Below are positions 1 through 54,673 of a stretch of DNA of 54,673 nucleotides, piece after piece (positions within the stretch are counted from its first letter, which is position 1; each line of letters begins with the position of its first letter). A program made the position numbers and the translations under genes. Under the pieces are notes generated by a model. It saw only the letters and a list, made by a program, of their open reading frames with translations. It searched no databases and was not told the DNA's origin. Source of the stretch: a virus (Duplodnaviria > Caudoviricetes); the IMG/VR virus record IMGVR_UViG_3300031939_000377, positions 1 to 54,673 of that record, one strand, 5' to 3'.

Positions 1-1677
1 ATCATTTGGGTCAAGCACGGTGAGAGTGTTCCCCGCGATGGTTCTCCGGTTGTACTGCCAGTAGGTAGCGGAGTTCGCGTCAGTGTAGGGATTCTGAAGC
101 ACCAGGTAGTCCTGGTTGAATAGGCTGATGTTCCCGGCGTCCTCGTGCCGGTGGGTGTTACCTCGTAACGAACCGCTGTAAGTCAGATATGTATCGTTGG
201 CGCCCCATCCGGTGCGGACGATCACGTCAGTGCCGAAGCGCGCGGAAGTTGGCAGGTCGGTGAGATCGTGCGATCCGGGTCCGTTGACGTACGGCCAGAA
301 GAGCAGCTTCCACAAAAGGCCAGTGAAGCCACCATCGCCGGAATCCCAATTGCTGCCGACGTCGTTGTTCATCATCCAGACCATGTGCGGGTCCGGAAAC
401 CGATCGTTGAGGATGACGATACCGAAGTTGTCGCGGCCGGCAAACGGGCCGCCTGCGCTGGCGTCTCCAAATGACGCAGTGGACCCGTTCGGCAGCATCG
501 TATACATTTTGTATAGTGCGCCGCGCGCCGCGGTGGGAAACTGAGAGCCCCAGATGTTGTTGGCACGGCCGGTGGCGGTATCATATGCCTCGATGCCTCG
601 ATAGAAGCGGATCGCGCCTGACCTCCAATACGTAGGGCCCTCCCAGTTCATGGCTCCATCGGCGAGCACGTCGTTGCTCTTCTTGACGTTAAACTCGTAC
701 GAATCGGAAACCCCGGTGACGGGTTTCACCTGAATGCCTTCCCACAGATAGCCGGCGCCCTCGTTCAGCATCGTGGATCCCAGCGGATCGTCGCCAAACA
801 GGGCGAGGCCAGCCGTATCAATTCCGACCTCGTTCTTGGACGTGTAGTTGTGGAAGTCCGCCTCCCGCACGTTGTCTCCGAACCCGCTCGATGCGCGAGT
901 AAGCGTGCTGCTCCAGTAGTAAACCTTGACCCTGTCGCGGACTTCTACGTCGTGGCCGTTCGCCACCAGCCAGTCGTAGCACCAGTCGTAGAAGTAGGAG
1001 AGGGACTCAAGAACTTCGCCCACCTGCGAAGTCGCGTCATTTCCGGATGGCGTGCCGGCAGTGTAATACATGCCCGATTCGGTGTGCGTCTGCGAGACGA
1101 CGCCCGACGCGTAGGTAAAGTGCGTAGCGTCGATCACGCTGACGATATCCCTGCCGCCGTTCAAGGAATCGTTCGTTGCCCCCCACACGCCGTTGCAGCA
1201 TCCAGTGCTGAGCGTCGTCGTCGGCGTCGTGGACAAGGTGACCGTCGCGGTTCCGGACCCGTTCGTGACGATCGAGCTTATGGGTACCGGCTGCATGTAG
1301 TGCGTGGAGAAGGTGCTCCACAGGGCAGCCGCGTAGGGGTTGGCCGTCACATCATTGCCGGCATAGTGGTAGTAGGCGTAAATCAGCGCGTACGCCATCA
1401 CCGAGTTGCTGTAGCCCTCGTCCGTCGAGTTGTAGAAAGAGGGCGTGGAAGAGGCGCACAACGCCTTCAGCGACGCCAGGTCCGCCGCGGCGGTGGCGTT
1501 GCCGCCCAATGCCAGGGCCGAGCGCGCGGCCAAGCGCTTGGCGGGAGGTTGCCAGGTATCCGTCAGCGTATCGTTAATGAGCAGGCGAGGATGGCTGAGG
1601 ATAACGCTACGCGGGTTGGTCTGTCCCCACATCGAAAGTATGGAGCCCGCCGCCAGAAAAAGCCTTACAAGACGCAT
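1..1677 (-). CDS. Exported heparinase II/III-like polysaccharide lyase (3' end runs off window; not in ORF track)
   Basis: ATG at 1677 directly after the upstream stop. Segments translated by hand in one frame: signal-like MRLVRLFLAAGSILSMWGQ, HPRLL, WEGPTYW, RTGWG, THRHEDAGNISL, YNRRTIAGNTLTVLDP. Confidence 0.75.
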   Translation of the reverse strand, partial: MRLVRLFLAAGSILSMWGQTNPRSVILSHPRLLINDTLTDTWQPPAKRLAARSALALGGNATAAADLASLKALCASSTPSFYNSTDEGYSNSVMAYALIYAYYHYAGNDVTANPYAAALWSTFSTHYMQPVPISSIVTNGSGTATVTLSTTPTTTLSTGCCNGVWGATNDSLNGGRDIVSVIDATHFTYASGVVSQTHTESGMYYTAGTPSGNDATSQVGEVLESLSYFYDWCYDWLVANGHDVEVRDRVKVYYWSSTLTRASSGFGDNVREADFHNYTSKNEVGIDTAGLALFGDDPLGSTMLNEGAGYLWEGIQVKPVTGVSDSYEFNVKKSNDVLADGAMNWEGPTYWRSGAIRFYRGIEAYDTATGRANNIWGSQFPTAARGALYKMYTMLPNGSTASFGDASAGGPFAGRDNFGIVILNDRFPDPHMVWMMNNDVGSNWDSGDGGFTGLLWKLLFWPYVNGPGSHDLTDLPTSARFGTDVIVRTGWGANDTYLTYSGSLRGNTHRHEDAGNISLFNQDYLVLQNPYTDANSATYWQYNRRTIAGNTLTVLDPND

Positions 1678-1678
1678 A

Positions 1679-2974
1679 TTATTTTCCTTGCCTGTGCGCT
1701 GCCCCGCCAAACACTGGAAGTACCGGGCTGTTTATTCCCGCCCAGGCCACGGAGCCAAACAGATTGACGGGCGTGGAGGAGGTGCAAAACGGCCAGGTAG
1801 TTCCGCCGCTCCCAGTCGCGTACTTTCCGCTGTTGGAGCTGAACATATACCCTTCGACCGTGTTCAACGAAGGCCTGAATTTCAGATAGAAGAGGTGGGC
1901 GACGTCGCTGGCTCCGTCGGGCGTGCCTCCTGTGCAGTACGTGCCGGGCGGCGGGTTGAGAGAGGAGCCGGGGTTGTCCCGTTCCTGCATGTTGACGAAC
2001 AGCTGCTGGACGGTCTGCGCGCGCGAGGACGTGCTTGCCTGTTGCGACAGCCTCCAGTACGTGTTCCCCGACTGCCCGCCGTCGATCCAGTGCCCGCAGT
2101 ACAAGCCGAGCAGGTTGCTCCACTTCTGAAGTCCCGCCCACGTGGGATCAGAGGGATCGACAGCGTCCGAGGGAAAGTATCCGCGCCACATTTCGAGGCC
2201 GCTGTTGGCGTAGGGAGCTGCCGCCATCGAGTACAGCGTCGGCCCAAAGCCGCCGACGCGCGTGGCGAACGAGAACGACGTGCTGGTGGTGCTGTAACCG
2301 TGGGTGGTGACGTGGACCTCATAGCCCATGCCGACATACGAATCGTGCAAGCCTTTGGCCCAGTTCAACGGCCCGCTGCCGGGGTAGAATTCCAGGGAGA
2401 TGATCAGCAGCTTCCGGCTGCCTATTAGCAGGCTGATGGCCGTATTGGCTCCCGTGGTGTCATAACTTCCCACCCAGTACGCCATGTCGCCCGCGCCGAT
2501 CGACCGCCCCGCACCGAACCACGCGGCCCGCGTGTTGGCTCCCATGATGTTGCCTGCGAGGAAAGCAAAGCAGAGGTTGGATCGGCTGGACGCGCCACCC
2601 CTGCCCCCGTCGTAATCATGGTTTCCGGGAGGGCTGATATACGGAATGCCGGCAGTGTTCAGAATGGCCACTGCATTGGCGAATACCGTACCTTCGCCGT
2701 TAGATGCTACGGTGCCGTTGTTCTGGCAATCGCCCACCCCAATCACGCATTTCGTATTCCAGGCAGCCTGATCCGAAGCAATCCGGTTGGCCATCTGGTT
2801 GTATAACGCTGTGCAGCCAACCGACACGGTCAGGTACTGCGGGTCTGGAATGACGCAGATGGTGTAATCCGGATCGCTGAAAGCCTGCGACCTATTCGCC
2901 AGCAAGCCCATGAGCCCCGCGCTCGCCAGCCCCTGAAAGGCCCTCCGAGTGACACTGCGAAGCGCGCTATTCAC
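1679..2974 (-). CDS. Calcineurin-like metallophosphoesterase with Tat signal
   Basis: IPDPQY, GVGD, GNHDYD, TTH and CGH motifs; N-terminus VTRRAFQGLASAGLMGLLANRSQA. Confidence 0.8.
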   Translation of the reverse strand: MNSALRSVTRRAFQGLASAGLMGLLANRSQAFSDPDYTICVIPDPQYLTVSVGCTALYNQMANRIASDQAAWNTKCVIGVGDCQNNGTVASNGEGTVFANAVAILNTAGIPYISPPGNHDYDGGRGGASSRSNLCFAFLAGNIMGANTRAAWFGAGRSIGAGDMAYWVGSYDTTGANTAISLLIGSRKLLIISLEFYPGSGPLNWAKGLHDSYVGMGYEVHVTTHGYSTTSTSFSFATRVGGFGPTLYSMAAAPYANSGLEMWRGYFPSDAVDPSDPTWAGLQKWSNLLGLYCGHWIDGGQSGNTYWRLSQQASTSSRAQTVQQLFVNMQERDNPGSSLNPPPGTYCTGGTPDGASDVAHLFYLKFRPSLNTVEGYMFSSNSGKYATGSGGTTWPFCTSSTPVNLFGSVAWAGINSPVLPVFGGAAHRQGK

Positions 2975-3746
2975 TGAGCCTCCAACTCATTGGACGATCG
3001 AGCGCAATGACCCTCCGCGGAACTCGTGAAGTGACGCCGGAGGTTGGGCTAAAGGCCACGCCCATCATTCCGTGCGCAGTGCCTCCAGCCGTGAACGAGA
3101 TGGCTATCGTTCCGCCAGCGTTCGTCGCGGCGTTGTACTCTGCCAGAGTTCGAGTGACCCCGTTGGTCACCTGCGTAGCCGCCTGCGTGTATCCGGAGCC
3201 AGCGGAGAGCGTCGTGGATACGTCGCCATAGCCCCAAGGCAGCGCGTTCACTTGCGCTCCCGTTATGTTTCCTGACGTAGCGGTCGCGCTGCAGAATGGC
3301 GTTCCCGAGTTGGCGTTGGTCGGGGCAGGAATCGCAGGAGATCCCAGGTTCCACTGGTAGCTGTCCGCGAACAAGCTCCCAGTGGACCCGGCGCTCCACG
3401 TCGCCGTTACCGTCGTAGCTCCGGACGCGACGGACACCGTGGAGTAGATCTCGGCTATGGCGCGCCCCATCGAGCAGTTCGCGATCAACGTCCAGGGCGT
3501 TGACCCGGTGTTCGCCGAGTCCTTGATCGTGCAGGTGTTCGACAGGGACGCCGCGTCGCACCCGGCTACCAGCAAGTTCCCCACGTGCCCGACCGTCAGA
3601 TTGCAGGTTCCAGTCGCAGCTGTTCCGGTTACGCCGGCAGAACAGCCGGTTCCATCGTGCGCCCACGAGGCGACGAACGCGCTGGCGGGCCAGCGAAGAG
3701 CTACGCCCGCGGCAAGGATTACTAAAAGCAGGATTAGTTTCCGCAC
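2967..3746 (-). CDS. Secreted Thr/Ser/Gly-rich beta protein
   Basis: Sec signal MRKLILLLVILAAGVALRWPASA; Cys pairs; coupled to neighbours. Confidence 0.7.
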   Translation of the reverse strand: MRKLILLLVILAAGVALRWPASAFVASWAHDGTGCSAGVTGTAATGTCNLTVGHVGNLLVAGCDAASLSNTCTIKDSANTGSTPWTLIANCSMGRAIAEIYSTVSVASGATTVTATWSAGSTGSLFADSYQWNLGSPAIPAPTNANSGTPFCSATATSGNITGAQVNALPWGYGDVSTTLSAGSGYTQAATQVTNGVTRTLAEYNAATNAGGTIAISFTAGGTAHGMMGVAFSPTSGVTSRVPRRVIALDRPMSWRLSE

Positions 3747-3747
3747 G

Positions 3748-6072
3748 TTAGTTCACCGTGTACGTTACGCAGGCACTCAAGCGCTTCGCGCCGGTCGAGG
3801 CGAATCCGCTTCCCGTCTTGGTTTGAATCCAATCGCCGGCCGCCAGCACGTTTGCGCTCGCCGCAGTAACTATGGTGACTGTCCCACTCTTTGCTGTTCC
3901 GTCCAGACATGCAGAACCTGTAGCGGCGCATGCCACAGCACCAGATGCTGCCGTGGCAAGCTGGGCGCTAACCAAATCCGTTGCTGTTCCGGTGTGGTTC
4001 TTTTGTAGAATCACCGATGGAGTCCCAGCGTTTGCTGACACCGTTACTTCGATGACTGTACCGGCAACCGGCACCATAAATATGCGACCTTGAGGCCCAA
4101 TATCCGCATCCACCAGATCGGAAGATGCGTTATCCGTTCCGAAATCAAAGCAGGAAGTGCGGGTGATCGCTGGAACTGGCAGGTCTGCTGAGGTGGCCGT
4201 TGAAGGCGTAGCAACGGCTCCGGATACCGTGATCTTCACCAGGCCCGTGCTCAGAGCCCCAAGGTTGACCGCGTTGGCCGGTGCGTTCGTGCTGCTCGCC
4301 GTCCAGTAAGTGCCCAGTGCATTGGCTCCACTGCCGCCGCTGCCGCAGTCCGATCCAGTGCCGCTAACGACCCCCAGCGTACTGACGTGCAAGCACTGAG
4401 TAGATCCAGTGATCGTGTTGAACGTCGGCGCTGGCATTGTGACCGTTCCGGTGAGTGTAGGGGAAGCCAGCGGCGCGAACATTGAGGTCCAGCTCAATTG
4501 GTGGCAGGTGGTCGGAGCCCCAGCGGCCAGCGTGGGGCACGTTGTGGATCCGGTGTCGATGAGGGCCTGGTTTGCGGTGCCATTCGTAGCTGGCAGGACG
4601 TAGGCGATCGCCGTTCCAGCGACGTCGGCCGCCGCTAGGGCCACGACTCCGGAAGTGATCCCGGAGAGTGTCACCGATCCGCTCTTGGTGCCGTCGTAGA
4701 GAGTGAACGGTCCCGCCCAAGCGCTTCCGGAACAAATATAGACATTGACAGGAGTGGTTGAAGTGTCGCGATAGAACGCGCCGGCATTTGAACACGCGCC
4801 GCTTGGCGCGCCGGAACCGGATGTGGCGTACGATGCAATCGCCATGTACGTCCCGCTCAGATCGGGGATGTCGGCCGCCGTCGCCGCCGTGTCCGCGCTG
4901 CCCGCCCCCGCTCCTTTCCTCAGCCCGGTGACGCTCGCGGGGAACCTCGTGTCGTTGCCTATCGCGACCGTGCTGCTCGTCGTTCCCGTGGGGAGATCGG
5001 TGACGACGATGGTGTGGCAGGAGGAAGCGTGCGTCGTCGTGCTGTATCGCCATATGCCGCCGGTGCTCGTGCAATCCGCCAAACCGAGGAGTCCGAATGT
5101 CCCCGTGATCACCTGATCCTGTGTGCCCCCGGTGATTGTAGGCTGCTTCCCCGCCAGGTCCGCCACCAGCCCTGTCACGCCGCTCTCCGGGATCGCCGGC
5201 ATGTCAGTGGCGAGCAGCGCACACGGCCCAAACGTTGTAGCCGTCCCGCAAGTGCCGATTACCTGGTGGGAGGTCTGCGCCGCCGCGGCCGTCACCGCGA
5301 TGGTGCCATTGACGGTGAGCGGGCTTCCGGTAACCGATAGCCACGAGGGCACCGTCAGGCCGATTGAGGAGATACCGCCGCCGGCTCCCGGGCAGGTCAC
5401 AAAAGTCAGTACGCCAGTGCTCCAGCTCGGGCAGAAAGTACCATTCCCCGGATTGGCCAGGCGTTGGGGAACCCCAGAGGCCCCACCTATAATGAGATCC
5501 CCAGCGGACGTCATCGGGTTGGCAAACACTCCGAGGTTAGCCCGCGCCGTGGCGGCATTCGCCAAGTCGGATAAATTGTTTGCCGGTGTCAGGAAGGTCG
5601 GCACCCCCGTGATCTTCGACCAGGCCAGCGCCGTGATCCAGGAGGGATTGCTATAGCTCCCTGTCGAGTCGACGGCATTCGTCACCTGCGCCGCAGTGTA
5701 ATCTCCGGTCTGCGCCGCTACCGTTCCCGCGCGGCCGAAGACAGTCGAGACCGCCCCGCCCGTGGAATTCGCCCGCAGCCAGGCTAGGTTGTAGTCCAGC
5801 GCAATGTGGCTGCCCACCCGGCAGTCGGTCGGCTGGATGTTCACCGGAGAGCTGTAGACCAGCACCCACCAGGTCACCGAAATATCCGGCTGGTGGCCGG
5901 TATTGGACGCCTGGAGGCTGGTGTATGCCGATCCGGCGTAATATAGCGTGTCGTTGAGAGCGTAGGTTGTGCCGCTCGTGTACGTGCCTTGCCAGACGCG
6001 GGAGTCCGTCGCCGGGCATTGCGCCCAGAGGCTCCCGGCCAGCAGAATCAAAATTGCTAAAAGTCTTCGCAT
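3748..6072 (-). CDS. Tail-fibre-like protein with Sec signal peptide and CBM5/12-like domain
   Basis: MRRLLAILILLAGSLWAQ; WQGTYTSGTTYALNDTLYYAGSAY..P...WW; fibre motifs VSTVFGRAGTV, ANNLSDLANAATARANLG, NPMTSAGDLIIG, APLASPTLTG. Confidence 0.7.
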   Translation of the reverse strand: MRRLLAILILLAGSLWAQCPATDSRVWQGTYTSGTTYALNDTLYYAGSAYTSLQASNTGHQPDISVTWWVLVYSSPVNIQPTDCRVGSHIALDYNLAWLRANSTGGAVSTVFGRAGTVAAQTGDYTAAQVTNAVDSTGSYSNPSWITALAWSKITGVPTFLTPANNLSDLANAATARANLGVFANPMTSAGDLIIGGASGVPQRLANPGNGTFCPSWSTGVLTFVTCPGAGGGISSIGLTVPSWLSVTGSPLTVNGTIAVTAAAAQTSHQVIGTCGTATTFGPCALLATDMPAIPESGVTGLVADLAGKQPTITGGTQDQVITGTFGLLGLADCTSTGGIWRYSTTTHASSCHTIVVTDLPTGTTSSTVAIGNDTRFPASVTGLRKGAGAGSADTAATAADIPDLSGTYMAIASYATSGSGAPSGACSNAGAFYRDTSTTPVNVYICSGSAWAGPFTLYDGTKSGSVTLSGITSGVVALAAADVAGTAIAYVLPATNGTANQALIDTGSTTCPTLAAGAPTTCHQLSWTSMFAPLASPTLTGTVTMPAPTFNTITGSTQCLHVSTLGVVSGTGSDCGSGGSGANALGTYWTASSTNAPANAVNLGALSTGLVKITVSGAVATPSTATSADLPVPAITRTSCFDFGTDNASSDLVDADIGPQGRIFMVPVAGTVIEVTVSANAGTPSVILQKNHTGTATDLVSAQLATAASGAVACAATGSACLDGTAKSGTVTIVTAASANVLAAGDWIQTKTGSGFASTGAKRLSACVTYTVN

Positions 6073-6669
6073 TTAATTGCCTCCCCACGTCGTACCACTG
6101 CCCGCTCCGCCGCCCCAGGTCCCATCGCCGCCCGAACTTCCGCCGGTGCATCCCGATCCCAGCGAGGCGATCCCGCTAGCCACCTGGATGCAGTAATCGC
6201 CGTTAGCGACGGTCGATACGTTGAGCTGGGAAATCAGGAACAAGAGAGAAGGCGCCGGCGGAGTGCCCGTAATCTGCACATCCCCGATCCCGAGCGTGCT
6301 GGGCGAGGACGGCACCAGCCAATACCGCGGCTTGGGATCGTTCCACGGCCCAATCCGGTGGCCATTAATGACCTGCAGCGGCACCGAGCAGCGCACGGTG
6401 TAATACTGCCCGGCCGGCGTCGCCGTGTCGGTCGGCTGCAGGGTGACGCGCAACGCGCCGGCGGTAAAGTTGACCTGGACGGGCACGCCCCAGACCTGCA
6501 CATGGGTGGCAGCCTCAAAACCGAACGCGGTAATGGTGCAGGTGCCGGAGACCGGATCGTTATACGTCGGGACAGAGATAGTGCCCGTGATCGTGGTTTG
6601 CCCGTAGAGCGTCGAGATGCCGCCGGCCAGTGCGAGGATGGCCAGCCGGAAAGGGTTTAACAGCTTCAT
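6073..6669 (-). CDS. Secreted hypothetical protein, fibre-associated
   Basis: Signal-like MKLLNPFRLAILALAGGISTLYGQ; stop abuts next start. Confidence 0.65.
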   Translation of the reverse strand: MKLLNPFRLAILALAGGISTLYGQTTITGTISVPTYNDPVSGTCTITAFGFEAATHVQVWGVPVQVNFTAGALRVTLQPTDTATPAGQYYTVRCSVPLQVINGHRIGPWNDPKPRYWLVPSSPSTLGIGDVQITGTPPAPSLLFLISQLNVSTVANGDYCIQVASGIASLGSGCTGGSSGGDGTWGGGAGSGTTWGGN

Positions 6670-6685
6670 TTTGTTGCTCCATTGT

Positions 6686-7411
6686 TCATTTCGCAAGATT
6701 TCCAGAAATTATGCTTGTCGTCGGCCGGCCGCCCGGGCCGCCCACGGTATTACCCATCGGCATGAGCGCCACCGAGGAACTCTTGCCGTCGCAGCGCGCC
6801 GATCCCAGAGTTGCGGCAACGGCAGCAGTGGCGCGGCTTTCGGACTTGCCGTCGCAGCGGGCCGTGCAATGCAATGCATAGGACGCAGACACTCCGTCGC
6901 AGCGGGCGCTGAACACTGCTTGGATTCCCGTACTCGCGAGGCTGCTGCTGGAGCCTTCGCATTTCGCGGAGCCATAGGTCGCCGTGTGAGCGTGACAAAC
7001 GCTGTTCGACGTCCCGGCGCAGACCGCCGAGAAGATCACCAAGGCGAGGATCTGGAAGTACCGCAAGCTGCTCGGCGGATTCGGTGAACCGGCGGAAATC
7101 GTGAATTGGTATGTTCCAACCGTCGTCGGCGTGCCGGAAATACGCCCGGTCGAAGAGTCCAGCGATAGCCCCGGCGGCAGGCTTCCGGTCACGATACGGT
7201 AGCCCGTTGAAAAAGGCATCCACTGGAGCCGCACATCGTATGGGTAGGACAGGTGCGCGGCCTCCAGATCCTCATACTGATACGGCAGGACCGCACGGTT
7301 GTTCGGAGACGGCTTCACAATCTGGTGCCGCCCTCCCAACACAGAACCGAACCCAACTGGCTGGACAGCGGGATTCGAGGCTTCTGACGCGGTTGCCTTC
7401 GGTGTGGACAT
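6686..7411 (-). CDS. Putative Ig-domain virion protein with C-terminal S-A-R-C-D-G repeats
   Basis: LPPGLSLDSSTGRISGTPTTVGTYQFTISA (He_PIG-like); five SARCDG-like units. Confidence 0.65.
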   Translation of the reverse strand: MSTPKATASEASNPAVQPVGFGSVLGGRHQIVKPSPNNRAVLPYQYEDLEAAHLSYPYDVRLQWMPFSTGYRIVTGSLPPGLSLDSSTGRISGTPTTVGTYQFTISAGSPNPPSSLRYFQILALVIFSAVCAGTSNSVCHAHTATYGSAKCEGSSSSLASTGIQAVFSARCDGVSASYALHCTARCDGKSESRATAAVAATLGSARCDGKSSSVALMPMGNTVGGPGGRPTTSIISGNLAK

Positions 7412-8587
7412 TTAGTCGAACCTCATGCAGAGCGCTCCGCCCGTGGTCGGTATCGAAGAGTTCGCGAAGCCGTCTCCTGGCGCGGCGAATATGAACCTTC
7501 CGGCCTTGCTCGGCAAGTAGGTACGCGTACTGCCGTAGATCACTGCCGTAAACGTCACGCCTTCCACGATGTCGCCTTGGTATGCGGAGCCGACGACCGT
7601 GAGCTGATAATCGAAGAAGCCCACGCACGGCGAGCAGGTGTCGAACGGGATCGAGCCGTTGAACGCCGAGGTGCCCTGGACGATACAGGCGCGGCTGATC
7701 CATGCGCCGTATCCGTTTCCCTGATCGTTGTAGCTGGCGGGCGCCGGACCGACTCCGAACAAAAACGACGCCTGGATCGCGTGGTTGCTGTTGTTGTGGT
7801 TCCCGCAAGTGAAGATAGTCACATGCGAGCCCGTATACGCGCCGGTCGAATCGACGGAGCGCTCAATGGCAAAGAATTGCTGGCATACGTTAATGCCGGT
7901 GCGCCAGAACATCGCAGCCATGCGCCCGCTGGCCGCCGAAAAATCGCATTCGTATTGAGCGGATGAACTGGGAACGGTGTAGGTCGCGGACGCCGCGACT
8001 ATCGGGCCGAGCGTTCCCGTTCCGCCGTTCAGCGTCCCCGCGCCGTCAGTTCCCTCGGATACAGAGAGGCGGAACGTCGGGTCGTTGCTCGACCCGGAAA
8101 CGTTCCCGTATTCCAGCTTGAGGTAGAAGTTTGCCAGAGAGTCGTTGGGCTGCCAGATCTCATAAACAAATGCTCCGGAGCCAGGAACAGAGGTTATGGC
8201 CGTCGTGGTCCCGCTGCCCGCGTGCGTCTCATTGACCTGAGTGGAAGTGCCGACTGTAACGGTTCCACTCGAGCCGCCCGAAACCGCCGTCAGGGTGGCC
8301 GTGACATTATTGCCGCCGTTCGAAAAGCCAGAGAAGGTCACGGACATTCCAACGCGCGGCGCCGGCCCTGTATAGCCGGAATAGCTATACACTGCGTTGC
8401 CCCCGCTTACAGCAACCTGAGTCAGCGTGAGAACGGTTGCCGTCCACACCACCTGCCCGGTGTCGTTGCTTTGCTTCCAGGGCGCGCCCGATAAGCCCGC
8501 CAGAAAGGCGCTAAACGGGCTCGCCCATTGAATGAAATTGGATACGGTGCTGCTGTCGCACACGAGGTTCTGAGTTGAGGTGGCCAT
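7412..8587 (-). CDS. Minor tail/virion structural protein
   Basis: Coupled ORF in tail operon; Ser/Thr/Gly-rich beta composition. Confidence 0.6.
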   Translation of the reverse strand: MATSTQNLVCDSSTVSNFIQWASPFSAFLAGLSGAPWKQSNDTGQVVWTATVLTLTQVAVSGGNAVYSYSGYTGPAPRVGMSVTFSGFSNGGNNVTATLTAVSGGSSGTVTVGTSTQVNETHAGSGTTTAITSVPGSGAFVYEIWQPNDSLANFYLKLEYGNVSGSSNDPTFRLSVSEGTDGAGTLNGGTGTLGPIVAASATYTVPSSSAQYECDFSAASGRMAAMFWRTGINVCQQFFAIERSVDSTGAYTGSHVTIFTCGNHNNSNHAIQASFLFGVGPAPASYNDQGNGYGAWISRACIVQGTSAFNGSIPFDTCSPCVGFFDYQLTVVGSAYQGDIVEGVTFTAVIYGSTRTYLPSKAGRFIFAAPGDGFANSSIPTTGGALCMRFD

Positions 8588-8995
8588 TTAGCTCTCCGAT
8601 GTAGTGAAGGTTCCGATGGGATATGCAAACGGGATTCCGGCAGCCGCCACTATCGGCGGGCCCTCCGCGTAGACGCGGTACAGGTTCCCTCCGGAGCTTG
8701 CGTCATACTGCCCAACGCCCACAATCATGCCCCAACCAGGGCCGGTGGGAGTTCCGAAGTTGAACACGGTCCCGTTCGACATCAGCGCCGAGACGATGGC
8801 CGGGAAATTCGTCGTGTTCGCCGTGACCGCAAGGCGTGCATATCCGTTGCTGCCGATGGTTACCTCTGTGCCGCCCAGCCCATCCACTCCGGGAAGCACC
8901 GTGAACAAAGCGAAATACCACGTAGCAACAACCCCCCCGCTGTACTCAGTGTTGAGAATCAGGTTCGAGTAGTAGGTAGTTTTGAATCCGGCCAT
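8588..8995 (-). CDS. Small phage tail/fibre protein
   Basis: YFALFT..PG..G.GGTEV...GYAR pattern typical of siphovirus minor tail proteins; AGGAG RBS. Confidence 0.7.
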   Translation of the reverse strand: MAGFKTTYYSNLILNTEYSGGVVATWYFALFTVLPGVDGLGGTEVTIGSNGYARLAVTANTTNFPAIVSALMSNGTVFNFGTPTGPGWGMIVGVGQYDASSGGNLYRVYAEGPPIVAAAGIPFAYPIGTFTTSES

Positions 8996-9015
8996 CTGGT
9001 TTTTCTCCTGACAAT

Positions 9016-10548
9016 TTAGGCGGTCACTGCGTCATCGAATGCAGGCAGCGCCGCAGCAATCCACATCGCTCCGTTCAGCGCGAACGGCTGGCTCGCGAAC
9101 GGTCCTTCGGTAATCTTGGTCCACCTTCGTCCGTCGTATTGCGCCCGGATGGACTTCTCTGAGGTGGTGCTGGTTGTGCCCATATCCGTAGTCCCCGACG
9201 CGATCGCCATGTCATACATGCGCCCTGCGATTTTCGCCACCGTGCTACCGTTCGGGTCTGGCGGAGCGAGCACATAGGCGCACGTGATGCGCGGTTCTCC
9301 CGTCATGTCCGTCAGGCTTACTCCCCCGCGCGAGGCCGTAAATGGAATCTGGATGATGCGCGAAACGTCGCTCGGATTTGGACCGCGCGATCCATTAGTG
9401 GTGAAAGTCTCCTGGAAGCTGTAACCCGAGCCGATCGACATGCTGTAGTCGAGGCGGCGAAGCAACTGGTCCGGGTCTGTGTCATCCTCTTCGCGCGAGC
9501 CGATCACGATGCAGTTGGTTCCGTCGTCGTGATTGCCGGCCGCGAGAATTCCCGCATACATGGAATTCAGTCCCGGATGGTCCGGGCTCCACTGGCCGGA
9601 GACGCAATACAAGACGAAATAGCAGGTCCCGACCACACAGGTGTATTGCACCGGGATCAGTCCGGTAACCGGGACCAGATCGGCATTGAGGTGCGTCCCA
9701 AGGTAGGCAGAGTTGAATCCCTGTTTGAACCAGCGGTCGGGGGGGGCGCTCGAAAACTGAAACCAGATTTGCGCGGGAGTTCCGGAGTGGGCTCCGTATT
9801 GATTCCCGAGCCCCACCAGGCGCACCTTCATGAACCCGCCCCCAGGGAGCGTAGGGCTCTGAAATACTCGATGGCCGCCGCTCGTGAAGCCGAGCTCCCC
9901 GCTCGCAACGAAAATGGGGAATGCGTCTCCGCGATAAAAAGCAGGATTAGGAACGGCGTTGAACTGGTATGCGCGTCCCGTACGTGGGTCGTCGATATAG
10001 TTACCCGGCACGGTCACCGTGAATTCACCGCCTGCAGTCAGCGCAGTCGCCAGGTTCTCCGCGGACGTCAGCAGGTCCGTCCCCATCGGCGCCCATTGCA
10101 GCGTCACGGGGCTGTCGTCCATATAGAAAGGGACGCTCGGGATCTGAGTGCATAGCGGGTTCGGAATCTCGGTTTCCGGATTGTAGAAAGCCGCAATCGT
10201 CGTTCCGACCTGCGCGTAGTACTGCGTCGGCCGCGCGCAACTGGCCGTAGCTGGAACGGGCGGAATGATGCTGGTCGACGGGGTGTAGATCGGGATGTCC
10301 GTCTGCGAGCGAAACCCGAACCAGGAGCTGCTAGTCTCCTCCAGTGAATTCTCTGTCCAGCCCGCGGCCAGCAGGAGATCCGCGATTCCGTCCATCTGGA
10401 TGATGGAGTTTTCATACCCGAGCGTGAGCAGGTTGAGCTTCGGCGGGATCAAGCCGATGACGGGCTTTCTTCCTCCCGCCGATGCAAGTTCGACTTCGGT
10501 GTAGGGAATCCCTTCCATGAATGGCTCGTTAAATAAGTGGTAGGCCAT
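9016..10548 (-). CDS. Minor tail protein
   Basis: TGATG coupling; shares L..AGW and G..YD.A..S motifs with 10548..11483. Confidence 0.6.
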   Translation of the reverse strand: MAYHLFNEPFMEGIPYTEVELASAGGRKPVIGLIPPKLNLLTLGYENSIIQMDGIADLLLAAGWTENSLEETSSSWFGFRSQTDIPIYTPSTSIIPPVPATASCARPTQYYAQVGTTIAAFYNPETEIPNPLCTQIPSVPFYMDDSPVTLQWAPMGTDLLTSAENLATALTAGGEFTVTVPGNYIDDPRTGRAYQFNAVPNPAFYRGDAFPIFVASGELGFTSGGHRVFQSPTLPGGGFMKVRLVGLGNQYGAHSGTPAQIWFQFSSAPPDRWFKQGFNSAYLGTHLNADLVPVTGLIPVQYTCVVGTCYFVLYCVSGQWSPDHPGLNSMYAGILAAGNHDDGTNCIVIGSREEDDTDPDQLLRRLDYSMSIGSGYSFQETFTTNGSRGPNPSDVSRIIQIPFTASRGGVSLTDMTGEPRITCAYVLAPPDPNGSTVAKIAGRMYDMAIASGTTDMGTTSTTSEKSIRAQYDGRRWTKITEGPFASQPFALNGAMWIAAALPAFDDAVTA

Positions 10549-11483
10549 CAGTACGCCCAATTCCCTTTCGTCCGGACCGCAATCGGGGATGCATAATCCA
10601 AAAGCAACAAGGTAAAAACGCCTTCATCGTTGAACGACGCTTGCGTGTAAGAGTGCCAGCGCGTGTTCACCTCCGAATCCGTATCCTCGGTCTGGATAAT
10701 GGTCTCGTCTTCGGCCAGCGTCCTCATGCTCATGAGCGCGGCGTCGTAAATAATTCCGATGATCGTGCTCTGCCAGATGACAAACGGCGGCGTAACCAGC
10801 GGAGTGCCGTCGAGGTGAATCATCCCGCTCGGAAACTGCGCCAGGTCGGCTGGATACGATCCCCTGATGATCCCGAGATAGAGTGACTGTTCGACGGAAT
10901 TGGTCAGTGGATCGACCGTGGTGCAGGCCCCGTTCACCGCCACAGCGAAACGCTGCGGATACCAGGAATTGCGGAGGCTCCGCACGTTAAGAACACCCAG
11001 CCCCCCACCACTATCGCTTCCAGAGCAGAACCAGCACTCCGTCACCGGGGTCTTGCTGTTGAGGGTGAACAGCGTCCCGCCGATCACTTCGCGGGGGTTG
11101 CCAGAGTTCTGCCCGGTGTTTGCCACGCCGATCGCAAAAGTGCAGCGGTTCGCCCAGAAAATGAACGTCGCCCCAACCTCGATGTGATAGACCGGGCCGA
11201 ACCCGATTCCGTTGGCCACGTTCTGCTGGAATTGCACGCCGATGCAGTTGGGATACGCGAGATCCGAAGTCACCCAGACGCTCAAATCAACCAGCAGGCT
11301 CTGCTCGCTGCTCCCGGTGTAACGATAGCCGCCGGAGATGGTGGCGATCCGAACCCAACCCGCGCCTTGCAAAAACGTGTCGAGGTAGGTAACGAACGCA
11401 GCCGGATTCGCCGGAGTGGTCGACGCGAGATACACCGCCGGCGTCGCCGCCGATCCCGAACTGTAAGCGAGTCCGCTGCCCAT
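10548..11483 (-). CDS. Minor tail protein
   Basis: Coupled ORF; motif similarity to 9016..10548. Confidence 0.6.
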   Translation of the reverse strand: MGSGLAYSSGSAATPAVYLASTTPANPAAFVTYLDTFLQGAGWVRIATISGGYRYTGSSEQSLLVDLSVWVTSDLAYPNCIGVQFQQNVANGIGFGPVYHIEVGATFIFWANRCTFAIGVANTGQNSGNPREVIGGTLFTLNSKTPVTECWFCSGSDSGGGLGVLNVRSLRNSWYPQRFAVAVNGACTTVDPLTNSVEQSLYLGIIRGSYPADLAQFPSGMIHLDGTPLVTPPFVIWQSTIIGIIYDAALMSMRTLAEDETIIQTEDTDSEVNTRWHSYTQASFNDEGVFTLLLLDYASPIAVRTKGNWAY

Positions 11484-11881
11484 CAGTAGTACACCTTGAA
11501 CGTGGCGATTCCCGCGCCATCTTTCTGCCCATCAGAGGCCAGCACGTCACATAAAAATGAAGCGTCCGCCGGGAGTGAAGTGGTGCCAGAGAACGTTGTA
11601 AACGTCATGACGTCGCGCACTGCCCGGGTATGCGGAATCGTGCAGGTGGCGAGTGTCCAAAGCCCGGTCCCATCGTGCAACACCAGCCGGAATCTCACGG
11701 TAAGATCCGCCGTAATCGGCAGTCGCAGGTTGCCCGTGATCTTTGAACACGTCCCGGCCCGCTCGACCGTCACCGCATCGCCTGTATCGTTGCCGACGGT
11801 GCTGTCCTTTACGTCGAGCGTGAGCGTCTTCAGAGCGCCGGCACTAGCTCCACTTCCGCCGATGAGTGTTGCTTTACCCAT
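11483..11881 (-). CDS. Tail-associated hypothetical protein
   Basis: ATG overlapping end of tip gene; TGATG coupling downstream. Confidence 0.55.
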   Translation of the reverse strand: MGKATLIGGSGASAGALKTLTLDVKDSTVGNDTGDAVTVERAGTCSKITGNLRLPITADLTVRFRLVLHDGTGLWTLATCTIPHTRAVRDVMTFTTFSGTTSLPADASFLCDVLASDGQKDGAGIATFKVYY

Positions 11882-14800
11882 TGATGCGATAAGTCCTCGG
11901 CTGGTTGGGATCAACGGTAAAACTGCTGATCGGCCCGGATTCGCTGCCGAACGTGTCAGTCGTGCTCGGGTCTACCTGCACGGTGAATGTGTGCGCCGAC
12001 GTGTCGGCGCGGTCCCACGTCATGACCATGTTGGGCAGCTGGCTGAACGGCAGCATCGTGTAAACGATGTCGTTTGAAGTGCAGTCGGCGACGATCAGGG
12101 AATCGGTGTAAATCATCGTCTGCGAAGCTGTGATGATCCGTGTTCCCTGTGCGCCCCAGATGTAGATTTCGCGATACGGAGACCAGCGTTTGAGGGACGT
12201 TTTGCCGGTCTGGTCGGCCGTCAGTGCCCTCACGAGAATGACCTGCTTGGCGTAATTGAGAATGTTGACGGTGGCCACCTGGGGCGGCGGCGTGGCCAGC
12301 ATCATCGAATTCGAGATGGTGGCGGTCGGCTGGTCCTGCCAGGCGGAGTATTCGATCACGTACCGGGTGGTGTTGTCGGGTGTAGTGTGCCAGGCCTGGT
12401 CGATGGTGATGGTGTCGTTGGTATTGCCAACGATATTTCGCTCCTGGCCTTTCCCCGTGCCGCGGGTGAGCCGCACGCGGCCGCCCACCAACTCGTTCCC
12501 CGCCGTGCCGAATCCGTCGGGCAGGTATCCGTTGACGGTGTTCGGGTCTCCGATCGTAGTGTCGGTGATGACCGTCGGGCAGTAATTGATCTTGAAGACG
12601 GTGCCATCCTGGATGCCGGCGACGGTCGGATCCGGCCGCACATGGTAGACGCCGGCAACATTGTCGATCACGTGATAGTCGGCGATCGGGACCGTCCCGG
12701 TGTTCCCGTAGGGCAGAGCCAGGACACTCAAGTCATAGCCGTGAGTAGAGTCGATCTCCTGGAACTGATGGTCCGTGACGGTGTGGCCGATGAAGTGGAT
12801 GAAGCCAGTCCCGTCTCCGTTCGACGTCGGAGTTCCAAAACAGCTATCCCCCCAAGGTCCGCCGTGGATCTCTTCCTTGACTTCGATCACCAGACCGGCC
12901 GAGAGCGCGTCTGGCGGGCCGTAGGTTGCAATGTTTAGGGCGGTAATGGTGATGGTGCTGGGAGTGGCAGTGCCTGAAGCTTGCGCCGAGAGGCTGTTGT
13001 GCCCAATGCCGGCGAACAGAACCCATGCGGCCGTTCCCGTCCCCCAACTGATCGTCGGCGTAACCGCGGTGTTCGTGTCGGTGCCAGCGGGGATGGTCAC
13101 GGAAGTGAAGCTCGAGAGTGCCGACCATTTGCCGTTGACGTCCTGCACTGAAATCGCCATGAGGATGCGCTGGCCGCCCTTGATCGTGCCGCCCGTGTTG
13201 GCGGTGTTGGCCTCGGTGTTCATGAGCGGCGGCTGCACGCGCGCTGGTCCCGTGGTCAGTGTGTTCACCGTCGGGTTGCCGATGATCGGCAGGACCGCGA
13301 GCGGGGATCCGTCGCCTGCCAGGCCGTAGACCTGGGAAACCCCGAAATTCCATTCCGAAGGGTCATACATCGAATCGCCGGCGATCGGCTGCTCCGCATA
13401 GGGTCTCCAGGGCAGCGGCGGCCGCGTGGGCAGCGGTTGGCGCGGATCGCTGTAGCCGGGTGTGCCCCTCTGGCCGTAAATGTCGGTGTACCAGCGGTCA
13501 TCATGCCAGCGCAGCGTGACCGTCATGCGCTGGTAGTTGGAAGCCGGTTTGATCGCCTCTACGCGCACCAGAATGCCGGTGATGCCCGTTCCCGGCGGCG
13601 ACTGGAGCGGAACGGAGGGCGCCAGGGCCTGCGATTGGAAGCGCAACAGGCAGATGTGCCCGACGCGCAAGTGCGCCAGCCGGTGCGTCGTAGTCGGCTG
13701 CCAGAAGTAAGTGCCGCGGGTGTCGAGCCACGGATTGCCGCGGAAGTTCTCGGCCAGGATGACGTTGCACGTCCGGATCCCCTGGTCGAAAGAGGAGACT
13801 CCGCGGACGGTATAGCCGGCGGGGATCTGGGCGCCGCCCAGCTGGTAGCCGGCCGCCCGGGCGACGTCGTCTGGATCCACCACCGAGATGGAATCGTCCT
13901 GAAAGCCGTTATCGGCATCCTGGAAGCCGAAGCTGATGGAGTTGGGCGATTGCGCGTTTGCCAGGGCATACGGCCCTTCCATTTGCGGCTGGCCCTTGCC
14001 GTCCTGCAGGATGACGGCGTCGTCGATCAGGTAGGCGACATAAGCAGACCCATTGTCGCCGACGCCGTCCGCCACAGTGTTATCCGCGTGCACGGAGAGG
14101 ACGGGCGTGTCGTAGTTGGAGCCCGGGACGGGCGCGGGTTGCTGGTCCGCCAGCGTTTTCCGGATGAAAAACTGCAGCAGGCCGGTATCAGAATTCGGAA
14201 TGAGCTGCCCGTTGCACCCGCGCAGCATGGCCTGGATGATCTCGTTAGCCTTGCCCTGCTCCTCGATCGCCTGCTGGCAAATGAAGCGCGCGTGAGTCTG
14301 CGCGTTCCCGTTCAGATCGATATAGGAGACCGGCGCATCGCAATATGCCGCTTCGGCGACGAAGGAGGCCGTATCCAGTTCCTGGAAGCTGTAGTTGGCC
14401 CAGATCAGTTTGTCGTAGAGCGTCCATGCGTAATTGGTGGTTCGCGCGAGAACCCTGGTGTATGGTCCGGACCCCGTATAGGTGACCAGAAAGGTCCCTT
14501 GCTTCAGACGGACCTGGACGCTGGGAATGGAGTTCGACGCAGCCAAGTCCGAATACACTACGATCTCGATGGTTGCCAGGCCGCCGTAAGGGTCACCCAA
14601 AGAGTTGTAGCCCAGATCGGCTGTAGCAATTCCGTTGCGGCCTCCGGTATGAGTTGAAACGGAGGCCGTGGCATCCGTCAAGCTGTCGAGGAAGTTCCAC
14701 CGCTCCAGCGGGTCAGTGCCTACTTGCGCATTCGGCGGAATGAGAATCCCGTTCACCACAACGACGTCGACGCCGTCATGGCCGATATCGCCGGAGCAGA

Positions 14801-15809
14801 GAACCACTTCCATCCTGGTCGCGTTGCCGTCACCCAAGACGTTGGCGATGATCGGGTTCTTGATCCACTGCGCGCCGTCAACCAGGGGATATGGCCGGTT
14901 GTAGATGGCTTCATTACGCGCGCGAAAGACGGTGACCTTGCCCTTCACGTAATTGGTGGCCTGGACTTCGCGATTGTCCGGCGACCATTGGATCCCTTTG
15001 AATCGCCCGGTGGCCCTATCGCTCGAATCCTGCGAATACATGCCGCGGGCCACGCAATCGGCCTTGGTGTAATTGCAGGCGATGTAGATGCCGGCGCCGT
15101 CCGCAATCACGTTGCGCTGCGGGTCGGTCGCGTTCGCGGTGGTGGTGTTGCCCCGTCGACAATCTCCGCCAATTTCGGGATCCGTGCCGGCCTGGTCCGG
15201 GTTGTAGCCGCAGCCCCACTGCCAGGAGGACATGTCTGTCGCGCCGGCCAACCGCTCAAAGGCGTTTCGCGGGAACAGATTGACGCATCTCTGCTGCACG
15301 CGCTCAATGGGCAGGTCGACCAGCGCGAGATTGTGGGAAGTGGTGGCCCGGATCGAAAGGAACTGGGCGCCGGCGGGCGCTTTTCCGGGAGCATCGCAAA
15401 TCCCGGTGAATTTGAATGGCGCCGGCGAATCGTCGCTGAAGACGTAATCGCCGGTTGCCGGATCGATGTCTCGCAGCACCAGGGCGAGCTGCAGGATGGC
15501 TCCCTTGAAGCCCTTGCCGTTCGCCAGTTCGTAATTGAGCAGGAGGAACTGATCGGCATTGTAGAGATTCAGCGTGACGTCGCTGATCCGGTCGATGCCC
15601 TGCTCGCTGCGCGCCTGGACCTGTTGGATATCCTGCGCATCGATGCGCGCAAGATAATCGTTGCCGGCGTACTGGTTTCCACCTTCTCCGGCGTTCAGCG
15701 GATGGGTGCTGGCGCGAAGATAAGAGCCGTCGGCGAACTGGAAAGTTGCCAGCAGCATTGGCGCATAGTTGCCCTCTTTGTTGTCAATGAGGGGGCCGGG
15801 CAGCGCCAT
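11874..15809 (-). CDS. Tail tip / baseplate hub protein (central fibre, lambda J or GTA-like)
   Basis: 1311 aa, position after distal tail gene, Cys cluster near N-terminus (CNYTKADC). Confidence 0.7.
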   Translation of the reverse strand: MALPGPLIDNKEGNYAPMLLATFQFADGSYLRASTHPLNAGEGGNQYAGNDYLARIDAQDIQQVQARSEQGIDRISDVTLNLYNADQFLLLNYELANGKGFKGAILQLALVLRDIDPATGDYVFSDDSPAPFKFTGICDAPGKAPAGAQFLSIRATTSHNLALVDLPIERVQQRCVNLFPRNAFERLAGATDMSSWQWGCGYNPDQAGTDPEIGGDCRRGNTTTANATDPQRNVIADGAGIYIACNYTKADCVARGMYSQDSSDRATGRFKGIQWSPDNREVQATNYVKGKVTVFRARNEAIYNRPYPLVDGAQWIKNPIIANVLGDGNATRMEVVLCSGDIGHDGVDVVVVNGILIPPNAQVGTDPLERWNFLDSLTDATASVSTHTGGRNGIATADLGYNSLGDPYGGLATIEIVVYSDLAASNSIPSVQVRLKQGTFLVTYTGSGPYTRVLARTTNYAWTLYDKLIWANYSFQELDTASFVAEAAYCDAPVSYIDLNGNAQTHARFICQQAIEEQGKANEIIQAMLRGCNGQLIPNSDTGLLQFFIRKTLADQQPAPVPGSNYDTPVLSVHADNTVADGVGDNGSAYVAYLIDDAVILQDGKGQPQMEGPYALANAQSPNSISFGFQDADNGFQDDSISVVDPDDVARAAGYQLGGAQIPAGYTVRGVSSFDQGIRTCNVILAENFRGNPWLDTRGTYFWQPTTTHRLAHLRVGHICLLRFQSQALAPSVPLQSPPGTGITGILVRVEAIKPASNYQRMTVTLRWHDDRWYTDIYGQRGTPGYSDPRQPLPTRPPLPWRPYAEQPIAGDSMYDPSEWNFGVSQVYGLAGDGSPLAVLPIIGNPTVNTLTTGPARVQPPLMNTEANTANTGGTIKGGQRILMAISVQDVNGKWSALSSFTSVTIPAGTDTNTAVTPTISWGTGTAAWVLFAGIGHNSLSAQASGTATPSTITITALNIATYGPPDALSAGLVIEVKEEIHGGPWGDSCFGTPTSNGDGTGFIHFIGHTVTDHQFQEIDSTHGYDLSVLALPYGNTGTVPIADYHVIDNVAGVYHVRPDPTVAGIQDGTVFKINYCPTVITDTTIGDPNTVNGYLPDGFGTAGNELVGGRVRLTRGTGKGQERNIVGNTNDTITIDQAWHTTPDNTTRYVIEYSAWQDQPTATISNSMMLATPPPQVATVNILNYAKQVILVRALTADQTGKTSLKRWSPYREIYIWGAQGTRIITASQTMIYTDSLIVADCTSNDIVYTMLPFSQLPNMVMTWDRADTSAHTFTVQVDPSTTDTFGSESGPISSFTVDPNQPRTYRING

Positions 15810-15861
15810 TACGCGGCGTCCTCCGCCCTTGCAGCCTGTGGTGATTTAGCCACGGTTTCCC

Positions 15862-16827
15862 TCAATTCGTCTCCACGATGCGCAGCGTGAAGCTGTTCTG
15901 GTCAGGGCCGTTGTTCACGATTTCGAGCGCGTCGTCGTCATACCGGCACTTCGGGTAGACCACCCGAACCGGAGCCCCCGCCAGGTGCGCCGCGGCCGTC
16001 GTGCTCGAGGCGCCGCGGGTCGCTGTCAGCGGGCTGCTCCCGGCGGCCGTCACGTTCAGCCACTCCGCATCGATCTGCATCAGAAACGGCGTGGCCGGAA
16101 AATCCAGCACGGAAGAAACGGGGATGGAGGTGGCGCCTGACGAAATGCCGGCAGTCAGAAGGGCCGAGGCGTCGGGATCCACGAATGTCCAGGTCCCCCA
16201 CTTGCCCCAGTTGTCGCGAAAGTGGCCTTCCCGGGTGGCCAGGTCGGCATCGGACACGATCGGATACTGCAGCTCCCACCCGCGCAGCGATCGCCCCGGG
16301 TATCCTGTCAGGCCCGCGGCGATCCAGGTATAGGCATACCGCATGCCCGTCGGATTGTCGTTCAGGAGGACCGCAAAACGGCGAACTTGCGTGTAAGGGA
16401 GCTGCGCGCTCGCGCCGCTCGCGAGTGTCGGGAAAAGCGCGCCGGGTGAGCCGGCGGTCTGCCCAGCGTTCTTCGTCTGCCGTGCGCGCAGCGTGAAGGA
16501 ATAGAGCGTGGGCGTGGCCGCGTCTTCGCGCGCGGTGAAGGTGTCGTCTTCGGAGGTCAGGCCGGTGAAGGTGGTGGTTCCGAGAGTGAAGGACCAGGTG
16601 CTGTCGAAGCTTCCCTTCTGGGACTCCATGAACGCTTTGAACGCGGCGGTCTCGGTGGCGCTGACCCGCGTATAGGGCAGGACGAATCTGGTGAGCGGAG
16701 GCCGGCCCTTGGAGCGCTGCTCGGTGAAATTGTTCGCGATCGCTATGTCGGTCAGGAATTCGACGCGCCGCGTTACCGGGCACAATGCCTGCATGCCGCC
16801 GCGGACTGTGGGGAGAGTTCCAGCCAT
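15862..16827 (-). CDS. Distal tail protein
   Basis: Position after tape measure; internally duplicated architecture; W.F.DP and RYDDD motifs. Confidence 0.6.
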   Translation of the reverse strand: MAGTLPTVRGGMQALCPVTRRVEFLTDIAIANNFTEQRSKGRPPLTRFVLPYTRVSATETAAFKAFMESQKGSFDSTWSFTLGTTTFTGLTSEDDTFTAREDAATPTLYSFTLRARQTKNAGQTAGSPGALFPTLASGASAQLPYTQVRRFAVLLNDNPTGMRYAYTWIAAGLTGYPGRSLRGWELQYPIVSDADLATREGHFRDNWGKWGTWTFVDPDASALLTAGISSGATSIPVSSVLDFPATPFLMQIDAEWLNVTAAGSSPLTATRGASSTTAAAHLAGAPVRVVYPKCRYDDDALEIVNNGPDQNSFTLRIVETN

Positions 16828-16971
16828 TTATTTGATCCTCGGATTGAGTGCCCAGGAAATAGCCTCTCGCCAAGAATTGAACCAATAACGGCAGCGAGAA
16901 ATTGGATGAAGGTAGAAAAGATTGGCCTCCGCGCACCAGCCAAACCGGGTCTTCCAGACGCGCGCTTTCAT
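16828..16971 (-). CDS. 47-aa Trp-rich hypothetical protein
   Basis: ATGA overlap with tape measure stop; stop abuts next ATG; MKARVWKTRFGWCAEANLFYLHP... Confidence 0.45.
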   Translation of the reverse strand: MKARVWKTRFGWCAEANLFYLHPISRCRYWFNSWREAISWALNPRIK

Positions 16972-19900
16972 AAATGCCTCAAGGTCTCCTGCAGGCCTGT
17001 CCCCCGCCCGGTCTGGATTGCATGCTGCACAGCGTCCGCCACCAGGTGGGAATTCTCGTTGAAGGATCGTGAGTCAAGCGTTTGCACGTTTACCGTGATC
17101 GGAGTTCCGCCAGGCCCACCAAACGCGCTGTCGGTCCGGCCAGGGACTGTGATGTTGTGCCGGTAGTCGAAAAATCCCTGCTCGACGGTCGGGAATGGCG
17201 AAAGGTTCGAGCCCCGCGGCGCGCCGAAGCGGTCGAAGTCGGCGTACGTGCCGCCGGTGGTCATGCTGGCGTTGATCGCCACCGGTGCCATGTACTGGTT
17301 GTATTTCAGCTCGTTCTGGATCTCGTTTTCCCGCCGTTGTTTGGGATCTCCGAGAATCGAAGAAATGAGAGTAGTGGCCATGGCGGCCGCCATGATGAAG
17401 GGCTGCTGGGGACCTGGGATGAGAGACGCGGCGCCGAGAATTGAGCCGGTCCCCTGTAGCGCGCCTTGCGCTCCGCCGGCCTTAAAGCCTTCATAGGCTC
17501 CATATGCCGCTCCGGCTGCCGCCACGCCGTATCCAATGCCCTTGCCGACCGTCAATCCACCTTTGCCGGGAGCGCTGTAGCCCTGCGTAGAGAAGCCCGT
17601 ATTGGGTGTCGAGTTGTCACCGGGGATTGGTGAGCCCGTTTGATTCGGGCCGGTCTCGCCAAACGCCTGCTTCAACTCATCGGGGGTGAATTCATCGATA
17701 CCGCCGCCGGCGCCGGCGCCGGCGCCGGTCCACATGCCGGAGATCCTGGAGGCGGCTCCATTCCATCCGCCGCCGGCGCTTCCACCGCCGCCAGAGGGTG
17801 AGGTAGCAGCAGCTCGCAAGTCCGCCGCGGCCTGAATCAGATCGGTGCCGGCTTGGGTGAGCGTCATGCCGGCCGTCTTCAACGGATCCGGACCGAATGG
17901 CGTCCCCTCGAGGAGCTTGCCCATCGTGGTGCCGGCCTGGGCGTGCATGCCACCCATCGCCTTTTGAATAGTGGGCCATGCCAGCCCCGCGGCGTTACCG
18001 ACGATCGTGTCTTCGATCTTGTTGAGCTGGCCGATCAGGAATTTCTGAATGCCGGCGCCGCCTCCGGAGCGCGCCGCGTCGACGAATCCGACGGCGAGAG
18101 ATTGGAACTCCTGCTTTTGCCGGAGCGCTATTTCAAGCAGCGCGTTCTCCTGCGCCATCCTGGCATCGAAAATCTGCTGGTCCTTGTCGGCCAGGGCGAT
18201 TTTACGGGCGGACTCTTGCTCGCCTGTGGTTTTCAGCAGCGCCGCAATCTTCAGCCGCTGCGCGTATTCCTGGTTCACCAGCGAAATTCTGAGATTGTAG
18301 GTATCCGAAACCTCCTGCCCTTCGCTGCCGCCTGCCAGTTGGTTCCGGATTCCGATTTGGCTAAGCCGCCTTTGTCCGGTGTTGCGAAGATTCCGCAACG
18401 AATCCTCTTCCACCTTCAGGGCGCCTTCTCGAGCTTCGTTTGCGGCCTTGAGCACCGATTTCAGGAGAGCGTCGGCCAGCTTGTCGGCGGTTTTGTAAAC
18501 CTCGTCCCAGCCCCTGTCTTCGTCCTTGCCTGCGACGAGCTGCCCGCGGAAATCCATCTTGTCGAGCTTGGTCTGGGACGCTTGTCGTTCTTTCGCCGCA
18601 TCAGCGACGTAGGTGACGAAGGCCGCGCGTTGCTGGAGGTCGAAGTCCGCATTGATCCTGGCCGCGTTGGCCCCGGGCTTTCTCAACTCGTCTGCGCGGT
18701 CCGCGGCGATGTCGGTTCTGGAGCGGTCGTACCGCCTTTGGGCGGAATCCTCACCGCGATAGAAGGCGTCATCGAAGGCCTTCTCTGACCGCTTGCGAAG
18801 CTCGATTTCGCGCTCGATCGCGCCTTTCAGCTCCTGTGCCGCCTTGATTTGCTCTTTCGTTGCCGCGATTTGCTGGTCGATTTTCTCCAGGCCGGCGCGG
18901 GCTGTGACTTGTTTAGGACTGCCTGGGGCTGCGGATGTGAATCGTTGTTCGGCATCCTCGCGGTCGGATGTGAGGCGCTTCAGCTCGTTGTCAAGACGGG
19001 TTTTGACATCCTCGTGCGCAAGATTGTATTCGCGCAATTTCTGGGCGTTCGCGCTCCGGAGCAGCGATTCTGCGCTCGGGCCGGTCGGCGGCTTGGTCTC
19101 TTTCGCTACTCCTGCCGCATATGCGGCGTCGAAGTCCTCCCCCTGGTTGCGCTTCGCTATGAAATCAGACAGGCCACCCGCGCCCGGGACAATGCCTTCG
19201 ACGATGGCATTCCTCACCATCCGGCCGATGCTGTAAGCGTCGCTCGTATCTTTCAGATTGATATCGCCACCACCGGTGACGAAGCGAATGACGCCAATAG
19301 CTCCCTGCCCAAGTGAAAGTTTCAGGGCATCCCATTGCAATCCGAGGAGGACTAGCTGCTCCCGATATTTGGCCGCCTTCTGGATGCCTTGGGCATCCAT
19401 GATGACCCCTGTCGCGGACACGCGCGCTTCGAGCTGCTTGAACTGCGCGAAGAGAGGCTCCATCTCCAGGCCGCTTCGCCCAAAGAGGGTGATCGTCATG
19501 CGGTCCCGCTCCATGGCATTCCCGACCGCAGATAGCTTCTGGAATAATTCCGGAAGTAGCTCGCCCATGGGCTTGAACGCTGCTTCGGCACCCAGCCCCA
19601 GCTCCTCGAGGACCTTCTTTTGCTTCTTTCCCTCGTCGGAGTTTTCGCTCATCCCGCGGGAGAGGGTGCGCATCGCCGTCGTGAGCGTGCCTGCGTTGAC
19701 GCCGGCAACTTCCGACGCTCGAGTGTAGAGCTGCGTCTCGGTGGTGGTGAGGCCGGTGCGCGATGCCAGGTTGGCGGTTTCCTGGGCATACTTGGCGGTG
19801 TCGCTCGCGTTCTTGATCAGCCAGCCGCTGACAACCGCAAGCCCGAGGCCCACGCCGCCGGCCGCAATCCCCACCTTGCCGTAGCTGACAACGAACTTCT

Positions 19901-20240
19901 CGGCCGCATCTCCGGCCGCGCCCAGCGGATTGGTGATGAAATTCTTAACGGAGGCGCCGATCCTCGCATTCGCCTGCTCTTCCGTCTCGGCCCGTTTTTG
20001 CGCCGCCGCGGCAAGCTTCTCGAGCTGCATGCGGTGCTTTTCGCGGAGCTGCTCGAGCTTCACCTCATCGAGTGCGAGTTTCGCCTGCGTCTCGGAGAGC
20101 TTCGAATTCGACTGGATGTAGCCCTGGATGGCCAGTGCGACGCGCTTGGTTCGGTCCTCTTGCTTCTCTGTGGCTGCGGTCAGTTGGGCGAGCTGCTGTT
20201 GGCCAGCGACGCTGGCGTCCACCTTCATCTCGTAAGCCAT
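16968..20240 (-). CDS. Tail tape measure protein
   Basis: 1090 aa, Ala/Gly-rich and helical, directly after the chaperone genes. Confidence 0.9.
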   Translation of the reverse strand: MAYEMKVDASVAGQQQLAQLTAATEKQEDRTKRVALAIQGYIQSNSKLSETQAKLALDEVKLEQLREKHRMQLEKLAAAAQKRAETEEQANARIGASVKNFITNPLGAAGDAAEKFVVSYGKVGIAAGGVGLGLAVVSGWLIKNASDTAKYAQETANLASRTGLTTTETQLYTRASEVAGVNAGTLTTAMRTLSRGMSENSDEGKKQKKVLEELGLGAEAAFKPMGELLPELFQKLSAVGNAMERDRMTITLFGRSGLEMEPLFAQFKQLEARVSATGVIMDAQGIQKAAKYREQLVLLGLQWDALKLSLGQGAIGVIRFVTGGGDINLKDTSDAYSIGRMVRNAIVEGIVPGAGGLSDFIAKRNQGEDFDAAYAAGVAKETKPPTGPSAESLLRSANAQKLREYNLAHEDVKTRLDNELKRLTSDREDAEQRFTSAAPGSPKQVTARAGLEKIDQQIAATKEQIKAAQELKGAIEREIELRKRSEKAFDDAFYRGEDSAQRRYDRSRTDIAADRADELRKPGANAARINADFDLQQRAAFVTYVADAAKERQASQTKLDKMDFRGQLVAGKDEDRGWDEVYKTADKLADALLKSVLKAANEAREGALKVEEDSLRNLRNTGQRRLSQIGIRNQLAGGSEGQEVSDTYNLRISLVNQEYAQRLKIAALLKTTGEQESARKIALADKDQQIFDARMAQENALLEIALRQKQEFQSLAVGFVDAARSGGGAGIQKFLIGQLNKIEDTIVGNAAGLAWPTIQKAMGGMHAQAGTTMGKLLEGTPFGPDPLKTAGMTLTQAGTDLIQAAADLRAAATSPSGGGGSAGGGWNGAASRISGMWTGAGAGAGGGIDEFTPDELKQAFGETGPNQTGSPIPGDNSTPNTGFSTQGYSAPGKGGLTVGKGIGYGVAAAGAAYGAYEGFKAGGAQGALQGTGSILGAASLIPGPQQPFIMAAAMATTLISSILGDPKQRRENEIQNELKYNQYMAPVAINASMTTGGTYADFDRFGAPRGSNLSPFPTVEQGFFDYRHNITVPGRTDSAFGGPGGTPITVNVQTLDSRSFNENSHLVADAVQHAIQTGRGTGLQETLRHL

Positions 20241-21225
20241 TACTGGTTCGCCTCCTCCCTCGCCACTTCATAAGCCTGGCTTTCGCGCTGGACTATCCGC
20301 ACAGCATCAAGCAAGCACCCCGGCATCTCGCCTGCTCCCAGCGCAGCGCCCACCGATTTATTTGTTCCCTGCAAGAGATCCACGATTTGCACCAGATCGA
20401 ACGATGTTTGAGTGATTGCCGAGACGGGGCATTCACTCTCTTGAACCTCCAGCACCCTCCATGAGAAAGGTTCCTTCCCCGTGCGGCGCCCCTCCGTATG
20501 CGTCCACCGCATGGCCTCATAAGCCGGAAACCACCACTTCCGCCGGCGCGGATCTACGGCCCGCGGAAAATGTTTGAAACAGTTCCGGTCTACGTGCCAG
20601 CCGCCCGCAGGGCCTCGGCACTTTCCGCAGTTGTATTCCGGCTTTGTCCATCCGCCCGTTCTCCAGAAGTGGTAGGCGGTGGCGAGTTTTTTGATTCGCC
20701 GTCTTTCAACTTGCCGTCCGAAGTCAGCGCCTCATAAATCTCGATCGCCAATGCCGGCGGACCGTGGTCGAGCAGCTCGTCGGCCGCCATGCCGTCGAGT
20801 TCGCCTTTACCGCCTTCGACGCGGTGCTCGATCGCGATCAGATTCCTGCGGATCCACGCCGCCTGGATCTGGTTCTCGACCATCACGTATTCTTCGTTGA
20901 GGACGGCGCGCCGTTTTTTCGTCTCGGCCGGCACGACCGCTTCCAGTTCTTTGGCCAGGGGGTCCACGTCGGCCTGCATGACCTTTGCAAAGTCCTCGGC
21001 CGGCACTGCCAGCGCTTTCTTGTTGGCAATGGCGAGCTGCTCCGCCAGCTCCTTTTCCCGGTCGCTACGGGGCGGATGATCGGCTTCGAGTTCGCGCAGG
21101 CGCTGCCGGAGCTTTAAGGTTTCGAAGTCGATATCCGTTCTTCGGCCGAAACCGATGCGGTGGACGGTGAATGTGACGCCGGGGACGGCGCTGGAAGGAT
21201 GGGCAACCGTGGGTGAGAAGGACAT
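20240..21225 (-). CDS. Tail assembly chaperone, -1 frameshifted long form (lambda gpGT analog)
   Basis: In-frame A AAA AAC at 20692-20686; the -1 frame is open to 20240 and joins ORF 20240..20512. Confidence 0.8.
20590..21225 (-). CDS. Tail assembly chaperone (lambda gpG analog)
   Basis: Between tail tube and tape measure; contains slippery site. Confidence 0.8.
   Translation of the reverse strand: MSFSPTVAHPSSAVPGVTFTVHRIGFGRRTDIDFETLKLRQRLRELEADHPPRSDREKELAEQLAIANKKALAVPAEDFAKVMQADVDPLAKELEAVVPAETKKRRAVLNEEYVMVENQIQAAWIRRNLIAIEHRVEGGKGELDGMAADELLDHGPPALAIEIYEALTSDGKLKDGESKNSPPPTTSGERADGQSRNTTAESAEALRAAGT
20686..20692 (-). other. -1 ribosomal frameshift heptamer A AAA AAC
   Basis: Codons TCA AAA AAC fit X XXY YYZ. 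Confidence 0.8.
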
Positions 21226-21230
21226 GGCCG

Positions 21231-21332
21231 TTATCTCCGTCGTGGATCGCGCTTGGCTTTCTTGCGGTTGTGTATCCGGCGCGCCGGCTTCGGCAGCGAT
21301 ACGAGAGGAGCTGGTTCCATCGATGTAGGCAT
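21231..21332 (-). CDS. 33-aa basic micropeptide
   Basis: GAGGT RBS; MPTSMEPAPLVSLPKPARRIHNRKKAKRDPRRR. Confidence 0.3.
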   Translation of the reverse strand: MPTSMEPAPLVSLPKPARRIHNRKKAKRDPRRR

Positions 21333-21339
21333 CGTTACC

Positions 21340-21447
21340 TCAGTACTTCCCGCCATGTGTAATGGCGCTGTTGCAATCCATCCGGGCTTCACGGAGCTTC
21401 CGAATGGCCGCGCTGCGATCAGGCGACGGCGGTACGTGCTTGATGAT
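21340..21447 (-). pseudogene. Start-less C-terminal fragment resembling an Acb2/Tad1-type helical hairpin
   Basis: IIKHVPPSPDRSAAIRKLREARMDCNSAITHGGKY*; no upstream in-frame ATG/GTG/TTG back to the previous stop. Confidence 0.45.
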
Positions 21448-22484
21448 TAGCTGAACGTGAGTCCGATTTCGTCGACCGCCGAAATCGTCGATGCGCTGCC
21501 CATCGAATCGCTGAACGCCGTCACGACGCGCGCGGCCTCGTCGCTATACTCCGGTACCGCCAGCTGGACGCCCTTGAGCGGGATGGTCGTGGTGTTGCCG
21601 GTGGTGGTTCCGACCGCATACGTGACGTTGAGCGGGGTTTTCGCCTTGGCTTTCACCTTCAGGTTGTTCAAGAATGCGGAGTCGCAATCCTGGAAGGTGA
21701 AGGCTGTCGAGATCTCGCGGCGGCCGCCGGAGGGAAGCGCCGAATAGCTGGTCCCGAAAACGTCTTTGCTGTAGGCGTTCCCGGTCTTCCCTTTGATGGT
21801 GGCGGAGAGCAGCGGGAACGTGGTCGAATCGACGCCGTTGCCGTCGAACGTCGCTGTGCCCAGGAAGCCCTGCTGCAGCGTGCCGACGACTGTCGGGCTG
21901 ACCAGTTCGAGCGGAAACGCCGTGAGCCCGCCTTTCGCGGCCGCGTCCTCATTGGCGAAGTTCTCGCTGTCGAGCACCCAGTAGCACTCGCCGTTGGCGG
22001 AGATCGCGAAAATGTCGCCGTTGATGGTGATGGTCCAGTCCGTCACCAGACACCCAATCGCAAACTGCTGCGATAGCGTCGTCTGCAGGTGCTGGAAGCG
22101 CGCCAGGATGAACGTGACGATCGCCGTATCGAGCATCGTGTAGGCGGATCCGGTCGGCGACTGGCCGAAGATCGACTGGAACAGGAGGTCCATGTCGGGA
22201 GGCGTGCCGCCGGTGCCCGACGGAATGATCGGGACATTCGGCAGCGACCAGGTGTTATTGCTTTTCCGCCCCGAAATGCCCGGCTGCATGCTCCTCGTCC
22301 CGGTTTTCACGGGGTTCGGGATCAGCGTCGGATCGGCCTTGATCTTGCAGCCGCCCGGGGCGCGCAGCAGCTTGGCTCCCGTGTTGGTCCAGACGCCGGC
22401 GGTGTTCGGCACCAGGTTGAAGGCGCCGGCGGCTTGCGGCGCGAGAACCAATCGTTCGACGAAGGGACTGGTGAATTGGGACAT
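21447..22484 (-). CDS. Major tail tube protein
   Basis: 345 aa beta-rich; position before chaperone. Confidence 0.8.
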   Translation of the reverse strand: MSQFTSPFVERLVLAPQAAGAFNLVPNTAGVWTNTGAKLLRAPGGCKIKADPTLIPNPVKTGTRSMQPGISGRKSNNTWSLPNVPIIPSGTGGTPPDMDLLFQSIFGQSPTGSAYTMLDTAIVTFILARFQHLQTTLSQQFAIGCLVTDWTITINGDIFAISANGECYWVLDSENFANEDAAAKGGLTAFPLELVSPTVVGTLQQGFLGTATFDGNGVDSTTFPLLSATIKGKTGNAYSKDVFGTSYSALPSGGRREISTAFTFQDCDSAFLNNLKVKAKAKTPLNVTYAVGTTTGNTTTIPLKGVQLAVPEYSDEAARVVTAFSDSMGSASTISAVDEIGLTFS

Positions 22485-22831
22485 TAGGCTTTCACCTCAC
22501 TTTTCCCGGCCTTGCCGGGAGCGGGAATGGGTTCCGCCGCCGGCGGCGCGGCGAGTTTCGCTCGATAATCGGCCACGGCCTTTACCGCGCCCTCGAACTT
22601 GCGTTTGAACGTGTCCGGCGCCGCCGCCTGCAGGCGCGCATTCGGAAAGCTGGCCAGCTCGTTCGCATTGAAGCCCTGCGCGTCGAACATGTCTTTCGGC
22701 AGCAGCGATGCGCCGGACAGGATCGCCGACTTGGCCAGGTCATCGGTCATTTCGAATTCCTGGCCGAGCACTTCTCCCTGATGGGGTGTGTCGACCACAT
22801 GAAAACTGCCGCTCACTAGGACGTACTTCAT
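22484..22831 (-). CDS. Hypothetical phage protein
   Basis: AAGGAG RBS; TAATG coupling. Confidence 0.65.
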   Translation of the reverse strand: MKYVLVSGSFHVVDTPHQGEVLGQEFEMTDDLAKSAILSGASLLPKDMFDAQGFNANELASFPNARLQAAAPDTFKRKFEGAVKAVADYRAKLAAPPAAEPIPAPGKAGKSEVKA

Positions 22832-22851
22832 AAGGCTCCTTCTCAGAACTC

Positions 22852-23397
22852 TCAGACTGCTAATTCAAACGGGCACAAAAACTGTGTGGTTCGTATCCAA
22901 CCTTGGCCGCCCATCTTTAGCGGGCCGGGTACCATCCGGGCGCGGCCGTTCCAAAGCAAATTGCCGGGCCATTGCTGAACCTCGTGATCGTTCAGGCAAT
23001 TCAGAACTGCGTCGCCGGTCGCATTTACTTTCGCCCCGAAATCCGCCAGCACGCCTCCCGATTCCCAGGTGTGGTGCACCTCGACCAGGCCGATCACCAG
23101 TCCCGAAAACGTCGCCGTCTTGATGCGCCGCGGGTCGGTGCCGCGGTCGGCGAGCTCACCGATGTCGATCGTGACCATGGGAAAGGTGAAGACGCTAGAT
23201 TCCTGCAGTGATCCCGGGTCGATGCGGCCGAAGATGAAATTCGTGCTGGTATCCGACCAGTCGATTTCGAAGGCATCGAACTTGTAGGCCTGCGAATCGG
23301 CGAGCGCGACCAGGCGAGGATTGACGCCGCTGGTCTCGTTCGAGAGCTGCGCCCACAACGCGGCCGGCACGACTCCGGAGATCTTCGAAGTGTTCAT
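22852..23397 (-). CDS. Putative tail terminator/completion protein
   Basis: Size and position upstream of tail tube. Confidence 0.55.
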   Translation of the reverse strand: MNTSKISGVVPAALWAQLSNETSGVNPRLVALADSQAYKFDAFEIDWSDTSTNFIFGRIDPGSLQESSVFTFPMVTIDIGELADRGTDPRRIKTATFSGLVIGLVEVHHTWESGGVLADFGAKVNATGDAVLNCLNDHEVQQWPGNLLWNGRARMVPGPLKMGGQGWIRTTQFLCPFELAV

Positions 23398-24071
23398 CCG
23401 CGTGCCCTCCCGCGAATCTCCATGCGCTCGCCCAGCGACTTCTCGCCCCAGGCGATATCCGACCCGTTCAGCGCAAAGAATTCCCGTTTCGGAAGGTTGC
23501 CAGCCCCTTCGTTGTTTCCCCGGGCCCGGCCTTCCTCATCGCCGTAGAAGCCGATGGTCAGGGTTGAGCATGGCGTGTTGCCTTCGAAGGCTTCGAATTC
23601 ACTCCCGAAGCTGGGAAGCCCCGCGCCGCCTACTTCCGAGCCGCCCGCTTTGACCATCATGGCGTCGAGCATGTGCGGGTGCTGCTCCATGCCGTAGAGC
23701 GTTACGCCGTTGGTGCCGTGCGCCGCCTGTGCCGCGGCATAGGACTCGTACTTGATCCCGGTTGCGGTCCGAATCCCGATCTTGCCGGTTTTCGCGTAGC
23801 GATTCTTTGATGCGATCGCGCGCGCTGCGCGGTCTCCAGTCGCGCCCTTGTTCACATACAGGTAGAACGGCCCTTTGGTGGAGTAGGGTGCGAACGGCGC
23901 GCCGTTGACGTCGACGCCGGCAAACGTGCGCTCGCGAATCCGCGAGCGATAGCCCTGCCCGACATAGAGCAGATCGCCGACCGTTGGCGTCGTGAGGGCC
24001 TCGACAACGCCGTGAATCACGGTCGAAGGGGCGAGGCCGCTCGAGTGCGTGAAGGTGGCGAAGTCAGGCAT
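23394..24071 (-). CDS. Virion morphogenesis / tail completion protein (Mu gpG-like)
   Basis: G.PFAPYS near N-terminus and LPKREFF near C-terminus. Confidence 0.65.
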   Translation of the reverse strand: MPDFATFTHSSGLAPSTVIHGVVEALTTPTVGDLLYVGQGYRSRIRERTFAGVDVNGAPFAPYSTKGPFYLYVNKGATGDRAARAIASKNRYAKTGKIGIRTATGIKYESYAAAQAAHGTNGVTLYGMEQHPHMLDAMMVKAGGSEVGGAGLPSFGSEFEAFEGNTPCSTLTIGFYGDEEGRARGNNEGAGNLPKREFFALNGSDIAWGEKSLGERMEIRGRARG

Positions 24072-24072
24072 T

Positions 24073-24459
24073 TCAGTATTCCCCCCGCCATCGTCTTAGC
24101 CATTCCCGGTGTTGCGCGGCCCGATGCTCGGCCTCAGCGGTCTCGTTGTCAATGGGGACATACATGCGGCGAGTTGCGGCCTCAGCAGTCGCATAGCTCG
24201 TTGAATTCCATGCTGCGAGAATCGCGGTCCGCACCTTCCGCTCCATTTCGCGAGACATTCCCACTCGGATATCGCTCATGGATGCAGTAGGACGGAAAAC
24301 GTCGGCGGCTCGGTCCAGCCACTTTGAAAGCGCAAAACGAAGGCTGCTTATGAAGGAAGTGTCCAGCGCCAAGCCGAGCCGATACGCTAATGGTGAACGC
24401 ACCGGCCTGTCCGCATAGGCGATGATGGCCTCCGGCACTTCGAGGTGAACGAGTCTCAC
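24073..24459 (-). CDS. Hypothetical protein
   Basis: GTG start with AGGAGG supplied by the 15-bp repeat. Confidence 0.5.
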   Translation of the reverse strand: MRLVHLEVPEAIIAYADRPVRSPLAYRLGLALDTSFISSLRFALSKWLDRAADVFRPTASMSDIRVGMSREMERKVRTAILAAWNSTSYATAEAATRRMYVPIDNETAEAEHRAAQHREWLRRWRGEY

Positions 24460-24470
24460 GCGGCCTCCTG
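24456..24470. repeat. 15-bp direct repeat TCACGCGGCCTCCTG, copy 1
   Basis: Identical to 25451..25465; flanks a 1-kb opposite-strand insert. Confidence 0.85.
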
Positions 24471-24509
24471 TTCGAATCCGCAGATCTGCGTATAATCGTG
24501 GATATCACG

Positions 24510-24758
24510 ATGCCAACGCCGCTCTCGAAAGAAGTACGCCAGATCGCGAAAAGTCTGCTGGATTATCGGAACGCCGGCACCGTCCTGGAAGACGCCTTCG
24601 TCGAGGCGCTGAACACCGCGGCGTGCGCAAACAGCGCGAAGGATTTGGCCAAATTGTGGGGAATGAGCCCTCAATACCTGTCGGACTTGCGCCGTGGGCG
24701 TAGGGCGGTAAGCGATGGCGTGCTGAGAAAGATCATAGGAGCAAAGAATGCGCACTGA
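24510..24758 (+). CDS. XRE-type HTH protein
   Basis: AKDLAKLWGMSPQYLSDLRRGRR; TATAAT at 24491-24496. Confidence 0.7.
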   Translation: MPTPLSKEVRQIAKSLLDYRNAGTVLEDAFVEALNTAACANSAKDLAKLWGMSPQYLSDLRRGRRAVSDGVLRKIIGAKNAH

Positions 24759-24770
24759 GGACGGAAGGCG

Positions 24771-25022
24771 ATGAGAACCTGCGTACATCAATGCCTCGAC
24801 GGCTTGCTGAAACGGTATGCGGCCGACAATCCACGAAGTGTGTGGCCGGATCCCGAAACGCGGGCTGACCTCCACATTGCCCTCGACGAATACATCTTTC
24901 AGGGCTGGTGGGATGACGGGGACGACTACATCACCATCATGGACCTGCTCGGCTTTTCCTTCGAAACAGCTCAGCTTCCCGAAGAGGATGCGATGGGCAT
25001 CAGCCTTGTGATGCCCGTGTAA
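24771..25022 (+). CDS. Acidic hypothetical protein
   Basis: ORF in plus-strand insert. Confidence 0.5.
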   Translation: MRTCVHQCLDGLLKRYAADNPRSVWPDPETRADLHIALDEYIFQGWWDDGDDYITIMDLLGFSFETAQLPEEDAMGISLVMPV

Positions 25023-25031
25023 GGGAACACC

Positions 25032-25499
25032 ATGATTCAGAAACCTTTCACAAAGCCCGACCGGTACATCTGCTGCCCCGGCTGCGGTAAGGGAGAATAC
25101 GGCGTCAGCCACTTGCCATTGGGCACGAAGACCAGCTGGTATTGCGATGAATGCGGCGTCCTGTTCACGCTGCAGGTTATCTCCCCGGATGAAATCGACA
25201 CTGAGGTCACTTCTAAACGTCAGGAAAAGCGGCTCATAACGCTGAAGTCCGAGGGTCCGGTGACCCTGCTCGTCGAAGGGTTGGCCTTTATCCCCGGCGA
25301 CTCCGAAGAGCACCAGCGGTATTACTACGATGAGCACACTTGCCCGACGAACTACATGCCCAACGTCGTGCAGGTGATCGATGAGGCCGGAGACCGCGAC
25401 CCGCACGGCGTGTTCCGCTTTATTAGCGCCGAGCCCTGGAAAGACCCCGATCACGCGGCCTCCTGGAGCATCAGCTCGTGGGTGTCGAGGATCCACTGA
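25032..25499 (+). CDS. Zn-ribbon hypothetical protein
   Basis: CPGC...CDEC; reads through the right repeat. Confidence 0.6.
   Translation: MIQKPFTKPDRYICCPGCGKGEYGVSHLPLGTKTSWYCDECGVLFTLQVISPDEIDTEVTSKRQEKRLITLKSEGPVTLLVEGLAFIPGDSEEHQRYYYDEHTCPTNYMPNVVQVIDEAGDRDPHGVFRFISAEPWKDPDHAASWSISSWVSRIH
25451..25465. repeat. 15-bp direct repeat, copy 2 (3' end of head morphogenesis gene)
   Basis: Identical to 24456..24470. Confidence 0.85.
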
Positions 25500-26284
25500 T
25501 GCCGACAGCCAAACCCGCCGCGGCTGATGAACACGTTGGGAATCTGGCCGTTATCCATCTGCCCGATCTGCTCCCGCGTGTAGGCCTTCCCTGCCTCGGT
25601 CAGATGCCGGCAGAACGGCCGCTCCAGCTTGTCCTGCGGCCCGCTGTAGCCATAGCGCAGCGTCTGTTGCGGCAGATCCTTGGCGATGATCTGGAACGCG
25701 CGATCGCTGGCAGTGGCATACCAGACGCTCATCGCGGTATTGCCGACCGACGTCGCCTTGCCGATCGACATCTCAAATCGCGTGGACAGAGTTTCGACGA
25801 GTGTGGCGAAGCGCAGGCCGGCGACGCCGAACAATCCGCGGCTGACTGCCGCGCCGGCCGTCGCCTCGATCGCGCCCTCGAGAGCGGTGACGGTATTGGC
25901 GCCGACTCCGCCCAGCAGCGAGAAATCACGAGGGGTGAAGCCCAGATCGCGCCACTTCTCATCCACCTGGCTGCCGAGCAGTTCCACGGTTTCCTGCAGG
26001 AACGGCAGCGTGCCGCGGAACTCCCCGACGAAGGCGTCGACCAGGCGCTGGTACCCGGCCCGGTCCATTTCCTGCATGAACATCTTGCCGGCGTTGCGCA
26101 GAAGGCGCATGTTGGCGGCGCTCGAGTCAATGACGCCGTCGGTAATCGAAAGCTGGGCCTGCAGGCGGGCAATCACGCGGCCTTGCGCGCGCATGGTGAT
26201 CTCGCGCAAGTGGGACTCGAAGGTATAGACCATGGAGTCCTGGTACTTGTTGTGCCGCGCGATGATGTCCTTCAGGTCCGCCAT
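25451..26284 (-). CDS. Head morphogenesis / minor capsid protein (MuF-like)
   Basis: YSGPQD...RPFC...GGFGCRH C-terminal motif. Confidence 0.7.
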   Translation of the reverse strand: MADLKDIIARHNKYQDSMVYTFESHLREITMRAQGRVIARLQAQLSITDGVIDSSAANMRLLRNAGKMFMQEMDRAGYQRLVDAFVGEFRGTLPFLQETVELLGSQVDEKWRDLGFTPRDFSLLGGVGANTVTALEGAIEATAGAAVSRGLFGVAGLRFATLVETLSTRFEMSIGKATSVGNTAMSVWYATASDRAFQIIAKDLPQQTLRYGYSGPQDKLERPFCRHLTEAGKAYTREQIGQMDNGQIPNVFISRGGFGCRHQWILDTHELMLQEAA

Positions 26285-26292
26285 ACGCTTAC

Positions 26293-26574
26293 CTACGGGA
26301 GAGGTTTAATTGAAACCGTGACTTCCTGGTAGGCTCCTTCTTTGGTAGACCAGTCGCTAAATCCCATGTGGCCATAGGCGCTCACCACGACTTTCTTCTC
26401 CGGCCCGAAGGTTGAGAGGCATTGATCGATCGTTTCTTGAGTCATCCGAACGGTTTCACGTTCGCCTTCGTCTGACAGGCCCGCAGGCTTCTCTGCCAAC
26501 GGAGCCTTGAACTGTTCGCTCAATTGCCCTCTTGCTTCTGCTACGGTACCGCTCGCGTTTACGCTCCAACTCAT
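26293..26574 (-). CDS. Hypothetical protein
   Basis: ATGA coupling and AGGAG RBS; MSWSVNASG... Confidence 0.6.
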   Translation of the reverse strand: MSWSVNASGTVAEARGQLSEQFKAPLAEKPAGLSDEGERETVRMTQETIDQCLSTFGPEKKVVVSAYGHMGFSDWSTKEGAYQEVTVSIKPLP

Positions 26575-27185
26575 CGTGTTGCTCCTATTTCGAATTCGTG
26601 CACGCCGTAAAGCACGTCCACGGTTGCGAATTGCATTAACCTCGAAAAGTCGTAGGTGAAAACAACCCGGACAGCCAGATAGCCGTCGCTGTGAGTCGTT
26701 CCGAGCGCTCCAGTGAACGGCAGGGGGACTGGGGATTTGGCGGTTACGATTCGACCGCGCTTCGCTGACTTTCGGATTTGCTCGGCGAGACCCGTGCACG
26801 CCGGCTGAAAATAAATCCGACGAGGCCCGGGATTCATCAGTAGCTGGGCATCTCGCACGATGACGGAGGCCTCCGGGTGCTGATCCAGGACGATCCTGTT
26901 TGAGGGCGGCGACAGAATGATGTCGCCCCTGACAGCCAGCGAATCGAGCGACCGGAGGAACACATCGCCGGTCAACTTTCGAATCGCCACTGCGCACTCT
27001 TCCGCTGTTTCCCGCAGCACATAGTCGGCGTTGAATTCCCCCAAGTGCTGGACGGGCGGGAGATCAGGTATCGCGAGTTCGCGGTTCCCGAGGTCTCCGA
27101 AAGCGGTAGGCGCAACGGCAGAGACTAAGGTCGCCCGCTTTACGCAGTCAGCAAGTCCGTTGAAAAAGCCGCGTCTGCTCGTCAT
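26571..27185 (-). CDS. Twin-arginine-leader protein with C-terminus homologous to the phage's own major capsid protein
   Basis: MTSRRGFF; PVPLPFTGA...RVVFTY...TVDVLYG aligns with capsid PQPLPGTGA...RVVMSY...TVDILYG. Confidence 0.65.
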   Translation of the reverse strand: MTSRRGFFNGLADCVKRATLVSAVAPTAFGDLGNRELAIPDLPPVQHLGEFNADYVLRETAEECAVAIRKLTGDVFLRSLDSLAVRGDIILSPPSNRIVLDQHPEASVIVRDAQLLMNPGPRRIYFQPACTGLAEQIRKSAKRGRIVTAKSPVPLPFTGALGTTHSDGYLAVRVVFTYDFSRLMQFATVDVLYGVHEFEIGATR

Positions 27186-27336
27186 GATCGATTCACCTTC
27201 GCTGATATCCCGTCCGGAGCGCGGCCCGCTCCGCCGCATCTGCCGGATGCGACAGGCTCCGTTGGGCCGCGCCGGATCGAGTGCTCTCTGCTACTCTCCG
27301 CGCTCTCCTTTCCATGGCTGAATGTTCCGCCCTGTT

Positions 27337-27639
27337 TCACGGAAGTGTTGCCTCCTCGGCGCGATCGATCAACTCGTAGCCGGATTCGAAAGGCTTCGCA
27401 GGCGAGAAGGACTCATAGCCGTTTTCGTAGACGACGTAATAGCCGCCGGCCTGCGGGTTGTGCTTGTGGAAGAAAGAAGGCTCGACAGTAAACGCGGAAT
27501 ATCGTTCGTCCGCCGGCATGATCATATAGCGCACCGGATTGGGCGCGCCCGTTAAGAGCACGGGCGACACACGCGCGATCTTCAGCGCCGCCACTTCCTT
27601 GTGGCATCGATAGCGCGGCATGGATTGGGTCGGAGGCAT
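27337..27639 (-). CDS. Conserved phage protein with GYYVVYENGYESFSP motif
   Basis: Y.CHK.V.A.KI and GY.V.Y..GY.S.SP...FE.GY; adjacent to Tad1-like gene. Confidence 0.65.
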   Translation of the reverse strand: MPPTQSMPRYRCHKEVAALKIARVSPVLLTGAPNPVRYMIMPADERYSAFTVEPSFFHKHNPQAGGYYVVYENGYESFSPAKPFESGYELIDRAEEATLP

Positions 27640-27640
27640 G

Positions 27641-28024
27641 CTACAGCCTGTTCGTCCCCTCGACCCCGCGCGCGATCCGCGCCTGAGTCCGCCGCTGCAG
27701 GAGCAGGAGCGCCGTGCCGATAAAGGCCAGCGCCTCTTCGTTGTCGTAGCACGCGAAAGGACCTTCCTGGAATCCCCTCAATCGGTCCATGAGGATAGCC
27801 AGCAGCACCTCCTGGGTGATGCCATTGGCGCCGAATTCCTTGATCGGGCCTTCCTGGAAATGGATTGTCAGGCTCTCAAATGCGGAGACGGACGTGCTCT
27901 TTTCGTTCTTCCACTCAATCCGGTAGGAGTGGCAGGCGCCGCCGTGCGACGGTTCATCCAGGACCGTGATCGACAGTTGAGGGGCCGTGTCGCCTTCCAC
28001 CACGTGATCGGTAATCGTTCGCAT
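27641..28024 (-). CDS. tad1: Tad1-like anti-Thoeris nucleotide sponge
   Basis: GGACHSY, I.FQEGP, NG....LL.I..DRL..FQ.GPF, RR...R..R.V.GTN match the Tad1 family pattern as I recall it. Confidence 0.75.
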   Translation of the reverse strand: MRTITDHVVEGDTAPQLSITVLDEPSHGGACHSYRIEWKNEKSTSVSAFESLTIHFQEGPIKEFGANGITQEVLLAILMDRLRGFQEGPFACYDNEEALAFIGTALLLLQRRTQARIARGVEGTNRL

Positions 28025-28027
28025 GGG

Positions 28028-28993
28028 TCAGCCTCTCCCCACCAGGTTCTGGAACGTGAGGTTCAGGTCCGGCCACTGCCCCTGGCCGAGAGTCGAGCCG
28101 GTAAACGCGGGGTCGCCGGACAGCGTGAACGTCTTCATCGCGATCGGGTTCGCCGCCTGCCAGTAGAGCGGTCCGCCGGCCGGCCCCGCCCACAGAACCC
28201 AGTGCGTGGCGGTGAGAGGCGTCCAGGGTACTTGTGAAAGGCCGACCTGGTCCATGGTCCCGGTGGACGGATTCAGACTCGCGATCGATACCTGCAGGAC
28301 CTGGCCGTCCGCCTGGGTGAACGGAATAGTCGGCGACGGGCCAGACTCCGCGTTCTGCGTGTTCAGCTCCGACACATACCGGGAGGCATCGTAATACGTG
28401 ATGGCCACCTGGAAGACTTGCGCGGTGCCGCCGCCGGCGACAGCCGAAAGATTGTCTGCGGTAAACGTGCCGGCGTTGATGCCGTGCTTGGACGCCGGCG
28501 CCTCGAGGGGCTGGGCGACGAAGGGTAGCCCGTTTTGCCGCAGCTGCCGCCAATGGAAATCCGCGTCCTTCGTGTAGCGGTCGTACTTGTCCTGCAGGCG
28601 GTCCTTGCCCATGCGCGCGCTGGCGTTGCGGTACAGCAGGGAAAGGGTGGTGTAAGCGAGCCAGAGCTGCACTGGCGAAGCGGCGCTCGCATATTGGGAC
28701 TCGGTGGCCACCACCTGGTTGAGCCTGGTCCGCGCCTGGTTCCTCGCCGGGCCGCCGATGTAATTCACCGCCGACTGGTGGCCGCCGCTGACTCCGATTG
28801 CAGAAAGGGTGTTGGTGTACATTTGCTGCGCCGCGATGATTCGCTGCGCGCATTGGCGCCATCCCTGTTCGCACATCGAGCCAGGGCCATCGAGCAGAAT
28901 CGACGGCTTGCAGCTCGCCGCCACCGGCGCGACTTCGCTATCGATCTGCGTGAGATCCGCGGCCGTGACGATATCTGAGTCGGTGAACAGCAT
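28028..28993 (-). CDS. Putative head-tail connector/neck protein
   Basis: Position after capsid genes; helical N-terminus plus beta C-terminus. Confidence 0.5.
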   Translation of the reverse strand: MLFTDSDIVTAADLTQIDSEVAPVAASCKPSILLDGPGSMCEQGWRQCAQRIIAAQQMYTNTLSAIGVSGGHQSAVNYIGGPARNQARTRLNQVVATESQYASAASPVQLWLAYTTLSLLYRNASARMGKDRLQDKYDRYTKDADFHWRQLRQNGLPFVAQPLEAPASKHGINAGTFTADNLSAVAGGGTAQVFQVAITYYDASRYVSELNTQNAESGPSPTIPFTQADGQVLQVSIASLNPSTGTMDQVGLSQVPWTPLTATHWVLWAGPAGGPLYWQAANPIAMKTFTLSGDPAFTGSTLGQGQWPDLNLTFQNLVGRG

Positions 28994-29109
28994 CAGTCCA
29001 AATGAATCCGCCGGCTATCCCGCGTGCAGTGGCGCCATGCGACGAAAACCGCGCCGGCTCCGAACCCGGCAGCAAAAGAAGCGATTGCGGTGAGGACGTG
29101 CCACGGCAT
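28993..29109 (-). CDS. 38-aa membrane peptide
   Basis: AAGGAGG RBS; MPWHVLTAIASFAAGFGAGAVFVAWR; TGATG coupling. Confidence 0.45.
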   Translation of the reverse strand: MPWHVLTAIASFAAGFGAGAVFVAWRHCTRDSRRIHLD

Positions 29110-29116
29110 CAGAGGT

Positions 29117-29287
29117 TCAACCCTCCTTGGCCTTCTTCTCGGAGGCGCCGGCACTTGCCTCCTCTGCCAAATGCCCTTCCAGCCTGTCGGCCAGATTCAT
29201 CGCCTTCACAGCGTCATCCGAAAATGTAGCGCGCTGCGCCTCCCGTCTCAGGAGGAAAACCAGCGCTTCCACGATCGTTTTGCCCAT
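29117..29287 (-). CDS. 56-aa hypothetical protein
   Basis: GGAG RBS; MGKTIVEALVFLLRREAQ... Confidence 0.5.
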   Translation of the reverse strand: MGKTIVEALVFLLRREAQRATFSDDAVKAMNLADRLEGHLAEEASAGASEKKAKEG

Positions 29288-29298
29288 AAACATCTCCA

Positions 29299-29345
29299 GA
29301 AACAGAAAAGGCGGCGCGAGCCCCCATTGCTGGAGGCCCGCGCCG
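29299..29345 (-). terminator. Intrinsic terminator after capsid/decoration genes
   Basis: CGGCGCGGGCCTCCA-GCAA-TGGGGGCTCGCGCCG followed by CCTTTTCTGTTT. Confidence 0.75.
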
Positions 29346-29372
29346 TGAAAAGTTCACCTAGGAGTGAAAACC

Positions 29373-29735
29373 CTATTCCAGCCAGGCGTGTGCTTTGACG
29401 GTCCCGGGCGTGCTGTCGATCGCCAGGCAGTTGAGCCGGAGCGCCGCATTGGCGACGTTGATCCGGGTCAACGGAATGTCATACGTCGCCCATTCTTTGG
29501 CGACGCCTTCGGTCGGCTGCGATCCCTGAAAGTGCGCGACCGCAACCTGGCGGGCATCCGAAAACGGGGTGGCGTTGGCCGTGTCCTCGATCGCGAACAG
29601 GGCCTTCTTCCCAGCCGCCAGTCCGCGAACGGTGAGCTTGATGCTCTTGAAGCTGGCGACGGCCGAGGTGTCGAGCGACCCCGTGACGGCGCCGGCCGCG
29701 GCGACGGTCTGTTCGCCGGTGGTGATGTCGGTCAT
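29373..29735 (-). CDS. Putative head decoration protein
   Basis: 120 aa beta-rich; last gene before capsid terminator; GGAG RBS. Confidence 0.5.
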   Translation of the reverse strand: MTDITTGEQTVAAAGAVTGSLDTSAVASFKSIKLTVRGLAAGKKALFAIEDTANATPFSDARQVAVAHFQGSQPTEGVAKEWATYDIPLTRINVANAALRLNCLAIDSTPGTVKAHAWLE

Positions 29736-29738
29736 GAA

Positions 29739-30125
29739 CTATTTCTCCTTCTTGGGGGTTGCCGGCGGCGCCGGCGGGTTAGACTGCTGCTGCTCGGATA
29801 AGGCCCCGCGGGCGGCCAATTTCACGAGATCCTGCAACTCCTGGGGCATGGCGAGCTGGCCTTTTTTGCCCATCTCGATCTTGGCGAGCGCGAGCGCCGC
29901 CTCGTCCTGCTCCCTCAGGAACTGCGCAATTTGTTCTTCCGACGCCAGCGTGTGCGTCTTGCCGACGATCATCTTGGCGACCTGCTTGGGGTCGGCCAGA
30001 TCCATCACGCGGCCGCCGACCGTCCCCTTGTCGGAGTTCTCGACCGACACGAGGTAGTAGATTCGCTGCCGCGGCAGCTCGTCCATGACGGCGCGGACGT
30101 CGGCCCAATAGCGATTGAGGTCCAT
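29739..30125 (-). CDS. Hypothetical phage protein
   Basis: ORF directly after capsid gene. Confidence 0.6.
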   Translation of the reverse strand: MDLNRYWADVRAVMDELPRQRIYYLVSVENSDKGTVGGRVMDLADPKQVAKMIVGKTHTLASEEQIAQFLREQDEAALALAKIEMGKKGQLAMPQELQDLVKLAARGALSEQQQSNPPAPPATPKKEK

Positions 30126-30135
30126 AAGCGGCGTC

Positions 30136-31053
30136 TTAGCTCGAAGCTACGACCACGGCGTGGTTGTTTCTCAGCGGTCCGCACCCGTAAAGGATGTCGA
30201 CGGTGAATTGCTGGGCCAGGGTGCCCGGCTGATAGCTCATCACCACGCGGAAGCCGAAGTTGCCGACCTCGCCGTATTCGGCGATCGCCCCGGTCCCAGG
30301 CAGGGGCTGCGGCAGCCGGCGAATCACAAGGCCGATGGCATTGCGGTGGAAGGCCAGGTTTTTGTACGTGGTCGACAGCGGCACGAGCTGGCTGCGGAAG
30401 ACGTAGAAGTCTTTCACTTTGCCGAACAGCCCCGCGCTGCCGCCGGGCAGATAGGCGGTGAGCATGGTGTCTTTCTCGCCGGTAGTCTGGAATTCGCTAA
30501 AGCGGCCGATCTGCCGCATGGCCGACGCGGAGCTGCTGGCGATTACCAGGAACTTCGGCTCGTTCTGCGGAATGTAGTTGTCGAACAACACCTTTTCCGC
30601 CGAGTCGATGCGAGCCTCGTCCATCGCGCTGTTCGCGCCCAGCGCGGCGTTGGCCGTGAACAGGGGCCACAGATTGAGGAGGTCCTGCTCAACCTTGGTG
30701 ACGACCGCGTTGATGGCCGGCTGCATATAGGCGCCCAGCAAAGCCGGGAAGGCCAGCATCTTCGTCACGTCCGGAACCTGGAAGGTCGCTTCGGCGTGCG
30801 TGTTGAGCACGATTTGCGCATTGCCGAGCGACGGATTCTGCGTCTGCACGCTGCCGCCCTCGGAGATGTCGTTCGCCACCAGGTTGCCCGGGATCGCGAC
30901 GTTGATTACGTCGCCGGTATTGCCGAGCTGGGCTTCGAAATCCCTGTTGACCAGGTTGCCCATGACCAGGTTCGGCAGCAGGGCAGGCATCGCCTGTGCG
31001 GCCACGAGTTTCACAATCGCATTGGCCACATTGGCCGAAGTAATGTCTGACAT
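30136..31053 (-). CDS. Major capsid protein (P22 coat-like, HK97 fold)
   Basis: NRDFE..G..GD.I, AFHRNAI.L..R.L, D.LYG motifs; position after scaffold. Confidence 0.85.
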   Translation of the reverse strand: MSDITSANVANAIVKLVAAQAMPALLPNLVMGNLVNRDFEAQLGNTGDVINVAIPGNLVANDISEGGSVQTQNPSLGNAQIVLNTHAEATFQVPDVTKMLAFPALLGAYMQPAINAVVTKVEQDLLNLWPLFTANAALGANSAMDEARIDSAEKVLFDNYIPQNEPKFLVIASSSASAMRQIGRFSEFQTTGEKDTMLTAYLPGGSAGLFGKVKDFYVFRSQLVPLSTTYKNLAFHRNAIGLVIRRLPQPLPGTGAIAEYGEVGNFGFRVVMSYQPGTLAQQFTVDILYGCGPLRNNHAVVVASS

Positions 31054-31118
31054 CTTCGATAATGCTCCAGGTTGCAGGTTGTGGAGGCCTCAGATCGAGG
31101 CCTCCCGGGTTGGACTAC

Positions 31119-31838
31119 TTAACGCTGCCCTTGCTGCAGGACGGCGCTGATCTGGGCCGCGGCCGCGGCTACGTCGGCGGCCGACATACCGGGCTTGATG
31201 CTCTCCAGGCTGACGGCAGCGCTGCCGCCCTGCTGTTTGCCCTGGCGGGCACCGGCGCCGGCGACGTCCTTGGGTGCGAGCAGATACGGCTTGGCGCGCA
31301 GTCCCTCGTCGAGATACTGGTCGATCGGCGTTCCGTCGTGTCCGACGAAAGCGCCGTCCTCGGTCCGCTTGATCTTCGACCCGAAAATCTCAAAGGCATC
31401 CTCGGCTGCTGCATCGTCCGCAAACTTGAACTTGGAAAGCTTTGTACGAACTAAAGCTTCCTGCTCTTTCCGTTCGGCGGCGGCTTTCGTCGCGTCCGAC
31501 TCGGTCTTCATGGCCTTGAACTGGTCGTCCAGTTCCTTGTTTCGGCGTTCCAGAGCCCGCAACTGCGCGGCGACTGCTGGATCAGCGGGTTTGGCGCCGC
31601 TGGTAGCAGTGGCGTCGGTGGTGGAGTCCTGCGTCTCGTTCCCGGTGGCCGTCGAGGCGGCGGGCGTGAGCTTCGCAATATCGGTCTTGAGGGTGGTGGC
31701 GAAGTTTGTAAAGAGTTTCGTCACATCCCCCAAGAGGGAGGTTCGAAAGGCGGCGGGATCAAACGCCGCTGTGCTTCCGCCTCCGCCTTGGCCGTCATCG
31801 GCAGCGTCTAAAAGGGATCCACGGGTAAAACGTAACAT
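31119..31838 (-). CDS. Capsid scaffolding protein
   Basis: Coiled coil, KPYLL..GAG motif; between portal and capsid. Confidence 0.75.
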   Translation of the reverse strand: MLRFTRGSLLDAADDGQGGGGSTAAFDPAAFRTSLLGDVTKLFTNFATTLKTDIAKLTPAASTATGNETQDSTTDATATSGAKPADPAVAAQLRALERRNKELDDQFKAMKTESDATKAAAERKEQEALVRTKLSKFKFADDAAAEDAFEIFGSKIKRTEDGAFVGHDGTPIDQYLDEGLRAKPYLLAPKDVAGAGARQGKQQGGSAAVSLESIKPGMSAADVAAAAAQISAVLQQGQR

Positions 31839-32009
31839 GTATTTTTTCTCCTAATGGCGCATTCCGGCGCCGTGTCCGCGAGAACTGCGCGGCCAGTTTG
31901 AATTGAAAGTGGGGTTGGGTTACTGCGAACGGGGAAGTGCTATTTTGAAAACTGCTCCGAATCGAATGGGCCTAACAGGGGCCGCCGGCACGAAGGATGA
32001 GCGGCGGCC

Positions 32010-33569
32010 TTATGCGCTGATCTGGTCCGCACCCTTAAATGACTGCGAGAATTTGGCGAGCTGGTCCGCCTGCTGCGTTTCGGCGAGCAGCGCGGCGGCG
32101 CCTTCGGGCGTGGGATTGGTCGTAATTTCTTCGTCGATGGTTTGCAGCGTTTCGGGGTTCATGTCGGGCAGGACGATGCGAACCAGCTTCTTGTCGCGCT
32201 CGCGGCGGTAGGTGTCCGACTGGACGTCAATCACCGTGGACTTCTCGATAAAGTCCATTTCTTCGACCGAGGCCTTGTCCTGGAAATCGAAGCCGCGCAC
32301 ATCAGGCGCGATATCCGTGAAGCCGCGGATCGCCAGCACGTCCTCATAGACGAGCTGCATCGCGGGCCGTATGACGTCACCCAAGCCGGAAAGCGCATCT
32401 CTGCTGGGCGTCTTGTCCTGCTGCTTGGATAGTCCCGACTGCGCGGCCGGCGTGGCCTTGTTCGTGCGCGCCTGGTCCATCAGGTAGCAGGCCTTGTAAA
32501 TGCGTTCTTCGAGGTCCGCCAGGCGCTTGTCGATCGCTTCGTAGGCGTTGCCCTCGGGTTCCAGATACGAGGCCGTGTCGCCGGTGTTGAGTTTGAGGTA
32601 GGAGACTTCGCTCAACGTCACGGAGTCGTCGAAGTTGCCGGTGATGACGAGCTGCGCGAGCGCGCTTTGGAACAGGGCGAAGTCGTAGGCGTTGTCGAGG
32701 TTCAGGTGGTTCAAAAGCGGCAGGAACACGCGATTCGCCAGCCACAGGCCGTCGGGAATCTCGACCTTGCGAACGGGAATGCGGTTCAGCGCCGTCATCG
32801 CATGCCGGCGCGGGTAGCCGGCGACGAGCTCCGCTTTATCCTCTTCCGACCATTTGTCCTTGTGGGCGGCGCGGTAGCACGCGACCTGGGTCCGGTCGAA
32901 GTAATACCAGTAGTCCATGATTACCGGCGTCTGGAAGGCTTCGCGCTCTTCGGTCGATACCGCGATGATGCACCATTCGAGGTTGCCGTACCGGTCCGTC
33001 TCCCAGTTGATGATCTGGTTGGCGGCGTAGAGAACCAGGAAGGGATCCAGCTGGCCGGCTTTCTGCTGTTCGGCGAGCGAGACGGGCTCCGGCGCATCGT
33101 CGTCGGGCGTCGGGAGGTCGATCAGGACGAACGCCTTTTTGTTGAGCAGCAGGCCTTCATGCACCTTGCGCCAGAAATCGACGTAGGTGGTGCCGCCGCG
33201 GTCCGCATCCTTTTCAAACGCGGTGCAGAATTCACTGGCATCCGCAGGGATCGCGAGCGCGGCGTCGCCCGTGGCGCCGGCCTTCTTCTTGACGAGCTGC
33301 GGAGCCAGCTTGAAGAGGGCGGAGACATACCATCCCGTGATGTTGCCCATCAGGTTGGTGTAGCTGAAGCGCTGCTGGCGCGTGCGGAACACTTCCGCGG
33401 GTTCCTTCGGTTTCTGCAACAGATACTTGTTGCGCTTGATCACAGCATCCCGCAGCACGGCGCCGCCCTGGTTCAGGTCGGATGCCGTGGTCCACGCATC
33501 CGCTTGCTGGTCGTAGTCCGAGGCTGTGGCTGCGATCTGCTTGACCGAGACGAAAGAGGGGAAGTTCAT
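32010..33569 (-). CDS. Portal protein (SPP1 gp6/DUF4055-like)
   Basis: 519 aa; YL....KE....F..R, LIDLP, Y.A..IINW, SG.SK..D. Confidence 0.85.
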   Translation of the reverse strand: MNFPSFVSVKQIAATASDYDQQADAWTTASDLNQGGAVLRDAVIKRNKYLLQKPKEPAEVFRTRQQRFSYTNLMGNITGWYVSALFKLAPQLVKKKAGATGDAALAIPADASEFCTAFEKDADRGGTTYVDFWRKVHEGLLLNKKAFVLIDLPTPDDDAPEPVSLAEQQKAGQLDPFLVLYAANQIINWETDRYGNLEWCIIAVSTEEREAFQTPVIMDYWYYFDRTQVACYRAAHKDKWSEEDKAELVAGYPRRHAMTALNRIPVRKVEIPDGLWLANRVFLPLLNHLNLDNAYDFALFQSALAQLVITGNFDDSVTLSEVSYLKLNTGDTASYLEPEGNAYEAIDKRLADLEERIYKACYLMDQARTNKATPAAQSGLSKQQDKTPSRDALSGLGDVIRPAMQLVYEDVLAIRGFTDIAPDVRGFDFQDKASVEEMDFIEKSTVIDVQSDTYRRERDKKLVRIVLPDMNPETLQTIDEEITTNPTPEGAAALLAETQQADQLAKFSQSFKGADQISA

Positions 33570-33590
33570 GGATTTAGGCGCGGACTGAAT

Positions 33591-33917
33591 TTAGACCATC
33601 ACGTAAGTGACTTTGAGCTTCTCGCCGGCGGTGCCCTGCGCGAAAAACTGCACGGGCTCCAGGCGATTGTCCCCGCCCTGATCCTCCAGGCTGAACTCAT
33701 CGAGCGGGATTGTCGCGGCCGGCGGCGTGGCGAGCTCCTTGACGACGCCGGTACCGGTGCCATCGTTGGCCACCGTCGAGAGGCCGACGACGCAGGGGTG
33801 CGTGTTGCTCCGGAGCGGCTGAGCGTAGATCTTGTTCACGAGGCCCGGGCCGCTGGCAGGCGCAGGAAATTGCTGCGCGCCGGTGGCGAAGGTGAGTATT
33901 GCTATCTGCACAGTCAT
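33591..33917 (-). CDS. Hypothetical phage protein
   Basis: GAGG RBS; beta-rich 108 aa. Confidence 0.6.
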   Translation of the reverse strand: MTVQIAILTFATGAQQFPAPASGPGLVNKIYAQPLRSNTHPCVVGLSTVANDGTGTGVVKELATPPAATIPLDEFSLEDQGGDNRLEPVQFFAQGTAGEKLKVTYVMV

Positions 33918-33979
33918 CGATTTATTTCCTCAACGTTTCTTCCATCATGCGCTACTCTGCAAGAAAGGAGAATCAGAAA

Positions 33980-34045
33980 ATGGCCAAAAAGCCAACCGCA
34001 AAAGCTTCCAAGAAGAGTCCGGCGAAGAAATCCGCCAAGAAGTAG
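33980..34045 (+). CDS. 21-aa Lys-rich histone H1-like micropeptide
   Basis: AAAGGAG RBS; MAKKPTAKASKKSPAKKSAKK*; followed by long hairpin. Confidence 0.5.
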   Translation: MAKKPTAKASKKSPAKKSAKK

Positions 34046-34139
34046 CCCCGAAAAACCCGCAACGAAAGGGAGCGCGCAGCCAATCTGATAACCTGACGGT
34101 CCGCCGGGCAGGTCGCAATGGCGGGGGGCGCGCTTCCGA

Positions 34140-34292
34140 CTAATCCTCTTCCCTTTCCTCCACCACTGCCGGAGCATCGAACCCGACCACATACAGCGTG
34201 TCCGCCGGCGGCGCGGGTTTTCGCGCAGGAACGAATCCGGTGAGGAAGCCGATCGCGCGCTTGAGCGGCCGCCCGTTCGCGTCGAGAATCAT
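34140..34292 (-). CDS. 50-aa hypothetical protein
   Basis: ATGA coupling, GAGGAG RBS; MILDANGRPLKRAIGF... Confidence 0.5.
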   Translation of the reverse strand: MILDANGRPLKRAIGFLTGFVPARKPAPPADTLYVVGFDAPAVVEEREED

Positions 34293-34510
34293 GCGGCTCT
34301 CCTCGGGCACTTGGGGCCCAGCGCATCACGGTACATGTCGATCAGCTCTGTCAGGTGGAAATCGATCAGCGCATTGTCGCCCGTCCCCGTCGCGAAACAG
34401 AGTTCGGTCAGGCGGTTGCGGAAGTCGTGCACCAGCGCGGCCTTGTAGTCGAACCGCGAAGTGCGCCGCAAGCGGGCGCGCAGCTCGGGCGTGTTGTCGG
34501 ATCCCTGCAT
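34289..34510 (-). CDS. Hypothetical protein
   Basis: ORF directly after terL. Confidence 0.5.
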   Translation of the reverse strand: MQGSDNTPELRARLRRTSRFDYKAALVHDFRNRLTELCFATGTGDNALIDFHLTELIDMYRDALGPKCPRRAA

Positions 34511-34514
34511 AACC

Positions 34515-35825
34515 CTACCGCGGCCCTCCGGCCTGGCGCAGGCCGTACTCGGCTTCCACCAGGTAACCCAGAGCGTCAGAGATGTGCGTCAGTTCGGGGT
34601 TGCTCTTGTCGATTTCCCCGGTCATGTTGCCGTTGCCGTCGGCCTTCCAGGCAACCTGCTCCAGATCCTTGGTCAGCCGCTTGCACTTCGGATCCACCAC
34701 CATGCCGACCACGCCGGCGGCGTTACAGAGCTTCGAATTCATCGCGTTCACGCGATCGCGCACCGCCGGGTTGGCCAGCGGCACGTGGTAGGTGACCTGA
34801 AACTCCGGTGTCCGGCGGAAGAATTCCTTGATGATCTGGTAGTCGCTTTTGCCGGCCGTCGAGCGGGCGCCGCCGGCGGCGTCACCGTAAAGTTTCAGCG
34901 GTACCTGCCCTTGCCGCGCGATCCAGTGCCCCACGCGACGCGCGAACTCCTCGCAGGCCTCCTGGGTGTTGCTGTTGGGCAGGACGATCTCATCGAGCAC
35001 GTGCAGCACGCTGGACCGCTTGCCCATCATGGCCATTTCCCGGGAGGTCGTATCCTCGATCTGGCAAATCACGCTCGACATCGGGTTCACGTTGAAATCG
35101 AGCGACCAGCAGAGCTGCAGGCGGGGATTGTAATTGCAGGGCTGCAGGTTGCCGATGCGGTCCGCCGAATCCGACCGCTGGAAGGAGAAGTAAGCGCGGC
35201 CCGCGAAGTTCTCGAAGCTGCCGCAGTATTCCTGGTCGAACGTCTTCTGGTCCATGTCGTTCCGCGCGGCGTCCAGCTCCGCCTGCGAAACGCGGCCGCC
35301 GTCGATCGTTCGGTACTGGAAGGAAGCCCAGCCCGGCGTCACCTTCGCCGACTGATACAGGTCGTGGAAGTGATTCATCCCCTTGGGCGTGCCAATAAAT
35401 AGGGCGTTACCCTGGCGATCGGACAGCATCGGCCGGATGATCTCTGTCCACACCCGCGGGTCCATGTCGGCGTATTCGTCGAGCACCGCGAAATTCAGCC
35501 CGGGCCCGCGCAATGCGTCGTAGTTGGCGGCGCCGCGCAGCGCGATGGTCCCACCGCCAATGATCTGCACCGACAGGTCCGTCTCGTTCGGCTTATCGAT
35601 GACGTAGGGCGCCACCGTGAGCTTCAATTCTGCCCAGGCAATCTGTTTCGCCTGGCGATAGGTCGGAGCCAGGTACCAGGCGAGGGTGCGCGGCTTACCC
35701 CACACGGCGCGGCACAGTTCACTGACCGAAAGAAAGGTCTTACCGAAGCGCCGGCCTGCCACTAGCGCGCGAAAACGCGCCGGGCAAAGGAACACCCGGC
35801 TTTGCGGCCTGGACAGTTGGATCAT
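34515..35825 (-). CDS. terL: Terminase large subunit
   Basis: Walker A AGRRFGKT, LRG, Walker B AVLDEYA, IGTP, nuclease DFN.NP and H..DALGY. Confidence 0.95.
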   Translation of the reverse strand: MIQLSRPQSRVFLCPARFRALVAGRRFGKTFLSVSELCRAVWGKPRTLAWYLAPTYRQAKQIAWAELKLTVAPYVIDKPNETDLSVQIIGGGTIALRGAANYDALRGPGLNFAVLDEYADMDPRVWTEIIRPMLSDRQGNALFIGTPKGMNHFHDLYQSAKVTPGWASFQYRTIDGGRVSQAELDAARNDMDQKTFDQEYCGSFENFAGRAYFSFQRSDSADRIGNLQPCNYNPRLQLCWSLDFNVNPMSSVICQIEDTTSREMAMMGKRSSVLHVLDEIVLPNSNTQEACEEFARRVGHWIARQGQVPLKLYGDAAGGARSTAGKSDYQIIKEFFRRTPEFQVTYHVPLANPAVRDRVNAMNSKLCNAAGVVGMVVDPKCKRLTKDLEQVAWKADGNGNMTGEIDKSNPELTHISDALGYLVEAEYGLRQAGGPR

Positions 35826-35913
35826 GCGCGGGTGCCGGCAGAGGGGACGGCATTTTACTGCCTATAAAATAGGGACCGTTTTGCCAATATGCTGCCGCTC
35901 TGGCAGCACGAGC

Positions 35914-36483
35914 TTACTTCGCCTTGCTCAGATCGAACTTGATGCCGATCCGCGGCACGAGATTCCAGCCGGCGCCGTTGATGTAGAGCCCTTTGACCGA
36001 AAACACCGCGCTGAGGGTCTTCGACAGCCGAACGACCGCAGTGCTCACCACGTCGGTCGAGACGGCTATCTGCAGGCCGCTCAGCGGAGAGTTTGTCGCG
36101 CCTGACTGCGGCGGCGTCGACGTGATCGCCGGGCCCGCGCCGACGCCCAGCAAAAACGTGGCGCGTCCGGAGGCCCAGATGCTCTTGTGGACTTCCTGCT
36201 GCACGGTCACCTGCAGCGCGTAGAACGATTTGCCGCTGGCCGGGTCCGTGGCGAGACGCGGGTAGAACTCCGCTCCGGACACGCCGTACACGCCCACCGA
36301 TCCGACGATCGGGTAAATGGCGCCGAAGCCGCCGGTGATTCGCGGAGATCCGAGCTGGTCGTAGTTGACGGTGGCCACAATCCCGGCCGGCAGCGCAATG
36401 CTGGGAATAATCGAGGGATCGGGTGCCGCGGTCTGCGCGATCGCGCAGAGAGAGAAAGCAAAAAGAGAGAGAACGAATCGCAT
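35914..36483 (-). CDS. Secreted, possibly outer-membrane beta-barrel protein
   Basis: Signal MRFVLSLFAFSLCAIAQ; alternating beta strands ending RIGIKF. Confidence 0.55.
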   Translation of the reverse strand: MRFVLSLFAFSLCAIAQTAAPDPSIIPSIALPAGIVATVNYDQLGSPRITGGFGAIYPIVGSVGVYGVSGAEFYPRLATDPASGKSFYALQVTVQQEVHKSIWASGRATFLLGVGAGPAITSTPPQSGATNSPLSGLQIAVSTDVVSTAVVRLSKTLSAVFSVKGLYINGAGWNLVPRIGIKFDLSKAK

Positions 36484-36509
36484 GGGTAGTTGTGCCTTTC
36501 TAGCGTGAG

Positions 36510-37418
36510 TTAACCGAGAATTGAGCGCCAGTCCATGCCCGCGGCCAGGTGCTTGCCCATGGCCACCAGGTTCGGGATCGCGGCGGCGTCGGACATGTCG
36601 ATCGACTGCGGCAGCCGCCAGTTGAAACGGGACAGAATCCCCGGCCAGTGCCGCCTTACGATCTGGGTCTGCTCATCGATGGGCGAATCCAGCAGCGTTC
36701 CGATCGTCCATCCGAGCGTGGCGAGGATCCCGGCCGGCGGGTTCACGGCGCCGTCGGCCGGGTAGTAGCCCGTGCCGAGTGAAATCACCCGCGTAGTCTC
36801 CGGCGTGAAATCGTCATAGCAAAACGCTTCCACGCACGCGCGATAAACCGGGTTGCCGGTAGTCCCGACGCCGCCGTCGAAGCACCAACCGACCAGCTGG
36901 CCGGCCAGCGGCGAAACGTACCACGGCGACAGGTATGTCGGCGCCGCGGCGCTTGCCACTGCGCAATCGATCAGCGAGAGGCCGCCGGTCACCTGGGAGT
37001 TTCGGTCGCAGTCGCGCACGAAGTACCAGGGGTGGCCGTTGACGCCCATGGCGGTCAGCAGGATCCGGATCGGCAGATTGTTCAGCCGTGCATCCGCAGC
37101 CTGGCCAAAGCGTTTTGCCAGCACATCGTGCACGCGCTGGGATTGATAGGCGTATCCCTGCGCCAGCCGGACCGGCAGAGCCAGGGCGGGGCCCGGCGTG
37201 AAGATCTTGGCCGCGTCCTCGAGGTAAATCTGCAGGATGGTCTCAGCGGGAAGGCCCACGGCGACCGCGGCCGCGATCAGCGCGCCCGTCGACGTGCCGG
37301 CCACGAACTGGAAGACATCGCGCGTCGGCTTGCCGAGTTGCCGCTCCAGCTCCACCAGGAAACAGGCAGTGAGCGCGCCACGCACGCCGCCGCCGTCGAT
37401 ACTCAATAGGTTTCGCAT
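36510..37418 (-). CDS. Patatin-like phospholipase
   Basis: DGGGVRG, GTSTG, ASAAAPTY, DGG. Confidence 0.9.
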   Translation of the reverse strand: MRNLLSIDGGGVRGALTACFLVELERQLGKPTRDVFQFVAGTSTGALIAAAVAVGLPAETILQIYLEDAAKIFTPGPALALPVRLAQGYAYQSQRVHDVLAKRFGQAADARLNNLPIRILLTAMGVNGHPWYFVRDCDRNSQVTGGLSLIDCAVASAAAPTYLSPWYVSPLAGQLVGWCFDGGVGTTGNPVYRACVEAFCYDDFTPETTRVISLGTGYYPADGAVNPPAGILATLGWTIGTLLDSPIDEQTQIVRRHWPGILSRFNWRLPQSIDMSDAAAIPNLVAMGKHLAAGMDWRSILG

Positions 37419-37591
37419 GGATCTTTTCCCTCCAGGACGTCCCGCGCATACACCATCAGCGGCAGGCGCAAGCTGTCGGCGGCAATCAACTCCAGGGCGG
37501 AGCGCAGCCGGCGTATCTCAGCGCGCAGACTCTCTTTTTCGTCCGCGCAACAGGACAAGCCGTCCGGCCAGGACTTCAACGATTCAGGCAT
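37403..37591 (-). CDS. Hypothetical protein
   Basis: Small ORF with GAGGT RBS. Confidence 0.4.
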   Translation of the reverse strand: MPESLKSWPDGLSCCADEKESLRAEIRRLRSALELIAADSLRLPLMVYARDVLEGKDPCETY

Positions 37592-37622
37592 TGGGGTAAC
37601 CTCTGAGAACTTTGAGAAGGCC

Positions 37623-38111
37623 CTACGAACTCGCAGAAGGCGGGTTGGTGGGCTCCTTCGGTTGCTCTTCGGGGTAGGTCTGGATAATCAGCGGCGGCGC
37701 GGCGGAGTCGGCAGCTTCGGGTTTCCCGCGCTCTTCCCGGTATGCCGGGTGCCGGCTCTTCAGGACAAACTGCAGCAGGTTATTGTCGATCTTGCGGACG
37801 CAGAGAGGCTGTTTCTCATAATCCGGGACCATCCGCTCGAGTTCCGGATCCCACTTTTCCGGGAAGGCCAGCCCACCCTTATATACGATGGGTTCGTCCC
37901 AGCCGAGCTGGGCGCGTTCGACCGCCACGTCCGAGAGGGCATCGCAGCCCATCTGGAACGCGACTTCGAAGGCTTCCCTGTACTCCTCGCTCGACTGCAG
38001 CTTGGCGTAGTGGTGCGATTTGTCCATGCCGGCGGCTGCCGCCGCGCGGGTGACGTTGGGCATGACGCGGATCGCTGCCAGGAAGGCGTTGAGCTTTGGA
38101 CCGAATTGCAT
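37623..38111 (-). CDS. terS: Terminase small subunit
   Basis: N-terminal HTH AFLAA....NVTRAAAAAG; D..LL.F.LK...P..Y; upstream of terL. Confidence 0.75.
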   Translation of the reverse strand: MQFGPKLNAFLAAIRVMPNVTRAAAAAGMDKSHHYAKLQSSEEYREAFEVAFQMGCDALSDVAVERAQLGWDEPIVYKGGLAFPEKWDPELERMVPDYEKQPLCVRKIDNNLLQFVLKSRHPAYREERGKPEAADSAAPPLIIQTYPEEQPKEPTNPPSASS

Positions 38112-38266
38112 AGAATTCTTCGCGCGCGCGTAGGGTGTCTACTTTCGTGGTCGCGCCGCGGTGCATGAAATGCGCCTAAGATCTTTGTTTTCGGCGGATT
38201 TCGGGGAAAATCGTACGCCAAACAATTGGCTGCCGTACTGCGTTTTGGCGAGCGTAACCCTAGTGT

Positions 38267-38881
38267 TTAGGCATCCAGATGGGGGGTGTCGTAGGGAGGC
38301 TTTCCGTACAGCTTGATTCCGTCGACCACGGTTTGGGTGGGGAGGCCCATTTGCTTGGCGATTTTCCGGAAGCTCATCCCGCTCTTTCTCAGCCGGACCG
38401 CCTCGTCCCGGCGGAAAATCCGCGGCTTCCGCCCGCAGTGAACCCCGCGCTTTTTGGCTTCCGCCACTCCGGCCGTTACCCGCTCGACGATCAGGTTCCG
38501 CTCGAACTCGGCGAAGACTCCCAGGATCTGCATGAACATCCGGCCGCCGGCGTTCTGCAGGTGCGTATCGATTCCCTGGGTCACGCACACGAAACGGATG
38601 CTGAGGGAATCGAAAAGTGTCACGTGTTCGACCAGTTTGGAGATGGATCGCGCGAAACGATCCAGCTTCCAGACCAGGACCGCCTCAAACTTCCGAAGCT
38701 TCGCATCTGCGATCAGGCGATCAAATGCCGGCCGCTTTTTGACGCTGGAAGCCTTTTCCACGTATTCCACGATTTCCCACCCGGCGCGCGCGGCATACGA
38801 GCGCAACTCGGTGAGCTGCATTTCATAGTCCTGGATCTTCGTCGAAACCCGGGCGTAGATGGCCGCTTTGAGTTTGGTCAT
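38267..38881 (-). CDS. Small serine recombinase (resolvase/invertase family)
   Basis: IYARVST, KLDRFARS, FAEFER..I.ER..AG, GR hinge, C-terminal HTH. Confidence 0.92.
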   Translation of the reverse strand: MTKLKAAIYARVSTKIQDYEMQLTELRSYAARAGWEIVEYVEKASSVKKRPAFDRLIADAKLRKFEAVLVWKLDRFARSISKLVEHVTLFDSLSIRFVCVTQGIDTHLQNAGGRMFMQILGVFAEFERNLIVERVTAGVAEAKKRGVHCGRKPRIFRRDEAVRLRKSGMSFRKIAKQMGLPTQTVVDGIKLYGKPPYDTPHLDA

Positions 38882-38887
38882 GGACTC

Positions 38888-39328
38888 TTATACTGCTTCC
38901 CACGGCAGCCCGTTGAACAATCGCTGTTCCGCAGCGCGTCTCAGGACCAGGCCGTCGAGGACCTCGCCGCCGGCGTGGCACCACTTCGGAAACTCGGCCG
39001 CGGCGCCGGCGAAATCTCCGGCATTCAGTTTCTTGATCAGCGTGGATCCCCGCCAGCCTCGCACGTTGAATGCGAACGCCACCATTGCGTCGAACTGGCA
39101 CTGCTTCAGGAAAACTCTGATCGCGTAGGTGACGGCCGCTTCGAAGATAGCCAGGTCCCGGGCGAGTAATTGATCCGCGCGCTCCTGGGTGATCCGGAGC
39201 CCGGGCGTCACATCGGGGCCGGTGTGTCCCCAGCCGATTGTCCAGGTGCCGCCGCTATCCTGGTAGGCCACGAGCTTGCAGCCTTCGAAGTGGCGCACCA
39301 GGGCGGAGCCGGCCGGTGAAGTTTTCAT
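38888..39328 (-). CDS. Endolysin, GH24 lysozyme
   Basis: FEG..L.AY.D..G.WTIGWGHT, QFDA.V.F.FN, GL..RR.AE..LF. Confidence 0.93.
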   Translation of the reverse strand: MKTSPAGSALVRHFEGCKLVAYQDSGGTWTIGWGHTGPDVTPGLRITQERADQLLARDLAIFEAAVTYAIRVFLKQCQFDAMVAFAFNVRGWRGSTLIKKLNAGDFAGAAAEFPKWCHAGGEVLDGLVLRRAAEQRLFNGLPWEAV

Positions 39329-39353
39329 GGGAGGGTTAAATTCTTGCGGCCGG

Positions 39354-39587
39354 TTAATTCTTACTGCCCGGCGTCGGCAGCCGGTGGACGAGAAGAGCGA
39401 GCAGTGCGGCGTGGATCATCCGGCCGGGAAGCTGGTGCCAGTCCATATGGGGCGTAAGCAGTAATTCGTAGAGCGCTTCCGTTGCTCCGCCAAGGGCCAT
39501 GCCGGCGGCATACTGCATCGGTGCCGGCAGCGAGTTCCAGTTGACCGCGAGAGTGTCGCGAACCGATTGGACCAGGTTGTAGGGCAT
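39354..39587 (-). CDS. Putative holin
   Basis: 77 aa with two weakly hydrophobic segments, upstream of endolysin. Confidence 0.4.
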   Translation of the reverse strand: MPYNLVQSVRDTLAVNWNSLPAPMQYAAGMALGGATEALYELLLTPHMDWHQLPGRMIHAALLALLVHRLPTPGSKN

Positions 39588-39593
39588 GATGGG

Positions 39594-40324
39594 TTACGCG
39601 GCCATCAGTTCCGGTTTGCGCAGCCGGGCGCGGGCAATCTCACAGTACTTGCGGTCCAAGTCGAAGCAGATGAAATTCCGGCCGGTGTTCCGGCACGCTA
39701 CAGCCGTTGTGCCGCTGCCTGCGCAGTTGTCCAATACGGTGTCGTCTTCGTTCGTGTAGGTTCTGATGAGGTATTCCCAAAGAGCGACGGGCTTCTGGGT
39801 CGGGTGAAACTTTTCCTTGTCACTCTGGAATCGCAACACGGTCTTGGGATATCGAAAGCCGTTGTTCACGCGGCGCACTCTCTCGAAAAAACGGTAGTTG
39901 CTACTGAGCCCCCCCCACCGGAAATATAGGGCTTGCCGGGTTCGAATTGCGGGTTATACGTGGGCTGGTTTCGATAGAACACCAGGACATTCTCATGTGA
40001 TTTGAGCGGGGCCTTGTTCGCGTTCAGGAAGCCAGTTCCTTGCGCCTTTTCCCAGATCCATTCGTATTTCAGCCAGGGCAAATTGCTTGCGCCGAGGGCC
40101 TTATCGAAAGGGCTCTGTGCCGTCAGGACAACCACGCCGTTCGGTTTCAGAATCCGCTTGTATTCTGCCCACAGCGCATCGAACGGGATAATGACGTCCC
40201 ACTTGTTGGCCGTGGTCCCATAGGGCAGGTCGCACAGCACCATGTCCACAGACCCGGACGCCACGCGCGGCAAGAGGTCCAGGCAGTTGCCCTGCGTAAT
40301 GGTGTTCAGGCCAATAGGTTTCAT
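39594..40324 (-). pseudogene. Beta-class N6A/N4C DNA methyltransferase split by a frameshift at a G8 tract
   Basis: DLPY (motif IV) in 39866..40324; HPTQKP and DNCAGSGT (motif I) in -1 frame; G8 at 39909-39916. Confidence 0.85.
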
Positions 40325-40533
40325 ACGATTTTGGATCGAAGTTTTTCGGACCGCTGGCCGATGCGATTGGCCGCGCGCAGCGCCGAGCGAATGCGGGTTC
40401 GCTCTTTACTGCAGGAGTCGTATTCCGGGACCAGATCCGCGAGCACGGTAAAGATGATGGTCAGATCGCTGTTCGTTTCGCTGGTGGCTCTTTCAATCAG
40501 GATGGCCAGCAGATCATCGTCGGGCCAGGACAT
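40321..40533 (-). CDS. Hypothetical protein
   Basis: ATGA-coupled ORF. Confidence 0.45.
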   Translation of the reverse strand: MSWPDDDLLAILIERATSETNSDLTIIFTVLADLVPEYDSCSKERTRIRSALRAANRIGQRSEKLRSKIV

Positions 40534-40543
40534 TCAGCCGCCA

Positions 40544-41335
40544 TTAGAAGACTCCGCCGTGCAGTCCGGCGATCCCCACCCCGAGCGCACCTTTGCCGAT
40601 CGCTTTGAAGTAGTCGCGCTTCTTCATCGGATGGGGAACGACGTATTTGGCAGTCCATTGGTGCCCGTCACTCAGAATGCCGTGGAAGTCGCCTTCGATC
40701 CTCACGAAATTGTCTGCGAGTTCTGGGAACTTCTCGGTGAACACGCCGCCGACCTTCAGCGCCTCACCCAACAGTCCGGTCACACGCGAATGCCAGCAGC
40801 CGCCGTAACCCGTGCCATCCGCCTGCTTGCAGGTGATCTCCGGTTGTAGGGCCATCCAGGACGGCCGCAGTTCCGCGCCCAGGCGATCGGGCACGGCTGC
40901 GTATTTGTCGGCCAGCAAGCCAAACTTGCGTTCCGTGTCGGCCAGATTATCCAGCGCCGGCTTCGCGCTTTGGTGCAGGCCTTCGGCGAGCGTCAACGTC
41001 CGGTCCACCCGCGGCGCCAGGTCCTTCCGCCAGGCTGCGATTTCACCGAGGCCGGCATCGAACCGCGTGGCGATCAGATTCCGCGCCATCGCCGGCACGC
41101 CGTCTACCGTATCCACCATCCGGTTGACCGGCGGCATCAGATGAGTGGTCAGCCAGTCGCCCACGAACTTGCGTGTCTCGTCTCCCTGCTGCGCGATCGC
41201 TTTCGGCACCGCGCCCACGTTGGCACGCTCCGCGTCGAGCAATCGATAGGAGGGTATAGTCAGCGCGATCAAACAGACGGACGCGGCCAACGCGAACGGG
41301 TGCATCGAAAAGATGCGGGCGAAGAAGGATTTCAT
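40544..41335 (-). CDS. Membrane-anchored helical protein (possibly lysis accessory)
   Basis: N-terminal TM segment, coiled-coil body. Confidence 0.55.
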   Translation of the reverse strand: MKSFFARIFSMHPFALAASVCLIALTIPSYRLLDAERANVGAVPKAIAQQGDETRKFVGDWLTTHLMPPVNRMVDTVDGVPAMARNLIATRFDAGLGEIAAWRKDLAPRVDRTLTLAEGLHQSAKPALDNLADTERKFGLLADKYAAVPDRLGAELRPSWMALQPEITCKQADGTGYGGCWHSRVTGLLGEALKVGGVFTEKFPELADNFVRIEGDFHGILSDGHQWTAKYVVPHPMKKRDYFKAIGKGALGVGIAGLHGGVF

Positions 41336-41342
41336 AAAAGCT

Positions 41343-41597
41343 CTACCGGCCGGCGGAAACGGGTATCCAGCGTTTTTCCCGTTCGTCCATCTGGGTCTGC
41401 AGGCGGACGATGGCGTTTTCGAGGCGCATCAGCGTGGCATCGAGCGACCTGTTCGTCTCCGTGGCTTTGGCCGCTTGCACTTCTACCGCACTCAGGCGCG
41501 TAGAAAGAGAGCCATATTGGACCGCGAAGCCCAACACCAGGACCGCGAAGGTCAAGATGTGGCCGAGGTCAATCTTCCAATCAATTTTCATGGCCAT
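41343..41597 (-). CDS. Single-TM coiled-coil protein
   Basis: IDLGHILTFAVLVLGFAVQYG followed by coiled coil. Confidence 0.55.
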   Translation of the reverse strand: MAMKIDWKIDLGHILTFAVLVLGFAVQYGSLSTRLSAVEVQAAKATETNRSLDATLMRLENAIVRLQTQMDEREKRWIPVSAGR

Positions 41598-41627
41598 TTT
41601 CAATTCGGGTGCTACCCTGAGTGCGTA

Positions 41628-41951
41628 ATGGGCGCTCACAAAGTTTGCAACCAATGCGTTCTGAGCCGCCTGGATGAAATTCGTGCAACTCAAGCTCGCA
41701 TCGAAACGAAGCTAGATGCACTTTTAGCACTGGAGAACAAGCAGATGGCAGATCTCACGGCATTGACCGCGGAAGTCGAACGGAATACCAGCGTCGAGAA
41801 GTCGGCGCTGACACTGATTCAGGGATTTGCAGCGCAACTGGCAGCCGCCGGTACCGATCCGGTGAAGCTCCAGGCTCTGCAGGATCAGCTGAAATCGAAT
41901 GACGACGAGTTAGCCGCTGCAGTGGCGGCCAATACACCGGCTACGTCGTAG
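41628..41951 (+). CDS. Coiled-coil protein (alternative internal start MADLTAL at 41745)
   Basis: MADLTALTAEV..NT.V..SA..LI.G...LAAAV.ANTP; GGAG RBS before internal ATG. Confidence 0.6.
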   Translation: MGAHKVCNQCVLSRLDEIRATQARIETKLDALLALENKQMADLTALTAEVERNTSVEKSALTLIQGFAAQLAAAGTDPVKLQALQDQLKSNDDELAAAVAANTPATS

Positions 41952-42171
41952 AGCGTAGCGTCGACTGCAGAATAACCGGAACCGAAGGCCGGGCGTAGTA
42001 GCTCCGGTCTTCGATCCGTTCTTTCCAGATCCGTTCCCACCTGGCGCAATCGCAGTTCGGTTGGCGGCAGGAGCAGCCGGTGTCTTTCCGGCCGTAAGAA
42101 TTGCTCTTGATGCACTTGGGGCAGACGCCGCAAAAGCACCGGTTGTTCCGGCACTTGCTGCGGTCTTTCAT
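41941..42171 (-). CDS. Cys-rich small protein
   Basis: Multiple CxC/CxxC clusters; CAGGA RBS. Confidence 0.45.
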   Translation of the reverse strand: MKDRSKCRNNRCFCGVCPKCIKSNSYGRKDTGCSCRQPNCDCARWERIWKERIEDRSYYARPSVPVILQSTLRSTT

Positions 42172-42192
42172 GCGCTGTCCTGCAGGACTGCC

Positions 42193-42522
42193 CTACGCTG
42201 CCAACTGGTTCACCACGGCGCCGAAGATATCGGCGGTCTCCGTCGGGATGCGTTTCAGCGTCCAGACATTCTCCGGGTTGGTCTCGGTCTCGTGGCGGTG
42301 CGAGTATGCCCGCGGGTCACCGAACTTGTCTTTGAGGCGCGATTCGTCGCCCTGAGAAATCAGCAGAATGCGAACCGGTTCGCCGCGATGGCGCTTGCGG
42401 ACGATCGTCGCGTTCGGCGCTTTCAGGAGATGGATCGCCCGGGGCGAGCCGATGGCTACACGTTCGATGATTCGGCCTTCGGTGTTGCAAACCGGAATTT
42501 TTTGAGGCGCGGAGGTGCTCAT
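42193..42522 (-). CDS. Hypothetical protein
   Basis: ORF at head of late region. Confidence 0.55.
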   Translation of the reverse strand: MSTSAPQKIPVCNTEGRIIERVAIGSPRAIHLLKAPNATIVRKRHRGEPVRILLISQGDESRLKDKFGDPRAYSHRHETETNPENVWTLKRIPTETADIFGAVVNQLAA

Positions 42523-42580
42523 ACAGTCACAAGGCGGACTATGTTTTCGGACCGGCCCGGCGGTCGCGCGCGTGGGATCA

Positions 42581-42604
42581 GATACTGTACATATGTGCAG
42601 TATC
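42581..42604. promoter_or_regulatory. 24-bp palindromic operator containing TACTG-N10-CAGTA (E. coli-type SOS box pattern)
   Basis: GATACTGTACATATGTGCAGTATC; intergenic; one mismatch from perfect dyad. Confidence 0.65.
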
Positions 42605-42624
42605 CGGCCGGCGCGTGTGAGGTC

Positions 42625-43035
42625 TTACGCTGCCTTCGGCAGCTCGATCACGGGCGCGAGTCGCGCCACGGCTTTCACTTTTCGTTTTCCGGTGCGGGCC
42701 TCAATCTGAAGCGCTTCCGCAGCGGAATTGCCGATTTTTTCCGACAGAGCCTTGAACGTCACTTCGCAGACCGTCAGGAAGTGTTTCAGTCCGCCGACGG
42801 CCTTACATACCGCGGCCATCGATTTCCATTTCTTCTCGATCGGCTTTTCGCTGAGCTGAATATCGAAGTGGGGGGCCGGGATGGTCAGCGCCTGATCCGC
42901 CGGCAAATCCGGGTACCAGCTGCGAATAATGTCCTTGAGCGCGTCCAGCCGTTTTTCTTTCGGAGCCCAAGCCTGGCCTTCCGAATAGAGCCTGCCGAAT
43001 TCATCCATCAGCCGGCTTCGCTCTTCGCTTTCCAC
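42625..43035 (-). CDS. Hypothetical phage protein
   Basis: 136-aa ORF. Confidence 0.6.
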   Translation of the reverse strand: MESEERSRLMDEFGRLYSEGQAWAPKEKRLDALKDIIRSWYPDLPADQALTIPAPHFDIQLSEKPIEKKWKSMAAVCKAVGGLKHFLTVCEVTFKALSEKIGNSAAEALQIEARTGKRKVKAVARLAPVIELPKAA

Positions 43036-43167
43036 GAATTAAGTGTGCGATAAATAACGAGTTGAAAACAATCTGTAAATTGGTGGAGTTTCGGCAGAAC
43101 CCACCGGAATTATGGGAATTTTGCGGACTTCCCGGTACACTTAGTACTAGGTTGGGGCCCGCGGAGC

Positions 43168-43458
43168 GTGTCGACAAAGAATAGATTCTCCCGACGTGAT
43201 CGGTCGATCTTGGAGCTGTTCTCCCTGGGGGCAAACACCAAGCAGATGGCGCACGCCCTCGAGATCTCGGTCAGCACCGTCAACTTCCACATCGCCAGGA
43301 TCTGTAGGCTTGCCGGGGTATCCCGTTCCGAGTTGGTGATTTACGTCCTGCAATACCCGGAGGCGCTCAAGAGAGAAGGCCGTCCGGGTGTTGGGCTGCA
43401 TTCACCCAACTGCCCTTGTCCCGCTCCTTATTGCATGGGGATGAGGAAAGAAGCATGA
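43168..43458 (+). CDS. LuxR/NarL-type HTH regulator with C-terminal H/C cluster
   Basis: FSRRDRSILEL...GANTKQMAHALEISVSTVNFH..RI..L.G...R.EL; H..NC.C...YC. Confidence 0.8.
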   Translation: MSTKNRFSRRDRSILELFSLGANTKQMAHALEISVSTVNFHIARICRLAGVSRSELVIYVLQYPEALKREGRPGVGLHSPNCPCPAPYCMGMRKEA

Positions 43459-43517
43459 AGAGCAAGAATTCGTTCTTTCTTCTTTTCGTGCAACGTGGGG
43501 GACTGCGGTTCGCGGGG

Positions 43518-44123
43518 CTAGGGTTGGGCCAGCGAAGACGAGCGCCTCTGACTGTTGCGGCGCGCCTCGGCACTGGCCAATCCCGCCTTACGTGCAATCG
43601 CCTTTCTCTGGTCAGCCGAGAGTTTTGCTGATCGAGCCTTGCCGCCTGCCTTGCCACCAGCGGAATGGAACGCGAGACGTTCCTCTTCTGAAAGATTTGA
43701 TAGATTCGCCATGCGCGCAGCGCCGCCTATCTTTCCAAGGGCGACAGCGTGAGAGTTTTTCCCCCTCTTCCCCGATTCGCTGGGCATACGAAAGCCGAAT
43801 GTCGCTTCGGTGGCAGAAGGCGACAATATCTTCTCGGGGTCGGTACGGGCCTGAGCATCAGCGCAGGCCTTGATTATTTCAGGGAGCGTCGGAGGCGGTA
43901 GGAGGCCGTATTTCGAATCTGCAATTATGCCCCTGCCTGTGTGGGCTTCGCGTTCAAGTTCGACCCGGTGCTTTTCAATATAGTCGCCGATTACAGCTGA
44001 AACCGAGAAGCGCTCACCGTCTTCGCAGCGCTTCAGCGCGACACTTTTCACCAGGTCGTACGTCCGCTTTCGAAGTCGGAGCGAAACGAGAACGCTTTTG
44101 TCTGTAGATTCTGATCGCTTCAT
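43518..44123 (-). CDS. RHH-like N-terminus fused to basic KGG/histone H1-like tail
   Basis: VLVSLRLRKRTYDLVK...SVSAVI; KNSHAVALGKIGG...GGKARSAKLSADQRKAIARKA. Confidence 0.6.
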   Translation of the reverse strand: MKRSESTDKSVLVSLRLRKRTYDLVKSVALKRCEDGERFSVSAVIGDYIEKHRVELEREAHTGRGIIADSKYGLLPPPTLPEIIKACADAQARTDPEKILSPSATEATFGFRMPSESGKRGKNSHAVALGKIGGAARMANLSNLSEEERLAFHSAGGKAGGKARSAKLSADQRKAIARKAGLASAEARRNSQRRSSSLAQP

Positions 44124-44127
44124 AGCT

Positions 44128-44977
44128 TCAATTTCCTTCTCCTTGGTCCCTTCCCCTTCGGTACGGCACGCCGGACAACAGGCTGATGTGCCGCACAAAG
44201 GACTCCGGTAGAAGATAGCCTTCTCCGCAGAAAAACTCGGAATCGTTACGGTTACAAGAAACCAATCCTGCCTGAAGGCGGTGCGTGCTGCCCTCGGGTG
44301 TATGACTGCAACGAAGATATATACGCAAAAGCCATTCCAGATCAGTGGAACAAATGCGTGCTGATCCGACGTTTATCCTGAATCGACGTTCTCGCAAGTC
44401 GCATGGACAGAGAGGACCGCGGGCGGCCCGGAGAGCGGCCTGATCAGTATCAAGAAATGCCATCATTCGTTCGTGATTGTGAAGCCAGATGTAGAAGCGA
44501 ACGGCTTCCGGATGGACTGGCATATCGAAGCCCCATTCACCATATCCTGGCTCTTCCCATCGGCCTTTACGGTTCCAATCCCAGTGGCCGTCGTCGAGCC
44601 TCAGTCGCCACGCAGGCTCTTTCCGCGCGGCTTCCTGCATGGTGGGCCTGGGGGCAGAAATCGCACTCGTCTTCAAGGGCTTGAGCGAAGCTAGCCGCTT
44701 CGCAACTCGGGCCGACATCTCAATCGCTTTCGCTTTAAGCAGAGATATTCCCGGCTCTGGAAGCAACAATGTCCGCTTCGCCGCATTGCAGCGGCGACAG
44801 GCCAACGTATAGTTTTCGAGGCTATCGGCCCCGCCTTTTGATCTCGGGTGAATGTGCTCGACTTGCAGAAAGCTGGCCTCGTGCTCCAAGCCCGCAATAC
44901 TGACAGCGGCGGGAATACAAATCGATCAGAATGGCCCGAACTTTAGCGGGTAAGACGGGCTGCGCCTCAGATATCAT
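44128..44977 (-). pseudogene. HNH endonuclease with +1 frameshift after the first CxxC
   Basis: ATG 44977 frame gives RCQYCG; next frame gives VEHIHPRSKGG...NY..AC..CN..K; one extra base at 44890-44893. Confidence 0.75.
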
Positions 44978-45132
44978 TTCGCCGCTTTTTTCTTCGCAGT
45001 CTTCCGGCGGCCGCCCCAGCGCGCTTCGTTCATCATCCGCGCGTGTTCCCTTCGCTCTTTCAGGGATGTTTTCGCCCAGCGCTTTTGAGCGAGTGCAGAT
45101 GCGGCCTCATCTCCGCCTGGTTTCTTCGACAT
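44974..45132 (-). CDS. 52-aa basic protein, paralog of 50160..50342
   Basis: MSKKPGGDEAASALAQKRWAKTSLKERREHARMMNEARWGGRRKTAKKKAAK. Confidence 0.7.
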   Translation of the reverse strand: MSKKPGGDEAASALAQKRWAKTSLKERREHARMMNEARWGGRRKTAKKKAAK

Positions 45133-45192
45133 CGCCCAACAGTTTATCCTTGCGCAAATATCCTAATGCAGACGGTAGAGATGGTATTCTCT

Positions 45193-45224
45193 AAAAAAAG
45201 AAAAGGGCCGACGTAATCGGCCCC
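45193..45224 (-). terminator. Intrinsic terminator (leftward)
   Basis: GGGCCGA-TTACG-TCGGCCC followed by TTTTCTTTTTTT. Confidence 0.8.
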
Positions 45225-45308
45225 GTATGTTTTTGGTGGTCAGCGCAGCAAGGTGTTATCAGCACCTTCTTGAACGTGTGGTGACCGAGTGTCGTTTAGA
45301 AGTTTGTC

Positions 45309-46463
45309 ATGAACGCATTCGTGTTGTCCAGCGACGCTGCCATCCAATTCGGGCCGAAACGGCCCTGGTGGACGGAAGCAATGGAACGTATACTATCTGA
45401 GTTTGCGCCCGGCCGGATCGACAAAGCAGGACAGATCCTCGTCAGATCTGATGTCAGCGGAGCCGAAATGAATGCCGCCCAAAATCTCATGAACAATTGG
45501 CGGTCGGCGCATGGACATCCACTCGAAGTTGCAGTCAGGTCGTTGCGCAAGGCAGCTAGCGAAGTGAGCGACACCGTCATTATCGGAGAACGGCTGAAGC
45601 GCTTGCCGTCAATCACGGCGAAGTTGTCAAAGCAGCCAAACATGAAGCTCTCGCAGATGCAGGATATCGGCGGGTGCAGGGCGATCCTTCGAAACATGGA
45701 TGAACTCCAGTCTTTGCTGAAGCCCTCGCGCGATGTGGAGAGCGGACTCTTCGCTGATATCAAGAAGTACGATTACATTGCTCAACCCAAAGCCAGCGGT
45801 TATCGTAGCGTCCACTTTGTTTGGCGGTACCGATCCGATAGTCCCGCCAATAAAACCTATGACGGCATGAGGATTGAAATACAGGTTCGGTCCGCGCTGC
45901 AGCATGCGTGGGCGACGGCCGTAGAAATGGCATCGACGTATCGAAGCGAGGACTTGAAGGGCGGCGCCGGCGATGAAAAGTGGATCAGGTTTTTCGCGCT
46001 CATGGGGAGCGCCATCGCACTCAGCGAACGAAGTCCTATTGTGCCCGGAACGCCCGTAAGAAAAACGCAACTGATACGGGAATTGAAGTCTTTATCCGAA
46101 GACCTGAAGGTTTGCAACCTGATGCGGCGATGGTCCGATATAACCGCGATTCGCGATGATCACAGCTCTGAGCCGGCGCGATTGTTCCTTGTGACATTAA
46201 GGGAATCAGACTACCGGTGGTTCCTCGATGTCCGGTCTTTTCCTGGAACCAAGAAAATGAATGTGCAGGAAGAATACCTGAACGCAGAAAAGGAGAGCGT
46301 CGGGCGAAATAACGTGCAGGTTGCGCTGCTGTCGGTCGAGTCGATCGATATCTTACGATCGGCATATCCGAACTACTATGGGGACACTTCCGCGTTCATT
46401 ACAGCCTTAGAGCAGATCCTTCACGGAAGAACGGAATCTCCGGTCTTCGGGTATCGGAGCTGA
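45309..46463 (+). CDS. RelA/SpoT-domain small alarmone synthetase family, fused CapRel-like toxin-antitoxin (start may be 45381)
   Basis: RLKR..SI..KL, MQDIGGCR, DYI..PK.SGYRSVH, EIQVR..LQHAWATAVE; C-terminal LR.AYPNY.D. Confidence 0.85.
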   Translation: MNAFVLSSDAAIQFGPKRPWWTEAMERILSEFAPGRIDKAGQILVRSDVSGAEMNAAQNLMNNWRSAHGHPLEVAVRSLRKAASEVSDTVIIGERLKRLPSITAKLSKQPNMKLSQMQDIGGCRAILRNMDELQSLLKPSRDVESGLFADIKKYDYIAQPKASGYRSVHFVWRYRSDSPANKTYDGMRIEIQVRSALQHAWATAVEMASTYRSEDLKGGAGDEKWIRFFALMGSAIALSERSPIVPGTPVRKTQLIRELKSLSEDLKVCNLMRRWSDITAIRDDHSSEPARLFLVTLRESDYRWFLDVRSFPGTKKMNVQEEYLNAEKESVGRNNVQVALLSVESIDILRSAYPNYYGDTSAFITALEQILHGRTESPVFGYRS

Positions 46464-46503
46464 GCCCATTAGAGCCGCGATCGCCAGGGTGCGGCCAGCG
46501 ATG

Positions 46504-46878
46504 CTACTCGTCGGCGAAAAGAAATTTCTCAAGTATTCTGCGCGACGCCTGCCAGAATTCCAGTTCGATGTTTCCGGCCCTCAACCTGCATTCACCGGCT
46601 TCCGTGGCCGAGGGAATCAAGGCCAGGGCGTTCTCGCGGCCCGTCGACCATTCCACGGATATCTGGTGGCTTTGGCGACGCAGCGTAACTTTCGATATAC
46701 TGGCCCGCCGGGAGTTCTTAGTGATGACGCCGATACTGGCATCCGCTGAGAATTCGATGGTCGGGGCCGTGTTGTCGAGGGGCGCCCTCCAAATTTCGAG
46801 GTCGGTCCGGATGCGCTCGCACAGGGTATTCCAGGCATGTTCGATGGAGCATTTCCGCCTGGCTGTGATCCAGTCCAT
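46504..46878 (-). CDS. Cassette-family hypothetical protein (paralog of 48450..48863)
   Basis: DW..AR..CSI...D; GECRL....E...WQ..R..LE..F. Confidence 0.7.
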   Translation of the reverse strand: MDWITARRKCSIEHAWNTLCERIRTDLEIWRAPLDNTAPTIEFSADASIGVITKNSRRASISKVTLRRQSHQISVEWSTGRENALALIPSATEAGECRLRAGNIELEFWQASRRILEKFLFADE

Positions 46879-46888
46879 TTTGTTTGCC

Positions 46889-47104
46889 CTACGGTGTGAT
46901 CCCTGGAATCGCTGAAGTCGTCGGCGACGGGGAAAGAATCAGATCAACCATGAAAAACACCGTAGCCAAAAGACAAAGTAGCGCGGTGACGATGGCGATC
47001 ACGCGCCCCGGTTCTCCCGAAAACCGGTTTCCGTTGGCGCAAAATGTCTCGATGCAGCGAAACAGGAAGTACGCGCCGATCATCAGTCCGATTGTCGAGA
47101 TCAC
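46889..47104 (-). CDS. Two-TM small membrane protein
   Basis: GTGA coupling, GGGAG RBS, two hydrophobic helices. Confidence 0.6.
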   Translation of the reverse strand: MISTIGLMIGAYFLFRCIETFCANGNRFSGEPGRVIAIVTALLCLLATVFFMVDLILSPSPTTSAIPGITP

Positions 47105-47646
47105 TTGATTTCTCCCAGCGCTCTTGAAAATAGGAACACCGCACACTCGCCCGCCGATCGCTTTATCCCTTCGTGGCTGAACAGCAGTGGCCCAGAAGCC
47201 GGATCTGATTCGAGACCAAATCGATAGGCGTCGCAACTGAGCAGGCTGACATCTTTCTCGTCTTTGCCAGCCGCCCATTCTTTGTGAAAGGATTCAATCG
47301 AGAATTCTTTTACCTGAAGTGCAGCGTGAAGCTGCGCCACCTCTGCCCTATAGGTGACAGCCATTTTCACGCCAAGGGTAGTGTGTTGAAGCTTCCGCGT
47401 GGCGCGGATCACTGTTAATGCGGTTTCAGCAAGGGAAATAGCAGCGGGAAAGCGCAGTCCTTCCGCCGTCGAATTGTAGTTCGTAACGAAACCGGAAGCT
47501 GCGTCGCGAAATTCTAGCCAGCCGGCGATGGCGCGTTCCTTGAGTAGCCGCTTTTTCAGGCGCGTCGCTGCGGCCTTTTTGGCGGCTTCCGAGCGCGCCG
47601 CTTTTCCGGTACCGCTGTTCCGGCGGGATTTCTTCTTCGGAGGCAC
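47101..47646 (-). CDS. Basic N-terminal tail fused to cassette-family-like domain
   Basis: PPKKKSRR...RSEAAKKAAATR then W..F......NY helix and beta domain. Confidence 0.6.
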   Translation of the reverse strand: MPPKKKSRRNSGTGKAARSEAAKKAAATRLKKRLLKERAIAGWLEFRDAASGFVTNYNSTAEGLRFPAAISLAETALTVIRATRKLQHTTLGVKMAVTYRAEVAQLHAALQVKEFSIESFHKEWAAGKDEKDVSLLSCDAYRFGLESDPASGPLLFSHEGIKRSAGECAVFLFSRALGEIK

Positions 47647-47672
47647 AGGTCTATTTCACCGCCACATCGGCA

Positions 47673-48125
47673 TCATGATTTTTTCACATCAAAAAGGAAA
47701 GCATCGAGGATGGTTTCCGCGGCTTGTTCCGTCGCTATCGGCTCCCCTTTCTCATCCAGGAAGCTCGGCTGGTTTTGATCGTTGACGCCGATGCCGATTG
47801 TCCCGACCACACCACCACCGTCCGAGCGACTGAACTTCACAACGGTTTTTTCGCGGTCGAACGTCACTTCCAGCTTTCTGAGCAGTGTCGTCATAACATT
47901 CGCGCTTCTATCGCGACTGCCCACTTTGGCCCAGATCCTCTCCGGTTGCGGGCCGCTCCATTCTACAATCTCGCCTGGAGTGGCGGCTTGATATGCTTTC
48001 AGGTTGCGCCCAATCGCCGCGCAAAGATTCTGCCAGAGCACATCCATGCCTTCGTCGATAATTCGCCGCCGCTCTTCTGCGGTGTAGCGCTCCTGTAGGC
48101 GTCTCTTCAGCCACTCTTCGCCCAT
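47673..48125 (-). CDS. Cassette-family hypothetical protein (paralog of 49206..49616)
   Basis: W..L..A..R....Y; P.F...G....EQ.A..IL. Confidence 0.7.
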   Translation of the reverse strand: MGEEWLKRRLQERYTAEERRRIIDEGMDVLWQNLCAAIGRNLKAYQAATPGEIVEWSGPQPERIWAKVGSRDRSANVMTTLLRKLEVTFDREKTVVKFSRSDGGGVVGTIGIGVNDQNQPSFLDEKGEPIATEQAAETILDAFLFDVKKS

Positions 48126-48398
48126 TTATTCTCCCTTCAGCGGCTTCCCGGCGCCTTCTGTGGTTTTCAACTGCCGGATCCGTACTCTCCACTTTGCGGA
48201 GGCGTAGAGGTGCCGGTAGGTGTCCAGATCCTGTCGAAGTGAAATGTCGTAAGTCTTGTGGCAACTCGGACACTGAGAGGGCACTGCGGTTTTCGTCTCG
48301 CTGGCGTCGATCGCAACTTCCGTCCGGCAGTCCGGGCAGGAGATCACTAACCAGCGGAGTTCCGTGAAGTCCAGCAGCAAGTTTTCTTCAATACTCAT
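48126..48398 (-). CDS. Zn-ribbon protein
   Basis: CPDC...CPSC; start supplied by repeat. Confidence 0.65.
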   Translation of the reverse strand: MSIEENLLLDFTELRWLVISCPDCRTEVAIDASETKTAVPSQCPSCHKTYDISLRQDLDTYRHLYASAKWRVRIRQLKTTEGAGKPLKGE

Positions 48399-48443
48399 TC
48401 ACACAACCCTCAGCGCGTCCTTGTCTGCCGCCCTGTACTCGAT
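48394..48443. repeat. 50-bp cassette-junction direct repeat, copy C
   Basis: 49/50 identical to 49612..49661. Confidence 0.95.
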
Positions 48444-48449
48444 CGCTGC

Positions 48450-48863
48450 TCACCGAGGCCCGCCTGCGGTGTCTGATGGAGGCGAATCGAAGAATAGGTC
48501 CTCCAGGGCCTTCCGGCGAAACTGCCACTGCCCGACTTCCTTGCCGTTCACTTTAAGCCGGCACTCCCCGTCGTCATTCAGGGTTAGCGTAGCTTCGACC
48601 TTTGCTTTGGTGCGGGAATGAGCCGCTGTAATTCGCCCGCCGCTGCGAACGAATTCCACTGAATCCGTATTTCCCCGCGGCTGATCTCTTACAACGGCGA
48701 AATGATCGCTATCTCCACCATCGGCGACTTTGAACTGGCCCTCTCTTCCGGGCAGAGCGTTGGCGATTTCAACATCCGCCTTCACGCCCATCTGCAGTTC
48801 TTTGAAGACAACCGCGATTGAGCAGGCGGCGCGTGCTTTTACCCAATCAAAGTCTTCGCTCAT
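48450..48863 (-). CDS. Cassette-family hypothetical protein
   Basis: Bounded by repeats; paralog of 46504..46878. Confidence 0.7.
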   Translation of the reverse strand: MSEDFDWVKARAACSIAVVFKELQMGVKADVEIANALPGREGQFKVADGGDSDHFAVVRDQPRGNTDSVEFVRSGGRITAAHSRTKAKVEATLTLNDDGECRLKVNGKEVGQWQFRRKALEDLFFDSPPSDTAGGPR

Positions 48864-48918
48864 TTATACAACCTTCAGCGCGTCCTTGGGGTTCTCTCTC
48901 ATCTGCCTACTCGATCGC
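48859..48918. repeat. Degenerate cassette-junction repeat, copy B
   Basis: First 30 bp match copy A at 28/30, then TCTGCC and TACTCGATCGC with internal indels. Confidence 0.85.
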
Positions 48919-49209
48919 GATGCCCATAGACTGTAGGTTTTTCAAACTGGCCAGGAGCCTGGCTTCCGTTTCTTCGAATTCCACGAGCGCCTGGCGGAGC
49001 TGCTGGGCGTCGATCCGCTTCATCGGATTATTGGAGATCAAGTGCAGCGCCCTCTTTATCGAAGCGGGATCTTGCAACGATTGCCCGATTTCCTGGAGCA
49101 TCTTGCCGAGTTGCTGGAATTCATTTCGAAGGAGGGAGAGCGACTTCTTGGATTCGGAGTACGCCTCCAGCGCTTCCCCCAGGATGCGCTGTCTGTCAGA
49201 GTCGCTCAT
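48907..49209 (-). CDS. Coiled-coil hypothetical protein
   Basis: ATGA coupling; stop lies inside repeat B. Confidence 0.65.
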   Translation of the reverse strand: MSDSDRQRILGEALEAYSESKKSLSLLRNEFQQLGKMLQEIGQSLQDPASIKRALHLISNNPMKRIDAQQLRQALVEFEETEARLLASLKNLQSMGIAIE

Positions 49210-49616
49210 GGAGTATGCCCTATTTTCGAAAGATTGGGCTGCAAGATCTCGCGCGCGACCTGCTCCGGGGTGAACCGCTTTCCGCCGCGTTCGAATACCG
49301 GGAATCCGCTTTCATCCGGCAGAATTTTGAATTCCATGCTCTTGCGCGTTTGCGTAACAGCGGAAGTCAGCAGCAGTTTTTCGAAGTCGATCGAAACGTG
49401 GATGTCCCGGCGGCCGGCTACGCGATCGGTGTTTTCCTGGAGCATGATCCAGAATCCATTATCGCCGCGGTCTTTCGTCTCGGAGGCGAATAATCCGAAG
49501 TGCGTTTTGTAGTCGGCAATGTCGCGAGCGAGGGCTTCCTTCAGCGCCTCCCATACTTCGGTGAGCTTCGCTTGGAACAGAGCCTGGCGGGCTGCTTCGT
49601 CTTCAATCCAGCTCAT
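49206..49616 (-). CDS. Cassette-family hypothetical protein
   Basis: Start supplied by repeat A; paralog of 47673..48125. Confidence 0.7.
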   Translation of the reverse strand: MSWIEDEAARQALFQAKLTEVWEALKEALARDIADYKTHFGLFASETKDRGDNGFWIMLQENTDRVAGRRDIHVSIDFEKLLLTSAVTQTRKSMEFKILPDESGFPVFERGGKRFTPEQVAREILQPNLSKIGHTP

Positions 49617-49661
49617 TCACACAACCTTCAGCGCGTCCTTGTCTGCCGCCCTGTACTCGAT
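49612..49661. repeat. 50-bp repeat, copy A (3' end of 49617..50159 plus next start)
   Basis: Encodes IEYRAADKDALKVV* then ATG AG. Confidence 0.95.
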
Positions 49662-50159
49662 GCTTACATAGCCGTTGCTATATCGACTCTCAGATCGGCG
49701 AAGCGTTATCGACGTCGAAGGGAACGTCCACAATGCATTGGTTCTGATACTCCCGCCCTCGGCCGAACGGTCCTCATTTTTCGGTTGGCCGTACTTTTCG
49801 ATCAGCAATTTTCGAAACGAATCAAACGCATTTTCTCTCGATGAAATGTCATGACTGACGCCCGTGCTGATTGTCACCCCGCCGATTACGTTCGAGCCCT
49901 TCTTGCTCTCAATGGAAACCCTGCAATGTACGTCCCCAATGAGAAACTCTTTGATGACAAGCTTTTCAATGAACGCAAAATTAACCCCTGGAATCTGGGT
50001 CGAATCTGTCGCCTGATCGCCGAGGGCCGCCTTCGCTTCCGCTACTGTCATGCCCCATTCGATTTTCCCCCAGCCCTTCACGTCGGGCTTGATGGGCGTG
50101 TAGTCTTGGCACGGCGCAACAGCCGCTAACATTAAGAGCCCAAGGGCTGCAGTTTTCAT
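49617..50159 (-). CDS. Secreted/periplasmic protein (possible superinfection exclusion)
   Basis: Signal MKTAALGLLMLAAVAPCQ; WGMT..E and L..KYG.P pattern; second gene of leftward operon. Confidence 0.6.
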   Translation of the reverse strand: MKTAALGLLMLAAVAPCQDYTPIKPDVKGWGKIEWGMTVAEAKAALGDQATDSTQIPGVNFAFIEKLVIKEFLIGDVHCRVSIESKKGSNVIGGVTISTGVSHDISSRENAFDSFRKLLIEKYGQPKNEDRSAEGGSIRTNALWTFPSTSITLRRSESRYSNGYVSIEYRAADKDALKVV

Positions 50160-50342
50160 CTACGTTGCCTTCTTCTTCTTCGCGGGCTTGCGACTCGACG
50201 CGGGCCGCTTCGCGACGTGCCCAGCCCAACGAGCTTCGGCCATTTTGCGGGCATGTTCCGCTCGATCTTTTTCGGGCGTCTTGTCCCAGCGTTTCTTCAC
50301 CAGCGCAGCGGCAATCGCGTCGCCGTCTTCTTTCCTGGACAT
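50160..50342 (-). CDS. 60-aa basic protein at the repressor position
   Basis: MSRKEDGDAIAAALVKKRWDKTPEKDRAEHARKMAEARWAG...KKKKAT; TATACT 9 nt upstream of ATG. Confidence 0.75.
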   Translation of the reverse strand: MSRKEDGDAIAAALVKKRWDKTPEKDRAEHARKMAEARWAGHVAKRPASSRKPAKKKKAT

Positions 50343-50408
50343 TTCCTCACCAGTATAGTCCTTACGAAAGCATCCTAATGAACCCCACATTTTTCGCAGT
50401 TTTTCTTG

Positions 50409-50437
50409 TTGACATGCTTATGTAAGAATGGCATAAT
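50409..50437 (+). promoter_or_regulatory. Sigma70 early promoter with operator-like dyad in spacer
   Basis: TTGACA-17 bp-CATAAT with TGn; 50414-50426 is the inverse of 50361-50373 at 11/13. Confidence 0.8.
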
Positions 50438-50483
50438 GAATTCAGATCAAATAGCCCGAGAGGCTCTAAATCAGGACGGAAAA

Positions 50484-50789
50484 ATGAAACGCTACAGCAG
50501 ATTAGATCGGAACGAAGACGGATCGCCGGACATTCCGGAATTCATGAGCAGCAACGAGTGCGGGAACTGCGGGGAGAAAGCGGCCCGCCTCACGCACGTG
50601 CCCGAATTCAACTACATGGGCTGCGACGAGTGCGTTGAGGAAGCGATGCGCGTCATCGCCGCGGAAGTCGCCAAGCCCGCCCTGGACGAGGTCCGGCGCG
50701 AGAGGCTCAGCTTCCTGCTCGAAACGGGCTGCACTCCCGAAGAGGCCGCGGCGTACGCCGAATTCGTTAAGTTGCCGGAGGTGGCGTGA
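50484..50789 (+). CDS. Zn-finger protein, paralog 1
   Basis: CGNC...VPEFNYMGCDEC; ends VKLPEVA. Confidence 0.7.
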   Translation: MKRYSRLDRNEDGSPDIPEFMSSNECGNCGEKAARLTHVPEFNYMGCDECVEEAMRVIAAEVAKPALDEVRRERLSFLLETGCTPEEAAAYAEFVKLPEVA

Positions 50790-51106
50790 TGCCTGCCAGC
50801 AAACTAGCGCTTAAGTGCGAGAAGTGCGGACGCAGTGCGGACCGCGTCACACTCGTTCCCGAGTTTAATTTCATGGGCTGCGACGATTGCCATTCGGAAG
50901 CGCTTCGCGCTATCGCCGCGGAAGCCGCTAACCCCGCCGTGGACGAAGTCCGGCGCGAACGGCTCAACTTCCTCCTCAAAACGGCACTCACTCCCGAAGA
51001 GATTTGGGCATTCGCCGAAGCTGTCAAGACCGTCGTTGAGGTGGGGGGGGCGGCGTCCGGTGAGGCTGTCAAGGCCGCCCTCGTCAAGTTGCCGGAGGTG
51101 GCGTGA
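50786..51106 (+). CDS. Zn-finger protein, paralog 2
   Basis: CEKC...VPEFNFMGCDDC; ends VKLPEVA. Confidence 0.7.
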   Translation: MMPASKLALKCEKCGRSADRVTLVPEFNFMGCDDCHSEALRAIAAEAANPAVDEVRRERLNFLLKTALTPEEIWAFAEAVKTVVEVGGAASGEAVKAALVKLPEVA

Positions 51107-51849
51107 TGCCCAGCGAATTCGTCACCTTCGAAACCAACATCCCGCAGGTCGTTGCGCTCGCCTACGACTTCGGAAAGAAGACTGAAACCCGGTTCGGCGA
51201 CAAGATGTTTTACACGCTGGTGGATGGCCGGACGCTCTCCGTCCAACTCCCGACCGCCGATCTGATTACGAGCCTTGGCATCCGCCGCAACATGCCGTTT
51301 TCGATTTGCAAACGCGAAAAGAAGAACGGCGCCAAGAAAACCACCATCATGGACGTCTGGCTGCCAGGGCAGGATCAACTTCCGCCGGTACCGCCGCCGT
51401 CTCCCGCGTCGGTCGCCACCCGCATCCCCGACACCGACCTGGAGAAGCAGCTCCGCGCCTCGCTCGCCGCCGAAATCGAGCGCAAAAAAGCCGAAGCGAG
51501 TGTTGCCGCACCCGCCCCGGCTATGGCCGTACAGCAGTTAGCACAGCCTCTTACGCAAAACAATGGTAGCAGCAACGGCCATTCGAACGGCAACGGCAAT
51601 GGCAACGGCCACGCCAACGGGAATGGCGCGAATGCCAAGCCGTACGCCGCCGCGGGCATCCCGGCCCCGCCGGTGAAGATCCCGGCCGACATCGCCTTCC
51701 GCGAAGTGCTCGCTTTCGTCACCGACGGGCTGAAGTCCGCCGGCGAGCAGTGGACCGACCAGGCCAAGCAGGACATGGTCTCGACCATCATGATTCAGTC
51801 GATGCGCGACGGCGCAATCGGCATCTGGCAGCGCGGCGGTGCGAAATGA
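51103..51849 (+). CDS. Hypothetical recombination-module protein with Pro-rich and Asn-Gly linker
   Basis: Coupled to nuclease; beta N-domain, NG repeats, helical C-domain. Confidence 0.6.
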   Translation: MMPSEFVTFETNIPQVVALAYDFGKKTETRFGDKMFYTLVDGRTLSVQLPTADLITSLGIRRNMPFSICKREKKNGAKKTTIMDVWLPGQDQLPPVPPPSPASVATRIPDTDLEKQLRASLAAEIERKKAEASVAAPAPAMAVQQLAQPLTQNNGSSNGHSNGNGNGNGHANGNGANAKPYAAAGIPAPPVKIPADIAFREVLAFVTDGLKSAGEQWTDQAKQDMVSTIMIQSMRDGAIGIWQRGGAK

Positions 51850-52670
51850 GCGCCGCCCGTTCCTTCGTGGTTATGGATGCGCCGGGAGACGTTTTGTCTC
51901 CCAGCGCCGCCACCACCTACACCAACTGCGGCGCCAAGTATTACTTCGGCCGCGTCCTGAAGCTTCCGGATCCGCCCACCGGCGCCCTGGTGATGGGCAA
52001 CGCCGTTCACGCGGCGATCGGCGAGAACTTCCGGCAGAAGATCGAAACCAAACGGGACCTGCCGACCGCCGGCGTCCAGGCCATTTATCTGGAGGCCTGG
52101 GAGCAGCTCGTCGCCGGCACCGCGCCGAACCGCAGCAGTCGCCCTTCGCTGCCGGCGGAATTCCGCGACGATGAGAACCCGAAGGAATTGCGCGACGAAG
52201 GCCTGGCCCTCACGCTGAAATACCTGGACGAAGCCTGCCCGTCGATCGAGCCGGCCGCGGTCGAGCTGCCCGTCGCCGGCCGGATCGCGGGCGTCATGGT
52301 CCGCGGATACATCGATCTCCTGGAAGTCAACGGCCGGGTGCGCGATCTGAAGACGGCCAAGCGCACCCCGACCGACGTTTCCGCGAATTACCGTTTCCAG
52401 GTTTCGACCTACACCCAACTCACCCCATACGCGAGCGGCGACGCCTGCGTCGACACCCTGGTCAAACTCAAGACGCCAAAGCTCGTTCACCTGGAATTCA
52501 AGGCCAATGAGGCGGACAAGGCGGAAACGCAGGCTATGTATCCGCTGGTGCAGCAGAGCATCCGCGCCGGCGTGTTCCTCCCCAATAGACAGAACTACAT
52601 GTGCAGCCGCAAGTACTGTGGCCACTGGCGTCAGTGCGAGAAAAATTTCGGGGGCAAGGTATCCGAATGA
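51846..52670 (+). CDS. PD-(D/E)XK (RecB/Cas4-like) exonuclease with four-Cys cluster
   Basis: LSPS.....C, GNAVH, GYIDL..DLKT, Q...Y, C-terminal CSRKYC...C. Confidence 0.85.
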   Translation: MSAARSFVVMDAPGDVLSPSAATTYTNCGAKYYFGRVLKLPDPPTGALVMGNAVHAAIGENFRQKIETKRDLPTAGVQAIYLEAWEQLVAGTAPNRSSRPSLPAEFRDDENPKELRDEGLALTLKYLDEACPSIEPAAVELPVAGRIAGVMVRGYIDLLEVNGRVRDLKTAKRTPTDVSANYRFQVSTYTQLTPYASGDACVDTLVKLKTPKLVHLEFKANEADKAETQAMYPLVQQSIRAGVFLPNRQNYMCSRKYCGHWRQCEKNFGGKVSE

Positions 52671-52825
52671 CAGCTCTCGAACTGAACCCCGCAGCCCTGG
52701 AGCCGATGTACCTGGTGCTCAAGCGCATGAATCTCACGCCGGCATTCCTGATGGCCTGCATGGCTAATCCGGAGATCGACGAGGCGATGCTGGCGGCGCT
52801 CAAACTTGCGGAGGGCCGCGCATGA
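52667..52825 (+). CDS. Hypothetical protein
   Basis: ATGA coupling at both ends. Confidence 0.5.
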   Translation: MTALELNPAALEPMYLVLKRMNLTPAFLMACMANPEIDEAMLAALKLAEGRA

Positions 52826-53022
52826 AGCGCCTCCGGTATTCCATCCACCTGATTCCGTCCACTGGCCAGCCGCGGCCGGTGGACGCGATCGCCAGCCAGG
52901 ACAAGGCGATTGACCAGGCCGAAGCGAGAGCCCGCGCTACGGGCCTTGAAACGCGAGTCTGGGACACCCGCGAAGCTCGCTGCATCTATACCGTGCCGGC
53001 GGCGGAACAGGCGGTGGCGTGA
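52822..53022 (+). CDS. Hypothetical protein
   Basis: Coupled small ORF. Confidence 0.55.
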   Translation: MKRLRYSIHLIPSTGQPRPVDAIASQDKAIDQAEARARATGLETRVWDTREARCIYTVPAAEQAVA

Positions 53023-53432
53023 TGTCCATGATCGAACTGAAGCGCGTCGGCGAACGAAGGCTGACGTGGCCGGACCGGATCTGCTACCTGATCATCTTCG
53101 CCGGCCTGATCGTCCTCGTCTGGAGGGTAATGTCTCAGAAGTCTGAGAACGGGACTAATGACATGCGGATCGACGGGCGGGCCAACGCCGCGATGTTAGA
53201 GTTACTCCGCAACCTGGTTAGCTCGTCTGGTTCTCAGAAGCTGTTAGAAACTTCTGAGAAGCGAAAGCCGGAAGTGCCGCTCCACCATCGTGTCTATCTG
53301 ACCGTACGCGAAGCCGCGGCTTACGCTGGCCGTCCGGAGCGGCACATCCGCGCGTTGATCCAGAACGGAGAACTGCCGGCGAACACCAGCGGCCACACGC
53401 GCGTGAGGCGGCGCGATTTGGATGGGCTATAG
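53019..53432 (+). CDS. Excisionase-like HTH_17 protein (with in-frame N-terminal TM peptide; internal ATG at 53130)
   Basis: YLTVREAAAYAG.....IR.LI..GELPA....RVRRRDLD. Confidence 0.7.
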   Translation: MMSMIELKRVGERRLTWPDRICYLIIFAGLIVLVWRVMSQKSENGTNDMRIDGRANAAMLELLRNLVSSSGSQKLLETSEKRKPEVPLHHRVYLTVREAAAYAGRPERHIRALIQNGELPANTSGHTRVRRRDLDGL

Positions 53433-53725
53433 GGTCCAGCCTCTTCGCTAACCCTTCGCCCCAAAAGTGAAACCGGTCCAAAGATTCTCTTTTTGGAAGA
53501 TGGGATCGGTGATTAAATGAACTGGTAATGATCCATCGAGTGAAAGAATGAACGGAACATGGGAAGCCCAGCGAACCAGTATGCGCCTCAGAATTCGGTT
53601 GTTTTTCGGCGCGAATCTGGTACGCTAGCACTTCGAGGCCGGCCGCTGGTGGCGTCCCCAAAAACGCCCAGACTACGGCGGCCGGTACCTCGGCGCTCTT
53701 TAGTCGGAGTGAAATGAAACAGCCC

Positions 53726-54673
53726 TCACAACCCGAGAGAGACGCTGGCGTTATTCCGCCAGATGTCAGCACGGCGGAAGTAGCGCCTCACGATCTCCGG
53801 AGTCTGCGCGGTGTAGGCGGAGATTCTGAGCGCGCTCACGTTGGCTTCGCCCATGGCGGTGATGGCGCCGGCGCGCAGCGAATGCGCTCCCGATTGGCGC
53901 GGATCGATGCCGATGCCGGCGAGACACTTTTTCACGATTCTGCAAATGCACTCTCCGTCCAGCCGTTCGCCCCGGCGAAATTTGGTCACGCGGGGGAACA
54001 GGGGACCGGGATTGGTGCCGCGCACGCGCAGCCAGGCCTTCAGGACGCGCACCGGGTCGGTGTTCGGGTAACGGCCGCGGGCAATTCCGATGAAGCGGCC
54101 GCGGCCTTCCTGATCCTGTTTTTCTCTTTCGACGTGAATCACCAATCCCTGCCGGCAGAATTCGACGTCGGAGAGGTTGAGCAGCGCGAGGTTCGAACGG
54201 CGCAAGGTACTGGCGAAACCAATCACGAGCAACGCGCGGTTGCGCATCGCCGCGATCGAGCCGATGCGCAGCAAACAGCCGGACATCTTCCGCAGCTCGC
54301 ACACCGTAATAGGGCGCATCTGCCGCGGCTTCTCGGCGCGCAGCCGTTGAGCGCCGCGCAGCAACGCCCGGACTTCGGTGACGTCGGGCGCCTCCAGGCC
54401 GTGCGAGCGGTGGGCATGCAGGACCGCGCATTGGCGCCGGCGGGCCGTGGTGATTTTCTTGCCGTGGCTCAGCAGGTCGGTGAGGTAAAGGGAAAGAGTC
54501 TCCGCGGTGGTTGGCAGCGCCGAACGGTGGTAGCGTTCGCACCAGGCCGCATACATGCGCATGTCGTACCCATAGCCGAGGACCGTGTTCTGTGCGACCA
54601 GGCCCTGTTTCAATCTTGCCTTTTCGATTTGCAGCCATTCGATAGCCGCGGCGTTAGGATGAGGGACAGCCAT
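53726..54673 (-). CDS. Cre-like tyrosine recombinase/integrase
   Basis: N-terminal SAM-like domain; RNRALL..GF...LRRS, K.DQEG.G, HSLRAG, RRY. Confidence 0.9.
   Translation of the reverse strand: MAVPHPNAAAIEWLQIEKARLKQGLVAQNTVLGYGYDMRMYAAWCERYHRSALPTTAETLSLYLTDLLSHGKKITTARRRQCAVLHAHRSHGLEAPDVTEVRALLRGAQRLRAEKPRQMRPITVCELRKMSGCLLRIGSIAAMRNRALLVIGFASTLRRSNLALLNLSDVEFCRQGLVIHVEREKQDQEGRGRFIGIARGRYPNTDPVRVLKAWLRVRGTNPGPLFPRVTKFRRGERLDGECICRIVKKCLAGIGIDPRQSGAHSLRAGAITAMGEANVSALRISAYTAQTPEIVRRYFRRADIWRNNASVSLGL

What the first reader, a model, noticed from the sequence alone, without database searches (positions are those of the whole stretch)
1..6669. Tail operon ends in five coupled genes that all carry export signals, including a disulfide-rich tail-fibre-like protein
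Seen: five consecutive genes on the tail strand (gaps 0-1 nt or a short overlap) begin with Sec-type (4) or twin-arginine (1) leaders. 3748..6072 has classic fibre motifs (NNLSDLANAATARANLG, VSTVFGRAG, APLASPTLTG), a CBM5/12-like domain and 18 Cys by my count, mostly in local pairs. Known: tailed virions assemble in the reducing cytoplasm and fibres normally lack signal peptides. Inference: these proteins fold oxidatively in the periplasm and either join the virion at lysis or act as a secreted adhesin/depolymerase module, an uncharacterised assembly route.
Basis: partly seen in the sequence, partly recalled or inferred. Interest (0 to 1): 0.8.

Follow-up and report, generated by a model that had tools for sequence, protein, structure and literature searches.

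The report
Phage tail fibre genes with export signals
A soil phage of Acidobacteria puts bacterial secretion signals on the last five proteins of its tail operon, among them both halves of a side tail fibre, so these host-recognition parts probably fold outside the cytoplasm where the rest of the particle is built.

Summary
Five coupled genes end the tail operon of a temperate siphophage, and each starts with a leader: four Sec-like, one twin-arginine. The leader-including starts are the only ones with a ribosome-binding site.

- **g1 (198 aa):** folds like the collar domain that fastens lambda Stf and other side or neck fibres to virions.
- **g2 (774 aa, 18 Cys):** leader, weak CBM5/12-like domain, fibre shaft motifs, C-terminal jelly-roll head.
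- **g3:** unknown.
- **g4:** a metallophosphoesterase-fold enzyme on the Tat leader.
- **g5:** a heparinase-II-like lyase, 77% identical to genes in bacterial exopolysaccharide loci.

Elsewhere the g1 domain and the g2 head occur fused in one leader-bearing protein. Among g2 homologues, leaders go with high cysteine content (p = 1.4e-9).

Related phage contigs keep leader-bearing anchored fibres or spikes directly after the large distal tail protein, or between tail genes and excisionase/integrase. The fibre genes are therefore phage genes, not host DNA.

Export and oxidative folding are well supported indirectly. Docking to the virion after lysis is inferred from the anchor fold only.

This scan noted the same phenomenon on other Acidobacteria phage DNA. 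My literature searches found no description of it.

The parts
6073..6669 (-). g1, 198 aa. Sec-like leader, then a beta-sandwich of the phage fibre collar/anchor kind (aa ~23-136), then a Cys-closed hairpin and a Gly/Trp-rich tail. 4 Cys.
   Evidence: - Start ATG 6669 has a GGAG-like site upstream.
- All 8 family members show a leader-like N-terminus by eye in the printout; 7 of 8 have 4 Cys.
- AF2 model has pLDDT about 85 over aa 25-135.
- Fold matches: Ur-lambda gpStf collar 9e7m_Ta Z 9.0, Bxb1 tail tip Z 8.9, A-1(L) neck fibre Z 9.1, XM1 neck Z 8.6. Foldseek top hit is the A-1(L) tail fibre, E 2e-4. BFVD gives 26 hits at E<=1e-3; the named ones are mostly tail fibre or minor tail proteins.
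3748..6072 (-). g2, 774 aa. Sec-like leader (aa 1-18), weak CBM5/12-like domain (aa ~27-73), fibre shaft motifs (aa ~100-300), Cys-paired middle part, C-terminal jelly-roll head. 18 Cys.
   Evidence: - The ATG abuts the g1 stop, with GGGAGG 7 nt upstream.
- Cys positions.
- Homologues.
- Atlas nearest clusters are viral (score 0.87, a lead only).
- One cultured phage, Leeuwenhoekiella phage Arctus_1, has an annotated leaderless tail fibre that shares the shaft motif.
3751..4182 (-). C-terminal domain of g2 (aa 631-774): a jelly-roll beta-sandwich with conserved Cys. Where matched, it lies at the C-terminal end of the homologue.
   Evidence: - 641 cluster representatives at E<=1e-3; 100 of the 149 best carry a leader-like N-terminus.
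- Alignments A3 and A4.
- AF2 pLDDT 93.7.
- Best structural match is the Agrobacterium phage 7-7-1 tail fibre 9rkv_M, Z 8.1. The other matches are generic jelly rolls, so this is a weak match.
- 78% identical to the end of a 235-aa leader-bearing protein in phage contig L001.
2967..3746 (-). g3, 259 aa. Strong Sec-like leader, 6 Cys, family unknown. Near its C-terminus it has an R-V-x-R-R-V-I motif shared with two small leader proteins of L001.
   Evidence: -.
- No Pfam, PHROG, NCBIfam or PDB sequence hit.
- Motif: seen by eye; the regex found 2 hits in 2503 ORFs.
1679..2974 (-). g4, 431 aa. Twin-arginine leader (T-R-R-A-F), metallophosphoesterase fold, 8 Cys.
   Evidence: - GTG start with GGAGG 5 nt upstream.
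- Atlas by features: 0.96-0.97 to Acidobacteriota clusters and to a cluster with Metallophos (PF00149) on 78% of members.
- Atlas by structure: TM 0.65-0.74, with the Metallophos name bar met in 3 rows.
- Pfam itself gives no Metallophos hit. The G-N-H-D motif was seen by eye.
1..1677 (-). g5, first 558 aa of a longer protein. Sec-like leader, heparinase-II-like polysaccharide lyase. Cut by the contig end.
   Evidence: - Weak hits at aa 468-558: NCBIfam HepB E 4e-5 and PDB heparinase II E 8e-4.
- 77% identical over 559 aa to leader-bearing 1539-aa proteins in bacterial loci with Wzy_C, Polysacc_synt_3, FkbM methyltransferases, MBOAT, PP-binding and FkbH.
- A 49%-identical homologue has a sub-threshold HepII_C match, 24 bits against a 26.1 cut-off.
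6686..8995 (-). Three leaderless distal tail genes just upstream: 8588-8995 (Gp80 fibre family), 7412-8587, and 6686-7411 (He_PIG Ig-like domain).
   Evidence: - Pfam Gp80 E 8e-15 and He_PIG E 3e-12.
- In relatives L083 and L085/87/89 the plus-strand run ends after the He_PIG gene and no leader cassette follows. In L088 the locus ends within that gene.
11874..20240 (-). Tape measure protein (16968-20240), a 321-aa tail protein (15862-16827) and a 1311-aa distal tail protein (11874-15809). They define the tail operon that the cassette ends.
   Evidence: - PHROG tape-measure and tail hits.
- The 1311-aa protein has no family or PDB hit.
- Its homologues in L153, L158 and L101 come before leader-bearing anchored fibres.
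53726..54673 (-). Tyrosine integrase at the opposite end of the contig. It marks the element as temperate and places the cassette at the far end of the genome map.
   Evidence: Pfam Phage_integrase E 1.5e-7 and PHROG integrase.

Best explanation
The five genes are the distal end of the late tail operon of a temperate siphophage of Acidobacteria (Bryobacteraceae-like). All five products are made with the tail proteins and sent across the inner membrane: g1, g2, g3 and g5 by Sec, and the metal enzyme g4 by Tat. They fold there with disulfide bonds.

- **g1 and g2** are the two halves of a side tail fibre of the lambda Stf kind. g1 supplies the collar/anchor domain plus a short tail. g2 supplies a sugar-binding-like domain, the shaft and a jelly-roll head.
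- **g4 and g5** are host-type exoenzymes, a phosphoesterase and a polysaccharide lyase taken from an exopolysaccharide locus. They most likely cut the host's slime layer as free enzymes.
- **g3** is an exported protein of unknown role.

The partners of an anchor domain, the tail tube and tip, are built in the cytoplasm. The fibre therefore most likely meets finished tails only when holin and endolysin breach the envelope.

**Shown here:** gene structure, leaders and their conservation, the link between leaders and cysteines, the folds, the fusion of the g1 and g2 parts elsewhere, and phage context.

**Inferred:** cleavage, export, disulfides, docking and enzyme substrates.
For: **Starts and transcription**
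- The leader-including start codons are the only ones with Shine-Dalgarno-like sites and stop/start coupling. The next in-frame starts lie inside conserved domains.
- There is no promoter-like or terminator-like site on the coding strand within 1-6700.

**Leaders are conserved while their sequence drifts**
- The closest g2 homologues keep the leader plus the CBM-like domain.
- The 77%-identical g5 homologue has a different leader.
- 115 of 150 leader-bearing homologues end the hydrophobic core with [AG]Q, against 987 of 9546 background 15-mers.

**Leaders go with cysteines**
- Of 99 g2 homologues, 43 with a leader have a median of 13 Cys and 56 without have a median of 3 (Mann-Whitney p = 1.4e-9).
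- All five cassette proteins have even Cys counts.

**Leader type fits the cargo**
- The one Tat leader sits on the one metalloenzyme fold.

**g1 has a virion-anchor fold**
- The top four VIA matches are phage collar or neck-fibre domains, including Ur-lambda gpStf aa 1-94 (Z 9.0, rmsd 3.2 A, 90 aligned).
- Foldseek PDB and BFVD agree.
- The Ur-lambda paper (PMC12617516, passages read) describes that domain as the collar that ties Stf to the gpV/gpM junction.

**The g1 and g2 parts occur fused**
- The g1 domain sits directly after a leader in three proteins (P0243, P0198, P0229) that were found as homologues of g2's C-terminal half. P0198 and P0229 end in the g2-type head domain; P0243 does not. 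P0229 also carries the shaft motifs.
- A g1 homologue sits directly upstream of a leader-bearing g2 homologue in the Mu-like phage L002.

**Phage context in related contigs**
- L158: a homologue of the 1311-aa tail protein is followed directly by an 851-aa leader + g1-domain + tailspike-like protein.
- L153: the same tail protein, one more gene, then a 321-aa leader + g1-like protein.
- L098: a leader-bearing fibre lies between tail-side genes and excisionase plus serine integrase.

**Physical continuity**
- Codon usage shows no break: cassette-to-tail distance 0.070, tail-to-head 0.075.
- One 7233-nt contig of a public run covers 961-8193 without a difference. That run may be the source sample.
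Against: - Nothing shows cleavage, export, disulfides or presence on particles.
- My leader calls are heuristic.
- The anchor-fold scores (Z about 9) sit only just above the level that unrelated beta-sandwiches reach (7-8; notes). Transthyretin-like and CnaB folds follow closely at Z 8.2 and below.
- g2's head matches a phage fibre only at Z 8.1, among generic jelly rolls.
- Relatives that share the distal tail genes lack the cassette, so it is dispensable for building a tail.
- This phage also has leaderless fibre-family genes: 8588-8995 (Gp80), 7412-8587 and 6686-7411.
- In L002 the leader cluster lies before the terminase, not in a tail module.
- g5's nearest relatives are ordinary bacterial genes in exopolysaccharide loci. 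g4's nearest Atlas clusters are bacterial.
- g2 itself has no anchor domain, and its binding to g1 is untested.
- The Cys contrast inside this window is only about twofold.
Confidence: 0.5

Rival explanations
1. The proteins are exported but never become part of the particle. Made late in infection, or at a low level in lysogens, they act on the producing cell's own envelope and slime. The lyase and phosphoesterase loosen exopolysaccharide so that progeny escape. The fibre-like g1/g2 proteins bind and mask or mark surface glycans, which would give receptor blocking, superinfection exclusion or adhesion.
For: - g4 and g5 are host-type enzymes without any anchor domain. g5 is 77% identical to genes in bacterial exopolysaccharide loci that also hold leader-bearing collagen-repeat and lectin-like proteins.
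- The g2 head domain also occurs as short leader + domain proteins of 156-235 aa, which cannot be fibres.
- Relatives with the same distal tail genes do without the cassette.
- In L002 the cluster sits outside the tail module.
- Known phage proteins with signal peptides are non-virion proteins: the secreted endolysin Lys44 and the T4 RI antiholin (review PMC6116005, passages read).
Against: - g1 has the fold that fastens fibres to virions.
- In L158 that domain is fused behind a leader to a tailspike-like body directly after the large tail protein. An anchor has no obvious use off the particle.
- Translational coupling to the tail operon, with no promoter-like or terminator-like site of its own, is unlike lysogenic-conversion morons.
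- None of the five leaders has a lipobox, unlike Llp, Cor or Bor (by eye; those names are recalled).
Confidence: 0.3
2. The hydrophobic N-termini are not used as export signals, either because the true starts lie downstream or because the leaders are inactive. The proteins would then stay in the cytoplasm and assemble conventionally.
For: - No experimental or SignalP evidence was available here.
- Leaderless homologues with the same shaft motifs exist. They include the annotated tail fibre of the cultured Leeuwenhoekiella phage Arctus_1 and a 581-aa fibre after the Gp80-like gene in the acidobacterial prophage L105.
Against: - Downstream starts lack ribosome-binding sites and would cut into conserved domains.
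- Leaders are kept across homologues at 40-80% identity.
- Leaders end in a shared [AG]Q motif in 115 of 150 cases.
- Leaders track cysteine content.
- The Tat/Sec split follows the cargo type.
Confidence: 0.07
3. Part or all of the block is host DNA beyond the prophage end, wrongly included in the viral record.
For: - The contig ends inside g5, so no att site or flank can be read.
- g5 has 77%-identical relatives in plainly bacterial loci.
- g4 and g5 have no close relatives in the viral contig collection.
Against: - All junctions from the tail gene 6686-7411 to g5 are 16 nt or less, or overlap, which leaves no room for an attachment site.
- g1 and g2 have relatives flanked by phage genes on both sides in L001, L002, L098, L153 and L158.
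- Codon usage shows no break.
- The integrase lies at the other end of the map, as expected if the cassette is the last phage block before attachment.
Confidence: 0.05

Closest known systems
Lambda side tail fibre Stf (Ur-lambda; PDB 9e7m, paper PMC12617516)
   Same: - It is encoded at the end of the tail operon, after the central fibre gene.
- It has an N-terminal collar domain of about 94 aa, a flexible linker, a trimeric shaft and a distal receptor-binding part.
- g1 matches the collar domain at Z 9.0, rmsd 3.2 A, over 90 of 94 residues.
   Different: - Stf has no leader and assembles in the cytoplasm (established knowledge; the paper's model starts at residue 1).
- Here the anchor and the shaft/head lie on two polypeptides. 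Both have Sec-like leaders and paired cysteines.
- Sequence identity is only 18%.
Neck and tail fibres with the same N-terminal beta-sandwich: cyanophage A-1(L) (8keg, 8kec), mycobacteriophage Bxb1 tail tip (9d93), phage XM1 neck (7kjk), DEV collar (9cod)
   Same: These are the best structural matches of g1 by two programs. All are virion-attachment domains of fibre proteins.
   Different: - The scores are moderate.
- I know of no leader on any of them (own knowledge, not checked here).
Phage proteins known to carry signal peptides: secreted endolysin Lys44 of Oenococcus phage fOg44, SAR endolysins, T4 antiholin RI (review PMC6116005, passages read)
   Same: They are tailed-phage late proteins exported by the host Sec system ahead of lysis.
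   Different: - They are lysis proteins, not virion or fibre-like proteins.
- They have no anchor domain and no fibre motifs.
Virion-bound and free phage depolymerases (tailspikes; review PMC6116005)
   Same: - Polysaccharide-cutting enzymes are encoded with the tail genes.
- L158 has a leader + anchor + tailspike-like protein.
   Different: - Known depolymerases reach the outside by lysis, not by a signal peptide.
- g4 and g5 are not beta-helix spikes. They are a metallophosphoesterase fold and a heparinase-II-like lyase of host type.
Collagen-like surface fibres with C1q/TNF-like jelly-roll heads (C1q, adiponectin; BclA of Bacillus, the last recalled)
   Same: - An exported fibre ends in a C-terminal jelly-roll head.
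- C1q-type heads appear among the weak Foldseek matches of the g2 head.
- Several g2 homologues carry collagen repeats.
   Different: - The matches are weak (TM 0.33-0.43).
- g2 has no collagen repeats.
- g2 lies in a phage context.

Membership tests
Side tail fibre of the lambda Stf kind | N-terminal collar/anchor beta-sandwich that docks on the tail | tested here: met
   - g1 aa 23-136: VIA Z 9.0 to gpStf aa 1-94, and Z 8.6-9.1 to three other phage collar or neck-fibre domains.
- Foldseek PDB and BFVD agree.
- This is similarity of fold only. The scores are just above the usual noise.
Side tail fibre of the lambda Stf kind | [quoted passage not shown] | tested here: met
   - Gene order in the window.
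- In L158 and L153 the leader-bearing anchored proteins follow homologues of the 1311-aa tail protein.
Side tail fibre of the lambda Stf kind | Made without a leader and assembled onto tails in the cytoplasm | tested here: not met
   g1 and g2 both start with Sec-like leaders at the only plausible start codons.
Side tail fibre of the lambda Stf kind | Trimeric shaft; anchor and shaft in one complex; present on particles | not testable with these tools
   - The complex prediction tool was full and then unavailable.
- No proteomics exists for this phage.
Sec (SPase I) signal peptide | Positive n-region, hydrophobic core of 9-14 residues, small residues at -1/-3 | tested here: met
   - Heuristic scores: g1 2.50, g2 3.51, g3 3.78, g5 2.34.
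- Shared [AG]Q ending in 115 of 150 leader-bearing homologues.
- SignalP was not available.
Twin-arginine (Tat) signal peptide | [ST]-R-R-x-F motif before a mildly hydrophobic core and an A-x-A-like end | tested here: met
   - g4 N-terminus read by eye: T-R-R-A-F, core score 1.91, then S-Q-A.
- No Tat predictor or profile hit was available.
Pfam CBM_5_12 (PF02839) | Score at or above the gathering threshold of 26.2 bits | tested here: not met
   - g2 aa 31-58: 12.2 bits, E 0.2.
- This is only a resemblance. PHROG hits on the same stretch are families of unknown function.
Metallophosphoesterase (Pfam Metallophos, PF00149) | Profile match or fold, plus the metal-binding motifs | tested here: inconclusive
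   - No Pfam hit.
- Atlas feature score 0.96 to a cluster in which 78% of members carry Metallophos. Structure rows have TM 0.65-0.67 and meet the name bar.
- The G-N-H-D motif was seen by eye.
Heparinase II/III-like polysaccharide lyase | Profile match to the catalytic region and C-terminal domain | tested here: inconclusive
   - Only aa 468-558 match: NCBIfam HepB 21.7 bits against a cut-off of 600, and PDB heparinase II E 8e-4.
- The gene is cut by the contig end.
- A 49%-identical homologue has HepII_C at 24 bits against a cut-off of 26.1.
Prophage moron / lysogenic-conversion gene | Own promoter and terminator, transcribed independently of the late operon | tested here: not met
   - No promoter-like or terminator-like site on the minus strand in 1-6700.
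- Junctions are 0-16 nt or overlap.
- The scan covers sigma-70-type sites only.

The most novel reading that the evidence does not exclude
Tailed phages of Acidobacteria, and some other soil bacteria, build their particles in two compartments. Heads and tails assemble in the cytoplasm. The receptor-binding fibres and spikes, including their collar/anchor domains, are exported by Sec or Tat and oxidised in the periplasm. They snap onto finished tails only when the envelope is breached at lysis. In this phage the fibre is split into an exported anchor stub (g1) and an exported shaft/head (g2), and it travels with exported slime-cutting enzymes taken from the host.
Probability: 0.4. Interest if true: 0.9.

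Novelty: new variant of a known kind. Interest (0 to 1): 0.72.

Why it matters
Textbook assembly of tailed phages happens wholly in the reducing cytoplasm. Signal peptides on fibre proteins, down to the domain that fastens them to the tail, would mean a second, extracytoplasmic branch of virion assembly.

If true, this would matter in four ways:
- It would explain how soil phages obtain disulfide-hardened host-recognition gear.
- It would change how fibres and depolymerases of uncultured phages are annotated, and how they are expressed in the laboratory. They would need periplasmic or oxidising expression.
- It would give a simple sequence marker, leader plus paired cysteines, for host-range proteins in metagenomes.
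- It shows phages recruiting host exopolysaccharide enzymes into the tail operon.

The claim can be tested directly with any inducible acidobacterial lysogen or with the cultured Acidobacteria phages.

Tried and rejected
**Contig ends and RNA genes**
- No terminal repeat. The contig is the whole record held, so no att site could be sought.
- No tRNA.

**Searches that found nothing or too little**
- g2 whole and its head domain against cultured phage genomes: no match.
- g4 and g5 in viral contigs: no close relative.
- g3: no family, no PDB sequence match and no relative among fetched loci.
- g2, the 1311-aa tail protein and the Gp80-like protein against PDB sequences: nothing usable.
- g1 'longer' homologue search: none found, which the tool itself calls weak evidence.
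- Tandem repeats in 1-9000: only three trivial short arrays.

**Alignments too diverse for locus scans**
- I then used the narrower A2 and A7.

**Complex prediction**
- I wanted the g1 tail x3 with the g2 N-terminal part x3.
- The queue was full and then the tool was declared unavailable. Nothing was folded.

**Sequencing runs**
- No RNA holder is listed; four soil DNA runs hold the stretch.
- Parts without cover in the laid contigs say nothing.

**Literature**
- Four full-text searches gave no paper describing signal peptides on tail fibres or tailspikes (search listings only):
  - tail fiber + signal peptide + prophage + periplasm
  - Acidobacteria + prophage + tail fiber
  - Tunturi + Acidobacteria + phage
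  - tailspike + signal peptide + bacteriophage + disulfide

- The Tunturi virus paper PMC11924767 has 0 occurrences of 'signal peptide', 'tail fiber', 'tailspike', 'mass spectrometry' and 'structural protein'. Its supplements were not looked at.

**Readings considered and dropped**
- Lipoprotein exclusion factors of the Llp/Cor/Bor kind: no lipobox.
- T9SS-type C-terminal sorting domain for the g2 head: the domain also matches a phage fibre end, and I had no evidence for such a secretion system.


Full report
**What the window is**

The window is a single 54,673-base virus record with no terminal repeat.

Family scans give a temperate siphophage map. Genes are on the minus strand unless marked.

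- Tyrosine integrase, 53726-54673
- Excisionase-like gene, 53019-53432 (+)
- Endolysin, 38888-39328
- Serine recombinase, 38267-38881
- Small terminase, 37623-38111
- Large terminase, 34515-35825
- Portal, 32010-33569
- Major head protein, 30136-31053
- Tape measure protein, 16968-20240
- Large distal tail proteins
- A Gp80-family fibre gene, 8588-8995
- Gene 7412-8587
- A He_PIG Ig-domain gene, 6686-7411
- The five genes of the finding, which run off the left end

Two homologues carry source names of Bryobacteraceae MAGs, and the best genome matches are Acidobacteriia MAGs. The host is therefore most likely an acidobacterium.

**The observation**

- g2 has 18 cysteines, and seven local pairs are evident.
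- The three fibre motifs are present in its translation.
- SignalP was not available, so I wrote a crude leader detector. It flags 12 of 52 minus-strand ORFs at a lax score and 7 of 52 at a strict one. g1, g2, g3 and g5 are among the seven.
- g4 has T-R-R-A-F and a milder core, the twin-arginine pattern.
- With 8 positives in 52 genes, a run of five or more occurs in 8.5e-4 of shuffles.
- The CBM5/12 resemblance is weak (E 0.2).
- The cysteine contrast inside the window is only about twofold, and the neighbouring leaderless tail proteins are also Cys-rich.

**Are the leaders real?**

- Each leader-including start has a Shine-Dalgarno-like site or abuts the previous stop.
- The next in-frame starts have no such site and fall inside conserved domains.
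- The closest g2 homologues (P0002, P0003, P0039, P0071) keep the leader plus the CBM-like domain although their C-terminal parts differ.
- All eight g1-family proteins show a leader-like N-terminus by eye, and seven of the eight have four cysteines.
- The 77%-identical g5 homologue has a leader of a different sequence.
- Across the leader-bearing homologues gathered, 115 of 150 end the hydrophobic core with [AG]Q. The background is 10%.
- Of 99 g2 homologues, 43 have a leader and a median of 13 cysteines, and 56 have none and a median of 3 (p = 1.4e-9).
  - The split is not clean. 16 of the 56 have 8 or more Cys; some are visibly truncated or have a leader that my detector missed.
  - 6 of the 43 have fewer than 8 Cys.
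- The only Tat-type leader sits on the only metalloenzyme fold. That is what Tat export of cofactor-loaded proteins would predict (established knowledge).

**What the proteins are**

*g1*
- The AF2 model has pLDDT of about 85 over aa 25-135.
- It matches four phage fibre-attachment domains best:
  - the cyanophage A-1(L) neck fibre (Z 9.1)
  - the Ur-lambda tail tip chain of 94 residues (Z 9.0, rmsd 3.2 A, 90 aligned)
  - the Bxb1 tail tip (Z 8.9)
  - the XM1 neck (Z 8.6)
- Generic transthyretin/CnaB sandwiches follow at Z 8.2 and below.
- Foldseek puts the A-1(L) tail fibre first (E 2e-4) and lists the DEV collar, Bxb1, XM1 and Ur-lambda chains.
- In BFVD, 26 viral proteins match at E<=1e-3. 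The named ones are mostly tail fibre or minor tail proteins.
- The Ur-lambda paper (PMC12617516, passages read) states that gpStf residues 1-94 form the collar domain. Twelve copies surround the gpV/gpM junction, and flexible linkers tie them to the trimeric fibre.
- These Z values are only just above what unrelated sandwiches reach. I take the agreement of three searches as the evidence, not any single score.

*g2*
- Its C-terminal 144 residues fold confidently (pLDDT 93.7) into a jelly roll.
- The best match is the end of the Agrobacterium phage 7-7-1 tail fibre (Z 8.1), among many generic jelly rolls.
- The domain is widespread: 641 cluster representatives at E<=1e-3. Where matched, it lies at the C-terminal end of proteins of 93-1505 aa. 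100 of the 149 best carry a leader.

*g4*
- Metallophosphoesterase fold, by Atlas features and structure.

*g5*
- Heparinase-II-like, on weak profile hits.

*g3*
- Unknown.

**g1 and g2 belong together**

- An HMM of the g1 family finds the g1 domain directly after a leader in P0243, P0198 and P0229. All three had been found as homologues of g2's C-terminal half.
- P0198 and P0229 end in the g2-type head domain; P0243 has a different C-terminal end. P0229 also has the shaft motifs.
- In the Mu-like phage contig L002, a g1 homologue (36% identity) lies directly upstream of a leader-bearing g2 homologue of 895 aa with 24 Cys.
- The window's pair therefore looks like a split version of a single leader-anchor-shaft-head fibre.

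**Phage or host?**

For g1-g2 the answer is phage.

- **L001:** leader-bearing proteins, one ending in the g2 head at 78% identity, lie between a fibre-like gene and the terminase and portal.
- **L158:** a homologue of the 1311-aa tail protein is followed at once by an 851-aa protein with a leader, the g1 domain and tailspike-family PHROG hits.
- **L153:** the same tail protein, one more gene, then a 321-aa leader + g1-like protein.
- **L098 (an Acidobacteriia MAG):** a 992-aa leader-bearing fibre lies between tail-side genes and an excisionase-like gene and serine integrase.
- Of 77 viral loci with the shaft motif, 24 have a leader-like start on the fibre ORF. One of these is doubtful, and six carry the same protein.

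g4 and g5 are different.

- g5 is 77% identical over 559 residues to 1539-aa leader-bearing proteins in bacterial loci.
- Those loci hold Wzy_C, a Wzx-type flippase, FkbM methyltransferases, MBOAT, a carrier protein and FkbH.
- They sit next to leader-bearing collagen-repeat and lectin-like proteins.
- Neither enzyme has close relatives in viral contigs.

Even so, every junction from the tail gene to g5 is 16 nt or less, or overlaps. Codon usage shows no break. A 7233-nt public contig spans 961-8193 without a difference, though it may come from the source sample. I read g4-g5 as host genes captured into the operon, not as flanking host DNA.

**What speaks for caution**

- Relatives that share genes 7412-8587 and 6686-7411 (L083, L085/87/89) end the operon there, with no leader cassette. 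The cassette is an add-on.
- The phage keeps leaderless fibre-family genes.
- In an acidobacterial prophage (L105), a leaderless, Cys-poor fibre with the same shaft motif follows the Gp80-like gene.
- In L002 the leader cluster precedes the terminase rather than ending a tail module.
- The head domain also exists as short leader + domain proteins, which cannot be fibres.
- There is no evidence here for cleavage, export, disulfides or presence on particles.
- The complex prediction that might have linked g1 to g2 could not be run.

**How it most likely works**

- *Late transcription with the tail genes:* inferred from the coupling and from the absence of promoter-like or terminator-like sites.
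- *Export by Sec or Tat, then disulfide formation:* inferred.
- *g1 and g2 form an anchored side fibre that can reach its docking site on the tail only after the holin/endolysin step mixes the compartments:* inferred from the anchor fold.
- *g4 and g5 act as free exoenzymes on the host's exopolysaccharide, easing release or adsorption:* inferred from their families and origin.

My odds are about 0.5 for this reading. They are 0.3 for export without any virion role, 0.07 for unused leaders and 0.05 for host DNA.

**Relation to what is known**

- The closest known thing is the lambda Stf side fibre and its collar domain. The defining difference is the leader, together with the split into two polypeptides.
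- The review I read describes phage signal peptides only for lysis proteins (PMC6116005, passages).
- My four full-text searches (listings only) found nothing on leader-bearing fibres.
- The Tunturi virus paper has none of the relevant terms.

**Earlier notes of this scan**

Earlier notes report the same phenomenon on at least nine other windows, mostly phages of Acidobacteria. The scan has therefore found this before on other DNA. I did not check those windows.

This window adds four things:
- a lambda-like temperate siphophage
- an anchor domain on its own exported polypeptide
- a Tat leader on a metalloenzyme
- a lyase traceable to host exopolysaccharide loci

Noticed in passing
window 35914-36483 (-): A sixth leader-bearing protein (189 aa, 1 Cys, leader ending A-Q) sits between a patatin-like phospholipase gene and the large terminase. 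Its beta-rich C-terminal part might be an outer-membrane barrel of the Lom kind. It has no family hit.
   Followed up: partly
window 36510-37418 (-): A patatin-like phospholipase (Pfam E 1.5e-17) lies inside the packaging module, between the small and large terminase genes.
   Followed up: no
window 45309-46463 (+): A RelA/SpoT-domain protein (Pfam E 1.9e-17; phrog_4773 E 3e-87) lies on the opposite strand in a lower-GC stretch of the early region. It may be a small alarmone synthetase toxin or defence gene.
   Followed up: no
window 6686-7411 (-), C-terminal half: The leaderless He_PIG tail protein ends in four or five loose repeats of an A-[RK]-C-[DE]-G-x-S motif and has 7 Cys. No DNA tandem repeat was detected.
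   Followed up: partly
window 2967-3746 (-) near the C-terminus; L001 1325-1726 and 2470-3093: Three small leader-bearing proteins next to leader-bearing fibres share an R-V-x-R-R-V-I motif at or near the C-terminus. The regex found 2 hits in 2503 ORFs; the third was seen by eye.
   Followed up: partly
window 38267-38881 (-) and 53726-54673 (-): The phage carries a serine recombinase between the endolysin and the small terminase, and also a tyrosine integrase at the contig end.
   Followed up: no
L079 6362-14605; L080, L081: Bacterial exopolysaccharide loci hold three coupled leader-bearing genes: a Cys-rich collagen-repeat protein (829 aa, 21 Cys), a Laminin_G_3 lectin-like protein (376 aa) and the 1539-aa g5-like lyase. 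This is a host counterpart of the phage cassette's layout.
   Followed up: partly
L096-L101 (one Acidobacteriia MAG): Six contigs of one MAG each carry a copy of this leader-bearing fibre-like protein: four complete at 992 aa with 12 Cys, and two cut or called shorter (977 and 752 aa). This suggests several related prophages or binned phage contigs.
   Followed up: partly
L002 9127-15381: A Mu-like phage (rve transposase, AAA_22, Mu portal) has four consecutive leader-bearing genes, including g1 and g2 homologues. They lie between its early genes and the terminase, where Mu keeps its lysis genes.
   Followed up: partly

Follow-up and report, generated by a model that had tools for sequence, protein, structure and literature searches.

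In phage Island3, the last 18 residues of gp68, and about 50 bp of DNA, are common with the upstream gp67, as set out in Pope 2011 (PMC3029335). The reading given there is that general enzymes recombined sequences of ~50 bp, in a way akin to the 'short conserved boundary sequences' model (PMC3029335). Phage recombinases are described as recombining short, diverged sequences in De Paepe 2014 (PMC3945230). In T4-type phages, repeated expression signals of ~100 bp, named PeSLs, flank ORFans in hyperplastic regions (Arbiol 2010, PMC2839356). According to that article, genes can be deleted, inserted or swapped through recombination between PeSLs, mini-circles can arise, and each gene retains its expression signal (PMC2839356). 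Finally, at orphan cdiA-CT/cdiI and rhs-CT loci, incoming modules are reported to enter at the end of a conserved gene and to displace the 3' module downstream (Ruhe 2016, PMC4927057). In the same report, the displaced CDI/Rhs modules retain a fragment of the upstream gene, and the arrays so formed are a fossil record that can recombine back (PMC4927057).

The locus presented here lies in a phage sequence of 54,673 nt, hereafter the window (the whole stretch of DNA analysed). In its leftward operon, one gene end recurs as a repeat (S) in three copies, C, B and A, and perhaps in a fourth, the trace T; B and A are stubs of this gene end.

The leftward operon and its repeated gene end

The operon genes, and the promoter that faces away from them, are as follows:

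50409-50437, plus strand: strong sigma-70-like promoter, rightward, in the divergent control region
50160-50345, minus strand: g76, small basic protein, first gene of the leftward operon, paralogue of g52 (44974-45132)
49617-50159, minus strand: g180, 180 aa, signal peptide and conserved Cys, gene from which the repeated tail derives
49206-49616, minus strand: g136, member of an uncharacterised superfamily, whose MSWIEDE start is native to the family
48907-49209, minus strand: g100, ORFan whose start overlaps the g136 stop (ATGA) and which ends inside stub B
48450-48863, minus strand: g137, of the g136 superfamily, paralogue of g124 (46504-46878), flanked by stubs B and A
48126-48398, minus strand: g90, Cys4 zinc-ribbon-like, with a native MSIEEN start
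47673-48125, minus strand: g150, in the g136 superfamily as a remote member (hhalign, 96.5% probability, E 9e-10)

Gene junctions measure 0-51 nt, stop and start codons overlap or abut, and on the minus strand no promoter or terminator consensus was found between the cassettes or at the S copies. g136, g137, g150 and g124 fall into one divergent, uncharacterised superfamily, with protein identities of 17-26% among the operon paralogues. g100 has no homologue except itself. No toxin, immunity or defence family was recognized in g136, g100, g137, g90 or g150 with Pfam, PHROGs and PADLOC. The label 'lysogenic operon' used in an earlier note on this DNA is not borne out, as this operon revealed no repressor-like gene.

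Four copies of the repeat, the last one tentative, were delineated:

49600-49664, minus strand: copy C (S_C), the living copy, with the g180 gene end at 49617-49661 (14 codons and TGA)
48859-48918, minus strand: copy B (S_B), an older stub with indels
48385-48447, minus strand: copy A (S_A), a 45-nt untranslated stub of a g180-type 3' end
48115-48142, minus strand: tentative trace copy T at the g90/g150 junction, CGCTGAAGG..ATAAATGGGCGAAGA

The repeat is real. As the earlier note had claimed, 48394-48443 and 49612-49661 are identical at 49 of 50 positions, and 49617-49661 corresponds to the last 14 codons and stop of g180, followed by ATGAG. A 50-mer search allowing up to three mismatches returned these two positions only, and none of 100 shuffled sequences gave any match. 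Gapped BLAST widens the pair to 48385-48447 versus 49600-49664 (92% of 66 columns), beyond which the flanks of A and C are unrelated. A 21-nt core, ACAACCYTCAGCGCGTCCTTG, has three exact occurrences (at 48403, 48868 and 49621, for 0 expected).

Copy C also includes a GAAGG ribosome site, the abutting ATG and the first codons of g136. Copy A is non-coding and occupies the 51 nt that separate the g137 stop (48450-48452) from the g90 ATG (48398), giving g90 its ribosome site; it is in frame with the g137 stop, with the translation TAGGPR*AAIEYRAADKDALRVV*. Its left 20 nt, devoid of any obvious function, are identical to copy C at 20 of 20 positions. The third, degenerate copy (48859-48918) was likewise recovered: 48859-48908 shows 68% identity over 50 nt, rising to 28/30 against copy C in the 30 nt adjoining the ATG, with indels confined to the left half. 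The 11-nt GCGATCGAGTA box of copy B lies at 48908-48918. Its left box, GCGATCGAGTAG, now codes for the final residues of g100 (AIE) and the stop, and its right 30 nt form the ribosome site and ATG of g137. By eye, the 3' part of g100 upstream of the 11-mer displays no further similarity to g180. The left edge GCGATCGAGTA is common to A and B, where C has AGCATCGAGTA instead.

The trace noticed before 48125 is less firmly established. It matches copy B at 24 of 28 positions, the sole match of at least 22/28 in the window on both strands, but it is weak against a control junction: in start-aligned 30-mers, it reaches 18-21/30 with the three copies, and the unrelated g76/g180 junction also reaches 18/30. 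Part of the similarity is therefore the purine-rich composition of a ribosome site with a stop/start junction.

The starts MSWIED, MSEDFD and MSIEEN of the three downstream genes are as the earlier note stated, and its view that each copy supplies the ribosome site and start of a different gene holds for g90, g137 and g136; for the trace and g150, it holds only perhaps. Chimeric starts of g136 and g90 were considered and rejected, since MSWIEDE and MSIEEN are native to their families (two of the three g90 homologues start with MSIEEN, the other with MSIQEI). The downstream genes are therefore whole genes rather than chimeras. The C-terminal 16 residues of g90 are missing from its homologues.

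All copies conserve the ribosome site and stop/start junction, CGCTGArGG-N5-TrAATG, and the junction types alternate along the operon: C and A have GTGTGAATGAGy..ATTGAAGA, B and the trace TAAATGrGCGAAGA. The other junctions of the leftward operon lack S. As a separate observation, the window holds a second gene-end/start junction, KLPEVA*/GTGATG, at the tandem paralogues p101 and p106 (96.7% identity over 30 nt, or 89% of 37 nt, for gene bodies at 76-81%).

Source gene and relatives

We refer to g180 as a lipoprotein, or host-type secreted protein, gene. The consensus C-terminus GYVxIxYxAxDKKxLxxL was found in 20 of its 21 homologues, the remaining one being truncated; GYVNIEYRAVDKKAIDAL and GYVSIEYKAVDKKALETL are examples of such tails. 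Judged from these homologues, the tail in copy C is the native C-terminus of g180, and the other copies are therefore dead 3' stubs of a g180-type gene. The g180 family is chromosomal in Bryobacteraceae. Its closest member is at most 55% identical to g180, and the nearest homologue with a known locus, at 54%, sits among genes that, by eye, seem to be housekeeping genes. At 12 Acidobacteriota loci with g180 homologues, no other gene of the window was found adjoining. What recurs as S is the end of a gene of host type and no site common to the phage group.

The earlier note had proposed looking for the repeat across genomes. This search yielded 0 matches to the exact sequence in viral_contigs and 0 matches to a codon-degenerate pattern in metagenome_contigs. 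The 3.9-kb operon DNA gave 14 short weak matches against 401 Bryobacteraceae genomes, none over any S copy. In viral_contigs, no matches were obtained with g180, the g180 alignment or the g136 alignment (three closer sequences).

The region is hypervariable among relatives. Two loci, L077 and L078, possess the int-xis-exo-p248 backbone seen here and a g90 homologue at 73-74% identity, with wholly different neighbours; S is absent upstream of this homologue and other genes stand after it. In 45 metagenome exo/p248 loci and in L004, all cassettes are missing, except for a g137 homologue in L004, and none of these syntenic loci (L077, L078, L004 and the 45) has such a repeat in this region. Six loci with g137-family homologues (L074, L075, L076, L066, L004 and L017) show no S-like junction upstream of them. 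Matches to the g136 superfamily were detected in 27 of the 401 genomes, double matches in only two, and arrays and junction repeats were both absent from the 12 superfamily loci examined. S is thus private to this genome, as far as searched, and no relative with S was found, whether in a single-copy 'empty' form or with another cassette order.

Further repeats were surveyed by self-BLAST of the window and 25 loci, then of 14 further loci. In L017, an unrelated viral contig, 2572-2616 and 3012-3062 are alike (88% of 51 columns). This repeat is a comparable scar: it is made up of ~15 codons from the end of a gene, together with the GTGA stop/start, and one copy is a truncated stub directly behind the g137 homologue, in frame with its stop. 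The repeats of L019, L025, L027 and L036 are not of the gene-end/start type and lie inside ORFs or in non-coding-looking DNA.

As an outcome that would speak against its own reading, the earlier note had named a fixed gene order in all relatives, with the repeats explained by one old duplication. Gene order is not fixed, since L077, L078, L004 and the 45 exo/p248 loci all differ from the window, and the 49/50 identity rules out one old duplication.

Formation of the array

Serial displacement or unequal crossover downstream of g180, by general or phage-promoted short-homology recombination, probably left the stubs as scars. As the copies are homologous pieces of one gene end, g137, g90 and perhaps g150 must each once have followed a g180-type gene directly. 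New DNA would be placed immediately after g180 when related phage genomes recombine, and the earlier occupant would move downstream while keeping part of the g180 tail ahead of it. Two steps would be required per event: a crossover within the shared g180 region or upstream of it, and, at the other end of the new DNA, an illegitimate or microhomology-based junction. With at least two S copies in place, homologous recombination between these 50-66-bp copies could add, delete or swap units. Host RecA may carry out these exchanges, or else the phage's own exonuclease and OB-fold protein:

51103-52670, plus strand: candidate module for phage recombination, p248 (OB-like barrel at the N-terminus) and, after it, a PD-(D/E)XK exonuclease

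The fold of p248 is weakly SSB-like (Foldseek E about 0.02; pLDDT 57 for the whole model, 71-89 in blocks 1-90). Its assignment to a known annealase was rejected, as no match was returned by Pfam, PHROGs, NCBIfam or PDB sequence profiles.

Recombinants would survive because S gives the displaced gene a ribosome site and a stop/start junction, and translational coupling would have been maintained by joins that respect the frame of the stub. In all three non-trivial cases (g100/B, g137/A and L017), the stub continues the phase of the reading frame before it, for a chance of ~1/27, and the decay of B is the pattern expected of a stub whose ribosome-site part is under selection. The left edge shared by A and B points to descent from one truncated form, S x S exchange having followed; alternatively, the join could be non-random. 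Decay and array order disagree, the proximal stub B being more decayed than A. Displacement one unit at a time is therefore adequate only if one also assumes that a block with B already in it entered last. The order of the array is known from one assembled contig, and its history is read from one genome.

Part of what the earlier note proposed, repeated entry at one site, agrees with this scenario of serial scars: the homologous gene-end pieces fit, with older occupants displaced downstream. The dedicated mechanism that it attached to this entry is unsupported.

An unlikely, though not negligible, alternative is that the array was stacked in one step from two divergent haplotypes of the same two-unit locus. 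The parents would have been g180-S1-(g136,g100)-S2-g137 and g180-S1-g90-S2-g150, and a single unequal crossover would have fused the g137 end from the first with the g180 tail from the second. The alternation of junction types (C/A versus B/trace) would follow, A is nearly identical to C, as expected of the newest join, and the g136 superfamily includes both g137 and g150. However, this account leans on the weak fourth copy, and g150 compared directly with the g137 family reaches a probability of just 26.6%. Moreover, L077 and L078 have other genes behind g90, and no such parental haplotype was found.

It is rather unlikely that S is a handle in active use for exchange, the equivalent of PeSLs at the level of translation. 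Were this the case, the exonuclease, together with the OB-fold protein, would recombine the copies of 50-66 bp at an appreciable rate, and circles of 465, 753 and 1218 bp, each with one S and at least one gene, would be released and reinserted in co-infecting relatives. In-frame joins would be selected as they keep ribosomes running to the stop/ATG junction, and promoterless genes would be traded as ready-to-translate units behind a host-derived lipoprotein gene.

We consider it decidedly unlikely that S is a functional module homogenised by gene conversion (a portable translation-initiation or coupling region, or a regulator site) rather than a passive scar. The ribosome site and stop/start are kept in all copies, B has decayed only outside these, and the p101/p106 junction is conserved above its gene bodies. 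The 20/20 identity of A and C in a functionless-looking stretch nevertheless points to recency, not selection, and the absence of S from the operon's other junctions also argues against a module. Conserved RNA structure is absent as well: the RNA folds of the copies (z 0.17-0.71 and -1.0) do not exceed those of shuffled sequences, and no Rfam family matches.

Tandem duplication of a paralogous gene with its junction, the bodies then diverging, is very unlikely. Four operon genes are distant paralogues and the lineage does produce tandem duplicates, p101/p106 being one case, but the ages do not agree (17-26% protein identity for the paralogues versus 98% DNA identity for A/C). In addition, the tail comes from g180, which is no paralogue, and S_A stands before the unrelated g90.

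It is just as improbable that co-occurring strain variants were threaded serially by the assembler through the shared 34-nt identical stretch. The source record is a metagenome assembly, and Logan unitigs (k=31) from four soil runs, 100% identical to the window where they cover it, break inside every copy, with none bridging A. Against this, A and C differ by one base, the repeats are shorter than typical reads, and the joins between the g137 end and stub A and between g100 and stub B are unique, so that reads must contain them. Logan contigs of the four runs contain no joints in 47-50.4 kb (the array is partly uncovered in some runs), and no conflicting joint was seen.

Least probable of all is a dedicated integron-like cassette system, in which S would be a recombination site acted on by a phage recombinase. 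It would account for three to four co-oriented cassettes behind one promoter, each with the same sequence ahead of it, and the phage does have two recombinases. The integrase (53726-54673) matches generic Xer-type tyrosine-recombinase models only, and weakly (20-38 bits for cut-offs of 220-371), and the serine recombinase (38267-38881), a small resolvase/invertase, lies 10 kb away beside the lysozyme gene. No IntI-type integrase adjoins the array and no inverted repeats, such as attC-like dyads, were detected in the three copies, in agreement with the earlier note; their single-stranded DNA folds (-2.7 to -7 kcal/mol, z -0.9 to +1.1) do not stand out from shuffles. With S being a coding gene end, found neither in relatives nor in the two collections scanned, the 'integron-like' mechanism that the note had put forward is not borne out.

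Comparison with described systems

Mosaic joins in phage genomes seldom retain scars, and here three, perhaps four, successive joins remain readable in one operon, with a repeated piece that is traced to its source, a host-type secreted protein and its C-terminus. The locus would thus offer, for uncultured phages of Acidobacteria, a concrete case of accessory genes accreting behind a fixed gene in a soil prophage. It also suggests a selective filter, through which joins are in frame and keep the ribosome site and stop/start coupling; such a filter would explain why joins of this kind are located at gene ends. Reading the stubs as scars predicts specific deletion and circle products, for which reads can be searched. 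The mechanism is none beyond those proposed for mycobacteriophages, T4-type phages and CDI/Rhs loci, and the stacking of genes by ordinary recombination is already described in other phages.

The closest parallels are the Island3 gene 68 repeat, the shuffling of PeSLs in T4-type phages and the orphan arrays of cdiA-CT. The array resembles an integron in its promoter-proximal, co-oriented and mostly promoterless cassettes, each adjoining a repeated sequence, but differs in having no IntI, attC dyad, folded bottom strand or site conserved across relatives. Morons of lambdoid phages are accessory genes with their own promoter and terminator. As with morons, accessory genes, including one for a host-type secreted protein, have been added to a prophage, whereas the genes here abut without a promoter or terminator of their own. 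In a tandem paralogue array, the repeat would not be expected to stand at 98% DNA identity when the paralogues have 17-26% protein identity.

As in orphan CDI/Rhs arrays, stubs A and B are retained fragments of the upstream gene, g180. The CDI/Rhs fragment, as depicted in that account, is a conserved internal region that continues into a toxin tip, with an immunity gene after it (PMC4927057), whereas here it is the extreme C-terminus with its stop, and the displaced units are separate ORFs of no toxin/immunity family. A PeSL, in the description given for T4-type phages, combines a promoter with a stem-loop terminator and is common to many phages (PMC2839356); S, in contrast, comprises the coding end of a gene, a ribosome site and a start codon, and has neither promoter nor hairpin. 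The likeness to Island3 gene 68 lies in direct repeats of ~50 bp that derive from the 3' end of the upstream gene and surround the inserted gene or genes. Island3, as reported, has one repeat pair around one inserted small ORFan, with an insert-free sister phage, Brujita (PMC3029335), whereas the present operon has three to four serial copies, two of them untranslated, and a source gene derived from the host.

Copies of the repeat and their source

The 50-bp repeat reported in the earlier note is real: copies A and C match at 49 of 50 positions, and by gapped alignment their similarity reaches 48385-48447 and 49600-49664. The repeat, hereafter S, is made of the last 14 codons and stop of g180, a ribosome site and the abutting ATG of the next gene, and it lies in the leftward operon (minus strand; g76, g180, g136, g100, g137, g90, g150, g181, a small membrane ORF recognized by eye, and g124):

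49612-49661: copy C, the living end of g180 (49617-50159, minus strand)
48859-48918: copy B
48394-48443: copy A
48115-48142: trace

No further copy within three mismatches was found elsewhere in the window, no match occurred in 100 shuffles (0/100), and the 21-nt core of S has three exact occurrences in the window. Copy B is identical to C at 28 of the 30 nt ending at ATGAG, its middle being unalignable and 7 nt longer than that of C. The left edge GCGATCGAGTA is common to B and A, C having AGCATCGAGTA there. The trace matches B at 24 of 28 positions (the sole window match of at least 22/28), yet it can be only tentatively counted as a fourth copy, because in start-aligned 30-mers its agreement with the S copies (18-21/30) hardly exceeds that with the g76|g180 junction (18/30), which is unrelated. 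All copies have in common CGCTGArGG-N5-TrAATG, that is, a stop-abutting ATG with a GAAGG/GAGG ribosome site 8 nt ahead of it.

Copy A fills the 51 nt that separate the g137 TGA from the g90 ATG, and reads TAGGPR*AAIEYRAADKDALRVV* in the g137 frame, behind the g137 stop. The first codons of B (ATC GAG TAG, where g180 has ATC GAG TAC) now terminate the ORFan g100; beyond them B, non-coding, provides g137 with its ribosome site and ATG. Logan unitigs from four soil runs, of which one may be the source sample, are 100% identical where they cover the region; they stop inside the S copies and provide no joints there, and the array order is that of one metagenome contig.

Besides itself, g180 has 21 homologues (identity at most 55%), all with a conserved Cys after a signal peptide, and all but one truncated sequence with the C-terminal consensus GYVxIxYxAxDKKxLxxL. 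Since homologues end with this same consensus, the last 14 codons of g180 (SIEYRAADKDALKVV) are its native C-terminus. C is therefore a gene end still at work, whereas A and B are pieces of a g180-type gene end. The g180 family is bacterial, and no other window protein was found within 6 kb of a g180 homologue at 12 Acidobacteriota loci. At the locus of the closest homologue, the neighbours are, by eye, what we take to be an Obg-type GTPase and ribosomal protein L27.

Downstream genes and the phage around them

The three homologues of g90 begin MSIEEN (two) or MSIQEI (one), and relatives of g136 begin MSWIEDE, MSWPEEE or MGWPEEE. The N-termini adjoining the repeats are thus native and the downstream genes whole; the A/C similarity just past the ATG (ATGAGy..ATTGAAGA) is fortuitous microhomology or a crossover edge. 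The C-terminal 16 residues of g90, a Cys4 zinc-ribbon-like protein with sub-threshold database matches only, are missing from its homologues. The proteins g180, g136, g137, g150, g181 and g124 are all without a named match in Pfam, PHROGs or PADLOC, and no g100 homologue besides itself exists in a set of 5.8 billion proteins.

Profile comparison relates the g136 family to g150 (96.5% probability, E 9e-10) and to the g137 family (93.7%, E 1.9e-7); when the g137 family and g150 are compared directly, the probability is only 26.6%. g137 and g124 are 26% identical (E 4e-11). These genes are thus distant members of one superfamily (124-150 aa, no Pfam family), with four members in one operon:

49206-49616, minus strand: g136
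48450-48863, minus strand: g137
47673-48125, minus strand: g150
46504-46878, minus strand: g124

Four copies within 3 kb are unusual, because the superfamily, where present (27 of 401 Bryobacteraceae genomes searched), is nearly always single. In the ESM Atlas, g136 falls among unnamed Acidobacteriota clusters. The superfamily is common in Acidobacteriota and sometimes adjoins an integrase gene, as in L066. As homologues of g180, g137 and g136 occur there, the phage host is probably a member of Bryobacteraceae or of another Acidobacteriota lineage.

The window, a complete IMG/VR provirus record (54,673 bp; CheckV completeness 83), has Pfam matches to a P22-type coat protein, T4-type large terminase, Gp80-like fibre, lysozyme and patatin-like protein. 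Its rightward operon comprises p101, p106, p248 and a PD-(D/E)XK exonuclease. Other landmarks are:

36510-37418, minus strand: patatin-like phospholipase gene, beside the terminase region
38267-38881, minus strand: small serine recombinase of resolvase/invertase type, 204 aa (Pfam), beside the lysozyme gene
approximately 50.35-50.48 kb: divergent control region, from which two operons leave outward
50409-50437, plus strand: strong rightward promoter consensus
53726-54673, right end of the window: tyrosine integrase (Pfam)
right end of the window, with the integrase: HTH_17/excisionase-like gene (Pfam)

Several neighbouring features were recorded in passing. A 384-aa RelA/SpoT-domain protein (45309-46463, plus strand; PADLOC candidate defence model PDC-S33, E 1e-102; phrog_4773, E 3e-87) is encoded by the sole plus-strand gene between two leftward operons, near a bidirectional terminator-like hairpin (45204-45224), and may be a toxSAS-type defence gene. 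In the second leftward set, an ORF at 44128-44889 (minus strand) has an N-terminal HNH nuclease motif and weak PtuB-like PADLOC matches. The first genes of the two sets, g52 (44974-45168 region) and g76 (50160-50380 region), both on the minus strand, encode paralogous small basic proteins (54% identity) with similar upstream DNA (TCCTTrCGmAArnATCCTAATG, 82% over 22 nt); this suggests that an operon head was duplicated. Proteins like g76 also come first in the leftward operons of four comparison loci (L050, L060, L077 and L004).

Two IMG/VR contigs, L077 (66 kb) and L078 (54 kb), carry the exonuclease (56-58%), p248 (41-46%) and g90 (73-74%) at the same relative positions as the window, L077 also having the integrase, the excisionase-like gene and p101. 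The g90 homologue of L077 follows two small membrane proteins and precedes a 113-aa ORF; that of L078 follows an 80-aa basic zinc-ribbon protein and precedes a 185-aa secreted protein. The junctions upstream of both g90 homologues are unlike S. In L004 (exonuclease 41%), the g137 homologue lies behind a different secreted protein. Among 45 metagenome loci found by the exonuclease, 32 match p248 at E 1e-4 or better and none matches g180, g136, g100, g137, g90, g150, g181 or g124 at E 1e-4, many of these loci being short of the region. Because backbone relatives hold different genes there, the leftward operon is hypervariable in this phage group. S had no match in viral_contigs or in metagenome_contigs (degenerate third codon positions included), and none of 14 weak DNA matches in 401 Bryobacteraceae genomes overlaps an S copy; as far as searched, S is private to this genome. 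The accessory region of L077, the closest relative, also holds dispersed repeats of 25-105 nt, 82-100% identical (11944-12378, 15441-15521, 17308-17404, 18069-18171), which may be small mobile or boundary elements.

Origin of the array

The integron analogy of the earlier note is wrong, or at least unsupported. Inverted repeats are absent in and around the S copies. For the integrase, the only matches are to generic Xer-type models, and these fall far under the cut-offs. Folding of S as RNA (z 0.17-0.71 and -1.0) or, for either strand, as ssDNA (z -0.9 to +1.1) was no better than folding of shuffles; S has no Rfam match, and no promoter or terminator consensus was found between array genes on the minus strand. 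The second recombinase (204 aa, resolvase/invertase-type) lies 10 kb from the array.

Another case of this type is in L017, a viral contig with only a g137 homologue in common with the window. There, positions 2572-2616 and 3012-3062 both carry the end of a 149-aa gene, presumably DUF551-like by eye: its last ~15 codons (DDLARLIAEP..GAEP) with the GTGA stop/start overlap (88% of 51 columns). The first copy ends a truncated stub starting right after, and in frame with, the TAG of the g137 homologue; the full gene with the same end follows (2473-3080 overall). An HNH endonuclease gene comes next (3185-3631). In the window itself, p101 and p106 are tandem paralogues (50484-51110, plus strand; 65% protein identity) whose end and next start, KLPEVA* overlapping GTGATG, recur as AAGTTGCCGGAGGTGGCGTGATGCC at 50757-50793 and 51074-51110; this junction is 96.7% identical over 30 nt versus 76-81% in the gene bodies. 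L077 has one tblastn locus only for p101 and p106. The start MMP is common to p106 and p248. Thus, in these phages, unequal recombination that takes along a gene end and the next start is recurrent.

The earlier note was right in seeing repeated entry at one site. A and B were shown to be g180-type 3' stubs, before g90 and g137, respectively. Each of these genes would formerly have stood directly behind a g180-type gene, and new DNA entering behind g180 would have displaced each with its stub. A and C, nearly identical between flanks that are unrelated, mark the latest event, which was probably the entry of block g136-g100-B-g137 with the older stub B already inside, which would explain the greater decay of the proximal stub. 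A and B share a left edge, which suggests that a single illegitimate join founded both and that homologous S x S exchange came later. In the conserved half, B and C show two differences, both silent in the g180 frame (GTG to GTA, TGA to TAA); this hints weakly at divergence of B within a g180 allele that still worked.

Three joins have a phase that is not trivially fixed (g100/B, g137/A and L017, 2473-2616), and at every one of them the upstream reading frame and the stub are in phase (chance ~1/27). The g137 stop is two codons ahead of stub A (48399-48452), and that of g100 is the TAC-to-TAG position inside stub B (48907-48918). In-phase joins would originally have let ribosomes reach the stop abutting the next ATG, and kept translational coupling may have acted as a filter for recombinant survival.

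Most simply, homologous recombination, whether general or phage-promoted, would have acted on 50-66-bp repeats. In p248, whose gene precedes that of the PD-(D/E)XK exonuclease, the first 90 residues form a predicted OB-like barrel (block pLDDT 71-89; whole model 57), weakly SSB-like (best Foldseek E 0.024), and p248 is a candidate DNA-annealing partner of the exonuclease. Phage recombinases were shown to recombine sequences that are short and diverged, with mention of Gp2.5-like recombinases (De Paepe 2014, PMC3945230). An Asn/Gly-rich low-complexity stretch of p248 (51561-51627, plus strand; AACGGC-type repeats) draws many unrelated soil contigs, and its depth (37 in one of the four runs and ~118-166 in the other three, versus ~8 or less elsewhere) is not meaningful.

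Comparison with known systems

In a literature search limited to the systems named here, the closest published case is gene 68 of phage Island3, whose product has its last 18 residues, and ~50 bp, in common with the upstream gp67, a pattern attributed to ~50-bp sequences recombining with each other (Pope 2011, PMC3029335). PeSLs of T4-type phages, which give mini-circles (Arbiol 2010, PMC2839356), do the same job as S, but with promoter/terminator cassettes. Orphan cdiA-CT/cdiI and rhs arrays consist of displaced 3' modules in which a piece of the upstream gene is retained (Ruhe 2016, PMC4927057). The S array most likely works like these three systems. Structurally, it has none of the integron features tested; it corresponds to a displaced-module array of the CDI/Rhs type, except for the toxin/immunity part, and to a gene-end repeat scar of the Island3 type. 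The S array is a clear multi-copy example of this known type of phage recombination scar.
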